Virus record (IMG/VR): IMGVR_UViG_3300045988_027240
Span: 1-41,304 of that record
Length of the DNA: 41,304 nucleotides
Source: a virus
Reading direction: 5' to 3' (one strand)
Part shown: in pieces, positions 1 to 41,304 of the stretch
How positions within the stretch are numbered: position 1 is the first letter of the stretch
Layout: each line of letters starts with the position of its first letter
Program-made: the position numbers and the translations under genes
The notes under the pieces: model-generated
Database searches by the model: none
What the model saw: only the letters and a program-made list of their open reading frames with translations
Told to the model about the DNA's origin: nothing

Positions 1-45
1 TCGCCGTAGCCGTAGCTGTAGCCGGAGCCGTAGCCGTAGCCGTCG
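1..45. repeat. terminal direct repeat, copy 1 (identical to 41260..41304)
   Basis: 45/45 nt identity between the two window ends, read directly. Indicates a circularly closed or terminally redundant assembly. Confidence 0.9.
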
Positions 46-155
46 CCGGAGCCGTAGCCGGAGCCGTAGCCGTAGCCGGAGCCGTCGCCGGAGCCGTAGC
101 CGGAGCCGTAGCCGGAGCCGTAGCCGTCGCCGGAGCCGTCGCCGGAGCCAGAGCT
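1..155 (-). repeat. in-frame hexanucleotide tandem repeat (GCC-GNN)n encoding (Gly-Tyr/Ser/Asp)n
   Basis: Plus-strand units gccgta / gccgga / gccgtc / gctgta repeat with period 6. On the minus strand they translate to GY, GS, GD and SY dipeptides. Confidence 0.9.
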
Positions 156-194
156 TACGGAAAGAAATGCCTTGATCTTATCATCAAGCATCAT
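1..194 (-). CDS. 5' part of the Gly-(Tyr/Ser/Asp) repeat protein gene; continues in frame across the junction into 40755..41304
   Basis: ATG 194..192 overlaps the TGA of the upstream ORF (ATGA). Translation is MMLDDKIKAFLSVSS followed by (G-X)n. The junction offset of 41259 is divisible by 3, so the frame is preserved. Total about 232 aa. Confidence 0.6.
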   Translation of the reverse strand, partial: MMLDDKIKAFLSVSSGSGDGSGDGYGSGYGSGYGSGDGSGYGYGSGYGSGDGYGYGSGYSYGYG

Positions 195-487
195 CGTTTC
201 CACACTCCCACAGCGGCGAGAGAGGATGCCGCCTTATCCGTGCAGGCCAAAACCTGGATTGCGCCCGTTACCACCATTTCGGGAACCATCACCGTAAATT
301 TGCAGCTCTCGGGAGAGGACGTGCCGTCAACCGCCAGCTGCTCCACAGCGCACGCACCGTCCCAGTACCACAGCTTGCGGACGTTGGTCATGGTCACCTC
401 GTCGCCCTTGCGTTCCTTGATCCGCCCGAAGAAAACGCCAGCCTGTGCGCACCGCACAACGTACATCTGATTGTTTTTCGCTTCCAT
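191..487 (-). CDS. conserved phage early protein of unknown function (DUF6948-like by memory)
   Basis: 98-aa ORF with ATG preceded by AGGAGG. Motifs VVRCAQAGVFFG and RKLWYWDGA resemble a widespread phage family. No function known. Confidence 0.55.
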   Translation of the reverse strand: MEAKNNQMYVVRCAQAGVFFGRIKERKGDEVTMTNVRKLWYWDGACAVEQLAVDGTSSPESCKFTVMVPEMVVTGAIQVLACTDKAASSLAAVGVWKR

Positions 488-499
488 TTTTTGTTCCTC

Positions 500-823
500 C
501 TAAATTTCTTTGATTGTAATCCCATGGACCATTAGCATCAGCTTTCGCTTGATAACAAACAGCCGGTAAGCGGCGCTCTTAGAATCGTCGTATCCTTTCA
601 CGTCCTCTACCACCACTTTGCAGCCGTCCCGGTAAACAAAATCGGCAACATAGGTGCAAGGATGTTCCCAGTTCCCGTCGGCTCTTTTTTGCTTGGGTAT
701 CAGCTCAAACGGCACCTGGCAGCGCAAGCCCGTAATCTGGCCCGCCCTTTGCAGCAAGTCCAGTTCCCGGAACCTTTCCGCCTCCTTCTCGCTGGCAAAA
801 TTCCTCCCCGTTCCATCCGGCAT
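500..823 (-). CDS. DUF1064-family phage protein (PD-(D/E)xK-like, putative nuclease/resolvase)
   Basis: Motifs DGxxFxSxKEAxRFxELxLL, CQVPFEL, YVADFVY and VEDVKG. First in-frame ATG is 823 and has a poor SD. The long upstream extension in the track is Arg/Pro/Gly-rich noise. Confidence 0.6.
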   Translation of the reverse strand: MPDGTGRNFASEKEAERFRELDLLQRAGQITGLRCQVPFELIPKQKRADGNWEHPCTYVADFVYRDGCKVVVEDVKGYDDSKSAAYRLFVIKRKLMLMVHGITIKEI

Positions 824-1002
824 CCATAAGTCTGGCCCCAGGCATCCGTCAGCCGCTTGATCCGGTCGTAGCCGAAGCCGAACTCCTGGTGGAGCGTCAC
901 CTGCAGGGTGTCCAACATGAGCTGCTGGGTCACCCGCTCCGCCGCCTGGACCAGCCTCCGCCGGGTCTCCCGCTGCTGGATGAGGTATGCGGACTGCTTC
1001 AT
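700..1002 (-). CDS. small early protein of unknown function; its 3' third overlaps the DUF1064 gene out of frame
   Basis: ATG 1002 is ATGA-coupled to the upstream stop. The first 59 aa look protein-like (…LHQEFGFGYDRIKRLTDAWGQTY). The rest is an Arg/Cys-rich tail. Confidence 0.4.
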   Translation of the reverse strand: MKQSAYLIQQRETRRRLVQAAERVTQQLMLDTLQVTLHQEFGFGYDRIKRLTDAWGQTYGCRMERGGILPARRRRKGSGNWTCCKGRARLRACAARCRLS

Positions 1003-1289
1003 CCTTCCGCCTCCAGCTCCCCGCCGCAGGCTGCATACCCGGCAAGGTCTACCCAGTTGTCCGCCTTGCCGTGCCCCGTGGCGATACGGGCAATCTTGAA
1101 AAGGCACATCATGGCCGCCACATCCTCCGGTAGGATCTGCGCCTCCACAGGCCCCAGGCACTTCTCCTGCAGGTAGGTCTCCCAAAACCGCCCGATGACC
1201 CCGAAGGACCGTTCCGGGCTGCCGTAGTCCTGCTCCCGGTCGCCGCAAACGCACTTCTCAGCGGCTTCCAAAATTTCTTTTCTAGTCAT
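999..1289 (-). CDS. small phage protein (DUF6378-like by memory)
   Basis: 96 aa, AAGGAGG SD. Motifs GDREQDYG and KIARIATGHGKADNWVDLAGY are typical of a conserved phage family. Confidence 0.5.
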   Translation of the reverse strand: MTRKEILEAAEKCVCGDREQDYGSPERSFGVIGRFWETYLQEKCLGPVEAQILPEDVAAMMCLFKIARIATGHGKADNWVDLAGYAACGGELEAEG

Positions 1290-1840
1290 TTTTCCTCCTT
1301 CGCTCTATCCAGCCGCAACGCCGCAGCGGAGCCGCCGATCATGGCACGGACATCTGCCGGGAGGGCCGCCATCTCCCGGTCAGCCTTCTGCCGCACCCGA
1401 AAATTCCGCTGGAAATTGGAGGCCACCACGCTATGTACCGTGTCGCTGTCCATCATGGCCCACTCCCGCAGCTGGGACGGAGACCCCACAAAGCGCCTCA
1501 CGGCCTCCGGCAGCCGCTCAAACTCCAGGCGGCTATCATAGGCGCTGTTACGGATGGCGGCGGCCACCAGGGCCCACGCCTCGCCATCGGTCATTTCCTG
1601 GGGCGTTGTGATCTGCCGCAGCCGGGCCTTGACTTGCCCAATGGTCGGCGGAAAGCTGGACGACTCCGCCACGATGAGCGCCTTGACGGCGGCAGCCACC
1701 AGGGCAACGTCGTCTTCCCGAAACATCTCGGCCCAAAGCCCCAAAATCTGCTTGCGCTCCGCATCGCTGGACTTGGCATAGAAGCCCGGATAGGCGGCGT
1801 TCAGCACGTTCATGACCATCGAAGTCTCCTGCACCGTCAT
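1286..1840 (-). CDS. replicative helicase loader/inhibitor, SPP1 G39P-like
   Basis: 184 aa, ATGA-coupled to the replisome organizer gene. N-terminal pattern (AAYPGFY…WAEMF…D) resembles the G39P loader family, and its position after the DnaD-like initiator fits. Confidence 0.5.
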   Translation of the reverse strand: MTVQETSMVMNVLNAAYPGFYAKSSDAERKQILGLWAEMFREDDVALVAAAVKALIVAESSSFPPTIGQVKARLRQITTPQEMTDGEAWALVAAAIRNSAYDSRLEFERLPEAVRRFVGSPSQLREWAMMDSDTVHSVVASNFQRNFRVRQKADREMAALPADVRAMIGGSAAALRLDRAKEEK

Positions 1841-2607
1841 GTGGCACCCTCCATTTCCTCGCAGATGTCCGTCCAGCTCTTCCGTTCTTGCCCCCTTTGG
1901 CCGTTTCCGCCCCGCTCCCGACGCCGATTATCCAGAGCGTCCCAGTCCGCCAAACACTTGACGCCCCGCTGCTGCTTGTCCTGCAGGATGCCCCGGATAT
2001 AGCTCCAACGGGTAATGCGCTCGTCCAGGGCGATGTCAAAGGCCCTTCGGCAGCAATCCGGTCCCATCGCCTCCACAAAGCCCGCCAGCTCGTCCAGCGA
2101 TGCCGGGGAGGCTGCGGCGTTGACCCGGTTGAGATAATCCGCCTGGACCATCGCCACAGCGGAGGAGAGCGGAGAAACACCGGCGGCTGCGGCGGGGCTT
2201 TTTGTATTACCCCCGCCAGGGGGTAATATTTTTAACATATCGTTCTCTCTCTCACTCTCCTCCTCTCTCTCCCCCTCTCCCTCTTTCTCCTTGCGGGTTT
2301 GTTCCGGTTTGTTATCGGTTTGTTCCGGTTTGTTATCGGTTTGTTCCGGTTTGTTATCGGTTTGTTCCTGATTTGTTTTCCGTTTGTTCAGTCGGTTTGC
2401 GGCTTTGTTCCTACCACTGTCCAGCGTGGGGCGGATCAAAGTGAAAACAGAATTAGGAACTCCGGATAGGCTCGGAACCTCCTCATCGAGGGCATAGGCG
2501 CAGATGGCGAGGACGGCAACCTTGAAATCCTTCGCGGGCAGGGTACGCAGCGCCTCATAATAGCTCCTGTACCAGGTGAATTGACTTCGCTCCATATCTC
2601 GCCTCAC
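1837..2607 (-). CDS. replisome organizer / DnaD-domain replication initiator with internal repeat linker
   Basis: The N-terminal domain (FTWYRSYYEALRTLP…) and the C-terminal DnaD-like domain (…RWSYIRGILQDKQQRG) are separated by (NKPEQTD)x3 and a Glu-rich linker. Start is GTG 2607 (GTGA overlap) or ATG 2595. Confidence 0.7.
   Translation of the reverse strand: MRRDMERSQFTWYRSYYEALRTLPAKDFKVAVLAICAYALDEEVPSLSGVPNSVFTLIRPTLDSGRNKAANRLNKRKTNQEQTDNKPEQTDNKPEQTDNKPEQTRKEKEGEGEREEESERENDMLKILPPGGGNTKSPAAAAGVSPLSSAVAMVQADYLNRVNAAASPASLDELAGFVEAMGPDCCRRAFDIALDERITRWSYIRGILQDKQQRGVKCLADWDALDNRRRERGGNGQRGQERKSWTDICEEMEGAT
2243..2292. other. 50-nt polypyrimidine (CT) tract on the plus strand, polypurine on the coding strand
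   Basis: Read directly: pyrimidines only except one A at 2254. Immediately adjacent to the iteron array and encodes the EKEGEGEREEESERE linker. Confidence 0.85.
2296..2411. repeat. iteron array: 21-bp unit ggtttgttccggtttgttatc x3, then degenerate GGTTTGTT repeats at about 10-11 bp spacing (putative ori)
   Basis: Three perfect 21-bp tandem copies at 2296..2358, followed by about five degenerate copies. Located inside the replication initiator gene, as in lambda O and the SPP1 gp38 origins. Confidence 0.75.
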
Positions 2608-3272
2608 TCTCTGTGCTGATGCAGAAACAGCACCTTACTCCACCCCTCTTTGGCGTTGACGGCAAGCCAGGCTTCCGCCTGCTCCCGGCTCAGGTGGCTC
2701 TCCATGCAGCGGCTCTCGTATGCATACCCGCCTGCCGCCAGCTTCCGGGCCATCCGCTCCTGGATCTCCTCCTCGCCGTAGTTGGACTCGATGAGGTAGA
2801 GGTCGTAGTCCCTGGCCTCCACACCATCCAGGGAGCCGCAGTCCGTAGCATAGAAGACCGCCTCCCGCTGGCCGCCCCGATCCGCAAAGATATGCCAGGC
2901 GCAGTTGGGGACATCGTGGGGAATGGGCTGCATCTCGAATTGAATATTGCGCCAGGTCCCGCCCCGCCGTCCGTAGGAGAGCCGGTAGGCCGTACTTGCC
3001 ACATCGATCACCCGCTCATGGATGCCCAGGGAACTCAATGGCTGGTGCAGCCAGGGCGGGCAGAGGAAGCGCAGCGCAGGCCGAAGGAAAGCCAGGCGCT
3101 TGATGGTCTCCGGGCGGAAGTGGTCCCCGTGGATGTGGGTCAGGACCACCAGGGAGAGGTCCTGACAGACCTCCTCCAGCGCCCCGAAGGGCACGCCGCA
3201 GTCCAGAAGGATGGTCCCATCCAGAACCACGGCGTTGCCCTGAGACCCGGTTGCGATCACATTACAGGTCAC
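2604..3272 (-). CDS. MBL-fold metallo-hydrolase (likely nuclease partner of RecT)
   Basis: Motif LTHIHGDHF (HxHxDH). The N-terminus GSQGNAVVLDG is typical of phage MBL proteins. GTG start overlaps the recT end, with an AGGTGA SD. Confidence 0.75.
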   Translation of the reverse strand: MTCNVIATGSQGNAVVLDGTILLDCGVPFGALEEVCQDLSLVVLTHIHGDHFRPETIKRLAFLRPALRFLCPPWLHQPLSSLGIHERVIDVASTAYRLSYGRRGGTWRNIQFEMQPIPHDVPNCAWHIFADRGGQREAVFYATDCGSLDGVEARDYDLYLIESNYGEEEIQERMARKLAAGGYAYESRCMESHLSREQAEAWLAVNAKEGWSKVLFLHQHRE

Positions 3273-4137
3273 TCAGGCTCACCTGCTTCGGAGCGCTGTC
3301 AGTCCTGCCGTCATCCGGCGTGCCGACCGTTTCAGCGGGGGTCCCTTCCACTACCTCGCCGGTCTTCTCGTCCACGGCGGGCAGGTCAAAATACTGCTCC
3401 CGGTCCGCCCGGCCATCCTTCAGGGCCGTATAGACCCCCCGCAGTTTAACAATGCTCTGGCTGGTGAAGGCCTCCGCCTTGCAGCCGATGTACTTTTCCA
3501 GGCACTCCAGCGGCACGCCGAAGTCCTCCTGGAACGCCTGCGCCATCTTGCGGATCCGGTCGATCAGAGGCTCCCCGCCGCTCAGCAGCGTCTTTGAGCA
3601 GGCGTCAACAGCGGCATCCACCACGTCCCCTGGGATGATCCCCAGGATGCAGGCACGCAGCCGCCGGGCGCCCTGGTTTGCCACCATCTCGTAGATGTCC
3701 CGAGGATCCGTCAGGGCCTTGGTGCCCTTCTTGGTCTGCCGGACGTGGGGGACTTCAAAAATCTTGGTCTGCCGGACATTGGTCTCCAGGTCCCAGCAGT
3801 AGGCCATCACCGTGGAGCGGTTGCCCTTCTGCTCCAGCTCCGTGATGCCGAAGTCCAGGTTGCCCCAGTTCTGGGCCATGACCTCCGCCAGGCGGATGGA
3901 AGGGCCGGTGACGTTCTCCCCGCCGCGGGGATACTCATAGACTGCCCGCTCCGCCAGACTCCTGCGCTTGCAGGCGTTGAGGATGCGGTTGTGGCTCTCC
4001 ACCTCGTTCCGAGGGAAGCGTTTTGCCACCACCATCGCCGCCTGGACCTCCTGGGCCTGCCGGGAGATCATCATTTCCGTACTTACCGTCTTCGGGGCCA
4101 TCCCCTCGTTGGGGGCATAGTTCTGCATCTCGTTCAT
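3262..4137 (-). CDS. recT: RecT-family single-strand annealing recombinase
   Basis: 291 aa. Typical RecT core (…RSLAERAVYEYPRGGENVTGPSIRLAEVMAQNWGNLDFG…AYCWDLETN…). GAGGAGG SD. Confidence 0.85.
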   Translation of the reverse strand: MNEMQNYAPNEGMAPKTVSTEMMISRQAQEVQAAMVVAKRFPRNEVESHNRILNACKRRSLAERAVYEYPRGGENVTGPSIRLAEVMAQNWGNLDFGITELEQKGNRSTVMAYCWDLETNVRQTKIFEVPHVRQTKKGTKALTDPRDIYEMVANQGARRLRACILGIIPGDVVDAAVDACSKTLLSGGEPLIDRIRKMAQAFQEDFGVPLECLEKYIGCKAEAFTSQSIVKLRGVYTALKDGRADREQYFDLPAVDEKTGEVVEGTPAETVGTPDDGRTDSAPKQVSLSDL

Positions 4138-4151
4138 GAAAATTCTCCTCC

Positions 4152-5045
4152 TCAGTTGTAGTTGTAGCCGTTGCTGTCCAGAAACCTCTTCAGGAGCTTC
4201 AGCCGCTCCCGGGTGGCCGTCACGGTGAAGGTGCAGGTCAGGGTCTCAACAGCCGCCTTCTCCACCCGCTTGGGGACCGGCGTCACCTCCGGGGCCTCCT
4301 GGACGGGCCGGACACAGGCCTCCGCCGCCTCAGCCTTCCGCTGCCGCTCCGCCTCCAACAGCTGGTGCCGCTTGGTCACCACCCGAATGGCGAAAGTCAG
4401 GTCCAGGCACTTCTTGTACTCCACGGCGATCTCGTCCCCATGCTCCATGCCGTCGATGGCGGCCATCGCCTGGGCGCAGCCCTCCACCATCATCCGCAAC
4501 TGCTCCATGAGCTTCTTGGGGGTCTTGGCACGGGCCGAGGCCATATCCACCTTCACGCTGGTCTGCTCGTAGGTCAGGAAATCGACCCCGTGGGCGGCGC
4601 AGAGCTCCCCAAAGTAGTGCCGCAGATACTCCTCACAGTGTTCCTTGATCTCCCGTTCCGTGGCCTCGATCTTCCCCTTCAGGTCGGCGTCCGCCTGGCG
4701 GAAGGGGACCGCCACGCAGTCCCGGTAAACCGCCTCAAAGCGGTCATAGGGCTCCATGATGGCGGCCTTTACCGCCTTCCGCTGGGCCTCCATCTCCGCA
4801 AATTCCTGGTTCAGCTCCGCCCGGACGGTCTTCACCGCCGCCAGGGTCTCTGGAGCGCATACCATGCTCATGGCCTGGCCCGTGCGCCGCTCCGTGGCCT
4901 CCTTCAGGTCCCGCAGCCGCTCCTCAATGACGGGGAGCTGGACCAGCCGGATCAATCCGCTGTCCTGGGCCGTCTCCCGGCAATCGCAGGTCTCCCCGGC
5001 GTCCAGGGCCGCCCCGCAGTTCTCACACACCTTCGGTGCTGTCAT
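4152..5045 (-). CDS. DUF1351-family phage protein with N-terminal Cys4 zinc ribbon
   Basis: ATG 5045 is preceded by AAGGAGG. CENCG…CDC ribbon, then a long helical region. DUF1351 proteins commonly precede recT in Firmicutes phages. Confidence 0.55.
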   Translation of the reverse strand: MTAPKVCENCGAALDAGETCDCRETAQDSGLIRLVQLPVIEERLRDLKEATERRTGQAMSMVCAPETLAAVKTVRAELNQEFAEMEAQRKAVKAAIMEPYDRFEAVYRDCVAVPFRQADADLKGKIEATEREIKEHCEEYLRHYFGELCAAHGVDFLTYEQTSVKVDMASARAKTPKKLMEQLRMMVEGCAQAMAAIDGMEHGDEIAVEYKKCLDLTFAIRVVTKRHQLLEAERQRKAEAAEACVRPVQEAPEVTPVPKRVEKAAVETLTCTFTVTATRERLKLLKRFLDSNGYNYN

Positions 5046-5179
5046 GTCCTTGTCCTCCTTGTCGTCCGCACGGACTTCATATCGCATGCCCCGCCGCCTT
5101 GCGGCAGGGCTCACTCATTCCGTCGTTCGTCCTCTTCCCACCGGAAACGCTTCGCTGGTTTCCGGCGGGAGCCCTGTGT

Positions 5180-5353
5180 TCAATCCGCCAAATCCCGGCG
5201 CTCCCAGGCGTCCAGGGCGTCCACGCACTTTTCGCAGCCAACGACGGCCCCGGATAACACCCGGTACAGCGTCTCGCACTCCTCGCCGCAACAGGGGCAG
5301 CGGGGATTTTCTTCCGGCTCCGGCGGCTCCAATGGCCGCTCGGGAATATCCAT
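5180..5353 (-). CDS. small zinc-ribbon protein
   Basis: CPCCGEEC…CEKC four-Cys motif. ATG 5353 sits 2 nt upstream of (5' to) the MazG-like stop at 5357..5355 (CATGTCA). Confidence 0.45.
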   Translation of the reverse strand: MDIPERPLEPPEPEENPRCPCCGEECETLYRVLSGAVVGCEKCVDALDAWERRDLAD

Positions 5354-5354
5354 G

Positions 5355-5669
5355 TCAGAAAAGGGTCTCACCGGTCATATCCTCGATTCTCCACCGCAGG
5401 CGGTTCAGCTTGCGGATCTCCTCCTCGGCGGTATCGCCGAAAATGAGGGAGAGCTGGTTGAGCATGATACCCACGTCGGCCATCTCCTCCCGGATATTGA
5501 TTGAAATCGTGGCAGCATCATCGCCCCGGATGTACTTGGTGAGGGCCTTCGTCAGCTCGCTCATCTCCTCGATGGCCACGATAATCTGCATCTCAGAGCC
5601 CCAGGTGTCGATAGCAGCCTCCAGGATCCGGCCTTCCCGCTCCTGGGTCATTTTCATTTCTTCGTTCAT
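5355..5669 (-). CDS. MazG-like nucleotide pyrophosphohydrolase
   Basis: 104 aa from ATG 5669 (GAAGGAGG SD). Paired acidic helices EEMSELTKAL and REEMADVGIML are typical of all-alpha NTP-PPase/MazG. Confidence 0.65.
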   Translation of the reverse strand: MNEEMKMTQEREGRILEAAIDTWGSEMQIIVAIEEMSELTKALTKYIRGDDAATISINIREEMADVGIMLNQLSLIFGDTAEEEIRKLNRLRWRIEDMTGETLF

Positions 5670-5682
5670 TGCTTTTCCTCCT

Positions 5683-5889
5683 TCAAACTTCTCCCCTGGG
5701 CACCCATACGACCTGATACTTGGACCGCCCGGGGCGTTTTGCTCGTTTCCTGCGGCTGATGGAAGAGGTAACCGTCCCAACGGTGACGCCCGCCATCCGG
5801 GCCAACTCCTCCATGGAATCCGCCACTGCCAGCGGCAGCTCGTACTTATCCGACGTGACCCACAGATACAGGGGCTTGCAGGGATTCAT
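5683..5889 (-). CDS. small phage protein, probable DNA-binding
   Basis: 68 aa, ATGA-coupled to the helicase-methylase stop. YELPLAVADSMEELARMAGVT is HTH-like, and a basic tail follows. Confidence 0.45.
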   Translation of the reverse strand: MNPCKPLYLWVTSDKYELPLAVADSMEELARMAGVTVGTVTSSISRRKRAKRPGRSKYQVVWVPRGEV

Positions 5890-8387
5890 AGGCCACCTCC
5901 CACCAGATCAAACAGGGAAATGTTCCTGTCCTCTTCCTCGTACTCCTTCAGATACCCCACGGCATCCCGGAAATAGCCGTCGTTCAGCTCGATGGTGTAC
6001 CCCCGCCGCCCGGCCTTCATGGCTTCCAGGGCAACGGTGCCCAGGCCGCCGAAGGGGTCCAGCACCAGGTCTCCGGGGTTGCTGTACCGATTGATGAGCC
6101 TGTCCACGATGTCCAGCTGCAGGGGGCAGACGTGCATCTGCTGGCGGCGCTGGCTCTGGGTGGTGTTGAGCGTTTTCATCCGGTTGATATCGTCCCAGAC
6201 CTCATCTGTCCAGCTTCCGGGCGCCACCACCATGAAGGTGGCGGGGAGTTTTCCGTCCTCGTCCAGCTCCTTCGCCATCCGGACGTGCTCGGCGTAGTCG
6301 TACACCGTCCCCCGGCTCAAGCGCCGGTAGGCCGCCTGGATCTTCCCGGTGTCCATGGCCATGATCTCCTCTTTGGTGAGGAGCCGATCTCCGGAAGAGC
6401 GCCAGAAGCCGTGGGCGTCGATCTGCCACTGTGCCCGGGTGTAGTCCTCCTTGGATTTCGCCACCGGCTCGTCGGCATAGGCCTTGGACCGGTCCGTGGG
6501 CAGCTTACGGAAAAGCAGGATGTACTCCGGGCATCCGACGCCCATCTTGGAACCGTCCTTGCACTGCTCCGTCCACCCCAGGCGATAGGTCTGGTTGTTC
6601 TCCCGCACCACGTCCGTGACCACGGTTATCATGCCGAAGTAGGCGAAGCCGTGGGCCATGTAATGGCGGATGCACATGGCGTGAAAGGGCTCCATGGTGG
6701 GCATCCCCATCCCCGTGGCGTTGCCGAAGAGGACCCGGTCCTTCACGTGGCAGCAAAACACACGCCCCGGCTTCAGCACCCGCAGCAGATTCGGGCTGAG
6801 GTAGTCCATCTGCTCGAAGAAGCGCCGGGTGTCCTCGTTGTGCCCGAAATCGTTGTAGCTGGGGGTGTACTCGTAATGATTGGAGAATGGGATGGAGGTC
6901 ACAATGAGATCCACGCTGTTTTCCGCCATGCGGGCGGTCTCCTCCACGCAATCGTTGTTGACTGCCGTAAAGTTCTTTCCCTTCACTTCCACTCTCTCAA
7001 CTCCAATGCTCCGGCTCATGCGCTCGGTCTGCGCCGCACCGCTGAGCCCGTATTTCTGGACGATATCCCGCATCCGCTCCTGCATGGCGTTGTGCTGTTT
7101 CCACTTTTCCAGCAGCACCCGGTAGATGGGGTCCTCCGCCTCCATGTAGATGATGTCGATGACCACCGGCTCAGACTGCAGGAAGCGGTATATCCGGTGG
7201 ATGGCCTGAATGAAATCATTGAATTCGTAGTCGATGCCGACGAAGATGGCCCGGTGGCAGTGCCGCTGGAAGTTGCAGCCGGAGCCGGAGAGGCTTTTCT
7301 TCGTGGCGAAGAGCCGGGTCCGTCCTTCGGAGAAGTCGATGACCCGCCGCTCCCGCTCCGCATAGTCCATGCTGCCGTAGATGTCCACGGCCCCCGGCAG
7401 TGCCCGGAGCAGAGCGTGGCGCTCCGCCTCCAGGTCATGCCAGAGGAGGAAGTGGGCCTCCGGGTCACTCTCCACAATCTCCCGGGCCACGGCCACCCTG
7501 GCCTCGATGCTCTCCCGCTTCTCCCGGCTGGCCTCCGCCAGGGAGACCGCAGCGTCATTGGTGAGCTTGTACTGCCCGTCCCGGTCCACTTCCTTGCCGT
7601 AGTCATCCCGGACAACGTGGGTCCGGACCTCCAGCGGCGGCAGGTCATAGCCGGTATCGTCATAGCCCAGGTCGGAGGGCCGCCCGATGAAGAGCGCCCA
7701 GGAAGAGACCCATAGCCAGAACTCATCCTCCTTGTGGGGATAGAGGGTCAGGTTGTTGGCCTTGGTGCTGTCCCGCTGGAAAAATCGGGTCAACGCCTGT
7801 CCGGTGTCCATGATCTCCAGGTATCCGGCGTAGTGGATGAGCTCCTTATACCGGTTGGGGGACGGCGTGGCCGTGGAGACCAGCTTATACTTCACGCCCC
7901 GGAACTTGGGGAGGAACGTCTGGTAGGTCTTGCTCCCGAAGCTCCGCAGCACGGACGCCTCGTCCAGAGCCACGGCCGTAAAGCAGGTCGGGTCGATGTC
8001 CCCGTCCCGCACCCGCTCATAGTTGGTCATCACGATCTCGGCATCTGTCCCGGCCAGGTCCTCCATAGAGGTGATGTAGACCGGGGCGGGATAGCCAAGG
8101 ATCTCCCGGGCGTCTCTGGCGAACTCCTGCCGCACGCCCAGGGGGAGCACGATCAGGGCCCTCCCGCCATCGTGCCGCACGGCCTGATGGCAGAACTCGA
8201 TCTCCTGCACGGTCTTCCCCAGGCCGAAGGATTCAAAGAGCGCCCGGCGTCCGCCCCGCAGAGCCCAGACCACAGCGTCCCGCTGGTGGGGTTTCAACCC
8301 CGGATTGACCTCCCCAGGGTCCAGCTCAAATCCGCTCTCCTTCGCCAGAACGATCTTCGAGCGGAGAAATTCAAGATAGGTTTCCAT
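5886..8387 (-). CDS. SNF2-family helicase fused to a beta-class N6A/N4C DNA methyltransferase
   Basis: Helicase motifs GLGKT, DEAS and QAIHRIYR. Methylase motif IV-like DLIVTSIPF and motif I DPFGGLGT. ATG 8387 has an AAGGAGG SD. Confidence 0.85.
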   Translation of the reverse strand: METYLEFLRSKIVLAKESGFELDPGEVNPGLKPHQRDAVVWALRGGRRALFESFGLGKTVQEIEFCHQAVRHDGGRALIVLPLGVRQEFARDAREILGYPAPVYITSMEDLAGTDAEIVMTNYERVRDGDIDPTCFTAVALDEASVLRSFGSKTYQTFLPKFRGVKYKLVSTATPSPNRYKELIHYAGYLEIMDTGQALTRFFQRDSTKANNLTLYPHKEDEFWLWVSSWALFIGRPSDLGYDDTGYDLPPLEVRTHVVRDDYGKEVDRDGQYKLTNDAAVSLAEASREKRESIEARVAVAREIVESDPEAHFLLWHDLEAERHALLRALPGAVDIYGSMDYAERERRVIDFSEGRTRLFATKKSLSGSGCNFQRHCHRAIFVGIDYEFNDFIQAIHRIYRFLQSEPVVIDIIYMEAEDPIYRVLLEKWKQHNAMQERMRDIVQKYGLSGAAQTERMSRSIGVERVEVKGKNFTAVNNDCVEETARMAENSVDLIVTSIPFSNHYEYTPSYNDFGHNEDTRRFFEQMDYLSPNLLRVLKPGRVFCCHVKDRVLFGNATGMGMPTMEPFHAMCIRHYMAHGFAYFGMITVVTDVVRENNQTYRLGWTEQCKDGSKMGVGCPEYILLFRKLPTDRSKAYADEPVAKSKEDYTRAQWQIDAHGFWRSSGDRLLTKEEIMAMDTGKIQAAYRRLSRGTVYDYAEHVRMAKELDEDGKLPATFMVVAPGSWTDEVWDDINRMKTLNTTQSQRRQQMHVCPLQLDIVDRLINRYSNPGDLVLDPFGGLGTVALEAMKAGRRGYTIELNDGYFRDAVGYLKEYEEEDRNISLFDLVGGGL

Positions 8388-8398
8388 GGGGTCCTCCT

Positions 8399-9223
8399 TC
8401 ACCCGTCGTAACAGCCACACGGAGCACCGCAGAGACAACCACCAGGGCTATCAGGAAATAATTCATCAAAAGTGATCTGTGCATCCTCGAAAGCCTTGTT
8501 CTCCATGAACTCCTTGTAGTAACTCTCCCAGGACCAGTTACGGCCAAGCCCTTTGACATTCACATTGGTTGCTGCGGCCCCGTGCTCAATCGCTACTGCA
8601 CGCTGGAACAAATCCGGGTAGTTCTCCCATAGTGCCTGTATTTCCTTCTTTTTCATGGATGGGCAGAAGAAGCACGAACTTTTCCCTGGCCTCGGAAGCC
8701 CGGCCCGCTCAATCACACGCACACACTCCTCACGGGTCCAGCCCCATTCATAGAGAGGGTAACGATTTTCGTATTTTTTGTTTGCCTCGTCCGCCGGGGC
8801 GGCGTGCTGGATGCGACGGGTCTCCCCAGCATCGTACCCGATGAACTTATGGACGCGCTGGCCACTGGCCCACGCATCCTTGCACGGCTGATAGTTATTG
8901 CAGAACTTTTCCTGCGTCCCTATCTTGTGCTTGAGGGAGCAACGTTTGAAACCGTATGCAATGGATGGCAGTGTTCCGCTGTTGATGCACTCCTGCTCCA
9001 ACGTCAGGCGGTTTCCATCCTTATCGTGGTACTGCACGGAGGTGATTTTCGGAAGCCCGTGCTGTTCCAGCCAGCCATTGAAGGTCTCGATAAACGCATA
9101 GGTGTGCGGCTGCTCCCCTCCGGTATCAGCGAACAGAATCAGGTCTATCGGGATCTTGCGCAGGTACATCCCGATAATCATGGCGGTGCTGTTGGTCCCA
9201 CCGCCGAAAGAAACAATGTTCAT
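8399..9223 (-). CDS. PAPS-reductase-like PP-loop ATP pyrophosphatase
   Basis: PP-loop SFGGGTNS near the N-terminus, plus ADTGGEQPHTY. C-terminal Cys clusters CFFCP and CLCGAPCGC. Internal ATG 9223 was chosen because the upstream track extension is Gly/Pro noise. Confidence 0.75.
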   Translation of the reverse strand: MNIVSFGGGTNSTAMIIGMYLRKIPIDLILFADTGGEQPHTYAFIETFNGWLEQHGLPKITSVQYHDKDGNRLTLEQECINSGTLPSIAYGFKRCSLKHKIGTQEKFCNNYQPCKDAWASGQRVHKFIGYDAGETRRIQHAAPADEANKKYENRYPLYEWGWTREECVRVIERAGLPRPGKSSCFFCPSMKKKEIQALWENYPDLFQRAVAIEHGAAATNVNVKGLGRNWSWESYYKEFMENKAFEDAQITFDELFPDSPGGCLCGAPCGCYDG

Positions 9224-9225
9224 CT

Positions 9226-9588
9226 CTACACCGCCAATCTGTCCATCAGCGCCGCCCAGCGGAGGGTGATCCAGGCGAGGCCCCGGATCTCCCGGTTGAC
9301 CAGCGCCGCCCCCTTGGCCTTGGAAAAGTGCTTGCAATCCGGGGAGAACCATGCTCCGGCTACCGGACGGCCCCGGCAGACCTCCCGTGGGTCGATGTCC
9401 CAGACACTCGCCTGGTAATGCTCGGTGTAAGGGTGGTTGGTCTTGTGCATCAGGATCGCCGCCGGGTCATGGTTGATGGCAGCCGCCACCGTAACGCCCA
9501 GGCCTATCTCGATCCCCGTGGATGCCCCGCCGCCTCCGGCGAAGTTGTCCACGAAGATCTCCTGGTTCATGTCCTCCTGGTATCTCAT
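9226..9588 (-). CDS. C5 cytosine DNA methyltransferase, N-terminal fragment only (motifs I and IV); probable truncated gene
   Basis: DNFAGGGG (motif I) and SPDCKHFSKAKG (motif IV, PC). Stops at 120 aa before ENV/QRR/GN, and no remainder is found in any frame downstream. Confidence 0.65.
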   Translation of the reverse strand: MRYQEDMNQEIFVDNFAGGGGASTGIEIGLGVTVAAAINHDPAAILMHKTNHPYTEHYQASVWDIDPREVCRGRPVAGAWFSPDCKHFSKAKGAALVNREIRGLAWITLRWAALMDRLAV

Positions 9589-9683
9589 CAGCGCCGCCCC
9601 TCGATCCTGTCGATGAGCCGGAACACCCAGCCCGTAGCCGTCCCGGCCCCGATGATGACCAGCGCCAGCGTGTATCCATCCAT
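9588..9683 (-). CDS. 31-aa hydrophobic peptide (candidate)
   Basis: GAGGAGGA SD 7 nt before ATG 9683. MDGYTLALVIIGAGTATGWVFRLIDRIEGRR. Its stop is ATGA-coupled to the next gene. Below the track length cutoff. Confidence 0.35.
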   Translation of the reverse strand: MDGYTLALVIIGAGTATGWVFRLIDRIEGRR

Positions 9684-9696
9684 GTGTTTGTCCTCC

Positions 9697-9903
9697 TCAT
9701 TTCTTCGGCGTCGCCCGCATCTCGATCCACTCATCCAGGAGCCGGGTGAAGATTTGGTAGACCGGCTTGATGCCCCCCTGGATGCAAAGGCCGAAGGGGT
9801 AGAGCCCCTGCTGGATGCCGGCGCCAAGCGTGGTGTTGGTGATCCGCATACCGTGCTGCCGTAGGTACTCTGTGGCCTCGTTGAGCGACATGGTCTCGAT
9901 CAT
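9697..9903 (-). CDS. small HTH DNA-binding protein (excisionase/MerR-like)
   Basis: 68 aa, ATGA-coupled to the cro-like gene. LNEATEYLRQHGMRITNTTL resembles excisionase-family HTHs. Confidence 0.45.
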   Translation of the reverse strand: MIETMSLNEATEYLRQHGMRITNTTLGAGIQQGLYPFGLCIQGGIKPVYQIFTRLLDEWIEMRATPKK

Positions 9904-10121
9904 GCGCTCTCACCCGCCCTTGCTTCCTGCGCCGCCCGGATGGCGGCGATGATCTCCTCGTCGGTGACGTGGTACAGCTTCGCCAGCTTCGGAACAAACT
10001 TGCTTGCGATGCCGTTGGCTCCTCGCTCCCACTGGGAAACGGCATTCTGGGAAACATACAGCTTCCGTGCGACATAGGGCTGTTTCAGCCCCGCCGCCTC
10101 CCGGAGCTCCTTCAATGTCAA
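9900..10121 (-). CDS. Cro-like XRE-family HTH regulator
   Basis: TTG 10121 lies 6 nt after AAAGGAGGG. LKELREAAGLKQPYVARKLYVSQNAVSQWERG is a canonical XRE HTH. The track ATG at 10214 has no SD and would overlap a promoter. Confidence 0.7.
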   Translation of the reverse strand: MTLKELREAAGLKQPYVARKLYVSQNAVSQWERGANGIASKFVPKLAKLYHVTDEEIIAAIRAAQEARAGESA

Positions 10122-10155
10122 ATGAAACCCTCCTTTCAATATGAAGAACTTCAGC

Positions 10156-10184
10156 TTGACAAACAGAGATACGGCCGCTATTAT
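10156..10184 (+). promoter_or_regulatory. sigma-70/SigA-type promoter, rightward (TTGACA-17-TATTAT)
   Basis: Read directly: TTGACA at 10156..10161, 17-nt spacer, TATTAT at 10179..10184. Confidence 0.6.
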
Positions 10185-10235
10185 GTAAGTGTCAGCCAAC
10201 AAAATATCGGCCATAGGCCCGCAGAACGGAGAAAT

Positions 10236-10256
10236 CCGAGGGGGGCTTGGTTTTTT
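10236..10256 (+). terminator. weak hairpin plus T6 (CCGAG-GGGGG-CTTGG-TTTTTT)
   Basis: 5-bp stem including one G-U pair, followed by six T. About 65 nt downstream of the rightward promoter. Confidence 0.3.
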
Positions 10257-10282
10257 GTTGCCTTGTGAAGTTCTGTAAGGCT

Positions 10283-10311
10283 ATTATAGCTTTGATTTTC
10301 GCAGTTGTCAA
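10283..10311 (-). promoter_or_regulatory. consensus promoter, leftward, for the cro-like/early operon (TTGACA-17-TATAAT)
   Basis: On the minus strand: TTGACA at 10311..10306, 17-nt spacer, TATAAT at 10288..10283. Perfect consensus. Confidence 0.7.
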
Positions 10312-10329
10312 CGGAATAACTGCGTTTTT
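10300..10329 (+). terminator. hairpin CGCAGTT-11 nt-AACTGCG followed by TTTTT
   Basis: 7-bp stem then a T5 run on the plus strand. Overlaps the -35 of the leftward promoter, so it could also be an operator. Confidence 0.3.
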
Positions 10330-10393
10330 CACAGTTTTGTCATTCTAAACAAAAAGTCGCCTTTCATTTTGGCGGCTTTGAAAGGTTTATTGT

Positions 10394-11317
10394 ATGTCAG
10401 ACGATTTTAAAATTCCGTTTTTTAAGTCGCAAAGAAACAGTCTGGCGTTGCATTTATTTTTGGATGCAGACAGGGCCAAAGAAAAAGCAAACAAAGCCAG
10501 GACAATTTCAGAATTTATAGAAAATTACGACATAATACTCGACCGGTTCAAAAAATTATCTTTAATGAACGGAAAAGTAACAAGCGTAAAGGGCGATTTG
10601 CAGATAGAGTTCTGGCGGCTTGAAACTGAATTCCAAAAACATTTCTATGACGCAATAGAACGAAGTGGAGATCAAATCATAAAAAACCGCAAGGGCTTGT
10701 ACAAATACGATGACGAATATATTAGGCGTAGCATTAAACAATTTGGAATCGATATAAAGAAATATTTTTCCCGCGGAGACGCCAAAACGCAAGAATTTGC
10801 AAAAGCTAAATACCGTTATGTCTGCCACGAATGCGGAATGCTAGATTTAATCAATGAAACTCAACATCGGCGGGAAAATTCCGATTTAGACATAGAAGCA
10901 ATTATAAAAGAAGAAGAAAATTGGAGGAGGCAGCAGCAAGGCATTGCAGCCCCCGAGGATGAATTAAATAAAGTGGACTTAATGAATGGCCCTGACTTTG
11001 AACATTGGTGCGCCAAAATTCTTGGAAAAAATGGATTTGAAAAAGTCGCAGTAACGCCGGAAAGCGGAGATCAAGGAGTAGATGTTTTAGCGGAAAAAGA
11101 TGGCATTAAATATGCTATCCAATGCAAATGCTATTCTTCCGATTTGGGGAATACGCCAATCCAAGAGGTAAACGCAGGAAAAGCCATTTATCGTTGCCAT
11201 ATCGGAGTTGTTATGACAAATCGCTTTTTCACATCAGGCGCAAAGGAAGCGGCTGAAGCTACTGGCGTTTTACTTTGGGACAGAAACAAGCTTAAAGAGC
11301 TAATTAACAGTATTTAA
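10394..11317 (+). CDS. Mrr_cat (PD-(D/E)xK restriction-endonuclease-like) domain protein with unknown ~190-aa N-terminal domain
   Basis: C-terminal GPDFEHWCAKILGKNGFEKV…SGDQGVDVLAEKDG…YAIQCKCY…FTSGAKEAA matches the Mrr catalytic domain pattern. Clearly AT-richer than the rest of the genome. Confidence 0.75.
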   Translation: MSDDFKIPFFKSQRNSLALHLFLDADRAKEKANKARTISEFIENYDIILDRFKKLSLMNGKVTSVKGDLQIEFWRLETEFQKHFYDAIERSGDQIIKNRKGLYKYDDEYIRRSIKQFGIDIKKYFSRGDAKTQEFAKAKYRYVCHECGMLDLINETQHRRENSDLDIEAIIKEEENWRRQQQGIAAPEDELNKVDLMNGPDFEHWCAKILGKNGFEKVAVTPESGDQGVDVLAEKDGIKYAIQCKCYSSDLGNTPIQEVNAGKAIYRCHIGVVMTNRFFTSGAKEAAEATGVLLWDRNKLKELINSI

Positions 11318-11332
11318 TTAGGAAATAATTGT

Positions 11333-11794
11333 ATGGCAAAACGTGATATTGTAAATGTCGACTGTGAAAAAACCATTTTGCTTATAAAAGCAAACGAATG
11401 GAATAATTCTTCCTTTTCAAGGAAAGTCGGAAAATATAGTTCGTGGTTTGGAGAGGTACTAAGGGGGCACAATCTCCCATCCCCAGAAGAAGCCGCCCGC
11501 ATGTGCATCCTCCTAAAAACTACCCCCGAAGAAATCCTGCTGCACGAAGGCGAGACAGATGAAGAAACGGCCAAGTGCCTGGAGGATATCCAGCGGGTGA
11601 AAGAGCTGGTGGAGGAGCTGACGGCGAAGAGCGAAGAAAAGCGCTCCGCCAAAGGCGAAGCGCTTAGTCCTGTGGAGCAAGAAATTTTTGATTTTATTTC
11701 CGCCGCATCCGTCGAAGAAATTGCGGAAGTGCTGCGATTTATCGGATATCTGAAAAGCAAAAGGGAGCAAGCTCATGGACCTTCCGAAATTTGA
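11333..11794 (+). CDS. CI-like HTH regulator (candidate prophage repressor)
   Basis: 153 aa. The N-terminal region (…NNSSFSRKVGKYSSWFGEVLRGHNLPSPEEAARMCILLKTTPEEILL) is XRE-like, and the C-terminal half is acidic and helical. Confidence 0.55.
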   Translation: MAKRDIVNVDCEKTILLIKANEWNNSSFSRKVGKYSSWFGEVLRGHNLPSPEEAARMCILLKTTPEEILLHEGETDEETAKCLEDIQRVKELVEELTAKSEEKRSAKGEALSPVEQEIFDFISAASVEEIAEVLRFIGYLKSKREQAHGPSEI

Positions 11795-12002
11795 AGAATT
11801 CAAGAAGCAAATAAACCTTGATTCTGCCGCCTACGATTTTAACACGCTCATTTCTGCGGCTATGCCTTCTGGAACGGTTCCATTCACTCCGGAGCAAATT
11901 TCTGCTCTGGCCGCATGCTCTGTTTCGGCGGCTCTTGCGCTTCTTCAACAATACCACACATGGCTTTCCGAAACGCTTCAGTCATCGCAGCCAGAGGAGT
12001 AA
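11775..12002 (+). CDS. hypothetical 75-aa protein (coding strand ambiguous)
   Basis: AAGGGAG SD 7 nt before the ATG. Fully overlapped by an SD-led 43-aa ORF on the minus strand. Confidence 0.35.
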   Translation: MDLPKFEEFKKQINLDSAAYDFNTLISAAMPSGTVPFTPEQISALAACSVSAALALLQQYHTWLSETLQSSQPEE

Positions 12003-12148
12003 CGCTTTCCGCCATTTTTCATCCTCCTAATTTGACCAAGCAGAGCTATTTTTTCCTCATCAGAAAGCAAAAGCACTGCGGCTTTCAGCTTCTCCCGCAC
12101 GTCTTCCGGCGCAAGCGCCGAAGATCCCGCACACAACAGTTCCTTCAA
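11978..12148 (-). CDS. candidate 56-aa ORF, possible remnant of a regulator C-terminus
   Basis: TTG start. The translation …APEDVREKLKAAVLLLSDEEKIALLGQIRRM… is protein-like, while the plus strand here has no credible ORF. Weak SD. Confidence 0.25.
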   Translation of the reverse strand: MKELLCAGSSALAPEDVREKLKAAVLLLSDEEKIALLGQIRRMKNGGKRYSSGCDD

Positions 12149-12261
12149 TTCCCCGCCTTCTTTCCTCTTAGTTTATACAATTCGCAATCGCAAGTCAACA
12201 ACAAGATTCCAATATGTAATACTATATCGATTGGGGAGCCAATCGCAATTGTGTTCTGATT

Positions 12262-12295
12262 GGCCCCTCCGCCGCCTGCAACCGGCGGAGGGGCC
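12262..12295. terminator. 13-bp perfect GC-rich inverted repeat (GGCCCCTCCGCCG / CGGCGGAGGGGCC), 8-nt loop, no U-tract
   Basis: Read directly. Sits between the AT-rich block and the membrane-anchored XRE gene. Confidence 0.4.
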
Positions 12296-12374
12296 GTGCA
12301 GCAGATGTCCTGAGACCACTTATCTGCTACGCCTACATGGTAGCAGATTCCAGCCCGTCGGCGCTATGCCCGCA

Positions 12375-12445
12375 CCGGTAAAATTGGAATTTTTATGGAA
12401 AATGATTTTACCGGCAGGGGCGCTTTGTGCCCGTGCTGGTAAAAT
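12375..12445. promoter_or_regulatory. three GGTAAAAT motifs (two forming a 10-bp inverted repeat CCGGTAAAAT…ATTTTACCGG): candidate operators
   Basis: Copies at 12377..12384 (forward), 12405..12412 (reverse) and 12438..12445 (forward). All lie upstream of ATG 12471. Confidence 0.45.
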
Positions 12446-12470
12446 TTTGGAAATTGGAGGCGGATATACC

Positions 12471-13022
12471 ATGTCAGCGATCCAGGAGCTTGCACCGTAT
12501 ATCGAGGATTACCCACATCGGGTGAGAGCCGCAAAGGAGGAAAAGCACTACACCATCAGCGATATCATCGAGCGCTCCGGCGTCTCGGCATCGGCTGTCA
12601 ACAAGCTGCTGGCGGGAACGCAGATGGAGCCAAAGCTCTACAACTCGGCGGCCCTCTGCAAGGTCCTGGGCCTCTCCATGGACGAGCTCTTCGGCCTCGT
12701 TGCCCCGGAGGGCAGCGACCGGCAGGCCAGAGAGGAGATGCACCAGCTCCAGCTGGAGAATGTCCGCCTGGAGGCGGAGAATCGCATGGGGGCGGAGCGG
12801 GTGGACGCCCAGCGCCCGGTGATCCTGGCCCTGCTGGTCCTCTGCACCGCTCTCTGCGCGGCGCTGGCCGGCTACATCGCCATTGACGCCCAGATCAGCA
12901 ACGCCGGTCTGATCCGGGGCGGAGACCCCACCGTTGTGGCATGGGGCATCATCGTCCTGCTGGTCCTGGCCGTCGCCGTCGTCGCCTGGGCCATGGTCCG
13001 CGCCATCCGGCGCGGGAAATAA
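12471..13022 (+). CDS. membrane-anchored XRE-family HTH regulator
   Basis: TGGAGG SD before ATG 12471. HTH YTISDIIERSGVSASAVNKLLAG, then a coiled coil (QLQLENVRLEAENR), then two hydrophobic helices (VILALLVLCTALCAALAGYI and WGIIVLLVLAVAVVAWAMV). Confidence 0.7.
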   Translation: MSAIQELAPYIEDYPHRVRAAKEEKHYTISDIIERSGVSASAVNKLLAGTQMEPKLYNSAALCKVLGLSMDELFGLVAPEGSDRQAREEMHQLQLENVRLEAENRMGAERVDAQRPVILALLVLCTALCAALAGYIAIDAQISNAGLIRGGDPTVVAWGIIVLLVLAVAVVAWAMVRAIRRGK

Positions 13023-13024
13023 CC

Positions 13025-14104
13025 ATGGAGACCTGCATCAGATGTCGCGCGGAGCTGCCGCCTGGGGCGCTCTATTGCCCCGCCTGCGGGAAAAAGCAGG
13101 TGCCGGAAAAGCGCAAGGCCCTCAAGCGGGCCAACGGCACCGGCACGGTCTACCGCCTGCAGGGCAGGCGGAAGCGCCCCTGGGTGGCGGCAAAAAACCG
13201 GGTAGTCATCGGCTACTACGCCAAGAAAACGGAGGCCCTAGAGGCTCTGGAGCGCCTCTCCGGCGTCGATATCTCCGAGCGCTACAATATGACTTTTTCT
13301 CAAGTTTTCGACGCCTGGAAGCAGGAGCACTACCAGGAGATCGGCCCGCACGGCATCGAATCCTATGAGCAGGCGTACAAAGTCTTTGCTCCGCTGCACG
13401 GTCGCAAATTCCGCGAGCTGCGCACGGCAGACTTCCAGACCGTCCTGGATGCCCACATGGGCAAGTCTCACTCCACCGTCTCAAAGTATAAGCAGCTCAT
13501 CACGCAGATGTCCGCCTGGGCCATGCGCGAGGAGCTCGTCACCACAAATTTCGCCAGATTCGCCAAGTTGCCAGAGCAAAAAAAGACGGAAAAAGAGGTG
13601 TTTTCCGCCTCCGACATCGCTAAGCTGCAGGCGGACGATAGCGAGGCCGCCAGGATCGTGCTGATGCTGATCTACACCGGCATGCGCATCGGCGAGCTCT
13701 TCTCTCTGCCCCGCAGCGCTTATTATGGCACCTACGTCATCGGCGGCGAGAAGACCGAGGCCGGGCGCAACCGGATTATCCCTATCTGGCCGGAGGGCCG
13801 GGAACACTTTGCCTACTTCGCCTACTTCTCCTCGCCGGGCGGCCTGCTGCTGGAGAGCTACAAGGGGCACCGGACAACCAACAACTACCGCAAGCGAGAC
13901 TACTACCCGCTGCTGGAGCGCCTGGGCATTGCCCGGAAAACGCCCCACGCTACCCGCCACACCTACGCCAGCATGGCGGTGACTGCGGATATCCGGCCGG
14001 AGCTCCTGCAAAAGATGCTTGGCCATGCAAACTACGCCACGACGGCCAACATCTACCAGCACTTCGACCCGCAGGAGCTGGTCCGGGCCGTAGAGAATCG
14101 CTAG
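13025..14104 (+). CDS. int: tyrosine recombinase (phage integrase) with N-terminal zinc ribbon
   Basis: CIRCRAEL…CPACG ribbon. Catalytic signatures TGMRIGELFSL (R), HATRHTYAS (HxxR) and LGHANYATTANIYQH (Y). Reads toward attP. Confidence 0.9.
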   Translation: METCIRCRAELPPGALYCPACGKKQVPEKRKALKRANGTGTVYRLQGRRKRPWVAAKNRVVIGYYAKKTEALEALERLSGVDISERYNMTFSQVFDAWKQEHYQEIGPHGIESYEQAYKVFAPLHGRKFRELRTADFQTVLDAHMGKSHSTVSKYKQLITQMSAWAMREELVTTNFARFAKLPEQKKTEKEVFSASDIAKLQADDSEAARIVLMLIYTGMRIGELFSLPRSAYYGTYVIGGEKTEAGRNRIIPIWPEGREHFAYFAYFSSPGGLLLESYKGHRTTNNYRKRDYYPLLERLGIARKTPHATRHTYASMAVTADIRPELLQKMLGHANYATTANIYQHFDPQELVRAVENR

Positions 14105-14107
14105 TGA

Positions 14108-14121
14108 TTTGTTAGTAACCG
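14108..14121 (+). repeat. 14-nt direct repeat TTTGTTAGTAACCG, copy 1 (candidate integrase arm site)
   Basis: Perfect second copy at 14315..14328. The two copies bracket the tRNA-like core. Confidence 0.6.
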
Positions 14122-14135
14122 TAACGGTACAAGGC

Positions 14136-14187
14136 CGCACAGGGCCGCACAGGGCGCATTATTTCCCGCTCTGTGCGGCCCTGTGCG
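14136..14187. promoter_or_regulatory. 17-bp perfect inverted repeat CGCACAGGGCCGCACAG / CTGTGCGGCCCTGTGCG with 18-nt loop
   Basis: Read directly, just after the int stop. Could be the int terminator or a protein-binding element of attP. Confidence 0.5.
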
Positions 14188-14208
14188 TTACCATATCGTT
14201 CCGGTCCC

Positions 14209-14255
14209 GCTTGACGTGCAGGGGGTCACAGGTTCGAGTCCTGTACCGTCCACCA
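14209..14255 (+). other. attP core: 3' portion of a tRNA-Val(GAC)-like gene (anticodon loop to CCA)
   Basis: Anticodon loop TTGACGT, variable GGGTC, T-arm ACAGG-TTCGAGT-CCTGT, acceptor ACCGTCC-A-CCA. No D-arm or 5' acceptor strand upstream, so it is a fragment. Confidence 0.7.
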
Positions 14256-14258
14256 CGG

Positions 14259-14295
14259 AAAAGTCCCGAAATCTCAACGATTTCGGGACTTTTTG
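14259..14295. terminator. bidirectional rho-independent terminator (13-bp stem AAGTCCCGAAATC / GATTTCGGGACTT)
   Basis: Perfect stem, 5-nt loop, T-runs on both sides. Follows the tRNA-like 3' end and also ends the minus-strand accessory operon. Confidence 0.8.
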
Positions 14296-14314
14296 CGTCT
14301 GGAAATTTTGAGCG

Positions 14315-14328
14315 TTTGTTAGTAACCG
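14315..14328 (+). repeat. 14-nt direct repeat TTTGTTAGTAACCG, copy 2
   Basis: Identical to 14108..14121. Confidence 0.6.
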
Positions 14329-14338
14329 GTCAGCAACG

Positions 14339-14836
14339 TCACTTTCCGCGCTCCGCGATGCCGTGGTAGTACGCCGCCATCTTGGCCCGGGGGCCGCCGG
14401 CATCGCGATCAAAGAGGAAGGCCTTGGCCATGTCGGCGTAGAACTCCGCCGTGCCGACGCCGTACCGGTTGGCGACGCCGCAGTAGTCGGAGTACATCAT
14501 GCACATGGCAGCCCACCAGCACCAGGGGGAGAGCTGGTCGAAGATCACGCCGACACTCTCGGCCACGGCGGTGGTCTGGTCGACAGTCCAGTGCGGCCCG
14601 ACGGTGCCATCCTCGTTGACCATCTTAGAGCACCAGGCCTCGGCATCGGCCTGGGTGAAATCAGCACCGCCACCGCAGAGAGACTGCTCAGCTGCATCCA
14701 CTACAGACCAGCACTCCAGCATCCCGCGGACACCGTTAGCGGAGCGCTCCCCCGCAGGCATCCCCATGTACTCGGCAATGCCTCGCTCCAACTTGTCCTT
14801 GTAGGCGGTGATGATCTCCTTGGTCAGGTAGCCCAT
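14339..14836 (-). CDS. hypothetical protein (Trp/Cys-rich; motif NEDGTVGPHWTVDQT)
   Basis: 165-aa ORF with ATG start. Last gene of the attP-proximal accessory operon. I recall similar phage proteins but cannot name the family. Confidence 0.55.
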   Translation of the reverse strand: MGYLTKEIITAYKDKLERGIAEYMGMPAGERSANGVRGMLECWSVVDAAEQSLCGGGADFTQADAEAWCSKMVNEDGTVGPHWTVDQTTAVAESVGVIFDQLSPWCWWAAMCMMYSDYCGVANRYGVGTAEFYADMAKAFLFDRDAGGPRAKMAAYYHGIAERGK

Positions 14837-14849
14837 AGTCTACCCCCCG

Positions 14850-15251
14850 TCAGATCCGCTGGACCCGCAGGGCCACGTTGTTGACGGTGGCAGCGGCGCC
14901 GGTCAGCACCAGCGTCAGAGCGGAGCCGGCGGCGCAGCAAGCCTGACGTACCAGCGCCGGGAAGCTGAGGACAGTGGGGGCGCCCGCAGCAGCGGCAGCG
15001 GATGCCGTGGCGCCGGGGATGGCCACGCCGTCCTTGACCAGCGTAGCGGTGACGGTGCCGGCAGCGGTGGGAGCCACGGTGACGGACACGTCCACGTCAT
15101 AGTAGCCGGCATTGGTGATGTTGACCGCATTGCCGTTGAGGTTGGCGTCGCAGCCGTACCGGCGGATGATGCTGCCCAGCGGGATGACCCCATCAACGGC
15201 CACGGCCGTGGGGGTCTGCAGGGCGGTATAGAGAGCAGATTTACAGGACAT
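14850..15251 (-). CDS. BclA C-terminal-domain-like (TNF/C1q-like jelly-roll) protein
   Basis: 133 aa, AAAGGAG SD. The pattern …NITNAGYYDVDVSVTVAPTAAGTVTATLVKDGVAIPGA…LTLVLTGAAATVNNVALRVQRI resembles exosporium BclA-CTD-type domains. Confidence 0.5.
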   Translation of the reverse strand: MSCKSALYTALQTPTAVAVDGVIPLGSIIRRYGCDANLNGNAVNITNAGYYDVDVSVTVAPTAAGTVTATLVKDGVAIPGATASAAAAAGAPTVLSFPALVRQACCAAGSALTLVLTGAAATVNNVALRVQRI

Positions 15252-15278
15252 ATTTATACGCTCCTTTCATAATGTCAA

Positions 15279-15300
15279 GGGCGGGGCATCAGCCCCGCCC
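15279..15300 (-). terminator. intercistronic 9-bp GC hairpin (GGGCGGGGC-ATCA-GCCCCGCCC)
   Basis: Read directly between the stop at 15350 and the start at 15251. Poor U-tract, so possibly an attenuator or an RNA stability element. Confidence 0.35.
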
Positions 15301-15349
15301 GTTTCCCGGCCTAAAGGGGCCTACCATCTCGGCGATGTCGCCAAGATGC

Positions 15350-15946
15350 TCAGATGTTGCCGTTGCAGCCGCCGCAGCCGCAGAAGGGGGACGGACCGGC
15401 GTTGTAGGCGTAGCCGTTGGGATACCGGACGACGCCATACATGCGGTTGTCCATCTCCAGGCTGGCGATGCGGGCGGACTGCTCCGCGATCCGCTGCTCC
15501 AGCTGGCTCTTCTCCAGGGCGGCGAACTTGGCCTCCATGTTGGCGTTCACGCCGTCAATGGCCCGCTGGGTGGTGCAGCAGCACTCGGCAAGCTGGGCCT
15601 GGATGCCATTGGCGCTCTGCATGATGGCCATGTTGGTGCCGTTCTGGGCCAGGGCCATCTCCTTGCCAAGCTGGCCGATGTTGCCCTGCATCTCGTAGCC
15701 GAGGTTACAGATGCCGTTGCCAATGTTGGTGAGGCGGTCGTTGAGCTGGCCGAACTGCTGTCCGTAGAGGATCTCCTGCTGAGATGCGGCCGTGGCGTAC
15801 TGGCCAAACTCGCCCTGGCGATTCCAGCCAAATCCGCCGTTCATGAAGACGAGGAAGAGCAGGATGATCCACCAGCCGCTATTGCCACCCCAGCCGTCGG
15901 CGTCCTTGGTCACGGCGGCGAGATCAGAGAGGGAATAGTTATCCAT
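15350..15946 (-). CDS. membrane protein of unknown function (Gly/Trp N-terminus, one TM, CCC motif, coiled coil, Cys/Gly C-terminus)
   Basis: 198 aa, GAAAGGAG SD. WWIILLFLVFMNGGFGW, GICNLGY, AECCCTT and a C-terminal FCGCGGCNGNI. Resembles uncharacterised Clostridia proteins I recall. Confidence 0.6.
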   Translation of the reverse strand: MDNYSLSDLAAVTKDADGWGGNSGWWIILLFLVFMNGGFGWNRQGEFGQYATAASQQEILYGQQFGQLNDRLTNIGNGICNLGYEMQGNIGQLGKEMALAQNGTNMAIMQSANGIQAQLAECCCTTQRAIDGVNANMEAKFAALEKSQLEQRIAEQSARIASLEMDNRMYGVVRYPNGYAYNAGPSPFCGCGGCNGNI

Positions 15947-15995
15947 ATAAGGCTCCTTTCGCTAAATTTTTATTGATAAACCGTGTCGACCCGGC

Positions 15996-16217
15996 TCATC
16001 TCAGGAAACGTGCGAACTCCTGCGCCTGGCGCTGGAGCTGCTGGAACTGATCCTGGCTCATGCGGCCGTCGGCCAGCATCTCCTGGATCTGCTGCTGGGC
16101 CCGCTGCGGCGTCATGCCGGCGGCAAATTTGCGGAACTCCGCGATCATGGCCAGGGGATTGTTACTCGGCCTTGGGCTTGCGCTGCGGCTTAGCATCTCC
16201 ATCATCGGATTTGCCAC
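15996..16217 (-). CDS. small Gln-rich helical protein
   Basis: GTG 16217 lies 7 nt after GGAGGAG. 73 aa (…QRAQQQIQEMLADGRMSQDQFQQLQRQAQEFARFLR). Overlaps the upstream gene's end. Confidence 0.5.
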   Translation of the reverse strand: MANPMMEMLSRSASPRPSNNPLAMIAEFRKFAAGMTPQRAQQQIQEMLADGRMSQDQFQQLQRQAQEFARFLR

Positions 16218-16551
16218 TCAGCATCTCCTCCAATCTGCGCACGCGATCCTCCAGACTGTTGACATCCACCGGAGCCGCCGCCTGGTAGGGCGCCACGGTG
16301 TACGGGGTGACGGTGGCATAGCCAGCGCCGTCCGTCTGCTTGAGCCACACGATAGGGTCGTTCTCGTCCATCAGCAGGATGGAGCTGTTAGGGGCCATGC
16401 GGAAGGCGTCAGCGCCATTGCGGCCGTTGACGCGGGTAATCTGGCCCCCAAAGGGCTGCGGCCCTCCTACGGGGCTCTGAGGGCCCACAGAGGGGTATCC
16501 GCCGTAGGGGCTGCCGTACGGCGACGGCTGGTAAGGGTTGTAGTATCCCAT
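16162..16551 (-). CDS. protein with a Pro/Gly/Tyr-rich N-terminus and a conserved C-terminal domain
   Basis: AAGGAGG SD. MGYYNPYQPSPYGSPYGGYPSVGPQSPVGGPQPFGG followed by ITRVNGRNGADAFRMAPNSSILLMDENDPIVWLK. First gene of the accessory operon. Confidence 0.6.
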   Translation of the reverse strand: MGYYNPYQPSPYGSPYGGYPSVGPQSPVGGPQPFGGQITRVNGRNGADAFRMAPNSSILLMDENDPIVWLKQTDGAGYATVTPYTVAPYQAAAPVDVNSLEDRVRRLEEMLSGKSDDGDAKPQRKPKAE

Positions 16552-16581
16552 AGCGCACCTCCTTGTCTGCCCTTATGGTAC

Positions 16582-16611
16582 AAAAAATCCGGACAGTCAA
16601 ACTGCCCGGAT
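16582..16611 (-). terminator. rho-independent terminator on the minus strand, immediately upstream of the operon's RBS
   Basis: Minus strand: ATCCGGGCAG-TTTGA-CTGTCCGGAT (10-bp stem with one G-U pair), then TTTTTT. Only 30 nt separate it from ATG 16551. Confidence 0.6.
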
Positions 16612-16688
16612 TCTGCCCGCATTCTGCGGGGATGGCAAAGCGCACAAAAGCCGCCGCCGGTTTTGTGCAGCTCTACAAACCTCAAAAA

Positions 16689-16707
16689 ATACCCCAATTT
16701 GGGGTAT
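16689..16707. promoter_or_regulatory. operator palindrome 1: ATACCCCAA-T-TTGGGGTAT
   Basis: Perfect 9+1+9 dyad. The second copy is centred 31 bp downstream. Confidence 0.7.
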
Positions 16708-16713
16708 TTTCTC

Positions 16714-16741
16714 TTGACAATACCCCAAATTGGGGTATAAT
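16714..16741 (+). promoter_or_regulatory. consensus promoter TTGACA-16-TATAAT for the plus-strand accessory operon
   Basis: TTGACA at 16714..16719, TATAAT at 16736..16741. The spacer is filled by palindrome 2. Confidence 0.75.
16720..16738. promoter_or_regulatory. operator palindrome 2: ATACCCCAA-A-TTGGGGTAT
   Basis: Same half-sites as palindrome 1. Lies between the -35 and -10 and overlaps the -10. Confidence 0.7.
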
Positions 16742-16784
16742 AATAAATGTAATCAAGAGGGGCACAGCCCAGGAGGATAAAAAA

Positions 16785-16976
16785 ATGAAGAACACTATGT
16801 GGTATGCGGTTATGCGGGACAACGACGATACCGATTGGGGCACCGGCAGCAACAACATGGACGAGGCCATCGAGATGGCCAAGACGTACCGCGCCAACGG
16901 GTACGAGGACGCTTACATCGCCGTGATCGACGACGAGGGCGACCCCATCTGCGTGGACGAGATCCGGGATTTTTGA
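16785..16976 (+). CDS. 63-aa highly acidic protein (candidate anti-defence protein)
   Basis: AGGAGG 8 nt before ATG 16785. 16 Asp/Glu versus 5 Lys/Arg (counted). The upstream part of the track ORF is the promoter region. Confidence 0.6.
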   Translation: MKNTMWYAVMRDNDDTDWGTGSNNMDEAIEMAKTYRANGYEDAYIAVIDDEGDPICVDEIRDF

Positions 16977-16989
16977 GGAGAAAAGCGAC

Positions 16990-17241
16990 ATGTATTTTTG
17001 GCGATATGTCAATTTTGATACCGATGAGCAGGACAACTGCTGCGGCGTTTGCGATAGCATCGATTTGGCTCGCAACTGGGCCAAAAAGACTTGGGAGCGG
17101 CAATCCGCCAAGGGATCTTGTCGTGTGGAACTCTGCGAGATCGATACTCAGCTACACTCTACAGATTTGGCATATGCCTTACACAACACCGACAGCAAGA
17201 TCTCTATGCTCGCACAGGTTATAGAGAGATGGGAGCGATGA
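16990..17241 (+). CDS. 83-aa acidic Cys-containing protein, unknown function
   Basis: GAGGAG SD. Motifs CCGVCD and CRVELC. Its stop is overlapped by the next start (ATGA). Confidence 0.55.
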   Translation: MYFWRYVNFDTDEQDNCCGVCDSIDLARNWAKKTWERQSAKGSCRVELCEIDTQLHSTDLAYALHNTDSKISMLAQVIERWER

Positions 17242-17582
17242 TGGACGATAAATTCAGCGCGCTTTTCAGCGCTGCGCTAAAGACGGATGATCGGGATGAG
17301 TATATCTCCGATTGGGCCCTTTCCTCCGAATGGGGAGACGCCGAGGACGCCGAGATTCCCTCCCAGCGGATCAGTGATCTTGGCGCCCTCTGGGACGTGG
17401 CCCACGTCACCATCCGGGACCTTCGGGCGCACACCGGGCTTACTAGGACGGCCTTCGCCCTCCGCTACCTGATCCCGTACCGCTCCGTGGAGAATTGGGA
17501 GCGGGGCGACAGCCAGTGTCCGGATTACGTCCGTCTCCTGCTGGCCCAGGTCACAGGCTTCTACCACCGGCCGGAGGCGTAA
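17238..17582 (+). CDS. HTH (XRE-like) regulator, Aca-like position
   Basis: ATG 17238 is ATGA-coupled. C-terminal TIRDLRAHTGLTRTAFALRYLIPYRSVENWERGDSQCP is an XRE/antitoxin-type HTH. Confidence 0.65.
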   Translation: MMDDKFSALFSAALKTDDRDEYISDWALSSEWGDAEDAEIPSQRISDLGALWDVAHVTIRDLRAHTGLTRTAFALRYLIPYRSVENWERGDSQCPDYVRLLLAQVTGFYHRPEA

Positions 17583-17585
17583 GCG

Positions 17586-18290
17586 ATGGATCAAAAGAAA
17601 AGAGTGGTCCACCGCATCGAGCCCGGCCAGCGCTACGGCAGGCTGACCGTTGTCGCCAAGACGGACCGACGCGTCTCAAACCGGGTCGTCTGGGAGTGCC
17701 GTTGTGACTGCGGGAATACAACCCATGTCACCTCGAACCACCTGGCAAACGGGAACACCAAGAGCTGCGGCTGCGCCCGGACCGGCACAAACCTGCTGGA
17801 CCTGTCCGGGCAGCGTTTCGGGCGGCTCACGGTGCTGCGCCGGACGGACCGCCACATGGGCCACAGCGTCATCTGGGAGTGCCTCTGCGACTGCGGAAAT
17901 ACCGCCTACGTCGCCTCCACCCATCTGCGCAAGGGGAACACCAAGAGCTGTGGCTGTCTTTCCTCCGAGGTCCACCAGGATTCGTTTCGCCCCGCCAGGG
18001 AAAAGAGAGAGCTGGACTACATCGACGGGACCGACGTGAGGGGGCTTATGCAGTCGCCACGCAGGAATAATACGAGCGGGGCCGTCGGCGTCTCGTATGA
18101 TCGATCTGTGCGCCTGTGGAAAGCGGAGATTCGTTTCAAGAAACACCGCTACTACCTTGGATCGAGCCGGGAGAAGGAGGTCGCCGTCGCCATCCGGAAG
18201 GAGGCTGAGAAGCGTATCCACGGGAAGTTTCTGGAGTGGTATTATCAGGAGTTCCCGGAGCGGAAGCCGGAAAAAGAAGCCCTAAAATAA
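17586..18290 (+). CDS. AP2-domain DNA-binding protein with duplicated Cys-rich module
   Basis: Two copies of GxRxGRLTV…WECxCDCGNT…GNTKSCGC. C-terminal AP2 signature TSGAVGVSYDRSVRLWKAEIRFKKHRYYLGS. GGAGG SD. Confidence 0.7.
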   Translation: MDQKKRVVHRIEPGQRYGRLTVVAKTDRRVSNRVVWECRCDCGNTTHVTSNHLANGNTKSCGCARTGTNLLDLSGQRFGRLTVLRRTDRHMGHSVIWECLCDCGNTAYVASTHLRKGNTKSCGCLSSEVHQDSFRPAREKRELDYIDGTDVRGLMQSPRRNNTSGAVGVSYDRSVRLWKAEIRFKKHRYYLGSSREKEVAVAIRKEAEKRIHGKFLEWYYQEFPERKPEKEALK

Positions 18291-18299
18291 TGCAGAAAA

Positions 18300-18324
18300 G
18301 GCCGTGCCCAAATTGGGCACGGCC
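18300..18324. terminator. terminator between convergent operons (GGCCGTGCCCA-AAT-TGGGCACGGCC)
   Basis: 11-bp perfect stem. T-run follows on the minus strand (end of the late operon). Weaker U-tract on the plus strand. Confidence 0.75.
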
Positions 18325-18329
18325 TCCTC

Positions 18330-18590
18330 TTATCCCCTGATGTCGTCCGCCAGGTGGGCGTATGCCCTCCGGCGGAGCTTGTAGAGCCCATCCACGCTGA
18401 GGTTGAGCCGGGCGGCAGTCTGCAGGCAGCTGCGGCCCAGGACGTCCACCTCAACGATGCAGGTCTCCTCGTCCGGCGGCAAGCCCGCCGCACGGACCGC
18501 CTCCGTGGCCCGGCGTGGGGCCATGCCGGAGAGCAGCGCTCTGATCTCCCGGTGCTGTACGTCCATCTTGTCGCCGGACTTGCAGGACAC
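18330..18590 (-). CDS. small sigma-70 region-4-like HTH protein
   Basis: …EETCIVEVDVLGRSCLQTAARLNLSVDGLYKLRRRAYAHL resembles region 4.2. The track start is GTG 18590 and there is an internal ATG at 18566. Neither has an SD. Confidence 0.5.
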   Translation of the reverse strand: MSCKSGDKMDVQHREIRALLSGMAPRRATEAVRAAGLPPDEETCIVEVDVLGRSCLQTAARLNLSVDGLYKLRRRAYAHLADDIRG

Positions 18591-18641
18591 GGCGGGGCCG
18601 TGCGGATGTCGCCATCATCTGGCTTGCCTCCTCTCAAATTG

Positions 18642-19655
18642 TTAGCCCGTCCAGTCGGCGCGGGCCTCGCGGACGTCGATGTGAGTAAAGCCCTGCTTGA
18701 CGTAGACGCCCACGCCGCCCCAGTCGGGCATGATCTCCCGGGCGTAGGCGGCCACCTGGGCCGGGGTCTTGCCACGGACCACGATGTCCGCCGCCGTGCC
18801 GTAGCAGTGCTGAGAACGGGCTACGCCGCCGACCTTGGCGTTGTACTGCGGTGTCCGGTAGGCGCTGTGGATGGTCACCGGGGCCCCGAAGTGGCTCCGG
18901 ATGCTCTGCAGCACCATCACCAGCCGGGGCGCCACCAGGACAGCGTCGGAGCCATCCGTGCACGCGAACTCGCTCACCTTGAAGTTGGTGGACAGCTTTT
19001 TGGAGCCGTCCTGGGCCTTGCTGTATGCGTTGATCTCTACCATAGGCTTGCCTCCCTCCGGCTCGTTATCGTTGAGGTATACCAGGATGTAGTGCTGTAC
19101 TCTCCGGGAGCTTGTAATCCGCTGGCCCTGGAAGTCGCATTGGCTGCTGCCGCCGCTGTCCAGCATCACGGCGCTGGTCCAGCCTGCCCGGGCCAGGTCG
19201 TCCCGCAGGGCCTCCGGCGTCCGGGCGGCAGCGGAGCCGTCCCGGGAGCAGTAGAGAGCCAGCCGGTCGCCCTTGATGCCGATGGCGCTCCGCCCCCGCT
19301 TGCCGCCCTGGCCGGGATCGTAGGTGAGCTTGCTCAGGGCCTTACCGCTGACGATCAGGGGAGTGCAGGCGATGTAATTGCGGGCGCTGTCCGGCAGCGC
19401 GTCCATGCAAATGTCCGGCCCTTGGTCCCAGGCGTAGCCCGCCACGGTGTAGGCGGGAGACGCCAGGACCTTGCCGTCCGCCTTGAGGTGGCAGTTGACG
19501 GCCAGGGTGCGCATGTTGTATAGGGTACCGTTGAGGCCGTAGTCCGCCCCCGTCTCCCGCATGATCTGGGTGAGGGTCCGCCGCCGGGTGTTGACGTACA
19601 CCTGGATGCGGGCAATCCGGGAGAGCGGCACGGTGACGGCGCAGGGGTTACTCAT
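18642..19655 (-). CDS. endolysin: N-terminal phosphodiester-glycosidase (NAGPA/DUF2233-like) domain plus C-terminal peptidase M15A domain
   Basis: N-terminal …RSAIGIKGDRLALYCSRDG…VMLDSGGSSQ. C-terminal FKVSEFAC…SAYRTPQYN…SQHCYGTAADIVV…FTHIDVR (zinc ligands H, D, H). Overlaps the holin stop. Confidence 0.85.
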   Translation of the reverse strand: MSNPCAVTVPLSRIARIQVYVNTRRRTLTQIMRETGADYGLNGTLYNMRTLAVNCHLKADGKVLASPAYTVAGYAWDQGPDICMDALPDSARNYIACTPLIVSGKALSKLTYDPGQGGKRGRSAIGIKGDRLALYCSRDGSAAARTPEALRDDLARAGWTSAVMLDSGGSSQCDFQGQRITSSRRVQHYILVYLNDNEPEGGKPMVEINAYSKAQDGSKKLSTNFKVSEFACTDGSDAVLVAPRLVMVLQSIRSHFGAPVTIHSAYRTPQYNAKVGGVARSQHCYGTAADIVVRGKTPAQVAAYAREIMPDWGGVGVYVKQGFTHIDVREARADWTG

Positions 19656-19914
19656 TGAGCTGCCTCATGGCCTGGTTGGCGCCGGTGGCGGCCAGGCCGG
19701 AGACGATGCCGATGGCCGCCGCCGTGATGTAGTCGGTGGCCGGGAAGTCCGGCATGAGGTACATGGCGGCGATGCCGAGGATCAGGCCGCAGACGCCGCA
19801 GATGATGGGGATCCACTTGCTGTCCACGGCGCTGGCCTTGACGGCCTGCCCGATCAGCAAACAGATGACGGTGATGGCCGCCACCCCCGTGATACCCAGA
19901 GTGTTGATATCCAT
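19648..19914 (-). CDS. holin
   Basis: 88 aa with three hydrophobic segments and a polar C-terminus. AAAGGAG SD. Immediately upstream of the endolysin. Confidence 0.75.
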   Translation of the reverse strand: MDINTLGITGVAAITVICLLIGQAVKASAVDSKWIPIICGVCGLILGIAAMYLMPDFPATDYITAAAIGIVSGLAATGANQAMRQLNE

Positions 19915-19956
19915 AGTGTGCTCCTTTCCGCGGGGGTCTCCCCCGCTTACGATTGC

Positions 19957-20946
19957 TTAGTGCAACTCAATAGACGAGACAACGCCGTTGGCACCTAGCC
20001 AAAGACCGCATTCGTCCCCCAAGGAATTGCGCAGCTTAATAATCTGGTGCTTTGCGGACAAATGCAGCGATTTTGTCCACGCTGCTCCGTGGAGGCGCAA
20101 GTACACGCCTATGCCAGGAGAACTGAAGCCTATTGTAGTGCTCATTCCTTTGAGCTGAAGTGCACAGTCGCCAGCACGTGTGGCAACGATCCACTCAGCA
20201 CCACCAGCGTAGCAACCGTCTCCAGAACGCAGTTCGCCATGATCCTGCGAGTTGTTTTGATCGATTGCGTATGCAGATTTCACCCCATCGAAGGCGACAG
20301 CATCATCAGATACTTTGTAGTATTTAAACCCGTTGTAGATGAAATGATCTCGCCCGTCGGTATCTCCGGTCCAGGAATACTCGTGCTCCACGGTCACGGT
20401 ATCATATACGTTGGATAGATCAACGTACTTCGCCGGGATCTGTACCACCTCAGTGATATCCGGATGTGTCAGCGAGCGGCAATACGTCTCACTGTCTACA
20501 TATATCATGTAGACGCCGGGATGCTCCCAATATGCGTTAAGCGCAGTAATTGGGCGGTATACGACCAGGGCGAATTCGCCAATAATTGTAAAACCATCGC
20601 CTTGGCCAAGGCCTGCAGCCTCAAAAGAACCGTACTCCTTCTCGACACCAGAAAGTACAGCCGAAACAGTGCTATTGCGAAGCTCGAACAAAGTGGGCGT
20701 CAAATCGGATACTCGGACAAAGGATGTATCGCCCAGATTGACGGTCTCTCGATCTCCGATTGTCCCATCCCACGAAATGCTTACAGCTGGATATTCCACA
20801 TCATAGCCATAGCTCTGTCCTTTCGTCCACAGCCTCCCGTCCGCATCTACGCCAACGGGCTCCGTCATCTCTTTTGTTTTCGGGCCCGGTCTCGCCAACT
20901 TGAAAGAAATTGCTTGGCACATCAGCCGCAAATTCTGCTTATTCAT
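19957..20946 (-). CDS. hypothetical 329-aa protein, AT-richer than the flanks (possible exchangeable receptor-binding or accessory module)
   Basis: GTGAGGGG SD and ATG start. No recognisable motif. Composition visibly differs from neighbouring genes. Confidence 0.5.
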   Translation of the reverse strand: MNKQNLRLMCQAISFKLARPGPKTKEMTEPVGVDADGRLWTKGQSYGYDVEYPAVSISWDGTIGDRETVNLGDTSFVRVSDLTPTLFELRNSTVSAVLSGVEKEYGSFEAAGLGQGDGFTIIGEFALVVYRPITALNAYWEHPGVYMIYVDSETYCRSLTHPDITEVVQIPAKYVDLSNVYDTVTVEHEYSWTGDTDGRDHFIYNGFKYYKVSDDAVAFDGVKSAYAIDQNNSQDHGELRSGDGCYAGGAEWIVATRAGDCALQLKGMSTTIGFSSPGIGVYLRLHGAAWTKSLHLSAKHQIIKLRNSLGDECGLWLGANGVVSSIELH

Positions 20947-20959
20947 ACTAGCCCCTCAC

Positions 20960-21208
20960 TCACTCGGGATTGTACATGGTGCCGTTTTTGGCAAGTGTCC
21001 CATTATCATCAAAAGTTTCCACATAGGTCACAGCAGCGGGGTCCGTCTGCGTGCCATCGCTGTTCTGCCAGTAAATACTTGTTGGGGAAATCACATTGCC
21101 GTCCCCTTTGTCGATGCGAACAATGCCGTCCATAAAAGCATCGTAGACCTGTTGAGCGGTTGCCTCAGCATCGCCAAGCCACAAACTATACGTTACAGTA
21201 ATCGCCAT
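20960..21208 (-). CDS. hypothetical 82-aa protein
   Basis: ORF with ATG start directly after the upstream small ORF. No recognisable motif. Confidence 0.45.
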   Translation of the reverse strand: MAITVTYSLWLGDAEATAQQVYDAFMDGIVRIDKGDGNVISPTSIYWQNSDGTQTDPAAVTYVETFDDNGTLAKNGTMYNPE

Positions 21209-21209
21209 C

Positions 21210-21389
21210 TTATCTTTTCTCCTTCCGTTGGAACACCGTTACCTGTGCGGACGGGTTTTGGCTATTGCCACCCAGTCCGGCTTTTTCAGCGGACATCCTC
21301 TTTGCCTCGTTCCCGTCCACCAGGATAATGCTGGCATCCCGCGGAAGCTCTTCCAGCTCAGCCAACTCTGTTACTTTGCGAAGTTCCAT
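21210..21389 (-). CDS. 59-aa ORF below the track cutoff
   Basis: AAGGAGG 7 nt before ATG 21389. MELRKVTELAELEELPRDASIILVDGNEAKRMS… resembles the N-termini of fibre/spike proteins. Confidence 0.4.
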   Translation of the reverse strand: MELRKVTELAELEELPRDASIILVDGNEAKRMSAEKAGLGGNSQNPSAQVTVFQRKEKR

Positions 21390-21401
21390 AATACTACCTC
21401 C

Positions 21402-22193
21402 TTACCACCAAAGAACGTTTCCGTTTTCATCCGCTAAAACAGCGCCGCTGCCATCTGCGACAGCCGCCAGCAGTCTATTTTCGGTCAATACATCCAGGAT
21501 ATCAGAGACCGTCAGCTGGTCCGGCTGCCATTGTGCCCCGTCCGCCGTGCGGACCACGATGTCCCCCGGGTCTCCGCCGGGCGGCAGGCTGCCGTCAATG
21601 GCGATGGGCAGGCCCGTGTCCCGGTACTCCCCATCCTGCCAGATGAGCCAGGTCTGGGTCGCCTCGTTGATGCGGGGCGGGTGCTCCGTGGCGTCCTGGG
21701 CAGCCTTGGCCGCGCCCGCCGCCGCCTCCGCCGAGCCCTTCGCCGCCTTGGCGGCATCCTCTGCGGCTTTTTGGGCCTCCTGGGCGTCCTTGGCGCCCTG
21801 CTGGGCCGCTGCGGCGTCCTTGCCCGCCTGGTCCAGCCAGCCCTGCTGCACCTCGCCGGGGTCCCCGCAGGCGCAGAGGGAAGGCGCCACCAGCGTCCGC
21901 CAGGTCTGGGACTTGGCCAGCGTGTCCCCCACGTAGTAGGAGAGCTGCACGTCGCCCCAGCCGGGCTTGTCCACATCGGCGGCCCGCAGCACCCAGACCG
22001 CCGTGTCCTTGTCCTGCGTCACGCCGCAGGGATAGGGCTCCGCGTCCCCCGCCCGCATGGCGCAGAGGCTCACGGCGCCGGCGCCGTAAGCCGCCCGCCA
22101 GGCCCGGAGGTCGAAGACCACCTGCCGCGCCACATTTTCGCCCTTCCGCCCCAGCGCCAGGTGGACGCCGGGATGGGCATAGATACTCTGCAT
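21402..22193 (-). CDS. BppU-N-like baseplate/fibre protein with Ala/Lys/Gln-rich coiled coil
   Basis: ATG 22193 after AAGGAGG. N-terminal HLALGRKGENVARQVVFDL…PYPCGV…WVLRAADV matches the BppU N-domain pattern. Confidence 0.55.
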   Translation of the reverse strand: MQSIYAHPGVHLALGRKGENVARQVVFDLRAWRAAYGAGAVSLCAMRAGDAEPYPCGVTQDKDTAVWVLRAADVDKPGWGDVQLSYYVGDTLAKSQTWRTLVAPSLCACGDPGEVQQGWLDQAGKDAAAAQQGAKDAQEAQKAAEDAAKAAKGSAEAAAGAAKAAQDATEHPPRINEATQTWLIWQDGEYRDTGLPIAIDGSLPPGGDPGDIVVRTADGAQWQPDQLTVSDILDVLTENRLLAAVADGSGAVLADENGNVLWW

Positions 22194-22203
22194 ACCCGCC
22201 TCC

Positions 22204-22500
22204 TTACCGCAGCACCCTGCGGCCCTTGACCTCGTACCAGCTGCCACGGAGGCAGACAAGGGCGGGCATCTCGCCGCAGTCGCAGTCCACCAGCTCATCG
22301 TCCCGGACCTGCACGGGGTCCAGGGTGCCGGTGCCGGTGTCCAGCAGGCCCCAGCCATCGGCGATCATCTCGGGCGTCAGCCGGGGGCGGTCCGGGTCCA
22401 CCAGGATGGGGTGGCCCAGCTCCCGAAGACGCCGGTTGCACTCCTCCAGGGTGATGCCGCCCTGGGCGTAGGCGTTGATGGTCTCAGTAACCTTGCTCAT
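22204..22500 (-). CDS. hypothetical 98-aa protein
   Basis: GAGAGGAG SD and ATG start. No recognisable motif. Confidence 0.5.
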   Translation of the reverse strand: MSKVTETINAYAQGGITLEECNRRLRELGHPILVDPDRPRLTPEMIADGWGLLDTGTGTLDPVQVRDDELVDCDCGEMPALVCLRGSWYEVKGRRVLR

Positions 22501-22515
22501 GCTCTCGCTCCTCTC

Positions 22516-22812
22516 TCATATCCCGCCGCTCAGCAGCCAGGCGGCAAAGGCCCCCACCAGAGCCGCCAGCAGCGTGCTCACGATGCTGTCCCAGCGCTTG
22601 CCGGGCCGGGCCGCCAGGCCCTTGACGTCCTCCTTGATCTCCGCCAGGTCCTGCTTGACATGCCCCTGCTCGTTGGCCAGCTCCCGCACGGAGGAGGTCA
22701 GCTCCAGCAGGGCTTTCTGGTCTGCCTCCAGCTTCTTGATCCGCCCCTCGTTGCGCCGGGACCGGTCGTCCACCTCCTGCAACCGCCGCACATACTCAGT
22801 CTCGTTGTCCAT
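22516..22812 (-). CDS. xhlA: XhlA-family (hemolysin XhlA-like) lysis-associated membrane protein
   Basis: 98 aa. N-terminal coiled coil (RLQEVDDRSRRNEGRIKKLE…) and a single C-terminal TM helix (IVSTLLAALVGAFAAWLL). Confidence 0.7.
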   Translation of the reverse strand: MDNETEYVRRLQEVDDRSRRNEGRIKKLEADQKALLELTSSVRELANEQGHVKQDLAEIKEDVKGLAARPGKRWDSIVSTLLAALVGAFAAWLLSGGI

Positions 22813-22830
22813 GGGTCACCTCCTCAAAAA

Positions 22831-23595
22831 TTATCGGATCCGCTCGATGCGGACGCATCCCGCGCCGCCGGACCCCGCACCCAGCCAGCCGGTATAGTAG
22901 GCGTCGTTGCGGACTGCGGTCGGCTTGCCGCCTCCTCCGCCGTAGCCGCCTCCGCCTCCGGCCCCGGCGTAATAGCCCGTGGTACTGCCAACAAGATACA
23001 GGTTGCCGGCAGCTCCGCTGCCGGCCCCGCGGCTGCCGGTCCTGCCGCTGCTGGTATGTGTGTCGCCGGACTTGGACAGCGCATATCCGCCATCGCCTCC
23101 GTCCCCGCCGAAGAGGCCCGCCCCTCCGGCTGCACTTACCGCCTCGTCGTTCCGCAGGCCTGCCGCTCCGCCGACGGAGCGGAAACTGGCGTCATAGATG
23201 CCGTCCGGCGGCGTGACGTCCGGAGTGTCGGTCCCGTTGCTAGGAAATGCCACCACGCCAGAGCCGGTAACGGACCCCGCCGTCTTGCCGCTGCCTCTGG
23301 CGGCGGAGATCAAAGCGCTCCCGCCGTAAGAGAGTGTGCTGGCCATATCCGAAATGGTAGCCGTCAGCACCGCTCCCGCCGGGAGATACTTGTCCAGATA
23401 TCCGCCGCCGCCTGCACCTCCGGGAGCAGGGGTGGAGAGCGGATCGGAATCATCTCCGTATCCGCCGGCGCCATGCCCGATGGCGATAATGCGGTACCAT
23501 CCGGCATAGGGGACGGTATAGGTGCCGCTCTCCGTCAGGAGCGCCAGTACCGGGCGGAACTGGGCGGACACGCCGCCCACACTGAGCTGTCCCAT
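22831..23595 (-). CDS. glycine-rich tail fibre/tip protein
   Basis: 254 aa. Repeated GGAGGGG / GGDGGDGG / GAGGGGGYGGGGG blocks and a C-terminal GGAGCVRIE. Typical phage glycine-rich domain proteins. Confidence 0.6.
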   Translation of the reverse strand: MGQLSVGGVSAQFRPVLALLTESGTYTVPYAGWYRIIAIGHGAGGYGDDSDPLSTPAPGGAGGGGYLDKYLPAGAVLTATISDMASTLSYGGSALISAARGSGKTAGSVTGSGVVAFPSNGTDTPDVTPPDGIYDASFRSVGGAAGLRNDEAVSAAGGAGLFGGDGGDGGYALSKSGDTHTSSGRTGSRGAGSGAAGNLYLVGSTTGYYAGAGGGGGYGGGGGKPTAVRNDAYYTGWLGAGSGGAGCVRIERIR

Positions 23596-23599
23596 CCCC

Positions 23600-24148
23600 T
23601 CACCTCCCGATGGTCACCTGCAGCTTGATGGCCGCAGTGGGCTTGTTGACGACCCTGCAGTAGAGATAGCCGTTTTGGCGGCATCCTACGTAGGCCCCCG
23701 GCTCCTGCAGGCAGGCGAAAGCCTCGTCGTTGGCCTGGGACCCGCTCTCGCTGCGCACCGGGTCTACCCGTGTCCGGGTGTCGTCCGTGGTCAGGAGGCC
23801 CGCCACCGCCACGCTCTGGGTGTACCCGCCGGTGACGGCTGTCCACCCGGAGACCGTCAGCGTCGCCTGGATGGGCTTTCGCAGGATCCCCGCCAGGGCC
23901 TGGTTGACGGTCGGGTCCCCCGTGAGCCCCAGCTTGCTGGCCGTGGTATCGTCCAGCAGATTGGCCTTATTGAGTAAGGTGGGCTTCTGCTCCCATCCGG
24001 CATCGTTCAACCCGTTCAGGTCAATAGGCAAGGTTCCTTCCACAAGAGCCGCAGCAAACGTCTCATAGTCAGGATACAGCGTGAGGAAATTCGCTACCGA
24101 TTTCAAATACCGGCTGTTGCCGGTTGCTTTGATGATTCCGTCTTTCAC
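23600..24148 (-). CDS. tail fibre-associated protein
   Basis: GTG start in a GTGA overlap. 182 aa. Assigned by position in the fibre module; no named motif. Confidence 0.5.
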   Translation of the reverse strand: MKDGIIKATGNSRYLKSVANFLTLYPDYETFAAALVEGTLPIDLNGLNDAGWEQKPTLLNKANLLDDTTASKLGLTGDPTVNQALAGILRKPIQATLTVSGWTAVTGGYTQSVAVAGLLTTDDTRTRVDPVRSESGSQANDEAFACLQEPGAYVGCRQNGYLYCRVVNKPTAAIKLQVTIGR

Positions 24149-24648
24149 AATTCACCACATCCAATCTCACCGCACCCCCACCAGGAGGAGAGCATTTTTG
24201 TGATAGCGCTGTCCAACTGGGACAGCATCCTTTCGATATCGTTGGCCTTCTCGATCCTCAAGCCATCGCTCTTCCCGGCGGCGGAGGGATAGATTCGGAC
24301 GGGAATCTCCGGCAGACTCGATAGCTCCCCGACAGCACCGCGGATCGCGGAAACGTCCGCCAGGTATTTTTTCAGTTGCGCGACTGTGGGGGTATCAGTA
24401 ATGGCCCAATCCGTCTTTGGAGTGACATTCACGGAGTATCCATAGTTCCGCAGCCTATCGCGCAGATACACAATGGCGTTGCCCACACGGTTGAGGTCTC
24501 CGGCATTGTAGGATCCATGCAGTGCCGCACCATCCCATTCGATGCGCTCTTCCGCTGTCATGGCGGCATATTCCTTTTGGTGGAGGTATTCCCACCTGGC
24601 AAGGTCTTCCGGTGTTCGATCAAACACCAGCGTATCGATAACGCTCAC
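24145..24648 (-). CDS. tail/baseplate-associated protein
   Basis: GTG start after a GGGGGTG SD. 167 aa. Assigned by position only. Confidence 0.45.
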   Translation of the reverse strand: MSVIDTLVFDRTPEDLARWEYLHQKEYAAMTAEERIEWDGAALHGSYNAGDLNRVGNAIVYLRDRLRNYGYSVNVTPKTDWAITDTPTVAQLKKYLADVSAIRGAVGELSSLPEIPVRIYPSAAGKSDGLRIEKANDIERMLSQLDSAITKMLSSWWGCGEIGCGEL

Positions 24649-24650
24649 TT

Positions 24651-26108
24651 TTACACCCCCAGACTATCGCAACGTGCGGCGATGGTGTTGGACAGCGTGA
24701 TCTCCATCCGGACGATGTTTCCGGTGTTGGTTTCGCCCCACGGGTTTGGTAACTTCACGCAATCTCCGAGTTTCTCCCCGGCCAGAACGACTTTCCCGTT
24801 GAAGGTATTCCGCCTCGCGTAATAATCATATACGCGGCGGGCTACCGCCTGGCCGATAGTGGGAGATACCAGCGTAGCGCCGGTGACTTCCACGACATTT
24901 TCTTTGTCCGTCGCCGTCACATTGGGGTTTTTGATGCTATACACCTGCGTCGTGTCCTTATACTGCTTTCCGCCGACAGATATCGTGCCGCCGGAATCCT
25001 CGGTGTAGGTATGCGCTGTCACCCTGACCTCCGTCACGGCGGATGCGGTGCGTACCGCAGCGCCGGAATAAACCCGGTTTGGGTCGATCTCCGCCGGAGT
25101 GGATGCGGTCGCGAAGATCCGGATCTTATCCGTTCCGTCGGTTGCAGCGCAGACGCCCCATGCGAAGAGCACCTGCTGCAGGGCCTCTTTGCGGGTGCAG
25201 GGAGCAATGATCCCGGTTAGGGTGGTATCTGTAACCCCGGAATATTCCACGCCGAAAATGCCGCCCAGGATCTCCGCCACAATGGCCTTGGCGGACTTGC
25301 CGGAATACACGCCCCCGGAAAATTGGCTGTCACCCAGAACACCAGGCGCATCTTTGCACTCGATATCATAGAGCCTCGCCCCTCGGCGGCTGGAACTGTC
25401 GATGTAAAAGACACCTACAAGGTCGCCGTCGCTACGGACTTCCATCGGCTGCTTCAGCTGGAACATATACTCGGCGTCGGACTTGCTGTCCAGCGTCCAG
25501 CGGAAAGTAGATGCCGCCAATCGTGCAGACAGCAGGTCTGTTTCCGCCACAATGGAGGCATTCCGGAATTCCTCTGCGTCGAAATACCGCCAAATGCCGA
25601 AAAGGATCCTCTCCAGTTTGGCGTAGTGGTACGGAAGGTTGGTTTTCTTTAGGGTGATCTGCACACCATCATAGGCGGTAACGGCGTTTTCGCAGAAGTA
25701 GGTGCTCCTGTCTGGGTAAAAGGTCTTAGTCTCCTTTACCGTCCCGCCCTGCATCCACTGAATGCTCACCTCGCTGCACCATTCGTCCCCAGCGGTATCA
25801 AACAGCAGCATGATTCCCATGGAGGAATACTGCTCATCAAACGAGATCTGGATACCGGGCGGGGAGGCAAACGCGCCGTCCGCGCCGGACTGCTCCGCAG
25901 ACCACAGCGCGATCCGCTGTGTGTCCTTCGGCCACCGCTTACCGTCCAGCGGCCAGCCGTTAGGCTCACAGGTGAGAATGGGCTGAGGCGTGATGCCGGA
26001 TGGGAGATTAGCGACCTCAGATGCAGCGTCTGCCCCGGTGGCAGCAACAGCCGCATCATCTTCCGCCCCGGGGGCAACGTCCTTGTAGCAGATGATGGTC
26101 TTGCTCAC
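24651..26108 (-). CDS. tail-associated (Tal/baseplate hub-like) protein
   Basis: 485 aa, GTGA-coupled. Sits two genes after the tape measure, as for siphovirus Tal proteins. Confidence 0.55.
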   Translation of the reverse strand: MSKTIICYKDVAPGAEDDAAVAATGADAASEVANLPSGITPQPILTCEPNGWPLDGKRWPKDTQRIALWSAEQSGADGAFASPPGIQISFDEQYSSMGIMLLFDTAGDEWCSEVSIQWMQGGTVKETKTFYPDRSTYFCENAVTAYDGVQITLKKTNLPYHYAKLERILFGIWRYFDAEEFRNASIVAETDLLSARLAASTFRWTLDSKSDAEYMFQLKQPMEVRSDGDLVGVFYIDSSSRRGARLYDIECKDAPGVLGDSQFSGGVYSGKSAKAIVAEILGGIFGVEYSGVTDTTLTGIIAPCTRKEALQQVLFAWGVCAATDGTDKIRIFATASTPAEIDPNRVYSGAAVRTASAVTEVRVTAHTYTEDSGGTISVGGKQYKDTTQVYSIKNPNVTATDKENVVEVTGATLVSPTIGQAVARRVYDYYARRNTFNGKVVLAGEKLGDCVKLPNPWGETNTGNIVRMEITLSNTIAARCDSLGV

Positions 26109-26500
26109 GGTTTCACCTGCGCTTCCATGGGTATGAAATTAACCTCGATTTCGCCCCAGTAATTGGCCCCATTCTCTACCTTTTCCAGGTCCTGCGTTGC
26201 GCTGGTGTAGTACGCCTCGTAGGAGATGGAGGTCTGCCCGTCAGCGGCCTCCAGGAGGACAGAATCGTCCACACTGTGCTGGTACAGGTAGTCCCAGAAC
26301 TCGTCCAGGCCAGCGTAGTTGTTGCCCCGGCGGAAGACGGTGATCTTGTGCCCCAGGTAGGTGCCGATGATGTCCCGGATCATCCGGCCCGTCATGGCGC
26401 GGCCCGCATTCTCGCCGTCCAGGACGTTGAAATTGCGGTTGTACTTGGAGATGGCAACATCAGCGTCGAAGCTGCGACCGTTGAGCTTGATATATCCCAT
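26105..26500 (-). CDS. small distal tail protein (Dit-like)
   Basis: 131 aa, immediately after the TMP stop. IKLNGRSF…LDGENAGRAMTGRMIRDIIG resembles small distal-tail family proteins. Confidence 0.5.
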   Translation of the reverse strand: MGYIKLNGRSFDADVAISKYNRNFNVLDGENAGRAMTGRMIRDIIGTYLGHKITVFRRGNNYAGLDEFWDYLYQHSVDDSVLLEAADGQTSISYEAYYTSATQDLEKVENGANYWGEIEVNFIPMEAQVKP

Positions 26501-26501
26501 A

Positions 26502-28535
26502 TCACACCCCCGTAAGGCTCACGCCGATGCGGTTTCCTTCGGCCTTGTTGAGCTGGTACACCACCCGGCCCAGAACGTCCCGGTCAAGCATCAGGACCGC
26601 CTCGCTGCTGCCGCTGTAGCCGCTTTCCGCAAGGGCCTGCTTGAATGCCTGAACCATCGTCGCCAGCGGCGTTTCAATGTTCGTCCCGCTCCGCTGGTCG
26701 CCCAGCACGGCCAAGAACTCCCGGTTTGGCGGGATAACAGCGCCACGGGCCAGAGCTGGGACGCTCCTGTACGTCGGCATACTGTGGGCGGAAATATTGC
26801 CGGTAAAGCTGGGATTCACCAGGGAGACTTTGGAGCCGTACCCTTTCACGGCGGAATCATCGACCTCCGACACAAAGAGCCGGAGAATCAGACCGATGGA
26901 CAGAGAGATCACAAAGGCGGCGCCGGTGCTCACAACGCCCAGCGCTGCCAGCGCAACCCCGAAGGCGCCCGCTACCAGGCCGAGAATGATACCCTGCCCG
27001 ATCTTGCGGAAGGTCTCGGAGCGGTCCTTTGGGTCCTTGTCCAGCTCATAGAGCAGCAGACCGACGGCAAGACCGATAGAGAGGCCAACGACCGTCCCTA
27101 CGCCGGGGGCTACCTTGCTTCCGATCACGATACCCAGGAGAGCGCAGAGAACGACCATCAGTTCCCGGAAAAGCTCCGGAACGCCGCCCTGCTCCTCCTG
27201 TGCGAAGTCCACCAGGAACAGCCCCAGCACAGCGCCCAGGCTAAAGCCGACGCCAGCGCCCACGATCCCGGTGAAAGCGGCGCCCAGTACGGCCCCGATC
27301 AGGCCCGCAATGACCACCGTCCACATCTCCTTTGCTCCCATCTCATTCTTCCAGTACTCCGGGTCAAAGCCCGTGATGTAAAGCCCGATCATCGCCCCCA
27401 GCGTCAGACCGATCACCGCTCCGGTGAAGCCGCCGAAGGATGCCCCCAGCGTAGCGCCCAGAAGCGCCGTCATGGCCGTCAGCCAGGTCCCCTTGCTCTT
27501 CGGGACAATCTTGCTGTCAAAGCTCCATTTCAGGTCATCGATCACGATATCCATACCGGCCCGAATCGTCCGAAAGACATTGTTGATCTTCTCGAAGAGG
27601 CCGGACAGCTTCTCCAGCATAGGATTTGCGTCCAAATCAAAGTCCGGGCGGATAGCTGATACTCCACCGCCTCCGGAGGAATCCGAGGTCAGACGATTGA
27701 TCTCGTCAAAGGACGCCAGCTGCCGGGACGCCTTCTTTGCCGCGGCGCCCGTGGCGCTGATAGCGTCCGCCTCTTCGTAAAGACCCTTCGCCGCCGCCTC
27801 CATGCTCTTCCTGCTCCGCCCCGTCAGGATGGCCGCAATGGTCATGATCTCCGTTACGATGGCGGAGAGCAGGTTCATGAGCCAGGTGAGCGCCGGAATG
27901 ATATCCTGAAGGATAGGCGCCGCAAAGGTGAGCAGCGCTCCCTTCAGTCGGGCAATCGCCGCAGATGCCTCCGCATTGCCACGTATAACTTCTGCGGTTT
28001 GTTTCCGTAAGGCTGTTAAGGCCGCCGTGATTACGGAGAAGAACAGCGCACTTGCCGCAAGGCTCTTCATGCGCTTCGAGATACCCTGGATTCGCTTTTC
28101 CGCCATCTTCGATGCCTCGGAAAAATTTTGTGCTCCTTTTGCCGCCCGGCCCATTTTATCATAGAGGGCGCCCGCCTTTTCTTTGGCGGCATCCAGTTCA
28201 ATGTTGGCGCTCTGCAACTCATCGTTGATTTTTCCAACCGCACCGTTTATGTGGTTATACTCTGACTGGAGCGTGCGAACACGGCTTGACTGCTCCGAAA
28301 TATCCGCCTTATTGAAAGTCCCGACAGGGGATGCCTGCATATCCACAAGGACTTTCCTGGCCTCAAAAAGCTCCTGTTTAATGGTTTTAAGCCGTTCCTC
28401 CAGGGGCACTTTCTTTGCGCCAAGTTTTACAATCTTCTCTTCCAAAGAGTTGATATTCCTGATTGTTCGATCGAGTTCCTTCTGAAGCTGAGAGTTGTCC
28501 AGACTTGTGCTGAAAATCACTTCGGCGTCAGCCAT
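26502..28535 (-). CDS. tape measure protein
   Basis: 677 aa. N-terminal coiled coil, central Gly/Ala-rich hydrophobic repeats. Located after the tail chaperones. Confidence 0.9.
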   Translation of the reverse strand: MADAEVIFSTSLDNSQLQKELDRTIRNINSLEEKIVKLGAKKVPLEERLKTIKQELFEARKVLVDMQASPVGTFNKADISEQSSRVRTLQSEYNHINGAVGKINDELQSANIELDAAKEKAGALYDKMGRAAKGAQNFSEASKMAEKRIQGISKRMKSLAASALFFSVITAALTALRKQTAEVIRGNAEASAAIARLKGALLTFAAPILQDIIPALTWLMNLLSAIVTEIMTIAAILTGRSRKSMEAAAKGLYEEADAISATGAAAKKASRQLASFDEINRLTSDSSGGGGVSAIRPDFDLDANPMLEKLSGLFEKINNVFRTIRAGMDIVIDDLKWSFDSKIVPKSKGTWLTAMTALLGATLGASFGGFTGAVIGLTLGAMIGLYITGFDPEYWKNEMGAKEMWTVVIAGLIGAVLGAAFTGIVGAGVGFSLGAVLGLFLVDFAQEEQGGVPELFRELMVVLCALLGIVIGSKVAPGVGTVVGLSIGLAVGLLLYELDKDPKDRSETFRKIGQGIILGLVAGAFGVALAALGVVSTGAAFVISLSIGLILRLFVSEVDDSAVKGYGSKVSLVNPSFTGNISAHSMPTYRSVPALARGAVIPPNREFLAVLGDQRSGTNIETPLATMVQAFKQALAESGYSGSSEAVLMLDRDVLGRVVYQLNKAEGNRIGVSLTGV

Positions 28536-28551
28536 GCTTTCACCGTCCTTC

Positions 28552-28581
28552 TTGACAAAAATCGGTTTTCATTGGTAAAAT
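28552..28581 (+). promoter_or_regulatory. promoter TTGACA-18-TAAAAT for the plus-strand moron
   Basis: TTGACA at 28552..28557, TAAAAT at 28576..28581, followed by a GGGAGGGG SD. Confidence 0.65.
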
Positions 28582-28601
28582 TACGGAAGGGAGGGGATAT
28601 C

Positions 28602-29225
28602 ATGCTAAAGCAGAAAACATTAACCGAAGAAGGCCAAAAGAGGCTGAACTCTGCTCTGATTATCTTGGTTTTGCTTACGCTCCTCACCGCAATCGTGCTG
28701 CTTTTCCTGGACAGCAGCGGAAGCGAAGCCAGCACGTCCGAAGAGCCTGCATACACGCGCCATCAGATAGCCCCCGGAGACGTATTCGACCCCGGCGGCT
28801 ACATGACGCTTGGCGATCTAGAGTTTTTGTACATCGGCAATTGTTGCTTCGATGTAACCAACACAGGCACTCAATTCGCAAGAATAACCGCAGAAATCAT
28901 CGGAGTAAAAGTCAACGGAGACCATGAGATTTTGCAAATACCGTCATTCGGCGGCATAGATGAAGCACAGTATGAAAAAGACCTGGAAGAGAACGGGTGG
29001 GCCGTAAAGAACTCAACAAACATCGTTCGGCCAGGAGAAACACTGCACGCAGAGCTTTCCGTTTTTGACTTCTACGCATTTGATAATGAGTATCCCGACG
29101 CCGATGTAGACGGCGATGGATACTGGGACATCATCTTCATGGCACATATGCAGGACAATGATACGGACCTCGCCGTTTCCATCCATGACCCCATTTCTGA
29201 GGCATATAAGCTGAAGGCCGAATAA
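28602..29225 (+). CDS. membrane-anchored protein of unknown function (moron inside the tail operon)
   Basis: ATG 28602 lies 6 nt after GGGAGGGG. TM helix ALIILVLLTLLTAIVLLFL, Ser/Glu linker and an Asp-rich ~150-aa domain. Opposite strand and AT-richer than the flanks. Confidence 0.7.
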   Translation: MLKQKTLTEEGQKRLNSALIILVLLTLLTAIVLLFLDSSGSEASTSEEPAYTRHQIAPGDVFDPGGYMTLGDLEFLYIGNCCFDVTNTGTQFARITAEIIGVKVNGDHEILQIPSFGGIDEAQYEKDLEENGWAVKNSTNIVRPGETLHAELSVFDFYAFDNEYPDADVDGDGYWDIIFMAHMQDNDTDLAVSIHDPISEAYKLKAE

Positions 29226-29230
29226 CCGGA

Positions 29231-29256
29231 AAGCCGTCCCTTCGGGGGCGGCTTTT
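29231..29256. terminator. hairpin AAGCCGTCCC-TTCG-GGGGCGGCTT with flanking T-runs
   Basis: 10-bp stem (one G-U pair) with a TTCG tetraloop. Ends the moron transcript and abuts the Gp15-like stop on the other strand. Confidence 0.65.
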
Positions 29257-29825
29257 CATACCCACTCGCCGAGAAATGCATTTTCCGCTTCGCTGTACCT
29301 CTGGCGGATATCCACGATATCCCGGTTCCGCTGATACCAGGCCCGCTCCTCCTTCTCCAGGCTTTTCCCCTTCGCTTTTTTCTCCCGGATGCGCACGACC
29401 TGGGAGAAAACGCAGTCGCCGATATCGTTGTAGGCCCCCAGGAATGTCCACCAATGAACACCGCCGGTGTTATGTTCCACATCATAGGGGACTTCCCGGA
29501 GATCCCTCCCGAAAGCCCGGTTGATGGGCGGCAAGATCAGCGGATAGTCCTGCACCCAGTCTATCAGTTTCTTGCCGCCATCCTGCCGGGGAACTTGTCC
29601 GCCATTCTGAAACCAGGTAAATCGGTCTACCGCCTCCTGCAGGTGCTGCTGCGGAATTGTTTCCGGAGAGACGTAAAACATCTGCAAGATGCCATCAGCG
29701 CGGTCGGTGGCGTCCAGGTCTGGGTCCTCCAGCATCTCAAAAATGTCCAGGATGACCCGGAAATCTGAACGGATGGCGTAATCCTCTCCTCCGACCTCAA
29801 CCGTTGTCGGAAGCCCCCACATCAT
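29256..29825 (-). CDS. Gp15-family tail assembly protein
   Basis: 189 aa, ATGA-coupled. MMWGLPTTVEVGGEDYAIRSDFRVILDIF… matches the bacteriophage Gp15 family pattern. Confidence 0.65.
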   Translation of the reverse strand: MMWGLPTTVEVGGEDYAIRSDFRVILDIFEMLEDPDLDATDRADGILQMFYVSPETIPQQHLQEAVDRFTWFQNGGQVPRQDGGKKLIDWVQDYPLILPPINRAFGRDLREVPYDVEHNTGGVHWWTFLGAYNDIGDCVFSQVVRIREKKAKGKSLEKEERAWYQRNRDIVDIRQRYSEAENAFLGEWV

Positions 29826-30247
29826 CGGCTATACTTCTCAGTGTACTTCTTGAGCCGGGGATTGGTGGCCTTCTGCTCCCTGGCGAAGGCGCTGTCAGTC
29901 TCGTCCATCAGCGCCAGCAGGAAGTTTGTCCAGACGTGGAGACCATCGGACAGAGCGTAGAGGTTCATGCGGCCAAAGACCTTCTCGCAAATGGGTTCCT
30001 GAAAGATGCCGTCGATGATCTCCCGCATCTCGTCGCTGCGTTTCCGGGCGATTTCGAAGATCTTCACCCTGTCCCCGCACTTTCGGATCTCCTCGTTGTA
30101 GGCGTCTTGCTTCTTGTCCAGCACCTCAAAGGCGTGGTAGAGCCGCTGGACGAACTCGCCGTCCGTGGGATTGAAGCGGATCACCACATCTCCGCCGACC
30201 CCGTGGACCGTGTATTCCTGTACGCCGTGCGTAAAATTCAGTTCCAT
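29822..30247 (-). CDS. tail assembly chaperone
   Basis: 141 aa, located between the major tail protein and Gp15-like genes. Assigned by position. Confidence 0.55.
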   Translation of the reverse strand: MELNFTHGVQEYTVHGVGGDVVIRFNPTDGEFVQRLYHAFEVLDKKQDAYNEEIRKCGDRVKIFEIARKRSDEMREIIDGIFQEPICEKVFGRMNLYALSDGLHVWTNFLLALMDETDSAFAREQKATNPRLKKYTEKYSR

Positions 30248-30293
30248 GGTCTCCTCCTTTCAAATGGGGCGGGCAGAGCCCGCCCCGCTGTCG

Positions 30294-30821
30294 TTAAGCT
30301 GCGTCTGCCGTGAAGGTCACAGCGCCGCCAGCGCCCTTGGTCACAGTGCCCAGGGTACGGTCACCGCCGTAAGTGATCTCGGTGGCAATGTTCAGGTCGC
30401 CGCCGCCATCGCCGCCAATGCTGGTCACAGCCACGGCGCAGCCGGAATAGCGCTCAGCGAAGTTCGCCTGGCTGCTGGTGGCGTAAAAATGGGCGATGAG
30501 CATGTCCTGGTTGGAGAGTGCCTGGGCGTCGTGATCCTTGACTGCCAGATTCCACAGCTTCACCGCTGCGGCGTCGCCCGCATCCAGGGGAATGGGGTCA
30601 AACGTCTGCGTAATGGTAGGCTTCTTCATGGTCGTGAAGGTATTCCCAAGAATGTCCTGCTTGCTCTCCTGCCCCCAGTCCATCTCAGCGGAAGAATCCT
30701 CCACCCGCTTACCGATGGCGCTCCACACGGGTGCGGAGGTCGTGCCGGTATTCAGATAAGCGATAAGGAGTTCCCGGGCGATGGTCTGATTTTCGGGGGT
30801 ACTGAAGGTAAGGTCAGCCAT
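30294..30821 (-). CDS. major tail protein
   Basis: 175 aa, following the tail completion genes. Sequence style is typical of siphovirus major tail proteins (…LIAYLNTGTTSAPVWSAIGKRVED…). Confidence 0.7.
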   Translation of the reverse strand: MADLTFSTPENQTIARELLIAYLNTGTTSAPVWSAIGKRVEDSSAEMDWGQESKQDILGNTFTTMKKPTITQTFDPIPLDAGDAAAVKLWNLAVKDHDAQALSNQDMLIAHFYATSSQANFAERYSGCAVAVTSIGGDGGGDLNIATEITYGGDRTLGTVTKGAGGAVTFTADAA

Positions 30822-31265
30822 TTAATTCACCTCGTATCTCTTGATAAACTGCACGGACAGCTGGGCAGAATAAACGGCAGTCCCCTCGCTGTCCGCTGTA
30901 AAGAGGCTACCGTTCTGGGCCTTGATGGTCTCCTGTCGGGGGGCGTCCCCGAAGACGGGGGCCTTCCCGGTGATAGACTGGCTCTGCACCCAATCCTGGA
31001 AATCCATCAGCCATTGTGCGTTTTCCTCGGCGCCCACATCGTCGCCGGGAGCTTTGGCAAAAACGAAGTACAGCGTGAAGCTGTACTGGTTTATGACGGT
31101 CACATTGCCAAGGATATCCCGCTTGCGGGTGACTTCCATCAGCCCCGCCGGGTTGACGCCGCCGTTGGCGGGAACTTCATCCGTATAGTCCACGGACAGT
31201 TCCTGAAGCTGGCTGCAGCCGGGATAGGTCTTGATCCACTCTCGGATTTTCTCGAGCGCCGTCAT
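30822..31265 (-). CDS. tail terminator/completion protein
   Basis: 147 aa, ATGA-coupled. Assigned by position. Confidence 0.5.
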   Translation of the reverse strand: MTALEKIREWIKTYPGCSQLQELSVDYTDEVPANGGVNPAGLMEVTRKRDILGNVTVINQYSFTLYFVFAKAPGDDVGAEENAQWLMDFQDWVQSQSITGKAPVFGDAPRQETIKAQNGSLFTADSEGTAVYSAQLSVQFIKRYEVN

Positions 31266-31714
31266 TTAAGCGCCTCCCTTCGGCGGATATACTCCCTGAT
31301 CTCTTGCGCCATGGCATCGCCCTCAGCGGCCACCAGGCGACGGTCCCAGTAGGGGCCAGCATCGGCGTTCTTGCTGGTGTCATAGGTCAGATTCCGGTCC
31401 GTGAGGACCTTTGCCGCCCCCTTGCGGCTCCGCCAGGTGCCGTCCTTGGTGAGGAAACCGGCGGCGTTGATCTTGGGGTCGACCATCACCTTGCCATAGT
31501 ACTGATACCTAGCATACGGAGCCGCCACGGTGATCTCCGCCGGACCGGAGATATACTTCAGCTTGCCGGACAGAGCGCCGGAGCGGTATGGCATATAGCG
31601 TGAGATCCTTCGATTGACGATGTTAGTCCAGGCCCGCTGCACATCGCCGTTGCGGTCCAGGCCGTGTGCCCGGATGATCTGCTCAGCGCTTTTGCACTTC
31701 ACGGTCACCCTCAT
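31262..31714 (-). CDS. HK97 gp10-like / minor capsid family head-tail joining protein
   Basis: 150 aa. YMPYRSGAL…APYARYQYYG is typical of this family. ATGA-coupled. Confidence 0.55.
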   Translation of the reverse strand: MRVTVKCKSAEQIIRAHGLDRNGDVQRAWTNIVNRRISRYMPYRSGALSGKLKYISGPAEITVAAPYARYQYYGKVMVDPKINAAGFLTKDGTWRSRKGAAKVLTDRNLTYDTSKNADAGPYWDRRLVAAEGDAMAQEIREYIRRREALK

Positions 31715-32058
31715 CCGCCCGCCTCCGTATGCACGATGGCCCCGTGGTAGTATTTCGGGTCTACATACTTGACCACCACGAGGCCCGGGACCTTGGAGGG
31801 GATGAGCGCCGCCCAGTCCTCCCGGCTCGTGATCTCCGGGCCTTCCCCGGTCATGACCTTATCGCCCACAGCCACCTGCACCACAGGCCCGGGAAGGACC
31901 AGCAGAAACGAGTTCACCTCGCTGCTGCCGGTCTTATCCACGTTCTGGGTCTTCTTGTAGTCCAGAAAAGCCCGGTTGATGACCTTCCGGGTGTAGCCCG
32001 TACCGCCGTCCCAGTGGTACACCGTCACGGTCTGGTCGCAGAGCCGATAGCTCAGCAT
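31711..32058 (-). CDS. head closure/head-tail adaptor protein
   Basis: ATG 32058 overlaps the upstream stop by 7 nt. 115 aa. Assigned by position. Confidence 0.5.
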   Translation of the reverse strand: MLSYRLCDQTVTVYHWDGGTGYTRKVINRAFLDYKKTQNVDKTGSSEVNSFLLVLPGPVVQVAVGDKVMTGEGPEITSREDWAALIPSKVPGLVVVKYVDPKYYHGAIVHTEAGG

Positions 32059-32423
32059 CCGCCCACCCCCCGATAGATGTCCAGGTACAGGCACGCCCGG
32101 CGGTACATTTCACGGTCCTGCGCCGCCTGGGAGAAGTCCAGACTGCCGGAGCCGCCGCTGTAAGTCTCAGACACGCTGCCGACGCTGACGGACGCTACCG
32201 GGCCGCCGGTGCCATCACGGGACCCCTCGTACCAGGCTACGGCATCCGCCATGGCGCAGATAGCCATCTTCTCGGCGTCCTCATCCGGGGCCGTCACGGT
32301 GTAGATGCGCCGGTACCGGGCGAGTTGGTCCCTCGCCCGGGCGGCAAAGCGGAGAAATTCCGTCTCGTCCTGGATGGTCCCCATGTACGTAGTCTGGTAA
32401 TAGAGAAAATCCGGCACGGTCAT
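32052..32423 (-). CDS. head-tail connector (gp6/gp15-like) protein
   Basis: 123 aa directly after the capsid gene. Start may be GTG 32417 because the SD abuts ATG 32423. Confidence 0.55.
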   Translation of the reverse strand: MTVPDFLYYQTTYMGTIQDETEFLRFAARARDQLARYRRIYTVTAPDEDAEKMAICAMADAVAWYEGSRDGTGGPVASVSVGSVSETYSGGSGSLDFSQAAQDREMYRRACLYLDIYRGVGGC

Positions 32424-32435
32424 CCCTCCCGTTTA

Positions 32436-33434
32436 TCAGGCGGAAGTCTTGGGCTTCAGCACGATGCCGTTCAGGGCGGCGGCCTTCAGGGTGTTCTTCA
32501 GGACTACGCCAGCGACCAGCTCAACCTCGCCCTTCTTCACGGCGCCAGGCTCGCTCATGTTGGGCATGTAGGAGTTGATGACGCCGGTACCAGCGGGAGA
32601 AATGCCGTGGAAGCCGTCCAAACCGATGCTCACAGCGTAGATGCTGGAGGTGCCGGCGGCGGTGGTGCTGGGGGTGGAGGTGCCGATGACATCCACGGAG
32701 TTGCTGCCGTTGTAGTACTTGCCGCAGTCCATCAGGGGGATACCGGCGAAGGTCTCCACGACCCGGCCGAAATCGTCCTTGGTGCGCTCATAGTAGCCAG
32801 CCCGGCGGGCGGCGGCACGGACCTTCAGCAGCATGTCGCTGTTCATCAGCAGCATGGTGGTGTCGCCGTCGATGGCGTGCACCAGCTGGTCCAGCTGGTC
32901 AATGAAGGCGTTGGCGTTGCTCCCGACCTTGGCAGAATCGGAGAGGTCGATGTCGGTGGTGAACTCATTGGAGGTGCCGTCCAGAAGCTTCCGTAAGCCG
33001 TCGAAGGTACCGGTCACGTAACCGGCGCCAGTGGAAGCGGCGATGCCGTTGATGACGAGGTTGTGGAAGTAGTTGCTGGTGGCCTTGACCTTCTGGGACA
33101 GCTGGAAGGCCAGCTCATCCACAGCGCCGGAGGTGTTCTGGAGCACACGGTCCACTTGGAAGGAACCGCCCATGATGACAGCCTTGGCGGTCTTCTCCAC
33201 CCGCTTGGCCTCACCGGCGGAATACTCGCTGTTGATGGCACGAACAGCGGCGGTGGAGGGGGTCTTGAGCTGGATGTAGCCGTAGGTCAGGGTAGACCCG
33301 CCGGTACCGGGAGAAATGGCGTTGTCGAACACCAGCCGGTCCAGCAGAAGAGAGCTCCGGCGGAACTCATCGACGATCATCTGGTCGACCTTATCGGCCA
33401 TACCGACCTTGGCTTCAGCGAGAGTAATAGGCAT
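32436..33434 (-). CDS. major capsid protein
   Basis: 332 aa following the scaffold gene. N-terminal MPITLAEAKVGMADKVDQMIVDEF… is typical of this capsid family. Confidence 0.85.
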   Translation of the reverse strand: MPITLAEAKVGMADKVDQMIVDEFRRSSLLLDRLVFDNAISPGTGGSTLTYGYIQLKTPSTAAVRAINSEYSAGEAKRVEKTAKAVIMGGSFQVDRVLQNTSGAVDELAFQLSQKVKATSNYFHNLVINGIAASTGAGYVTGTFDGLRKLLDGTSNEFTTDIDLSDSAKVGSNANAFIDQLDQLVHAIDGDTTMLLMNSDMLLKVRAAARRAGYYERTKDDFGRVVETFAGIPLMDCGKYYNGSNSVDVIGTSTPSTTAAGTSSIYAVSIGLDGFHGISPAGTGVINSYMPNMSEPGAVKKGEVELVAGVVLKNTLKAAALNGIVLKPKTSA

Positions 33435-33447
33435 AATTCAGTCTCCT

Positions 33448-34002
33448 TTACTTATCGTATTTTTCGTGGAGCGCCGCAGAAAGGGAAATGGGCGCATCCG
33501 GTTTGCCGGGAATGGGATTCTTGCCGGGGCCCGGAGCGTAAGGCGCCGGGGGATCCGTCTCGAAGAGGTAGCCGTTCTCCTTCTGGAGAGTTTCCAGGGC
33601 CGCCTTGATGTCGGTATCCTGGTTGCTGGACTTTCGCAGGGCGTCCATGTCCAGCAGGGCGGAGATGGCCTTGGCGCTGCGGCCCTTGGCAGCGGTGATG
33701 GCGTCCTTGAGTTTGCCCTCAAACGCCATACCGTCCAGTTTCTCCTGCCACTCCTTGTCCTTGCTGGTGAGCTGCCCTTGGAGTTCCTTGATCTTCGCCT
33801 GAAGCTGGGATGCGTCCACCCTTTCAAATGCCTTCAGAGCCTTCTTGGCCTCATCCAGCTGCTCCTTGATGGACTGGTAGTCCACAAAGGGCTTTTTTGC
33901 CGCTTCGATGTCACGGCCATTCTCGGCGAGGATTTCGTCGATGATCTCCTTGGGGAGGGCCTGGTCGCCCACCTTGAAATTCTGCAGAAATTCGGTTTTC
34001 AT
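33448..34002 (-). CDS. scaffolding protein
   Basis: 184 aa, highly charged coiled coil. Sits between the MuF module and the capsid gene. Confidence 0.8.
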   Translation of the reverse strand: MKTEFLQNFKVGDQALPKEIIDEILAENGRDIEAAKKPFVDYQSIKEQLDEAKKALKAFERVDASQLQAKIKELQGQLTSKDKEWQEKLDGMAFEGKLKDAITAAKGRSAKAISALLDMDALRKSSNQDTDIKAALETLQKENGYLFETDPPAPYAPGPGKNPIPGKPDAPISLSAALHEKYDK

Positions 34003-34090
34003 GGTTTCTCCTCTTTCGGCTAGGCGTTTTAGGAGGTCGCCAGCTCCTGCCGTTCCGTCCTTTTAGGCCCACGGATAGGCCAAATGGGTA

Positions 34091-34116
34091 TGAAAAAAGC
34101 AGCCCTTCGGCTGCTT
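34091..34116 (-). terminator. rho-independent terminator inside the late operon
   Basis: Minus strand: AAGCAGCC-GAAG-GGCTGCTT followed by TTTTTT. Lies just after the hidden small ORF. Confidence 0.7.
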
Positions 34117-34137
34117 CAATCATTGAGTTGTACTGGG

Positions 34138-34299
34138 TCAATCTGTCACACGTTCGATATCGCCATGCTTCACAAATTCGGTAGAAGTGCTCCCGTCCTG
34201 GTGATCTACATCCGCAAGATAGGCTACGCCATCTTCCAGCACATCGACGATACAAGCAGATTCTCCCGAAGTCAGCACAACGTGAGTATATGGCTTCAC
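34138..34299 (-). CDS. 53-aa DUF4926-like protein (candidate immunity/antitoxin partner); not in the ORF track
   Basis: GTG 34299 overlaps the MuF TGA (GTGA), 6 nt after GAGGAG. Translation: VKPYTHVVLTSGESACIVDVLEDGVAYLADVDHQDGSTSTEFVKHGDIERVTD. Confidence 0.6.
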   Translation of the reverse strand: MKPYTHVVLTSGESACIVDVLEDGVAYLADVDHQDGSTSTEFVKHGDIERVTD

Positions 34300-35813
34300 T
34301 TCCCTCTCCTCTTTTCCTTATCCACATAGGCACTCACAAGGCGCATTTCCTTCGTCTTGTTGTCATCAATCCATGCCGTAATGATCTTTGCCGTCCTCGA
34401 ATTGCGCCCTTCGATCTCCATACGGACCTCATACCGCATTCCGTACCCATTGTCGCCCTTTTGCTTTGCGGGAAACCGGCCCAATCCTTCGCGTATACGC
34501 CCAATCAGATCATCCACGCTGTCAACATCATACCCCAGCGCAGACGAAAAGGCAACTGCCTTATCTGGGGCCTTCCGGGGATTCAACGCGTATTCAGTAA
34601 ACTTTTCTGTAGGTATCTGCGCTGCCTTTCGTTTGGGAAGAAGAGTCTTCTCAAGTGCTTTCTCCGCCGCACCAACCTGCTTCCATCCGAACTTGGCAAC
34701 CTCCGCCCGCTCTAACTGGGTCCGCAGGCCAGCGGCCTTGGAGAATCGGGAGTATTCCTGCCGGAGGATCTGGAGCTTAATCTGGTCCGTTTGCAACTTT
34801 TCCGCATCCCCGGCGGCTTCGTCCACCAGGATGCGCCGCTTTTGCCGCCGGATGGAGGCTTCCAGTCGCCGCTGCCGCTGGGTGGCTTCGTAGCCGGTAT
34901 AGTGCTTACCCTGGTAGGTAACGCCCTCCTCGTTCTTCTGGCGCATCCGCTCCAGCTCTTCCGGGCTATACTGTGGGATACTCACGCCCAGGATGATGGG
35001 ATGGGCGGAATGGCCGCAGTTGAGCGTCCCGATGCGCCGCACAAGGCTGCTGTTCAGCGCTTGATACTCGGCGTCCGGGTACTGCCGCCCCTGGATGGGC
35101 TCATGGTCCGGGGCGCTGTTGTTGTGGGCGTCGATCTCCCAGCCGTCAGCGCCCAGGTCATCGTGGGTCCTCTGGGATATCTGCTCCTGCATCAGTCCAA
35201 GACCGCCCATGACGTTGCGCCGGACGGCGGCTTCCAGGCTCGTATGCACGCCGGATTCATAATCGATCCAGCGCACGCCCCGGTCCGCCAGGTTTTTGGT
35301 GGCCTGCCGGATGGCGGTATTGTAGTCCGCCGCTCCGATAGAAACCTGCATGAAAGCGAAGTCCATACAGCTCCGGTAGGCATCCCTCAGCGGGAGCGCC
35401 CGGCCGTAGGGGTCCACCATGCCGATGGTCTGGGTGATGTTGCTCAGGTCGTTCTCCGCCAGCCGCACGGCCGCCGCCACGATCTGCTGGACCGCCTCGT
35501 TCTGCTGGAACGGGATGGCCTGCACCTGCGGCAGACTCCGAAGGTCATAGCTGTAGCCCGCCTCGGCGCTCTGGGTCAGCATCTTCCGGAGTTCCCGGTT
35601 GGAGACCTTCAACAGTTTTTTGAGCCGCTTCTTGATCTCCCGCTGGGAGAGACCAAGCTCCTGGAGCTTCCAGGTCTCATACTGTGCCGTGGCCGTAAAC
35701 TGCCCAGCCTTGGCCACTCGCTTGGCAAGGTCCTGAATCAGATAGTCCACGATGGGAGCCGTCAGCTCCTCGGCGGTGCCCCGCAGGGCGTCTATCTCGT
35801 CTGCCCGGAGCAT
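34296..35813 (-). CDS. head morphogenesis protein (SPP1 gp7 / MuF family) with DUF6883-like C-terminal extension
   Basis: 505 aa after the portal gene. MuF-like core. The last ~106 aa (…EKFTEYALNPRKAPDKAVAFSSALGY…YGMRYEV…ITAWIDD…RLVSAY) match my memory of DUF6883. Confidence 0.8.
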   Translation of the reverse strand: MLRADEIDALRGTAEELTAPIVDYLIQDLAKRVAKAGQFTATAQYETWKLQELGLSQREIKKRLKKLLKVSNRELRKMLTQSAEAGYSYDLRSLPQVQAIPFQQNEAVQQIVAAAVRLAENDLSNITQTIGMVDPYGRALPLRDAYRSCMDFAFMQVSIGAADYNTAIRQATKNLADRGVRWIDYESGVHTSLEAAVRRNVMGGLGLMQEQISQRTHDDLGADGWEIDAHNNSAPDHEPIQGRQYPDAEYQALNSSLVRRIGTLNCGHSAHPIILGVSIPQYSPEELERMRQKNEEGVTYQGKHYTGYEATQRQRRLEASIRRQKRRILVDEAAGDAEKLQTDQIKLQILRQEYSRFSKAAGLRTQLERAEVAKFGWKQVGAAEKALEKTLLPKRKAAQIPTEKFTEYALNPRKAPDKAVAFSSALGYDVDSVDDLIGRIREGLGRFPAKQKGDNGYGMRYEVRMEIEGRNSRTAKIITAWIDDNKTKEMRLVSAYVDKEKRRGK

Positions 35814-37183
35814 TACTCATCTACCGGGGCGTCCTGCTCCGGCATATAGCGCTTCCGGATATACGCCAGGTCCGCTTCCGTCTCTCTCGGGAGGTCAAAA
35901 TACCATCCAAGGGCAATCTCCGTTTTCAGCATACCAGCGGCCGCCATGGACTTGTACTCCTCCCAGGTCTTGTCCTCGTCGTAGAGAACGCCGTTGCCCC
36001 AAGAAATGGTGATGTCCTTCTCCTGGTCAATGGTACTCCCGGAGAATACCTTGTAGAGCCGCCCTAGGATCTCGCAGACCCGGACCGCCTCACGGGCGGC
36101 GCTCTCCCACATGCGCTGGAAGCCGATAATGGTGAGGTTATAACTGCCAGCACTGTCGGTGATTTGCGTTGCCGTTTTCTGCACGGTTTCAACGTTGGAA
36201 AGGAGGCCACGCTTCAAGCCCATCAGGCTTTCCGCACTGCGGAGGGAATCCATCTTTTTATCCAAGAAGCTCTGAACACGAAGCTCAGGAGAATAGACGG
36301 TAACTCCCACGGTCTCAGGGTCATCATCCAGCCCAACAAAGAGGTCATCGGACAGGCGCTTCCGCCCATCCGCTCCGGTTTTGAGAAGGTCCGCCGAGGC
36401 GAATACCCGGCTGCGGCCATTCTCAAGCTCCCGATCAAGCTGGGCCTCATTGCGATTGAGATTGTGGATAAGCCCAGCCGCCGAGGCAAAGATGCTGACG
36501 GCATCCGGGCTCCCGTCTACCGTGTTCTCCTGGGGGCACCGAACAGGGATAAGGCCGATGGAGCCGACCCCAGGGAGCACCAGCTCCGGCACAAGGCCAG
36601 CGTACTTCTCCAGGGTATCAAGCGGCACCTGCACGCCAAGGGTCTGCCCATCGCCGCTTAAATACAGCTTACTCTCGATGACCAGATTCCCAGTGGCATC
36701 TACCCGGCGGCGTTCCAGGAGGGTGTAGCTGTTGCGCCCCTCCACGGTACGCTCCGCCGTTCCGATGTCCGTGATCTCATCTCGCTCATTTCTCCCCAGC
36801 GGCAGATAACTGCCCCGGGGGATAACGGAAAACGCCAGGCCGGTTGTCCCGAAGACGGGTTTCAGGAAACTCTGCCCGCCAATGAGCGCCTGTTGCACAG
36901 CCTTACCCTTTACCCGGCCAAGCTCCAGCAGGATGCGCTTTGCGTCTTCATTATCGCTATCAGCCTGATATTCAGAGAAGACCGCACGGGTAATTGTCGA
37001 TACCACCAGCACCGGAATTCTCTGGCAAGGGTCCTCTTCCGTAGTTGCTTCCGCCTGATAGTAGAGCTGCGCCCAGTCCCGAATAGCGGCCTGCATCTCA
37101 GCGGTGGTGATGTCCTTCACGCCGAAAGCCTGCTGGAAGTTATAAATTTTTCCCTGGTCAAACAGGGCGGAAAAGATGCTCAC
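35813..37183 (-). CDS. portal protein (SPP1 gp6-like)
   Basis: About 456 aa after terL. GTG 37183 lies 9 nt after AAGGAGG and is GTGA-coupled. The track start is TTG 37204. Confidence 0.9.
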   Translation of the reverse strand: MSIFSALFDQGKIYNFQQAFGVKDITTAEMQAAIRDWAQLYYQAEATTEEDPCQRIPVLVVSTITRAVFSEYQADSDNEDAKRILLELGRVKGKAVQQALIGGQSFLKPVFGTTGLAFSVIPRGSYLPLGRNERDEITDIGTAERTVEGRNSYTLLERRRVDATGNLVIESKLYLSGDGQTLGVQVPLDTLEKYAGLVPELVLPGVGSIGLIPVRCPQENTVDGSPDAVSIFASAAGLIHNLNRNEAQLDRELENGRSRVFASADLLKTGADGRKRLSDDLFVGLDDDPETVGVTVYSPELRVQSFLDKKMDSLRSAESLMGLKRGLLSNVETVQKTATQITDSAGSYNLTIIGFQRMWESAAREAVRVCEILGRLYKVFSGSTIDQEKDITISWGNGVLYDEDKTWEEYKSMAAAGMLKTEIALGWYFDLPRETEADLAYIRKRYMPEQDAPVDE

Positions 37184-37389
37184 GGGCTGGACACCTCCTT
37201 GCAATGGATAACGATGCGCCCTTGACGGCGCTGGTTATCGTGGATTCCCTGGATATACGCCTCCAGGCGGTCAATCTCTTGCTCTTTGCACGCTAGGCGC
37301 TCCCGGAGCCTCCGGTTCTCCTCCAAGAGCTCATCCCGGCACCAGGCGGGGAGGAAGCGCTCAATAAGCCATCGTTTCAGCTTTCTCAC
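37180..37389 (-). CDS. small coiled-coil protein between terL and portal
   Basis: 69 aa. GTG start is GTGA-coupled to the terL stop. LEENRRLRERLACKEQEIDRLEAYI. Confidence 0.5.
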   Translation of the reverse strand: MRKLKRWLIERFLPAWCRDELLEENRRLRERLACKEQEIDRLEAYIQGIHDNQRRQGRIVIHCKEVSSP

Positions 37390-38624
37390 TTGCCCCTCCT
37401 CTTCCAGATGCGGTTCGTGCCATAGCGCACGGCGTCGATATGGTGGTTTGCGACATCGGGATATCCCTCCATAACCTCGTTGGTCTTTGGGTCCCGCTCA
37501 TACTCATACTCGGTGAACTCTCTGGCCGTGTCCGGGCAGCGGCCCGGGTCAATGACAATGGCCGTCAGGGATTGCAGCCACTTCATGGAATACGCTACAC
37601 TGCCGGGGCCCTTTTCGGACGCCCGGCAGTTGAGCCCGAAGGCCTTATAGTCGCTGACGGATTTCTCCTCGGCGCTGTCCGCAATGACGAGCTCATCCTG
37701 CGGGATGAGCTCCATCAGCAGGGCGGCGGTGTCCTGGTTGCTGGTGCGGTGCCGGGTCAGCTCGGAGAACAGGTAGAGCGTCCGCCTTGCGGCATCGTAG
37801 TGCATCCGGTTCCACGCCCAGGGGTCAGGGTACCAGCCCCAGTCCACGCCGTTTGTAATGCGGTCGAACTGCGAAATTTCCTCGTCCGAGATGTCCCGGA
37901 GCTGCAGATTCTCAAAGACCTGCGTCCCGCTACCCACGACCTCTCCCAGATATTCGTGCCGGTAGGCGGTGGGATTGGTAGCTTGCAGATGCTCGGCATC
38001 CGCCAGGAAGCGAGGCCCCAGCCATTCCGGTGGGGTAGTCAGGTAAGTGCTGTGATGCACCAGCTTCCCTGGCTTCTCCTCCAGAGCATAGCGGTTGGCC
38101 CAGTTCCGGGCCATCGCGGGAGGGTTGAAGGATTTAAAGGTCATGCTGAACGAGCCGCCTCGCAATGTGGACTGCTCCACGTTGCGGATTTGTTCCGGCC
38201 CGTCAAACTGGTCCAGCTCCTCGAACCAGTCCACGCCGATATAGCCGAACGGAACTTTGATGGACTTTACCTTGCCAGGATCGTCCATTCCGAAGAACAT
38301 GATCTTCTGCCCGGTGGGGATGTAGACACATTCCATCGGGCTTACCGTGCAGCGGAATTTCCTGGTCAGCCCCAGCTGCGCAATCGCCCATACGATCTGA
38401 GCGTAAACCGTAGTTCGAAGGGTGTTGCCGTACTTGCGGAAGACACAGGCGTGAATCTGCGGGTTCTTCAGGATCAGCAGCACCAGTTCCACAGATATCC
38501 AAGAAGATTTCGTGGAGGCTCTGCCGCCCTTTGATACGACCTCGCTGACCTCATGGGCTTTGACAGCCTTGTGCGGCTCCACAAAAGCCGGGGAGATGAT
38601 GTCGGAAAGCCTACAGGTCGTCAA
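37386..38624 (-). CDS. terL: terminase large subunit (PBSX/XtmB family)
   Basis: SKGGRASTKSS (deviant Walker A), GVDWFEELDQF, and nuclease motif GVDWGWYPDPWA. TTG 38624 (9 nt after GGGAGGGG) aligns with XtmB-type N-termini. The start is uncertain. Confidence 0.85.
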   Translation of the reverse strand: MTTCRLSDIISPAFVEPHKAVKAHEVSEVVSKGGRASTKSSWISVELVLLILKNPQIHACVFRKYGNTLRTTVYAQIVWAIAQLGLTRKFRCTVSPMECVYIPTGQKIMFFGMDDPGKVKSIKVPFGYIGVDWFEELDQFDGPEQIRNVEQSTLRGGSFSMTFKSFNPPAMARNWANRYALEEKPGKLVHHSTYLTTPPEWLGPRFLADAEHLQATNPTAYRHEYLGEVVGSGTQVFENLQLRDISDEEISQFDRITNGVDWGWYPDPWAWNRMHYDAARRTLYLFSELTRHRTSNQDTAALLMELIPQDELVIADSAEEKSVSDYKAFGLNCRASEKGPGSVAYSMKWLQSLTAIVIDPGRCPDTAREFTEYEYERDPKTNEVMEGYPDVANHHIDAVRYGTNRIWKRRGK

Positions 38625-38961
38625 TGATCCGCACCCCTCCCTGGTCCTCTCCGGCGACATCACCAAGCAGATCGACAATGATTTTGGCCGCCTTAGCATC
38701 GCCCAGAGTTGCCGCCTCGGTTAGTCCGATAATCATTGCCATTTGATTGTCCACGTCCTCCGGGTCCACGCCCTTGCGGGCTATCTTGTTCCACCTTCGC
38801 CGGTCGGAAACCGGCAGAGAGAGGTACAGGTCCGCCGCTTCCCGGAGGCTGCGCTTGCGGCGGCGTGCCGCACCGGAGGCGATGCCGCCCGCTGTCCGTA
38901 TTGCTTTCTGCTCGGCCTCTGTTCGCCGGTCGAACGGGATAAGATTCTTCTCACCGGACAC
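38611..38961 (-). CDS. terS: terminase small subunit
   Basis: …GEKNLIPFDRRTEAEQKAIRTAGGIASGAARRRKRS… is typical of terS. GTG 38961 follows GAGAGAGGTGGG. The upstream 150 nt of the track ORF looks like a structured leader. Confidence 0.7.
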   Translation of the reverse strand: MSGEKNLIPFDRRTEAEQKAIRTAGGIASGAARRRKRSLREAADLYLSLPVSDRRRWNKIARKGVDPEDVDNQMAMIIGLTEAATLGDAKAAKIIVDLLGDVAGEDQGGVRIIDDL

Positions 38962-39234
38962 GTCACCCACCTCTCTCACCCAATTTTTGCCGCTGGCCCC
39001 CCGCCCCTCGGCCTGATTACGGCAGACATTACCCACCCCGAAGGGCACCATAGAAGAAGCCGCACGGGATTGAACCGTGCCCAGGCCCAGCACACCAGGG
39101 AGCTTCATAGGCCCTGGGAAGCGGCCGGAGGACGAACCGCCTCCCAGGGAACAGGAAGGAGAACAAGGAAAGCAGAGAAGCCACTACAGCTCCCCTGCTT
39201 TTCTCAGTCTACAGAATAACACACCTGGAATGTA
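38962..39234 (-). promoter_or_regulatory. structured leader/late promoter region upstream of terS
   Basis: Several hairpins read directly: CCCTGGGA…TCCCAGGG (39112..39149) and GCACGG-TTCAATC-CCGTGC (39062..39080). The region lies downstream of the late activator gene. Confidence 0.4.
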
Positions 39235-39705
39235 TCATTCTATCCCATCTTGCTCCGGATGCAGATTTTCCAGGGCTCTTCCGTGGATGCGCCAAACCTG
39301 CATCCGCTCATAGCCCATTTCCAGCGATACCCGCTCCCAAGTCATGCCTTCCAGATACCGCAGGCGGAGGCAGCGTTTCTGCTCTGAACTGTCGAGTGCA
39401 TCTATCCGGCACTCGATCTCTTTACGGAAGGATACCAGCTCTACCGCTTTGGCACCGAGTTCCGCTTCCAGCTCGGAGAGCTTGTCCACACAGGATTCCA
39501 TCCGGTCTGATACTCCGCCGCCAGAGCGAGGCATCCCACGGTAGTTTGCGGTCATCTTCGTCATCGTGGACAGGATGCGCTCCCGCTCCCTGAGAAGGTC
39601 CTCGATATCATGCCCTGCCTGCCGGTATTGCTGCAGCCATGCTTTTTTCTCCTGGTTTGTCACACTTCCCCTCCCTAAGCCTTCTGCTTCTCTATTACCC
39701 ATCAT
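39235..39705 (-). CDS. sigma-70 region-4-like late gene activator (DUF1492/ArpU-RinA-like)
   Basis: ATGATG 39705..39700 after GAGGGGG. …EQKRCLRLRYLEGMTWERVSLEMGYERMQVWRIHGRALENL. Located just upstream of terS. Confidence 0.7.
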   Translation of the reverse strand: MMGNREAEGLGRGSVTNQEKKAWLQQYRQAGHDIEDLLRERERILSTMTKMTANYRGMPRSGGGVSDRMESCVDKLSELEAELGAKAVELVSFRKEIECRIDALDSSEQKRCLRLRYLEGMTWERVSLEMGYERMQVWRIHGRALENLHPEQDGIE

Positions 39706-39711
39706 CACAGG

Positions 39712-39761
39712 CCCCCTCACCCTCTCCATCCCCCCTACCCCCCTTCCTCTCCCGCTCCCCC
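39712..39761 (-). other. G-run cluster (potential G-quadruplex) in the 5' region of the late activator gene
   Basis: Minus strand reads GGGGG-AGC-GGG-AGAGGAA-GGGGGG-TA-GGGGGG-ATGGAGAGGGTGA-GGGGG. Overlaps the SD. Confidence 0.5.
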
Positions 39762-39785
39762 AGCGGGCAGACCATTTTCGTGAGG

Positions 39786-40172
39786 TCACGAAAATGATGC
39801 TCCGTGCGCCTTTTTGTACCGGTTGGCCGGCAGATTGTTCTTCTTCCGCCATGCCCATACGGTGTTGACATTGCATCCGACCTTTTCCGCAACTACCCTA
39901 TCCGTGAGCCCTTGCAGATACAGCTTGTAGATCAGCCTATAGTCGATTTTCGCAACAGCGGGGGCCAGCCTCCATGTCTCAATGGTGGGCTTCTTCCGAC
40001 GCCCTGGCTCAAAGAATGCGCAGTTCTCCACAGGTGAGACGGTCTTATACTCCGTTCCATCCGCCCGGACTGCTGTCACGATTTTGCAGTGCCCTGTGTT
40101 CTGCTGATAATCACAGCGGTCAATATGGCCCTCGGCACTGCGGTGGACGCACCTTTTGCATTTAATCGCCAT
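39786..40172 (-). CDS. zinc-ribbon plus C-terminal HTH protein
   Basis: ATG 40172 lies 6 nt after GGAGG. CKRC…C…C cluster. C-terminal LTDRVVAEKVGCNVNTVWAWRKKNNL is an HTH. Confidence 0.55.
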   Translation of the reverse strand: MAIKCKRCVHRSAEGHIDRCDYQQNTGHCKIVTAVRADGTEYKTVSPVENCAFFEPGRRKKPTIETWRLAPAVAKIDYRLIYKLYLQGLTDRVVAEKVGCNVNTVWAWRKKNNLPANRYKKAHGASFS

Positions 40173-40758
40173 AGTACGCCTCCATATACGCCAGGACATT
40201 GGAGGCATAGGCGCTTTTCCCAGGCTTTCCGCTGTTGTAAGCCGTCAGTGCCTTTTCCAGCGGATATTTCCCCAGGAGCTCCGCCAGATAATCGCAGCCC
40301 ACCCGGAAATTGCCGTAGGGGTCCGTTAGGTCCGTCACGCCCAAGCGGGCCATCCGGTCCTCGTGCCAGCGCCGCTGTACCTGCATATAGCCTACGCTGC
40401 GCCCATCGTCGCCCGTGACATTGCGAAACTCCGTCTCCTGCCGGATCACGGCCAGGGCCAGCTCATAGGGGATCCCGGTCTCCTCGCAAGCCGCCCGAAG
40501 AAATGCTTGGGTATCGCCGTCGAGCGGCACATCCTCCCGGAAGTATCCGGATGCGTAAAGCGCCGCTTCGATGTACTCGTTCTCAGAATCCTCCTCGGGC
40601 TCTGCCTCAATCGCATATTCCGTGCGTTCCTCCGCCTCTTCCGTGTGATTTTCCGTGCGTTCCGTTTCTTCAGCGGCTTTGGCGGGCCAGAAAAGCAACA
40701 GACCCACCACAAACACAATCCATACGATGTATGCTATCTCCCAAACATTTCGTTTCAT
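40162..40758 (-). CDS. membrane-anchored lytic transglycosylase (SLT domain)
   Basis: N-terminal TM helix IAYIVWIVFVVGLLLFW and an acidic linker. SLT motifs AVIRQETEF (catalytic Glu), GYMQV and AYNSG. Confidence 0.8.
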   Translation of the reverse strand: MKRNVWEIAYIVWIVFVVGLLLFWPAKAAEETERTENHTEEAEERTEYAIEAEPEEDSENEYIEAALYASGYFREDVPLDGDTQAFLRAACEETGIPYELALAVIRQETEFRNVTGDDGRSVGYMQVQRRWHEDRMARLGVTDLTDPYGNFRVGCDYLAELLGKYPLEKALTAYNSGKPGKSAYASNVLAYMEAYYGD

Positions 40759-41304
40759 TTTTTCGCCAGCCTTTCCATGGCATGCCGGATTACATCGCCG
40801 CCGTAGGAATTTTTAGTAAGCTCCAAAAACTCTTCCAGCGTCATGGCTCCGTTCTCCACGTCGATCCCGTGATCTTTGGCAAACGCTTTCCGCCCCATAT
40901 CGCAGCTCCCGGTAAGGCGATGATGCCACTCATAAAAATGCTGGTTGGGATATTTCTTCCTGCACTCGGTTTCAGCCAAAAAAGCGCTGATTCTTTCCTC
41001 TTCCGGCATATCCTCAAAGAGCTTATCCCGCAAGGCTTCCATTGCTCCCCGAAGCGTTTCCCCGTGGGCGAAAAGATTATCCTGCTTTACCACGTAGCAC
41101 GGAGTAAGTGTTAAGTTGCCATTGAGAATTGCCCCGTGAGCGACGTTCCCGCGGATGGAGTAGATCAACGTGGGCATTCCATCAATTTGATAGACGTTTT
41201 TGCCATCAAATACATGTACGCCGTAGCCGGAGCCGTCGCCGTAGCCGTCGCCGGAGCCGTCGCCGTAGCCGTAGCTGTAGCCGGAGCCGTAGCCGTAGCC
41301 GTCG
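40755..41304 (-). CDS. 3' part of the Gly-(Tyr/Ser/Asp) repeat protein gene (globular C-terminal domain, unknown function)
   Basis: The reading frame is open from 41304 through the repeat (…DGSGDGYGDGSGYG) into VHVFDGKNVYQIDG…HGETLRGAMEALRDKL…WHHRLTGSCDMGRKAF…. Stop is at 40755. Confidence 0.6.
   Translation of the reverse strand, partial: DGYGYGSGYSYGYGDGSGDGYGDGSGYGVHVFDGKNVYQIDGMPTLIYSIRGNVAHGAILNGNLTLTPCYVVKQDNLFAHGETLRGAMEALRDKLFEDMPEEERISAFLAETECRKKYPNQHFYEWHHRLTGSCDMGRKAFAKDHGIDVENGAMTLEEFLELTKNSYGGDVIRHAMERLAKK
41220..41304 (-). repeat. hexanucleotide coding repeat, 3'-window copy (includes the terminal direct repeat 41260..41304)
   Basis: Same (GCC-GNN)n units. The last 45 nt are identical to 1..45. 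Confidence 0.9.

Follow-up and report, generated by a model that had tools for sequence, protein, structure and literature searches.

The locus described here raises the question of what a nuclease gene of markedly different base composition does between the cro-like and CI-like genes of a temperate phage. Gut Oscillospiraceae and Lachnospiraceae harbour many temperate phages, on which, to our knowledge, hardly any experiments have been done, and little is known of what such prophages offer their hosts. The window, meaning the whole 41,304-nt stretch of DNA that was analysed (IMG/VR record IMGVR_UViG_3300045988_027240), has no related cultured phage by megablast of its late region, and the N-terminal domain of the nuclease finds no match in the INPHARED phage collection; its host is for this reason read from relatives only, which point to Oscillospiraceae or other Clostridia. 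On balance, we think it probable that the gene is horizontally acquired cargo heading a lysogeny operon and that it encodes a lysogen-expressed nuclease for superinfection exclusion or defence. The features on which this reading is built are collected in Table 1.

Table 1. Features of the nuclease gene and its surroundings (positions in the window)
Feature	Position	Strand	Basis
cro-like HTH_3/HTH_31 gene, 73 aa as called on identical contigs, heads the minus-strand early operon	9900..10121	-	Pfam HTH_31 E=7e-11; L001 gene calls
AT-rich block: control intergenic region, nuclease gene, CI-like gene, ~440-nt tail with small ORFs	10122..12230		
Promoter-like site TTGACA-17-TATTAT (11/12), facing the nuclease gene	10156..10184	+	Consensus match alone
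Perfect promoter-like TTGACA-17-TATAAT, facing the cro-like gene, opposed to the plus-strand site	10283..10311	-	Consensus match alone
Nuclease gene, 307 aa: helical N-domain, linker, Mrr_cat nuclease	10394..11317	+	ORF list, ATG start
All-alpha N-domain, residues ~5-155	10394..10873	+	AF2; helices 11-33, 38-57, 69-100, 107-123, 130-146
Acidic linker, residues 161-195, low confidence	10874..10978	+	pLDDT 56-70; 4 K+R vs 11 D+E
Mrr_cat PD-(D/E)XK nuclease domain, residues 196-304	10979..11305	+	Pfam PF04471
Catalytic candidate E203	11000-11002	+	
Catalytic candidates D226/D230	11069-11083	+	
Catalytic candidates Q243-x-K245	11120-11128	+	
153-aa protein, Xre/CI-type HTH-like N-terminal half	11333..11794	+	Weak HTH_31 E=0.013; alignment with partners of four other phages
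HTH_3 protein, 183 aa, two C-terminal TM helices, opens high-GC HTH-integrase pair	12471..13022	+	Pfam; L001 gene calls
Tyrosine integrase, 359 aa as called	13025..14104	+	Pfam Phage_integrase

The reading frame given in a preliminary description of this DNA agrees with the ORF list, and the identical 307-aa protein occurs on 23 metagenome contigs. The gene has a GC content of 0.389, whereas the window averages 0.594 (sd 0.055 over 924-nt segments; z = -3.7); it contains the lowest-GC stretch of the window, and has a GC3 of 0.37 compared with 0.76-0.85 for the cro-like, integrase and methyltransferase genes. An AT-rich block had been noted from about 10215 to about 12230, and this is borne out by 500-nt segments, which have a GC content of 0.378-0.452 across 10001-11500 and ~0.6 elsewhere; the effect is weaker over 11333-12230 (GC 0.47). 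By its foreign composition, the nuclease gene is probably horizontally acquired cargo.

The gene shares its strand with the integrase and two HTH genes, is divergent from the cro-like HTH gene, and ends 15 nt before the CI-like gene, so that the position first claimed for it, on the lysogeny strand just upstream of a CI-like HTH gene, is correct. The parallel drawn with rexAB and cI of lambda fails as to position, since the gene would be promoter-proximal and precedes the CI-like gene, the opposite of the cI-rexAB order; Sie genes, which occupy Gram-positive lysogeny modules, are the better positional precedent (PMC7693887). Judged from this layout, the 15-nt gap and the near-consensus promoter-like site on the plus strand, the nuclease gene would be the first gene of a lysogeny operon and co-transcribed with the CI-like gene. 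Promoter-like sites face both ways in the control region, where a consensus scan found 10 sites against 3.3 expected, and terminator-like hairpins between the plus-strand site and the nuclease gene count against expression in lysogens. Rfam and tandem-repeat scans of 9800-13100 gave nothing meaningful, and thus no ToxI-like RNA or riboswitch. A 75-aa plus-strand ORF at 11775-12002 was considered as a third operon gene and dropped, being without conservation in sister phages. A minus-strand 56-aa ORF that overlaps it has a weak homologue.

The order of a cro-like gene (minus), nuclease gene (plus), CI-like gene (plus) and then HTH gene and integrase is seen in four phage backbones, and 18 homologues of the 153-aa CI-like protein are present in IMG/VR. 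Upstream of these homologues in other phages are at least nine unrelated proteins, with occupants of the slot that include an Mrr protein lacking the N-domain but carrying two TM helices, an HSDR_N-type PD-(D/E)XK protein, Ada-Zn and Zn-ribbon membrane proteins, and five unknowns. Slot genes are clearly AT-rich in 9 of 10 cases. These sequence comparisons make the cro-like/CI-like interval a hotspot for variable, AT-rich cargo, and the nuclease gene lies inside a repressor-integrase module, on the strand of that module, in a slot that varies between related phages. Related nuclease genes elsewhere often have similar company. Of 79 viral and 73 genome loci, 41 and 26, respectively, have a co-oriented integrase downstream; phage Jekyll and three further loci (L126, L131, L202) have Xre or ImmA-like genes immediately ahead of the nuclease gene, and in one locus (L018) the gene that comes next is ToxN.

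The nuclease might instead serve the life cycle of the phage itself, for instance by degrading host DNA, by acting in recombination or in the resolution of junctions, or in some processing step of induction. PD-(D/E)XK nucleases include Holliday-junction resolvases, Foldseek relates the domain to archaeal Hjc at E ~0.04-0.1, a weak RusA-like match is found in PHROGs (E=0.002), and in viral contigs L152-L172 the gene sits beside structural-type genes and not by an obvious repressor. The strand argues otherwise, as the gene is read away from the early lytic operon and in the same direction as repressor and integrase. Sister phages hold unrelated genes in the slot, so that the nuclease function must be dispensable for the phage cycle, a solitary chromosomal copy exists in Pseudoflavonifractor capillosus, and the membrane anchor found in most relatives is ill-suited to a recombination enzyme. 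We therefore regard a life-cycle role as quite improbable.

The close neighbour suggests another alternative, namely an addiction pair that stabilises the prophage, in which the nuclease is the toxin, encoded first in the manner of higBA and mqsRA, and the 153-aa HTH protein encoded after it is an Xre-type antitoxin. The two genes are tightly linked (the 15-nt gap) and paired in five phage loci, a nuclease is potentially toxic, and the annotation of phage Jekyll labels the neighbouring genes toxin and antitoxin. The partners do not co-vary, however. The window and L003 encode identical nucleases with partners that differ in their C-terminal halves, and similar partner C-termini accompany nucleases with only 57% identity (L020); an obligate, co-varying pair was rejected on this basis. 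Homologues of the 153-aa protein also stand downstream of the unrelated slot proteins, and the P. capillosus homologue of the nuclease has no such partner. The 153-aa protein itself looks like a phage repressor, which its sequence makes probable; its L020 homologue likewise has weak or faint HTH_31/HTH_3 matches. Overall, an addiction module is highly improbable, and the preferred reading of the pair is an acquired exclusion or defence gene transcribed with a repressor.

The C-terminal nuclease domain is clearly defined. The Mrr pattern first noticed by eye, GDQGVD (residues 225-230) followed by AIQCKCY (residues 241-247), belongs to a Mrr_cat match of E=6.3e-28, scoring 97.6 bits against a cut-off of 21 and covering profile positions 3-115 of 115. 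All 79 aligned sequences share residues E203, D226, D230, Q243, C244, K245 and Y247. The AF2 model of the full-length protein (mean pLDDT 90.8) has the alpha-beta-beta-beta order, with D230 before the strand at 231-235 and Q243/K245 within the strand at 238-245. By Foldseek, the nuclease domain has a restriction-endonuclease-like alpha/beta fold, with matches to AF1548 (1y88; E=3.8e-4, rmsd 2.6 Å), the nuclease domains of MspJI (E=7.7e-4) and AspBHI, and Hjc; the full-length model returned matches to the nuclease domain only. The best PADLOC matches, to the defence effectors ZorD (E=3e-20), PDC-S02 (E=6e-11) and LmuA (E=3e-7), all fall over residues ~170-306, and no PADLOC model matches the full length, the nuclease domain alone being matched. 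With its catalytic residues in place, the domain is predicted to be a competent DNA endonuclease.

The first ~190 residues had been described as resembling nothing recognised, and this stands as far as databases are concerned, while the region proves to be a folded domain of ~150 aa plus a linker of ~40 aa. Residues 1-190 have no matches in the Pfam, PHROGs, NCBIfam or PADLOC HMMs, the N-domain has none in the PDB by sequence profile, and the isolated domain has no fold match in the PDB by Foldseek (best E=0.04, TM 0.23), where the top entries are generic helical bundles such as MP1, 14-3-3 and spectrin at TM 0.2-0.38. Modelled alone, the domain reaches a pLDDT of 94.8 and a pTM of 0.86, and A18, A32, N33, F41, Y45, D46, Q81, H83, D86 and R90 are near-invariant in the 79 aligned sequences. 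The N-domain is thus, by structure prediction, a previously undescribed and confidently folded domain. It was also considered as a fragment of an FtsK linker, and this was rejected because its profile fails to match the neighbouring FtsK proteins. The acidic linker that follows is the site at which an FtsK_gamma domain (PF09397) is inserted in relatives, where linker length ranges from 14 to 118 aa and PF09397 is present in the long ones.

Because the catalytic domain is that of Mrr, a type IV, modification-dependent enzyme has to be considered. Here the N-domain would read a modified base and the nuclease would cut DNA that is modified unlike that of the host or prophage. The nuclease domain also resembles MspJI and AspBHI, both of which are modification-dependent, there is a weak PADLOC match to mREase_IV (E=0.004), and the gene is single, as expected of type IV. 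No methyltransferase adjoins the nuclease gene in any Pfam-annotated context inspected, so that this is not a classical restriction-modification pair with an adjacent cognate methyltransferase. The term "Mrr-type" used in the preliminary description nevertheless holds only for the catalytic domain: the N-terminal winged-helix reader of true Mrr is absent (no Pfam match in residues 1-190 at E<=0.1), and modification dependence is not implied by the name. The all-alpha N-domain is unlike the solved readers SRA, wH, PUA/EVE and SBD in both sequence and fold. It is also joined to an FtsK motor or an OB fold in other proteins and is mostly found behind a TM anchor, which suits a stalk or scaffold better than a reader of bases. 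In ZorD, LmuA and Avs, Mrr_cat is an effector of a kind other than type IV. Finally, the DNA-modifying enzymes reported for this phage are indeed encoded by it, comprising an 850-aa N6_N4 methyltransferase, which lies at a distance of ~2 kb in the oppositely oriented early operon, together with weaker ORFs of PAPS-reductase-like and C5-methyltransferase-like type (Pfam), and its own early methyltransferase would cause self-targeting upon induction. Taken together, a type IV enzyme seems unlikely.

The window protein is the seed of the N-domain profile, and family members were defined by a match to this profile together with Mrr_cat bearing the motifs A[IV]QCKCY and LGN[TK]P[VI]QE, all of which the window protein has. 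The N-domain family comprises 211 cluster representatives, almost always fused to the QCKCY-type Mrr subfamily (108 of 137 newly retrieved representatives carry it), and 200 proteins have both N-domain and Mrr_cat. In distant full-length relatives the Mrr domain is 56-78% identical and the N-domain 24-40%. TM helices are present in 136 of the 200 members (68%), where they are N-terminal and place the nuclease in the cytoplasm; two-TM forms make up 91 of the 200 (46%), and all 91 are compatible with an N-in/C-in topology. The FtsK_gamma domain is fused in ~30 of 80 genome loci. The window protein has neither element, and a hydrophobic 19-mer is absent from it and from P0001-P0011. That it is TM-less in a family mostly anchored to the membrane and linked to FtsK gamma changes the likely mechanism. 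In the literature searched on FtsK gamma with Mrr, on PDC-S02 and on nucleases of Oscillospiraceae lysogeny modules, no account of the family was found.

The link to FtsK could alternatively reflect a cellular role in DNA handling, in which the protein clears or cuts DNA at the septum or forespore membrane together with FtsK/SpoIIIE and the phage copies are borrowed to manipulate this process. Besides the FtsK_gamma fusions, the N-domain is fused to an FtsK/SpoIIIE motor in one protein (P0161), FtsK/SpoIIIE genes directly border the family gene in two loci (L041, L050) and are close to it in a third (L085), and ~60% of genome loci have no integrase detected within 6 kb. The homologue in the P. 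capillosus chromosome is solitary and lies by glmU-prs-pth-mfd. Such non-phage settings (P. capillosus, L041, L050) leave room for a cellular role. Against this, the distribution is patchy, with the family in 380 of 185,579 species genomes and its gene on 199 IMG/VR viral contigs. In 99% of 78 viral loci and 94% of 67 genome loci, the gene of this Mrr subfamily has a higher AT content than the DNA on either side, and this extends to chromosomal sites such as L013 (gene GC 0.36, flanks 0.65), a sign of accessory DNA that moves horizontally and not of a core function. P0161 stands behind an ImmA-like gene, a lysogeny-type context, and the window protein has no gamma domain. A cellular role for the family, with borrowed phage copies, is accordingly very unlikely.

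For an exclusion or defence nuclease, the following course of events may be proposed. An acquired gene would enter the variable slot at the head of the prophage lysogeny operon, and in lysogens it would be transcribed along with the CI-like repressor. The nuclease, held by its helical N-domain acting as a stalk, oligomerisation or targeting module, would then cleave foreign DNA on its arrival, be it from superinfecting phages or perhaps by conjugation, and both prophage and host would gain. In most relatives, two TM helices would keep the N-domain and the nuclease attached to the membrane on its inner side, and the dsDNA-binding FtsK-gamma domain is often added; tether and gamma domain point to action at or near the site of DNA entry. 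In the window protein, both the TM anchor and the gamma domain are missing, which speaks against a membrane-entry model for this member. SNIPE without its TM anchor is toxic to the host (PMC13190303), which suggests that a soluble, constitutively made nuclease needs some other restraint, and candidates are a partner bound by the N-domain, a trigger, low expression, or a substrate preference. From sequence we infer expression in lysogens, DNA cleavage, an anti-phage role and the sparing of self DNA. As for the defence gene first proposed, the hotspot slot, the ToxN and ImmA/Xre neighbours of relatives and the invariant catalytic residues all favour it, and the function itself remains a prediction.

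A more specific version, which we consider doubtful, is that the family is an equivalent of SNIPE in Clostridia and phages, its nucleases standing on the cytoplasmic side of the membrane and cutting dsDNA while it is threaded in, so that discrimination of self from non-self would be spatial and not based on sequence or modification. TM-less forms might then be placed by docking of the N-domain on FtsK/SpoIIIE or on a phage or conjugative entry channel, and some members may have gained an FtsK-gamma domain or FtsK motor with which to hold the DNA or pull it in. If the family does cut DNA at entry, the "spatial" discrimination of SNIPE, itself a recent discovery, would extend to Gram-positives and to another nuclease fold; if the protein is merely another solitary nuclease, the result is a routine improvement in annotation. 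What is new is a family of mostly membrane-tethered nucleases, many with FtsK-gamma, and an undescribed folded domain that always occurs with DNA-handling modules, be it an Mrr nuclease, an FtsK motor or an OB fold. The interval between cro-like and CI-like genes could be mined for new exclusion and defence genes.

Among known systems, Epona and SNIPE have a similar architecture, and the window protein probably falls outside both families. Epona is a single-gene anti-phage system from cassettes of the Vibrio cholerae chromosomal integron, made up of two TM helices in a holin-like part and Mrr_cat, with experimentally shown anti-phage activity (bioRxiv 10.1101/2024.07.02.601686). Like the family described here, it is a single protein with a Mrr_cat effector, two TM helices being shared with the two-TM relatives, and it travels as a small mobile cassette, although in a different phylum and carrier (a Vibrio integron rather than a Clostridia prophage). 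An Epona-like arrangement of two TM helices and Mrr_cat is present in relatives P0017, P0046 and L119. The window protein is set apart from Epona by description, as it has no TM helix and carries a ~150-aa helical domain not described for Epona. SNIPE, like Epona a validated membrane nuclease, consists of a TM segment, DUF4041 and a GIY-YIG nuclease; 66% of its homologues have a membrane anchor, and its nuclease is highly conserved while the non-catalytic domain is divergent (PMC13190303). The two families thus have a common layout of a variable N-terminal anchor (in similar proportions), a less conserved middle and a conserved cytoplasmic C-terminal nuclease, and both contain a TM-less minority. 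They are not homologous: the window protein has no Pfam match to DUF4041 or GIY-YIG (E<=0.1) and no PADLOC match over residues 1-165, its nuclease is PD-(D/E)XK, and DNA binding in its relatives would be by FtsK_gamma and not DUF4041. It also lacks the N-terminal anchor.

With Zorya ZorD, Lamassu LmuA and PDC-S02, the window protein has only the nuclease module in common, as it contains no SNF2 helicase, has no SMC partner and is unmatched over residues 1-165. E. coli Mrr and MspJI/AspBHI have the same Mrr_cat or PD-(D/E)XK core with its D...(Q/E)xK arrangement and are also solitary genes without a methyltransferase. In place of this N-domain, however, Mrr has a winged-helix and MspJI an SRA-like reader of modified DNA, neither of which is present here, and the all-alpha N-domain has no detectable relation to either. 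Close parallels in setting are lambda rexAB and lactococcal Sie2009 with its relatives, which are likewise non-essential, prophage-expressed, phage-excluding genes in the repressor/integrase module (PMC7693887). Sie proteins are not nucleases but small proteins of the membrane by which injection is blocked, and rexAB lies downstream of cI; in both cases, as here, related phages differ in what the slot contains.

The preliminary description had claimed a 307-aa ORF in an AT-rich block between the cro-like and CI-like genes, and both claims hold. The ORF listing contains the gene, and GC falls to 0.38-0.45 in 500-nt windows spanning 10001-11500, compared with ~0.6 elsewhere. With a GC of 0.389, the nuclease gene itself lies below the window mean (0.594; z = -3.7 among gene-length windows) and contains the window's GC minimum. 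Its GC3 is 0.37, whereas the cro-like, integrase, and methyltransferase genes have values of 0.76-0.85; GC is intermediate (0.47) over the CI-like gene and a tail reaching ~12230.

The AlphaFold2 model of the protein, built from a 79-sequence alignment, has a mean pLDDT of 90.8. The C-terminus, said beforehand to be Mrr-type, does match Mrr_cat in Pfam, and Foldseek aligns the nuclease core best with AF1548 and with the MspJI and AspBHI catalytic domains. All 79 aligned relatives share E203, D226, D230, Q243, and K245, and in the model these residues sit where PD-(D/E)XK catalytic residues are expected; by sequence and model, this is therefore an active-type nuclease and not a degenerate one. 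Existing public database labels go no further than "restriction endonuclease" or "HJR/Mrr/RecB family endonuclease." The N-terminus had gone unrecognized, and residues 1-190 indeed have no match in Pfam, PHROGs, NCBIfam, or PADLOC. Within the PDB, the N-domain has neither a solved structural relative (best Foldseek E-value 0.04, TM 0.23) nor a sequence relative (best profile E-value 0.3), and literature searches found no published description of the domain or its family. Near-invariant N-domain positions in the alignment include a polar set, N33, D46, Q81, H83, D86, and R90.

Features of the window, the nuclease, and related loci (L-numbers)
Feature	Position	Strand	Remarks
850-aa early protein	5886-8438	-	weak SNF2-related N-terminal region, N6_N4 DNA methyltransferase domain; lytic strand
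C5-methyltransferase-like and PAPS-reductase-like ORFs	8399-9588	-	120 aa; 317 aa raw, 274 aa as called
Near-consensus promoter-like site	10156-10184	+	TTGACA-17-TATTAT; sigma-70-type consensus match only
Perfect promoter-like site	10311-10283	-	TTGACA-17-TATAAT; sigma-70-type consensus match only
Two terminator-like hairpins	10236-10250, 10300-10324	+	between + promoter-like site and nuclease gene
Nuclease gene	10394-11317	+	307 aa
N-domain	residues ~11-146		all-helical (AlphaFold2); modelled alone, pLDDT 94.8, pTM 0.86
Acidic linker	residues ~158-195		low confidence in AlphaFold2 model
Mrr_cat match	residues 196-304		E=6.3e-28; C-terminal nuclease core alpha/beta in AlphaFold2 model
CI-like gene	11333-11794	+	153 aa
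Two small ORFs	11884-12148	-	56 and 43 aa; convergent with CI-like gene
HTH_3-TM protein	12471-13022	+	Xre-type, two C-terminal TM helices; directly upstream of integrase
Four-ORF island	16060-18290	+	within otherwise minus-strand late region
Lower-GC patch	19957-20946	-	GC 0.49-0.51
Lower-GC patch	28001-29000		GC 0.49-0.51
ToxN gene, L018	7794-8294		directly downstream of 2-TM N-domain-Mrr gene
Pseudoflavonifractor homologue, L013-L017, L027	6001-6840		279 aa, TM-less
N-Mrr gene with full FtsK/SpoIIIE genes, L041	2660-9045		flanked by, or after, them
N-Mrr gene with full FtsK/SpoIIIE genes, L050	2172-6804		flanked by, or after, them
ImmA-like > 2TM-N-domain-FtsK motor > Mrr_cat, L202	929-3636
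Partial FtsK motor fused to Mrr, L089	4642-6351

The exact protein is present on 23 metagenome contigs, and its full-length relatives are between 95% and about 40% identical to it; in the distant ones the nuclease domain is 56-78% identical versus 24-40% for the N-domain. A profile of the N-domain alone finds just 211 proteins among 1.84 billion cluster representatives, and the same Mrr subfamily follows in 108 of the 137 newly retrieved, the remainder being mostly fragments. Informative exceptions are P0161, in which two TM helices and the N-domain are joined to an FtsK/SpoIIIE motor, with an ImmA-like gene before and a separate Mrr_cat gene after, and P0232, in which the N-domain is fused to an OB fold. 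Several members also carry one or two FtsK_gamma domains. These other fusions argue for the N-domain as a scaffold, and with no reader domain present the protein is unlikely to be a true type IV restriction enzyme. TM helices are predicted ahead of the N-domain in 136 of 200 proteins (68%) with both domains, and the positive-inside rule fits an N-in/C-in topology in 91/91 two-TM forms (597 vs 39 K+R), so their nuclease is predicted to lie on the cytoplasmic side. TM helices are absent from the window protein and from its closest relatives (P0001-P0011) but present in relatives at 57-66% identity (P0012, P0017, and P0019); the anchor is therefore readily gained and lost. In one relative, P0026 (455 aa), an ImmA/IrrE-like HExxH peptidase is predicted to be joined to N-domain-Mrr; this is probably read-through of adjacent genes, although it still underlines the adjacency of ImmA and nuclease.

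The Mrr subfamily, defined by the motifs A[IV]QCKCY and LGN[TK]P[VI]QE, occurs on 199 IMG/VR viral contigs and in 380 of 185,579 species genomes, almost all of which belong to Clostridia (Oscillospiraceae, Lachnospiraceae, and Acutalibacteraceae). It is repeatedly linked to DNA translocases of the FtsK/SpoIIIE type, both by gene adjacency and by gamma and motor fusions (about 30 of the 80 fetched genome loci have an FtsK_gamma fusion), a link on which no literature was found. A cellular function tied to FtsK is nonetheless very unlikely, as the family is patchy in distribution, AT-rich, and mobile. The Pseudoflavonifractor capillosus homologue (WP_295369305.1) stands alone between an HD-domain gene and glmU-prs-pth-mfd, with a GC of 0.36 in a 0.65 background and no mobile-element genes within 6 kb; it is a foreign islet of a single gene rather than part of the core genome.

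The window and three other phage backbones share one order: a cro-like HTH gene (-), the nuclease (+), a 135-153-aa protein (+) whose N-terminal half resembles an Xre-type HTH, then variable small genes, an HTH_3 protein with C-terminal TM helices, and the integrase. The identical nuclease occurs in two distinct replication-module backbones (L001 and L003). ORFs were called in 13 loci (ten distinct sequences) of phages with a homologue of the 153-aa gene, and the immediate upstream neighbour of that homologue differs lineage by lineage, with at least nine unrelated genes (L103-L120, IMG/VR). Occupants include a 2-TM Mrr without the N-domain (L119), an HSDR_N-type PD-(D/E)XK protein (L120), an Ada-Zn membrane protein, a Zn-ribbon membrane protein, and five unknowns of 222-367 aa; five families have no Pfam or PADLOC match, e.g., L114/L115 (347-367 aa), L107/L108, L113, and L117. 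Nine of the ten slot genes are clearly AT-rich (GC 0.33-0.46 vs 0.51-0.55 for their phage), the tenth (L103) being marginally lower (0.51 vs 0.54). The position is therefore a cargo hotspot with the nuclease gene as one alternative occupant, and the slot genes are ready candidates for exclusion or defence functions in gut Clostridia phages. A nuclease serving the phage life cycle is quite unlikely here, since the gene lies on the wrong strand and in a dispensable slot. A toxin-antitoxin pair of the nuclease and the 153-aa protein is most improbable; the two do not co-vary, and the 153-aa partner is promiscuous.

Related loci show further associations. Xre or ImmA-like genes lie directly upstream of relatives in Roseburia phage Jekyll, L126, L131, and L202, and a same-strand integrase lies downstream in 41/79 viral and 26/73 genome loci. 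In a prophage lysogeny module in L018, the gene directly after a 2-TM relative encodes ToxN, a type III toxin-antitoxin/abortive infection toxin, and a serine recombinase follows. No methyltransferase adjoins the nuclease gene in any annotated context.

The promoter-like sites stand face-to-face, and their predicted transcripts would share about 85 nt, a geometry like the overlapping transcripts of the 186/P2-type switch. The nuclease stop codon is 15 nt from the CI-like start codon, and the sequence is consistent with co-transcription. Either HTH protein, the 153-aa CI-like or the HTH_3-TM one, could be the true repressor; the latter keeps its position before the integrase in all related phages (L001, L007, L020, and L022), and a membrane-tethered HTH regulator beside int is unusual. 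Of the two small minus-strand ORFs, which overlap a non-conserved 75-aa plus-strand ORF, the 43-aa one follows an AGGAGG ribosome-binding site and the 56-aa one shares 39% identity with a 50-aa ORF in the equivalent place in L020.

DNA-modifying enzymes in the same phage had also been noted, and the 850-aa methyltransferase bears this out, together with weaker PAPS-reductase-like and C5-methyltransferase-like ORFs. Because the 850-aa gene lies on the lytic strand, lysogens may carry unmethylated prophage DNA that becomes methylated once induced, which bears on any modification-dependent model of the nuclease. The 120-aa ORF has C5-methyltransferase motifs I and IV (FAGGGG and SPDCKHFS) and nothing further, and overlaps the beginning of the PAPS-reductase-like ORF in a different frame; possible explanations are a truncated methyltransferase or a gene that is unusually split or frameshifted. 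The early regions of the related phages L003, L009, and L010 also contain PAPS_reduct genes. The plus-strand island and lower-GC patches, one covering a 329-aa unknown gene beside holin/endolysin, have no Pfam match and may be additional morons.

The best-supported reading is that the nuclease would act against incoming foreign DNA in superinfection exclusion or defence. It would be produced in lysogens and direct DNA endonuclease activity at such DNA, with the helical N-domain perhaps serving as a stalk or for oligomerisation or targeting. Single-gene nucleases are already known as a kind of prophage cargo; the N-domain, the FtsK-gamma/TM family architecture, and the hotspot are new. SNIPE is a membrane nuclease that demonstrably cleaves phage DNA as it is injected, and it is toxic when stripped of its TM anchor (PMC13190303), so the soluble window variant must have some restraint. 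The wider family resembles SNIPE in having an anchor, a less conserved middle domain, and a cytoplasmic nuclease that is highly conserved, as well as a minority of TM-less members. Two-TM relatives of the window protein share the two-TM and Mrr_cat layout of Epona, which is carried on an integron and has been validated (bioRxiv 10.1101/2024.07.02.601686). However, neither resemblance amounts to family membership, as the window protein has no DUF4041 or GIY-YIG domain in Pfam, in contrast to SNIPE, and no TM, in contrast to Epona.

Follow-up and report, generated by a model that had tools for sequence, protein, structure and literature searches.

The window, that is, the whole stretch of 41,304 nucleotides of viral DNA that was analysed, contains a head module with the gene order terminase, portal, MuF, small open reading frame (ORF), scaffold and major capsid. 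The large terminase gene (37386-38699) and the portal gene (35813-37204; PHROG 533) are located upstream of a MuF2-family minor capsid or head-morphogenesis gene (34296..35813, minus strand) that was classified by means of Pfam and PHROG and whose start (35813) coincides with the last base of the portal gene stop codon. The deduced protein of 505 amino acids, which carries a predicted toxin domain at its C-terminus, was assigned to PHROG 581, minor head protein. Its N-terminal domain was identified as Phage_min_cap2 (PF06152), which covers residues 8-357 and matches positions 7-364 of the 366 positions of the Pfam profile with an E-value of 7.7e-70. PF06152 represents the MuF2 branch of the MuF superfamily according to Jamet et al. 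2017 (PMC5576092), and PF04233 represents the MuF1 branch. The original prediction of a MuF/gp7 head protein, made from the nucleotide sequence, therefore holds with respect to the MuF superfamily but not with respect to the Phage_Mu_F family itself, the domain being Phage_min_cap2.

A gene encoding a tyrosine integrase of the Phage_integrase family is present in the window (12941-14104, plus strand), and the phage is accordingly regarded as temperate. Comparisons with 50,697 GenBank phage records yielded no match, neither for 7.2 kb of the head module (megablast) nor for the C-terminal domain of the MuF-type protein (tblastn), so that annotations cannot be transferred from a cultured relative; PADLOC and NCBIfam contained no match for the MuF-type protein or the product of the small ORF. 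A C-terminal domain of 98% identity was detected on a 40-kb viral contig of IMG/VR. The genomes that contain relatives of this domain are mostly metagenome-assembled genomes of Lachnospiraceae and Oscillospiraceae, and the same phage is not among these. The window originates from a temperate siphovirus-type phage, probably with a host among the gut Clostridia.

The DUF6883 domain of the MuF-type protein

The C-terminal part of the MuF-type protein consists of a DUF6883 (PF21814) or BECR-Tox3 domain that is encoded at 34320..34640 on the minus strand and, according to the Pfam assignment and an AF2 model, is predicted to be an RNase toxin of the BECR (barnase/EndoU/colicin/RelE) fold. In the Pfam search with the whole protein, the domain was located on residues 392-498 with 57.9 bits, compared with a gathering score of 27, and the isolated C-terminal stretch of 114 residues matched the same profile with 61.7 bits (E 9e-17). 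The DUF6883-like extension that had been proposed originally is thus confirmed by a match well clear of the cut-off. The fused relatives of the domain also match the DUF6883 profile without exception (25 of 25).

The AF2 model of the C-terminal domain (pLDDT 90.5) comprises three helices followed by a four-stranded sheet. Since a sequence comparison of the toxin family profile with PDB chains gave no meaningful match, the fold comparison alone is informative in this respect. The best PDB match of the model in the Foldseek search was entry 6CP9, the CdiA-CT tRNase of Klebsiella pneumoniae 342, whose chains accounted for the top four matches (TMq 0.61-0.65, probability 1.00, E-values of 4.0e-3 to 7.9e-3 and 10-11% sequence identity), followed by weaker matches to HigB, HigB2, ParE-type proteins and other toxins of toxin-antitoxin systems. 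The structural model suggests with moderate confidence that the C-terminal domain takes the BECR alpha+beta fold.

An alignment of 38 distinct DUF6883 domains revealed a set of conserved polar residues, namely K404, Y408, K418, K452, Y461, N471, T474, T479, W481, D484 and R491 in the numbering of the MuF-type protein. According to the AF2 model, the first helix bears K404 and Y408, strand 3 bears T479 and W481, and strand 4 bears R491; K404, Y408, T479 and R491 are each kept in at least 34 of the 38 domains. Colicin-like BECR RNases have their catalytic residues on the first helix and the last strands. No conserved histidine was found across this set, and catalysis would consequently rest on lysine, tyrosine, arginine and threonine residues. 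An experimental study of any DUF6883 protein was not found in the literature searched, in which a single paper mentions the family.

The downstream 53-residue protein and its pairing with DUF6883

The MuF-type gene is followed by a predicted immunity gene of 53 codons (34138..34299, minus strand) with a GTG start codon (34299-34297) that overlaps the TGA stop codon of the MuF-type gene (34298-34296), resulting in the sequence GTGA. A Shine-Dalgarno-like motif GAGGAG, read from the sequence, is located 6 nt upstream of the GTG (34306..34311, minus strand). These elements are exactly as proposed originally; the ORF cannot be termed hidden, however, because three public assemblies of this phage include it as a called gene of 53 amino acids. 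By contrast, the longer ORF of 140 amino acids in this region (33911..34333) covers the small ORF, a downstream hairpin and the beginning of the scaffold gene in another frame, and is probably spurious, as had been suggested.

A word-indexed search of the protein collection with the single sequence of the 53-residue protein retrieved two near-identical predicted proteins and nothing else. Such a search is insufficient in this case, since a full HMMER scan and a subsequent profile search revealed a family of small proteins of about 55 amino acids that comprises no fewer than 572 clusters at 90% identity. A precomputed Pfam domain is absent from all of the best 120 relatives listed. With respect to DUF4926 (PF16277), the 53-residue protein reached 12.9 bits (E 0.075) and the family consensus 16.3 bits, both below the gathering score of 29.1, and 7 of 22 relatives matched the profile with an E-value of 0.01 or lower, the best being 3.3e-5. 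An alignment of the family profile with the canonical DUF4926 protein of locus L043 by means of hhalign was collinear over 39 columns (E 2e-3), with a probability of only 13.5%. The DUF4926 assignment of the original prediction can therefore be retained in the sense of a DUF4926-like protein paired with DUF6883, but not as membership according to the Pfam threshold, and the 53-residue protein appears from these sequence comparisons to belong to a family without annotation that is only distantly DUF4926-like. A protein of 931 amino acids (P0032) that was matched in six stretches and considered as a poly-immunity protein was rejected as a false positive, as it is a Calx-beta repeat protein.

The AF2 model of the 53-residue protein (pLDDT 96.5) contains five strands, and the Foldseek matches were exclusively barrels of the SH3/Tudor/KOW type, none of them at an E-value of 0.001 or lower. 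The gene product is accordingly described as a predicted SH3/Tudor/KOW-like beta-barrel. A comparison of the family profile with the PDB by sequence gave nothing meaningful. By Pfam, no DNA-binding domain was found in the protein, in contrast to the antitoxins of type II systems of the RelE/HigB type, which carry an HTH, RHH or similar module.

The association between the two protein families was assessed in 30 genome loci that had been retrieved solely with a DUF6883 motif. In 29 of these, a member of the small family is encoded on the same strand between -16 and +19 nt relative to the DUF6883 stop codon, and the remaining locus, L043, contains a canonical DUF4926 gene at that position (81.5 bits to the Pfam profile). 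The proposal that a DUF4926-like gene typically lies beside DUF6883 is well borne out by these data. The same pair is present on carriers with Phage_Mu_F, Phage_min_cap2, DUF7211, VG15 and DUF5662 domains, and it also occurs in non-phage neighbourhoods, with stand-alone DUF6883 genes encoding 99-130 amino acids. A larger protein with DUF6883 as its C-terminal part is encoded at 25 of the loci collected, including nine with Phage_Mu_F and six with Phage_min_cap2.

Exchange of the C-terminal cassette among sister phages

A comparison with sister phages by blastn allowed the locus to be divided into a conserved MuF2 carrier part (34657..35813, minus strand), encoding residues 1 to approximately 385, and an exchangeable, putative toxin-immunity cassette of 524 bp (34133..34656, minus strand) that comprises the C-terminal domain (residues ~386-505) together with the 53-residue ORF. 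The DNA homology to the sister phages L050, L051 and L057, which extends from the portal side, stops at positions 34657-34661 and returns at 34131-34132. The carrier part shares 89-94% DNA identity with sister phages that bear other C-terminal domains, and the N-terminal 378 residues are 96-97% identical to those of L050, L051 and L057. In these three phages, the C-terminal domains are unrelated to that of the window and are accompanied by likewise unrelated small ORFs of 62-66 amino acids, and four further ones (L052, L053, L058 and L060) encode an Ntox50 domain (PF15542, up to 104 bits) along with small ORFs of 65-74 amino acids. Two of the sister C-terminal domains have no significant match in Pfam and none in NCBIfam, and none of the small partner proteins of the cassettes has a significant Pfam match. 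The G+C content is 0.49-0.53 in the cassette versus 0.60-0.65 in the flanks. Altogether, the gut metagenome IMG 3300045988 contains at least four mutually exclusive putative toxin/immunity cassettes on near-identical head modules. The predicted toxin domain and the predicted immunity gene form one cassette, which is swapped for other pairs in otherwise nearly identical phages.

Downstream of the small ORF, a GC-rich hairpin (34096-34117) is followed by a U run that extends to position 34091, and the element resembles an intrinsic terminator (34091..34117, minus strand). Its minimum free energy is -20.1 kcal/mol with a z-score of -3.9, and none of 200 shuffled sequences folded as well, whereas the hairpin was not among the elements listed by a consensus terminator scan. 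The strong terminator postulated at 34091..34116 is therefore backed by the folding energy but not by the consensus scan. The hairpin is located outside the cassette, in the sequence whose homology to L050, L051 and L057 resumes at 34131-34132. A promoter-like site (34555..34527) was additionally noticed inside the toxin coding region. It was considered as a promoter specific for the immunity gene and rejected in this role, as such sites are not more frequent in the region than expected from shuffled sequences. The site is kept in locus L002, where it coincides with the conserved LGY[D/N] codons, and it can serve as a lead, not as evidence.

Interpretation of the locus and comparison with known systems

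MuF polymorphic toxins were defined as a toxin class of temperate phages in PMC5576092, and the locus of the window shows the respective features, namely an N-terminal domain of the MuF superfamily (here MuF2), a variable C-terminal toxin domain, a position directly after the portal gene, a small downstream ORF of less than 150 amino acids and the genome of a temperate phage of gut Firmicutes. The DUF6883 membership, the predicted BECR-like fold, the near-obligate synteny and the cassette swapping all agree with the original interpretation of a polymorphic toxin. The locus thus probably encodes a MuF-family polymorphic toxin with an RNase-type domain of the colicin/CdiA-type BECR fold and its cognate immunity protein. 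By analogy with gp7 of SPP1 and gpF of Mu, the MuF2 domain would enter the procapsid via the portal and exit the capsid with the DNA, and the DUF6883 domain would thereby reach the cell infected next. Its most likely activity there would be the cleavage of tRNA or of some other RNA. Such a cleavage could aid the takeover of the host or harm cells that are devoid of the immunity protein. The translationally coupled 53-residue beta-barrel would represent this cognate immunity protein and would most likely block the toxin domain by binding to it, both in the cell that makes the toxin and in lysogens.

The stand-alone DUF6883 genes of 99-130 codons that are accompanied by the small gene in ordinary chromosomal neighbourhoods, such as the pair of L005 near a HicAB pair and those of L007 and L008 between metabolic genes, resemble toxin-first type II modules such as HigBA, and HigB, HigB2 and other toxins of toxin-antitoxin systems are among the weak structural matches. 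The pair could accordingly be an addiction or abortive-infection module that acts in the producing cell, for example in prophage stabilisation or in a shutdown of translation late in infection, and its fusion to MuF would then be incidental and unconnected with delivery by the virion. We consider this explanation unlikely, as the domain mostly forms the C-terminus of virion-associated carriers (9 Phage_Mu_F and 6 Phage_min_cap2 proteins among the 25 fused loci) and alternates on one and the same carrier with the polymorphic-toxin domain Ntox50; moreover, the small protein is a bare beta-barrel without a recognisable DNA-binding module as is typical of type II antitoxins, and PADLOC returned no match.

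It is quite unlikely that DUF6883 is a catalytically inert appendage involved in nucleic-acid binding or assembly at this locus, with the 53-residue protein acting as a chaperone or partner in head assembly. DUF6883 is strictly paired with a cognate small gene outside phages too, and such a role would hardly account for a cassette exchange in which every alternative toxin domain brings a small ORF of its own. The polar residues K404, Y408, T479, W481 and R491 are strongly conserved, and their types fit the K/Y/H/R/T active sites of the CdiA-CT proteins of Kp342 and EC3006 (PMC9086364), even though a histidine is conserved nowhere in the DUF6883 family and no report on DUF6883 toxicity was found in the literature searched. 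The MuF protein of Mu bears an inactive BECR domain of the PBECR type (PMC5512222), so that toxicity cannot be assumed for every BECR domain on a MuF protein. Finally, the view that the 53-residue ORF is a chance ORF without translation, as its short length, its GTG start and its non-significant Pfam match might suggest, is effectively refuted by its conservation in at least 572 homologous clusters and at the same position in 29 of 30 independent loci, along with the confident AF2 model (pLDDT 96.5), the Shine-Dalgarno motif at the right spacing, the overlapping stop and start codons and the gene calls of other pipelines.

A computational preprint of August 2026 (bioRxiv 10.64898/2026.08.28.747851) placed DUF6883 among the BECR RNases under the name BECR-Tox3 and also reported its MuF fusions and the downstream DUF4926 gene. 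The earlier statement that this pair is functionally uncharacterised thus applies to experimental work, but not to the computational association. The locus of the window shares with the preprint the Pfam domain at the C-terminus of a MuF-type protein and the small conserved gene downstream. It differs in the carrier, which is Phage_min_cap2 here and named as Phage_Mu_F in the preprint, and in the downstream protein, which in this Clostridia-associated clade escapes the Pfam DUF4926 model (12.9-16.3 bits versus 29.1 bits) and appears to form a divergent sister family without annotation. Apk2 MuF toxins, the experimentally studied examples of the class, contain a (p)ppApp synthetase (PMC12226406), in contrast to the predicted BECR RNase of the DUF6883 type at this locus. 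Iyer et al. [quoted passage not shown] Both cases represent a phage-borne BECR RNase domain, here a predicted one, on a head protein, but immunity genes are not as a rule reported for the PBECR domains of polyvalent proteins.

The CdiA-CT/CdiI system of Kp342 (6CP9), which belongs to contact-dependent inhibition, likewise consists of the C-terminal toxin of a polymorphic delivery protein and an immunity gene immediately downstream, and the K, Y, R and T residues of the CdiA-CT active site have conserved counterparts by type in DUF6883. The two systems differ in the delivery route, which is type V secretion in the case of CdiA and would be the phage capsid in the present case, in the sequence of the toxin domains (10-11% identity) and in the immunity protein, since CdiI is a larger alpha/beta protein compared with the 53-residue barrel. 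The tRNase CdiA-CT of Kp342 employs a histidine and depends on EF-Tu, EF-Ts and GTP (PMC9086364), whereas DUF6883 is devoid of a conserved histidine.

With respect to the class as a whole, the locus is a clear but ordinary MuF polymorphic toxin; both the class and the domain pairing have already been described, and no concept is changed. A more far-reaching and rather doubtful interpretation is that the locus represents one allele of a phage-borne kin-discrimination system and that DUF6883 is a histidine-free BECR tRNase. If this were true, virion-injected toxins and lysogen-expressed immunity proteins would decide which lysogens survive which phage, the toxin would possess a Lys-Tyr-Arg-Thr site like that of CdiA-CT of Kp342, and the minimal 53-residue beta-barrel blocker would be among the smallest immunity proteins known.

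The finding that the small partner family with its at least 572 clusters escapes the Pfam DUF4926 model is useful for annotation. MuF toxins are abundant in phages of human-gut Firmicutes, but experimental studies are confined to the Apk2 type. The locus described here provides a clean case, with boundaries mapped to a few bases and natural sister phages carrying alternative cassettes; the confident model of the C-terminal domain points to a putative tRNase-like activity, and the partner protein comprises only 53 amino acids. The locus thereby makes it testable whether the toxin is injected with the DNA, which RNA is its target and whether lysogens are immune to the virions of their kin.

Gene organization and phage context

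The 505-aa ORF read from the sequence at 34296..35813 on the minus strand encodes a protein labelled as minor head protein in PHROGs. Residues 8-357 match the Pfam family Phage_min_cap2 (PF06152; E 7.7e-70), the MuF2 branch of the same superfamily as Phage_Mu_F according to Jamet et al. 2017 (PMC5576092), rather than Phage_Mu_F proper. Residues 392-498 match DUF6883 (PF21814) with 57.9 bits versus a gathering score of 27, which bears out the family that had been proposed for the C-terminal end. Directly after this gene, the sequence contains an ORF of 53 aa (34138..34299, minus strand), whose GTG start codon (34299-34297) overlaps the TGA stop codon of the 505-aa ORF (34298-34296) and is preceded at a distance of six bases by GAGGAG (34311-34306, minus strand). 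The small ORF had been described as hidden, but the 53-aa gene is called in three public assemblies that encode an identical 505-aa protein.

Both genes are located in a head module on the minus strand, in the order large terminase (37386-38699), portal (35813-37204), MuF2 gene and small ORF, scaffold (33448-34002), major capsid protein (32436-33434) and head-tail adaptor. Elsewhere in the window are genes for a zinc-ribbon tyrosine integrase (12941-14104, plus strand) and an M15 peptidase lysin (18642-19655, minus strand), and the sequence is therefore that of a temperate phage or prophage. Additional genes specify a protein of 850 aa (5886-8438, minus strand), which has an N6/N4 DNA methylase domain and, more weakly and below the threshold, an SNF2-related match, and a protein with a Mrr-type restriction endonuclease domain (10394-11317, plus strand). 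A C-terminal domain with 98% identity is encoded on a 40-kb IMG/VR viral contig; cultured GenBank phages yielded neither a DNA-level match nor a tblastn match to this domain.

Predicted fold of the C-terminal domain

An AlphaFold2 model of the C-terminal domain, calculated with 15 homologues as input, has a mean pLDDT of 90.5; in it, three helices precede an antiparallel sheet of four strands. The top PDB matches detected by Foldseek were the four chains of 6CP9 (TMq 0.61-0.65, probability 1.00, E 4.0e-3 to 7.9e-3), the CdiA-CT toxin of Klebsiella pneumoniae 342, which is a BECR-fold tRNase with the listed active-site residues K157, Y160, H170, R252 and T255 (PMC9086364). Weaker matches included HigB, HigB2 and other toxins of toxin-antitoxin systems; an intracellular toxin-antitoxin role of the DUF6883/small-protein pair is given low weight beside delivery by the head protein. 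Three gut-metagenome phage proteins in a viral structure library contain the DUF6883 domain; the label is minor capsid protein for two of them and zinc-binding metallopeptidase for the third.

The polar residues K404, Y408, K418, K452, Y461, N471, T474, T479, W481, D484 and R491 are conserved in 38 distinct DUF6883 domains, which share no conserved histidine. The model places K404 and Y408 on the first helix, separated by one turn; strand 3 carries T479 and W481, and R491 is part of strand 4. A putative catalytic set of Lys, Tyr, Arg and Thr is a reasonable proposal. An inert appendage, comparable to the inactive PBECR domain that Mu gpF carries, is likewise a reading of low weight.

Pairing of DUF6883 with a small partner gene

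The 53-aa protein had been described as DUF4926-like. Its match to this Pfam family is weak, at 12.9 bits (E 0.075) versus a gathering score of 29.1. When 1.84 billion representatives were scanned in full by HMMER with the single sequence (E <= 1e-3), 21 relatives were detected, and the profile deduced from them retrieved at least 572 clusters, of which all 120 listed lacked a Pfam annotation. At E <= 0.01, seven of 22 members of this small family matched DUF4926 and none matched another Pfam family, and the family consensus reached only 16.3 bits. AF2 modelled the 53-aa protein with very high confidence (pLDDT 96.5) as a five-stranded barrel reminiscent of SH3, Tudor and KOW folds; the structure comparison pointed to no specific relative among solved structures.

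Thirty genome loci were selected by a DUF6883 peptide motif only, and all ORFs were scored with profiles of both families. A small-family member was located 3' of DUF6883 on the same strand in 29 loci, starting -16 to +19 nt from the stop codon, and no copy was present on the opposite strand; a spurious 53-aa ORF is accordingly an explanation of low weight. The exception, a Hyphomicrobiaceae MAG (L043), carries in this position a textbook DUF4926 gene (81.5 bits), to which the small-family profile aligned collinearly by hhalign (E 2e-3, probability just 13.5%). The small family is thus DUF4926-like and the positional equivalent of DUF4926, but not a member by the Pfam criterion. The pairing is independent of the carrier, which comprised Phage_Mu_F (9/25), Phage_min_cap2 (6/25), DUF7211 (3/25), VG15 (2/25) and DUF5662 (2/25). 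DUF6883 also occurs alone, encoded by separate genes (99-130 aa) whose surroundings are not those of a phage.

Two further contexts were observed. Four metagenomic contigs (L010:4001-4180, L011:2632-2811, L012:743-922 and L013:736-915) encode P0120, a small-family member of 59 aa, 8 nt past a gyrA gene of normal length (815 aa). They lack a DUF6883 gene nearby, and P0120 is an immunity-like orphan in a housekeeping setting. In a 146-kb MAG contig, L006:2732-4168 encodes a fusion of Phage_Mu_F and DUF6883 (419 aa) and its 55-aa partner. Next to it are an IS110 fragment, NRPS / radical-SAM genes and a gene for a protein of 3109 aa; no head module is visible around it, and the locus may be a remnant left stranded or a MuF toxin that has become domesticated.

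Cassette exchange and proposed delivery

A search of viral contigs for the first 378 aa of the 505-aa protein yielded 12 loci. Three sister phages (L050, L051 and L057) are 96-97% identical over this part but encode unrelated C-terminal domains without a Pfam or NCBIfam match, whereas the C-terminal domain of L052, L053, L058 and L060 is Ntox50 (up to 104 bits). Every alternative domain has behind it an unrelated ORF of its own (62-74 aa). The pairs of L051 and L057 (L051:3590-4012 and L051:3990-4178) and of L050 and L059 (L050:3638-4147 and L050:4154-4354), whose small ORFs of 62-66 aa lack a significant Pfam match, are candidate toxin/immunity pairs, as yet undescribed, that share this cassette site.

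DNA homology to the three sister phages extends from the portal side to 34657-34661 and resumes at 34131-34132, six bases past the stop codon of the small ORF and just ahead of a hairpin. The 524-bp interval 34133..34656, closely approximated in the original prediction, has a G+C content of 0.49-0.53 versus 0.60-0.65 in the flanking head genes; the dip was observed over 34100-34700. These features are the signature of an exchangeable, putative toxin-immunity cassette, and the low G+C content would fit a recent transfer from a donor with lower G+C. The hairpin (34091..34117, minus strand) had been proposed as a terminator, which is supported by folding (-20.1 kcal/mol, z-score -3.9 versus shuffles), although a simple consensus terminator scan did not return it. 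A 140-aa ORF (33911-34333, minus strand), of the kind displayed by a track filtered for length, crosses the hairpin into the scaffold gene start in a frame different from that of the conserved 53-aa gene; this conflict strengthens the view that it is spurious, as does the persistence of only its cassette-external portion in sister phages, as differing ORFs of 70-76 aa.

A sigma-70-like site (TTGCCT-17-TATGAT; 34527-34555, minus strand) lies inside the toxin coding sequence, about 230 nt 5' of the small ORF. It overlaps the codons for the conserved LGY[D/N], and the comparison locus L002 contains TTGCGT-17-TATAAT in the same place. The number of such sites in the region does not exceed shuffle expectation; the site could allow immunity-only expression in lysogens.

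Domain architecture, predicted folds, near-obligate synteny, cassette exchange and temperate-phage context are shown by the analysis. By analogy with SPP1 gp7 and Mu gpF (PMC5512222, PMC5576092), the MuF2 part would enter the procapsid via the portal and exit with the DNA, thereby delivering the predicted C-terminal RNase domain to the next cell. The translationally coupled 53-aa protein would neutralise the toxin in the producing cell and probably also in lysogens.

MuF polymorphic toxins were defined as a class in 2017 (PMC5576092); the prediction that MuF-BECR fusions act as injected effectors dates from the same year (PMC5512222). A preprint of August 2026 (bioRxiv 10.64898/2026.08.28.747851) placed DUF6883 among the colicin-like BECR RNases as BECR-Tox3 and described MuF fusions and a conserved downstream DUF4926 gene; no experimental test of DUF6883 or DUF4926 is reported in the work cited here. 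To this knowledge the window locus adds a MuF2 carrier, exact cassette boundaries with a set of allelic cassettes in sister phages, a structural pointer toward a Kp342-type tRNase, as suggested by the model, and a partner family that in its clade escapes the Pfam DUF4926 model.
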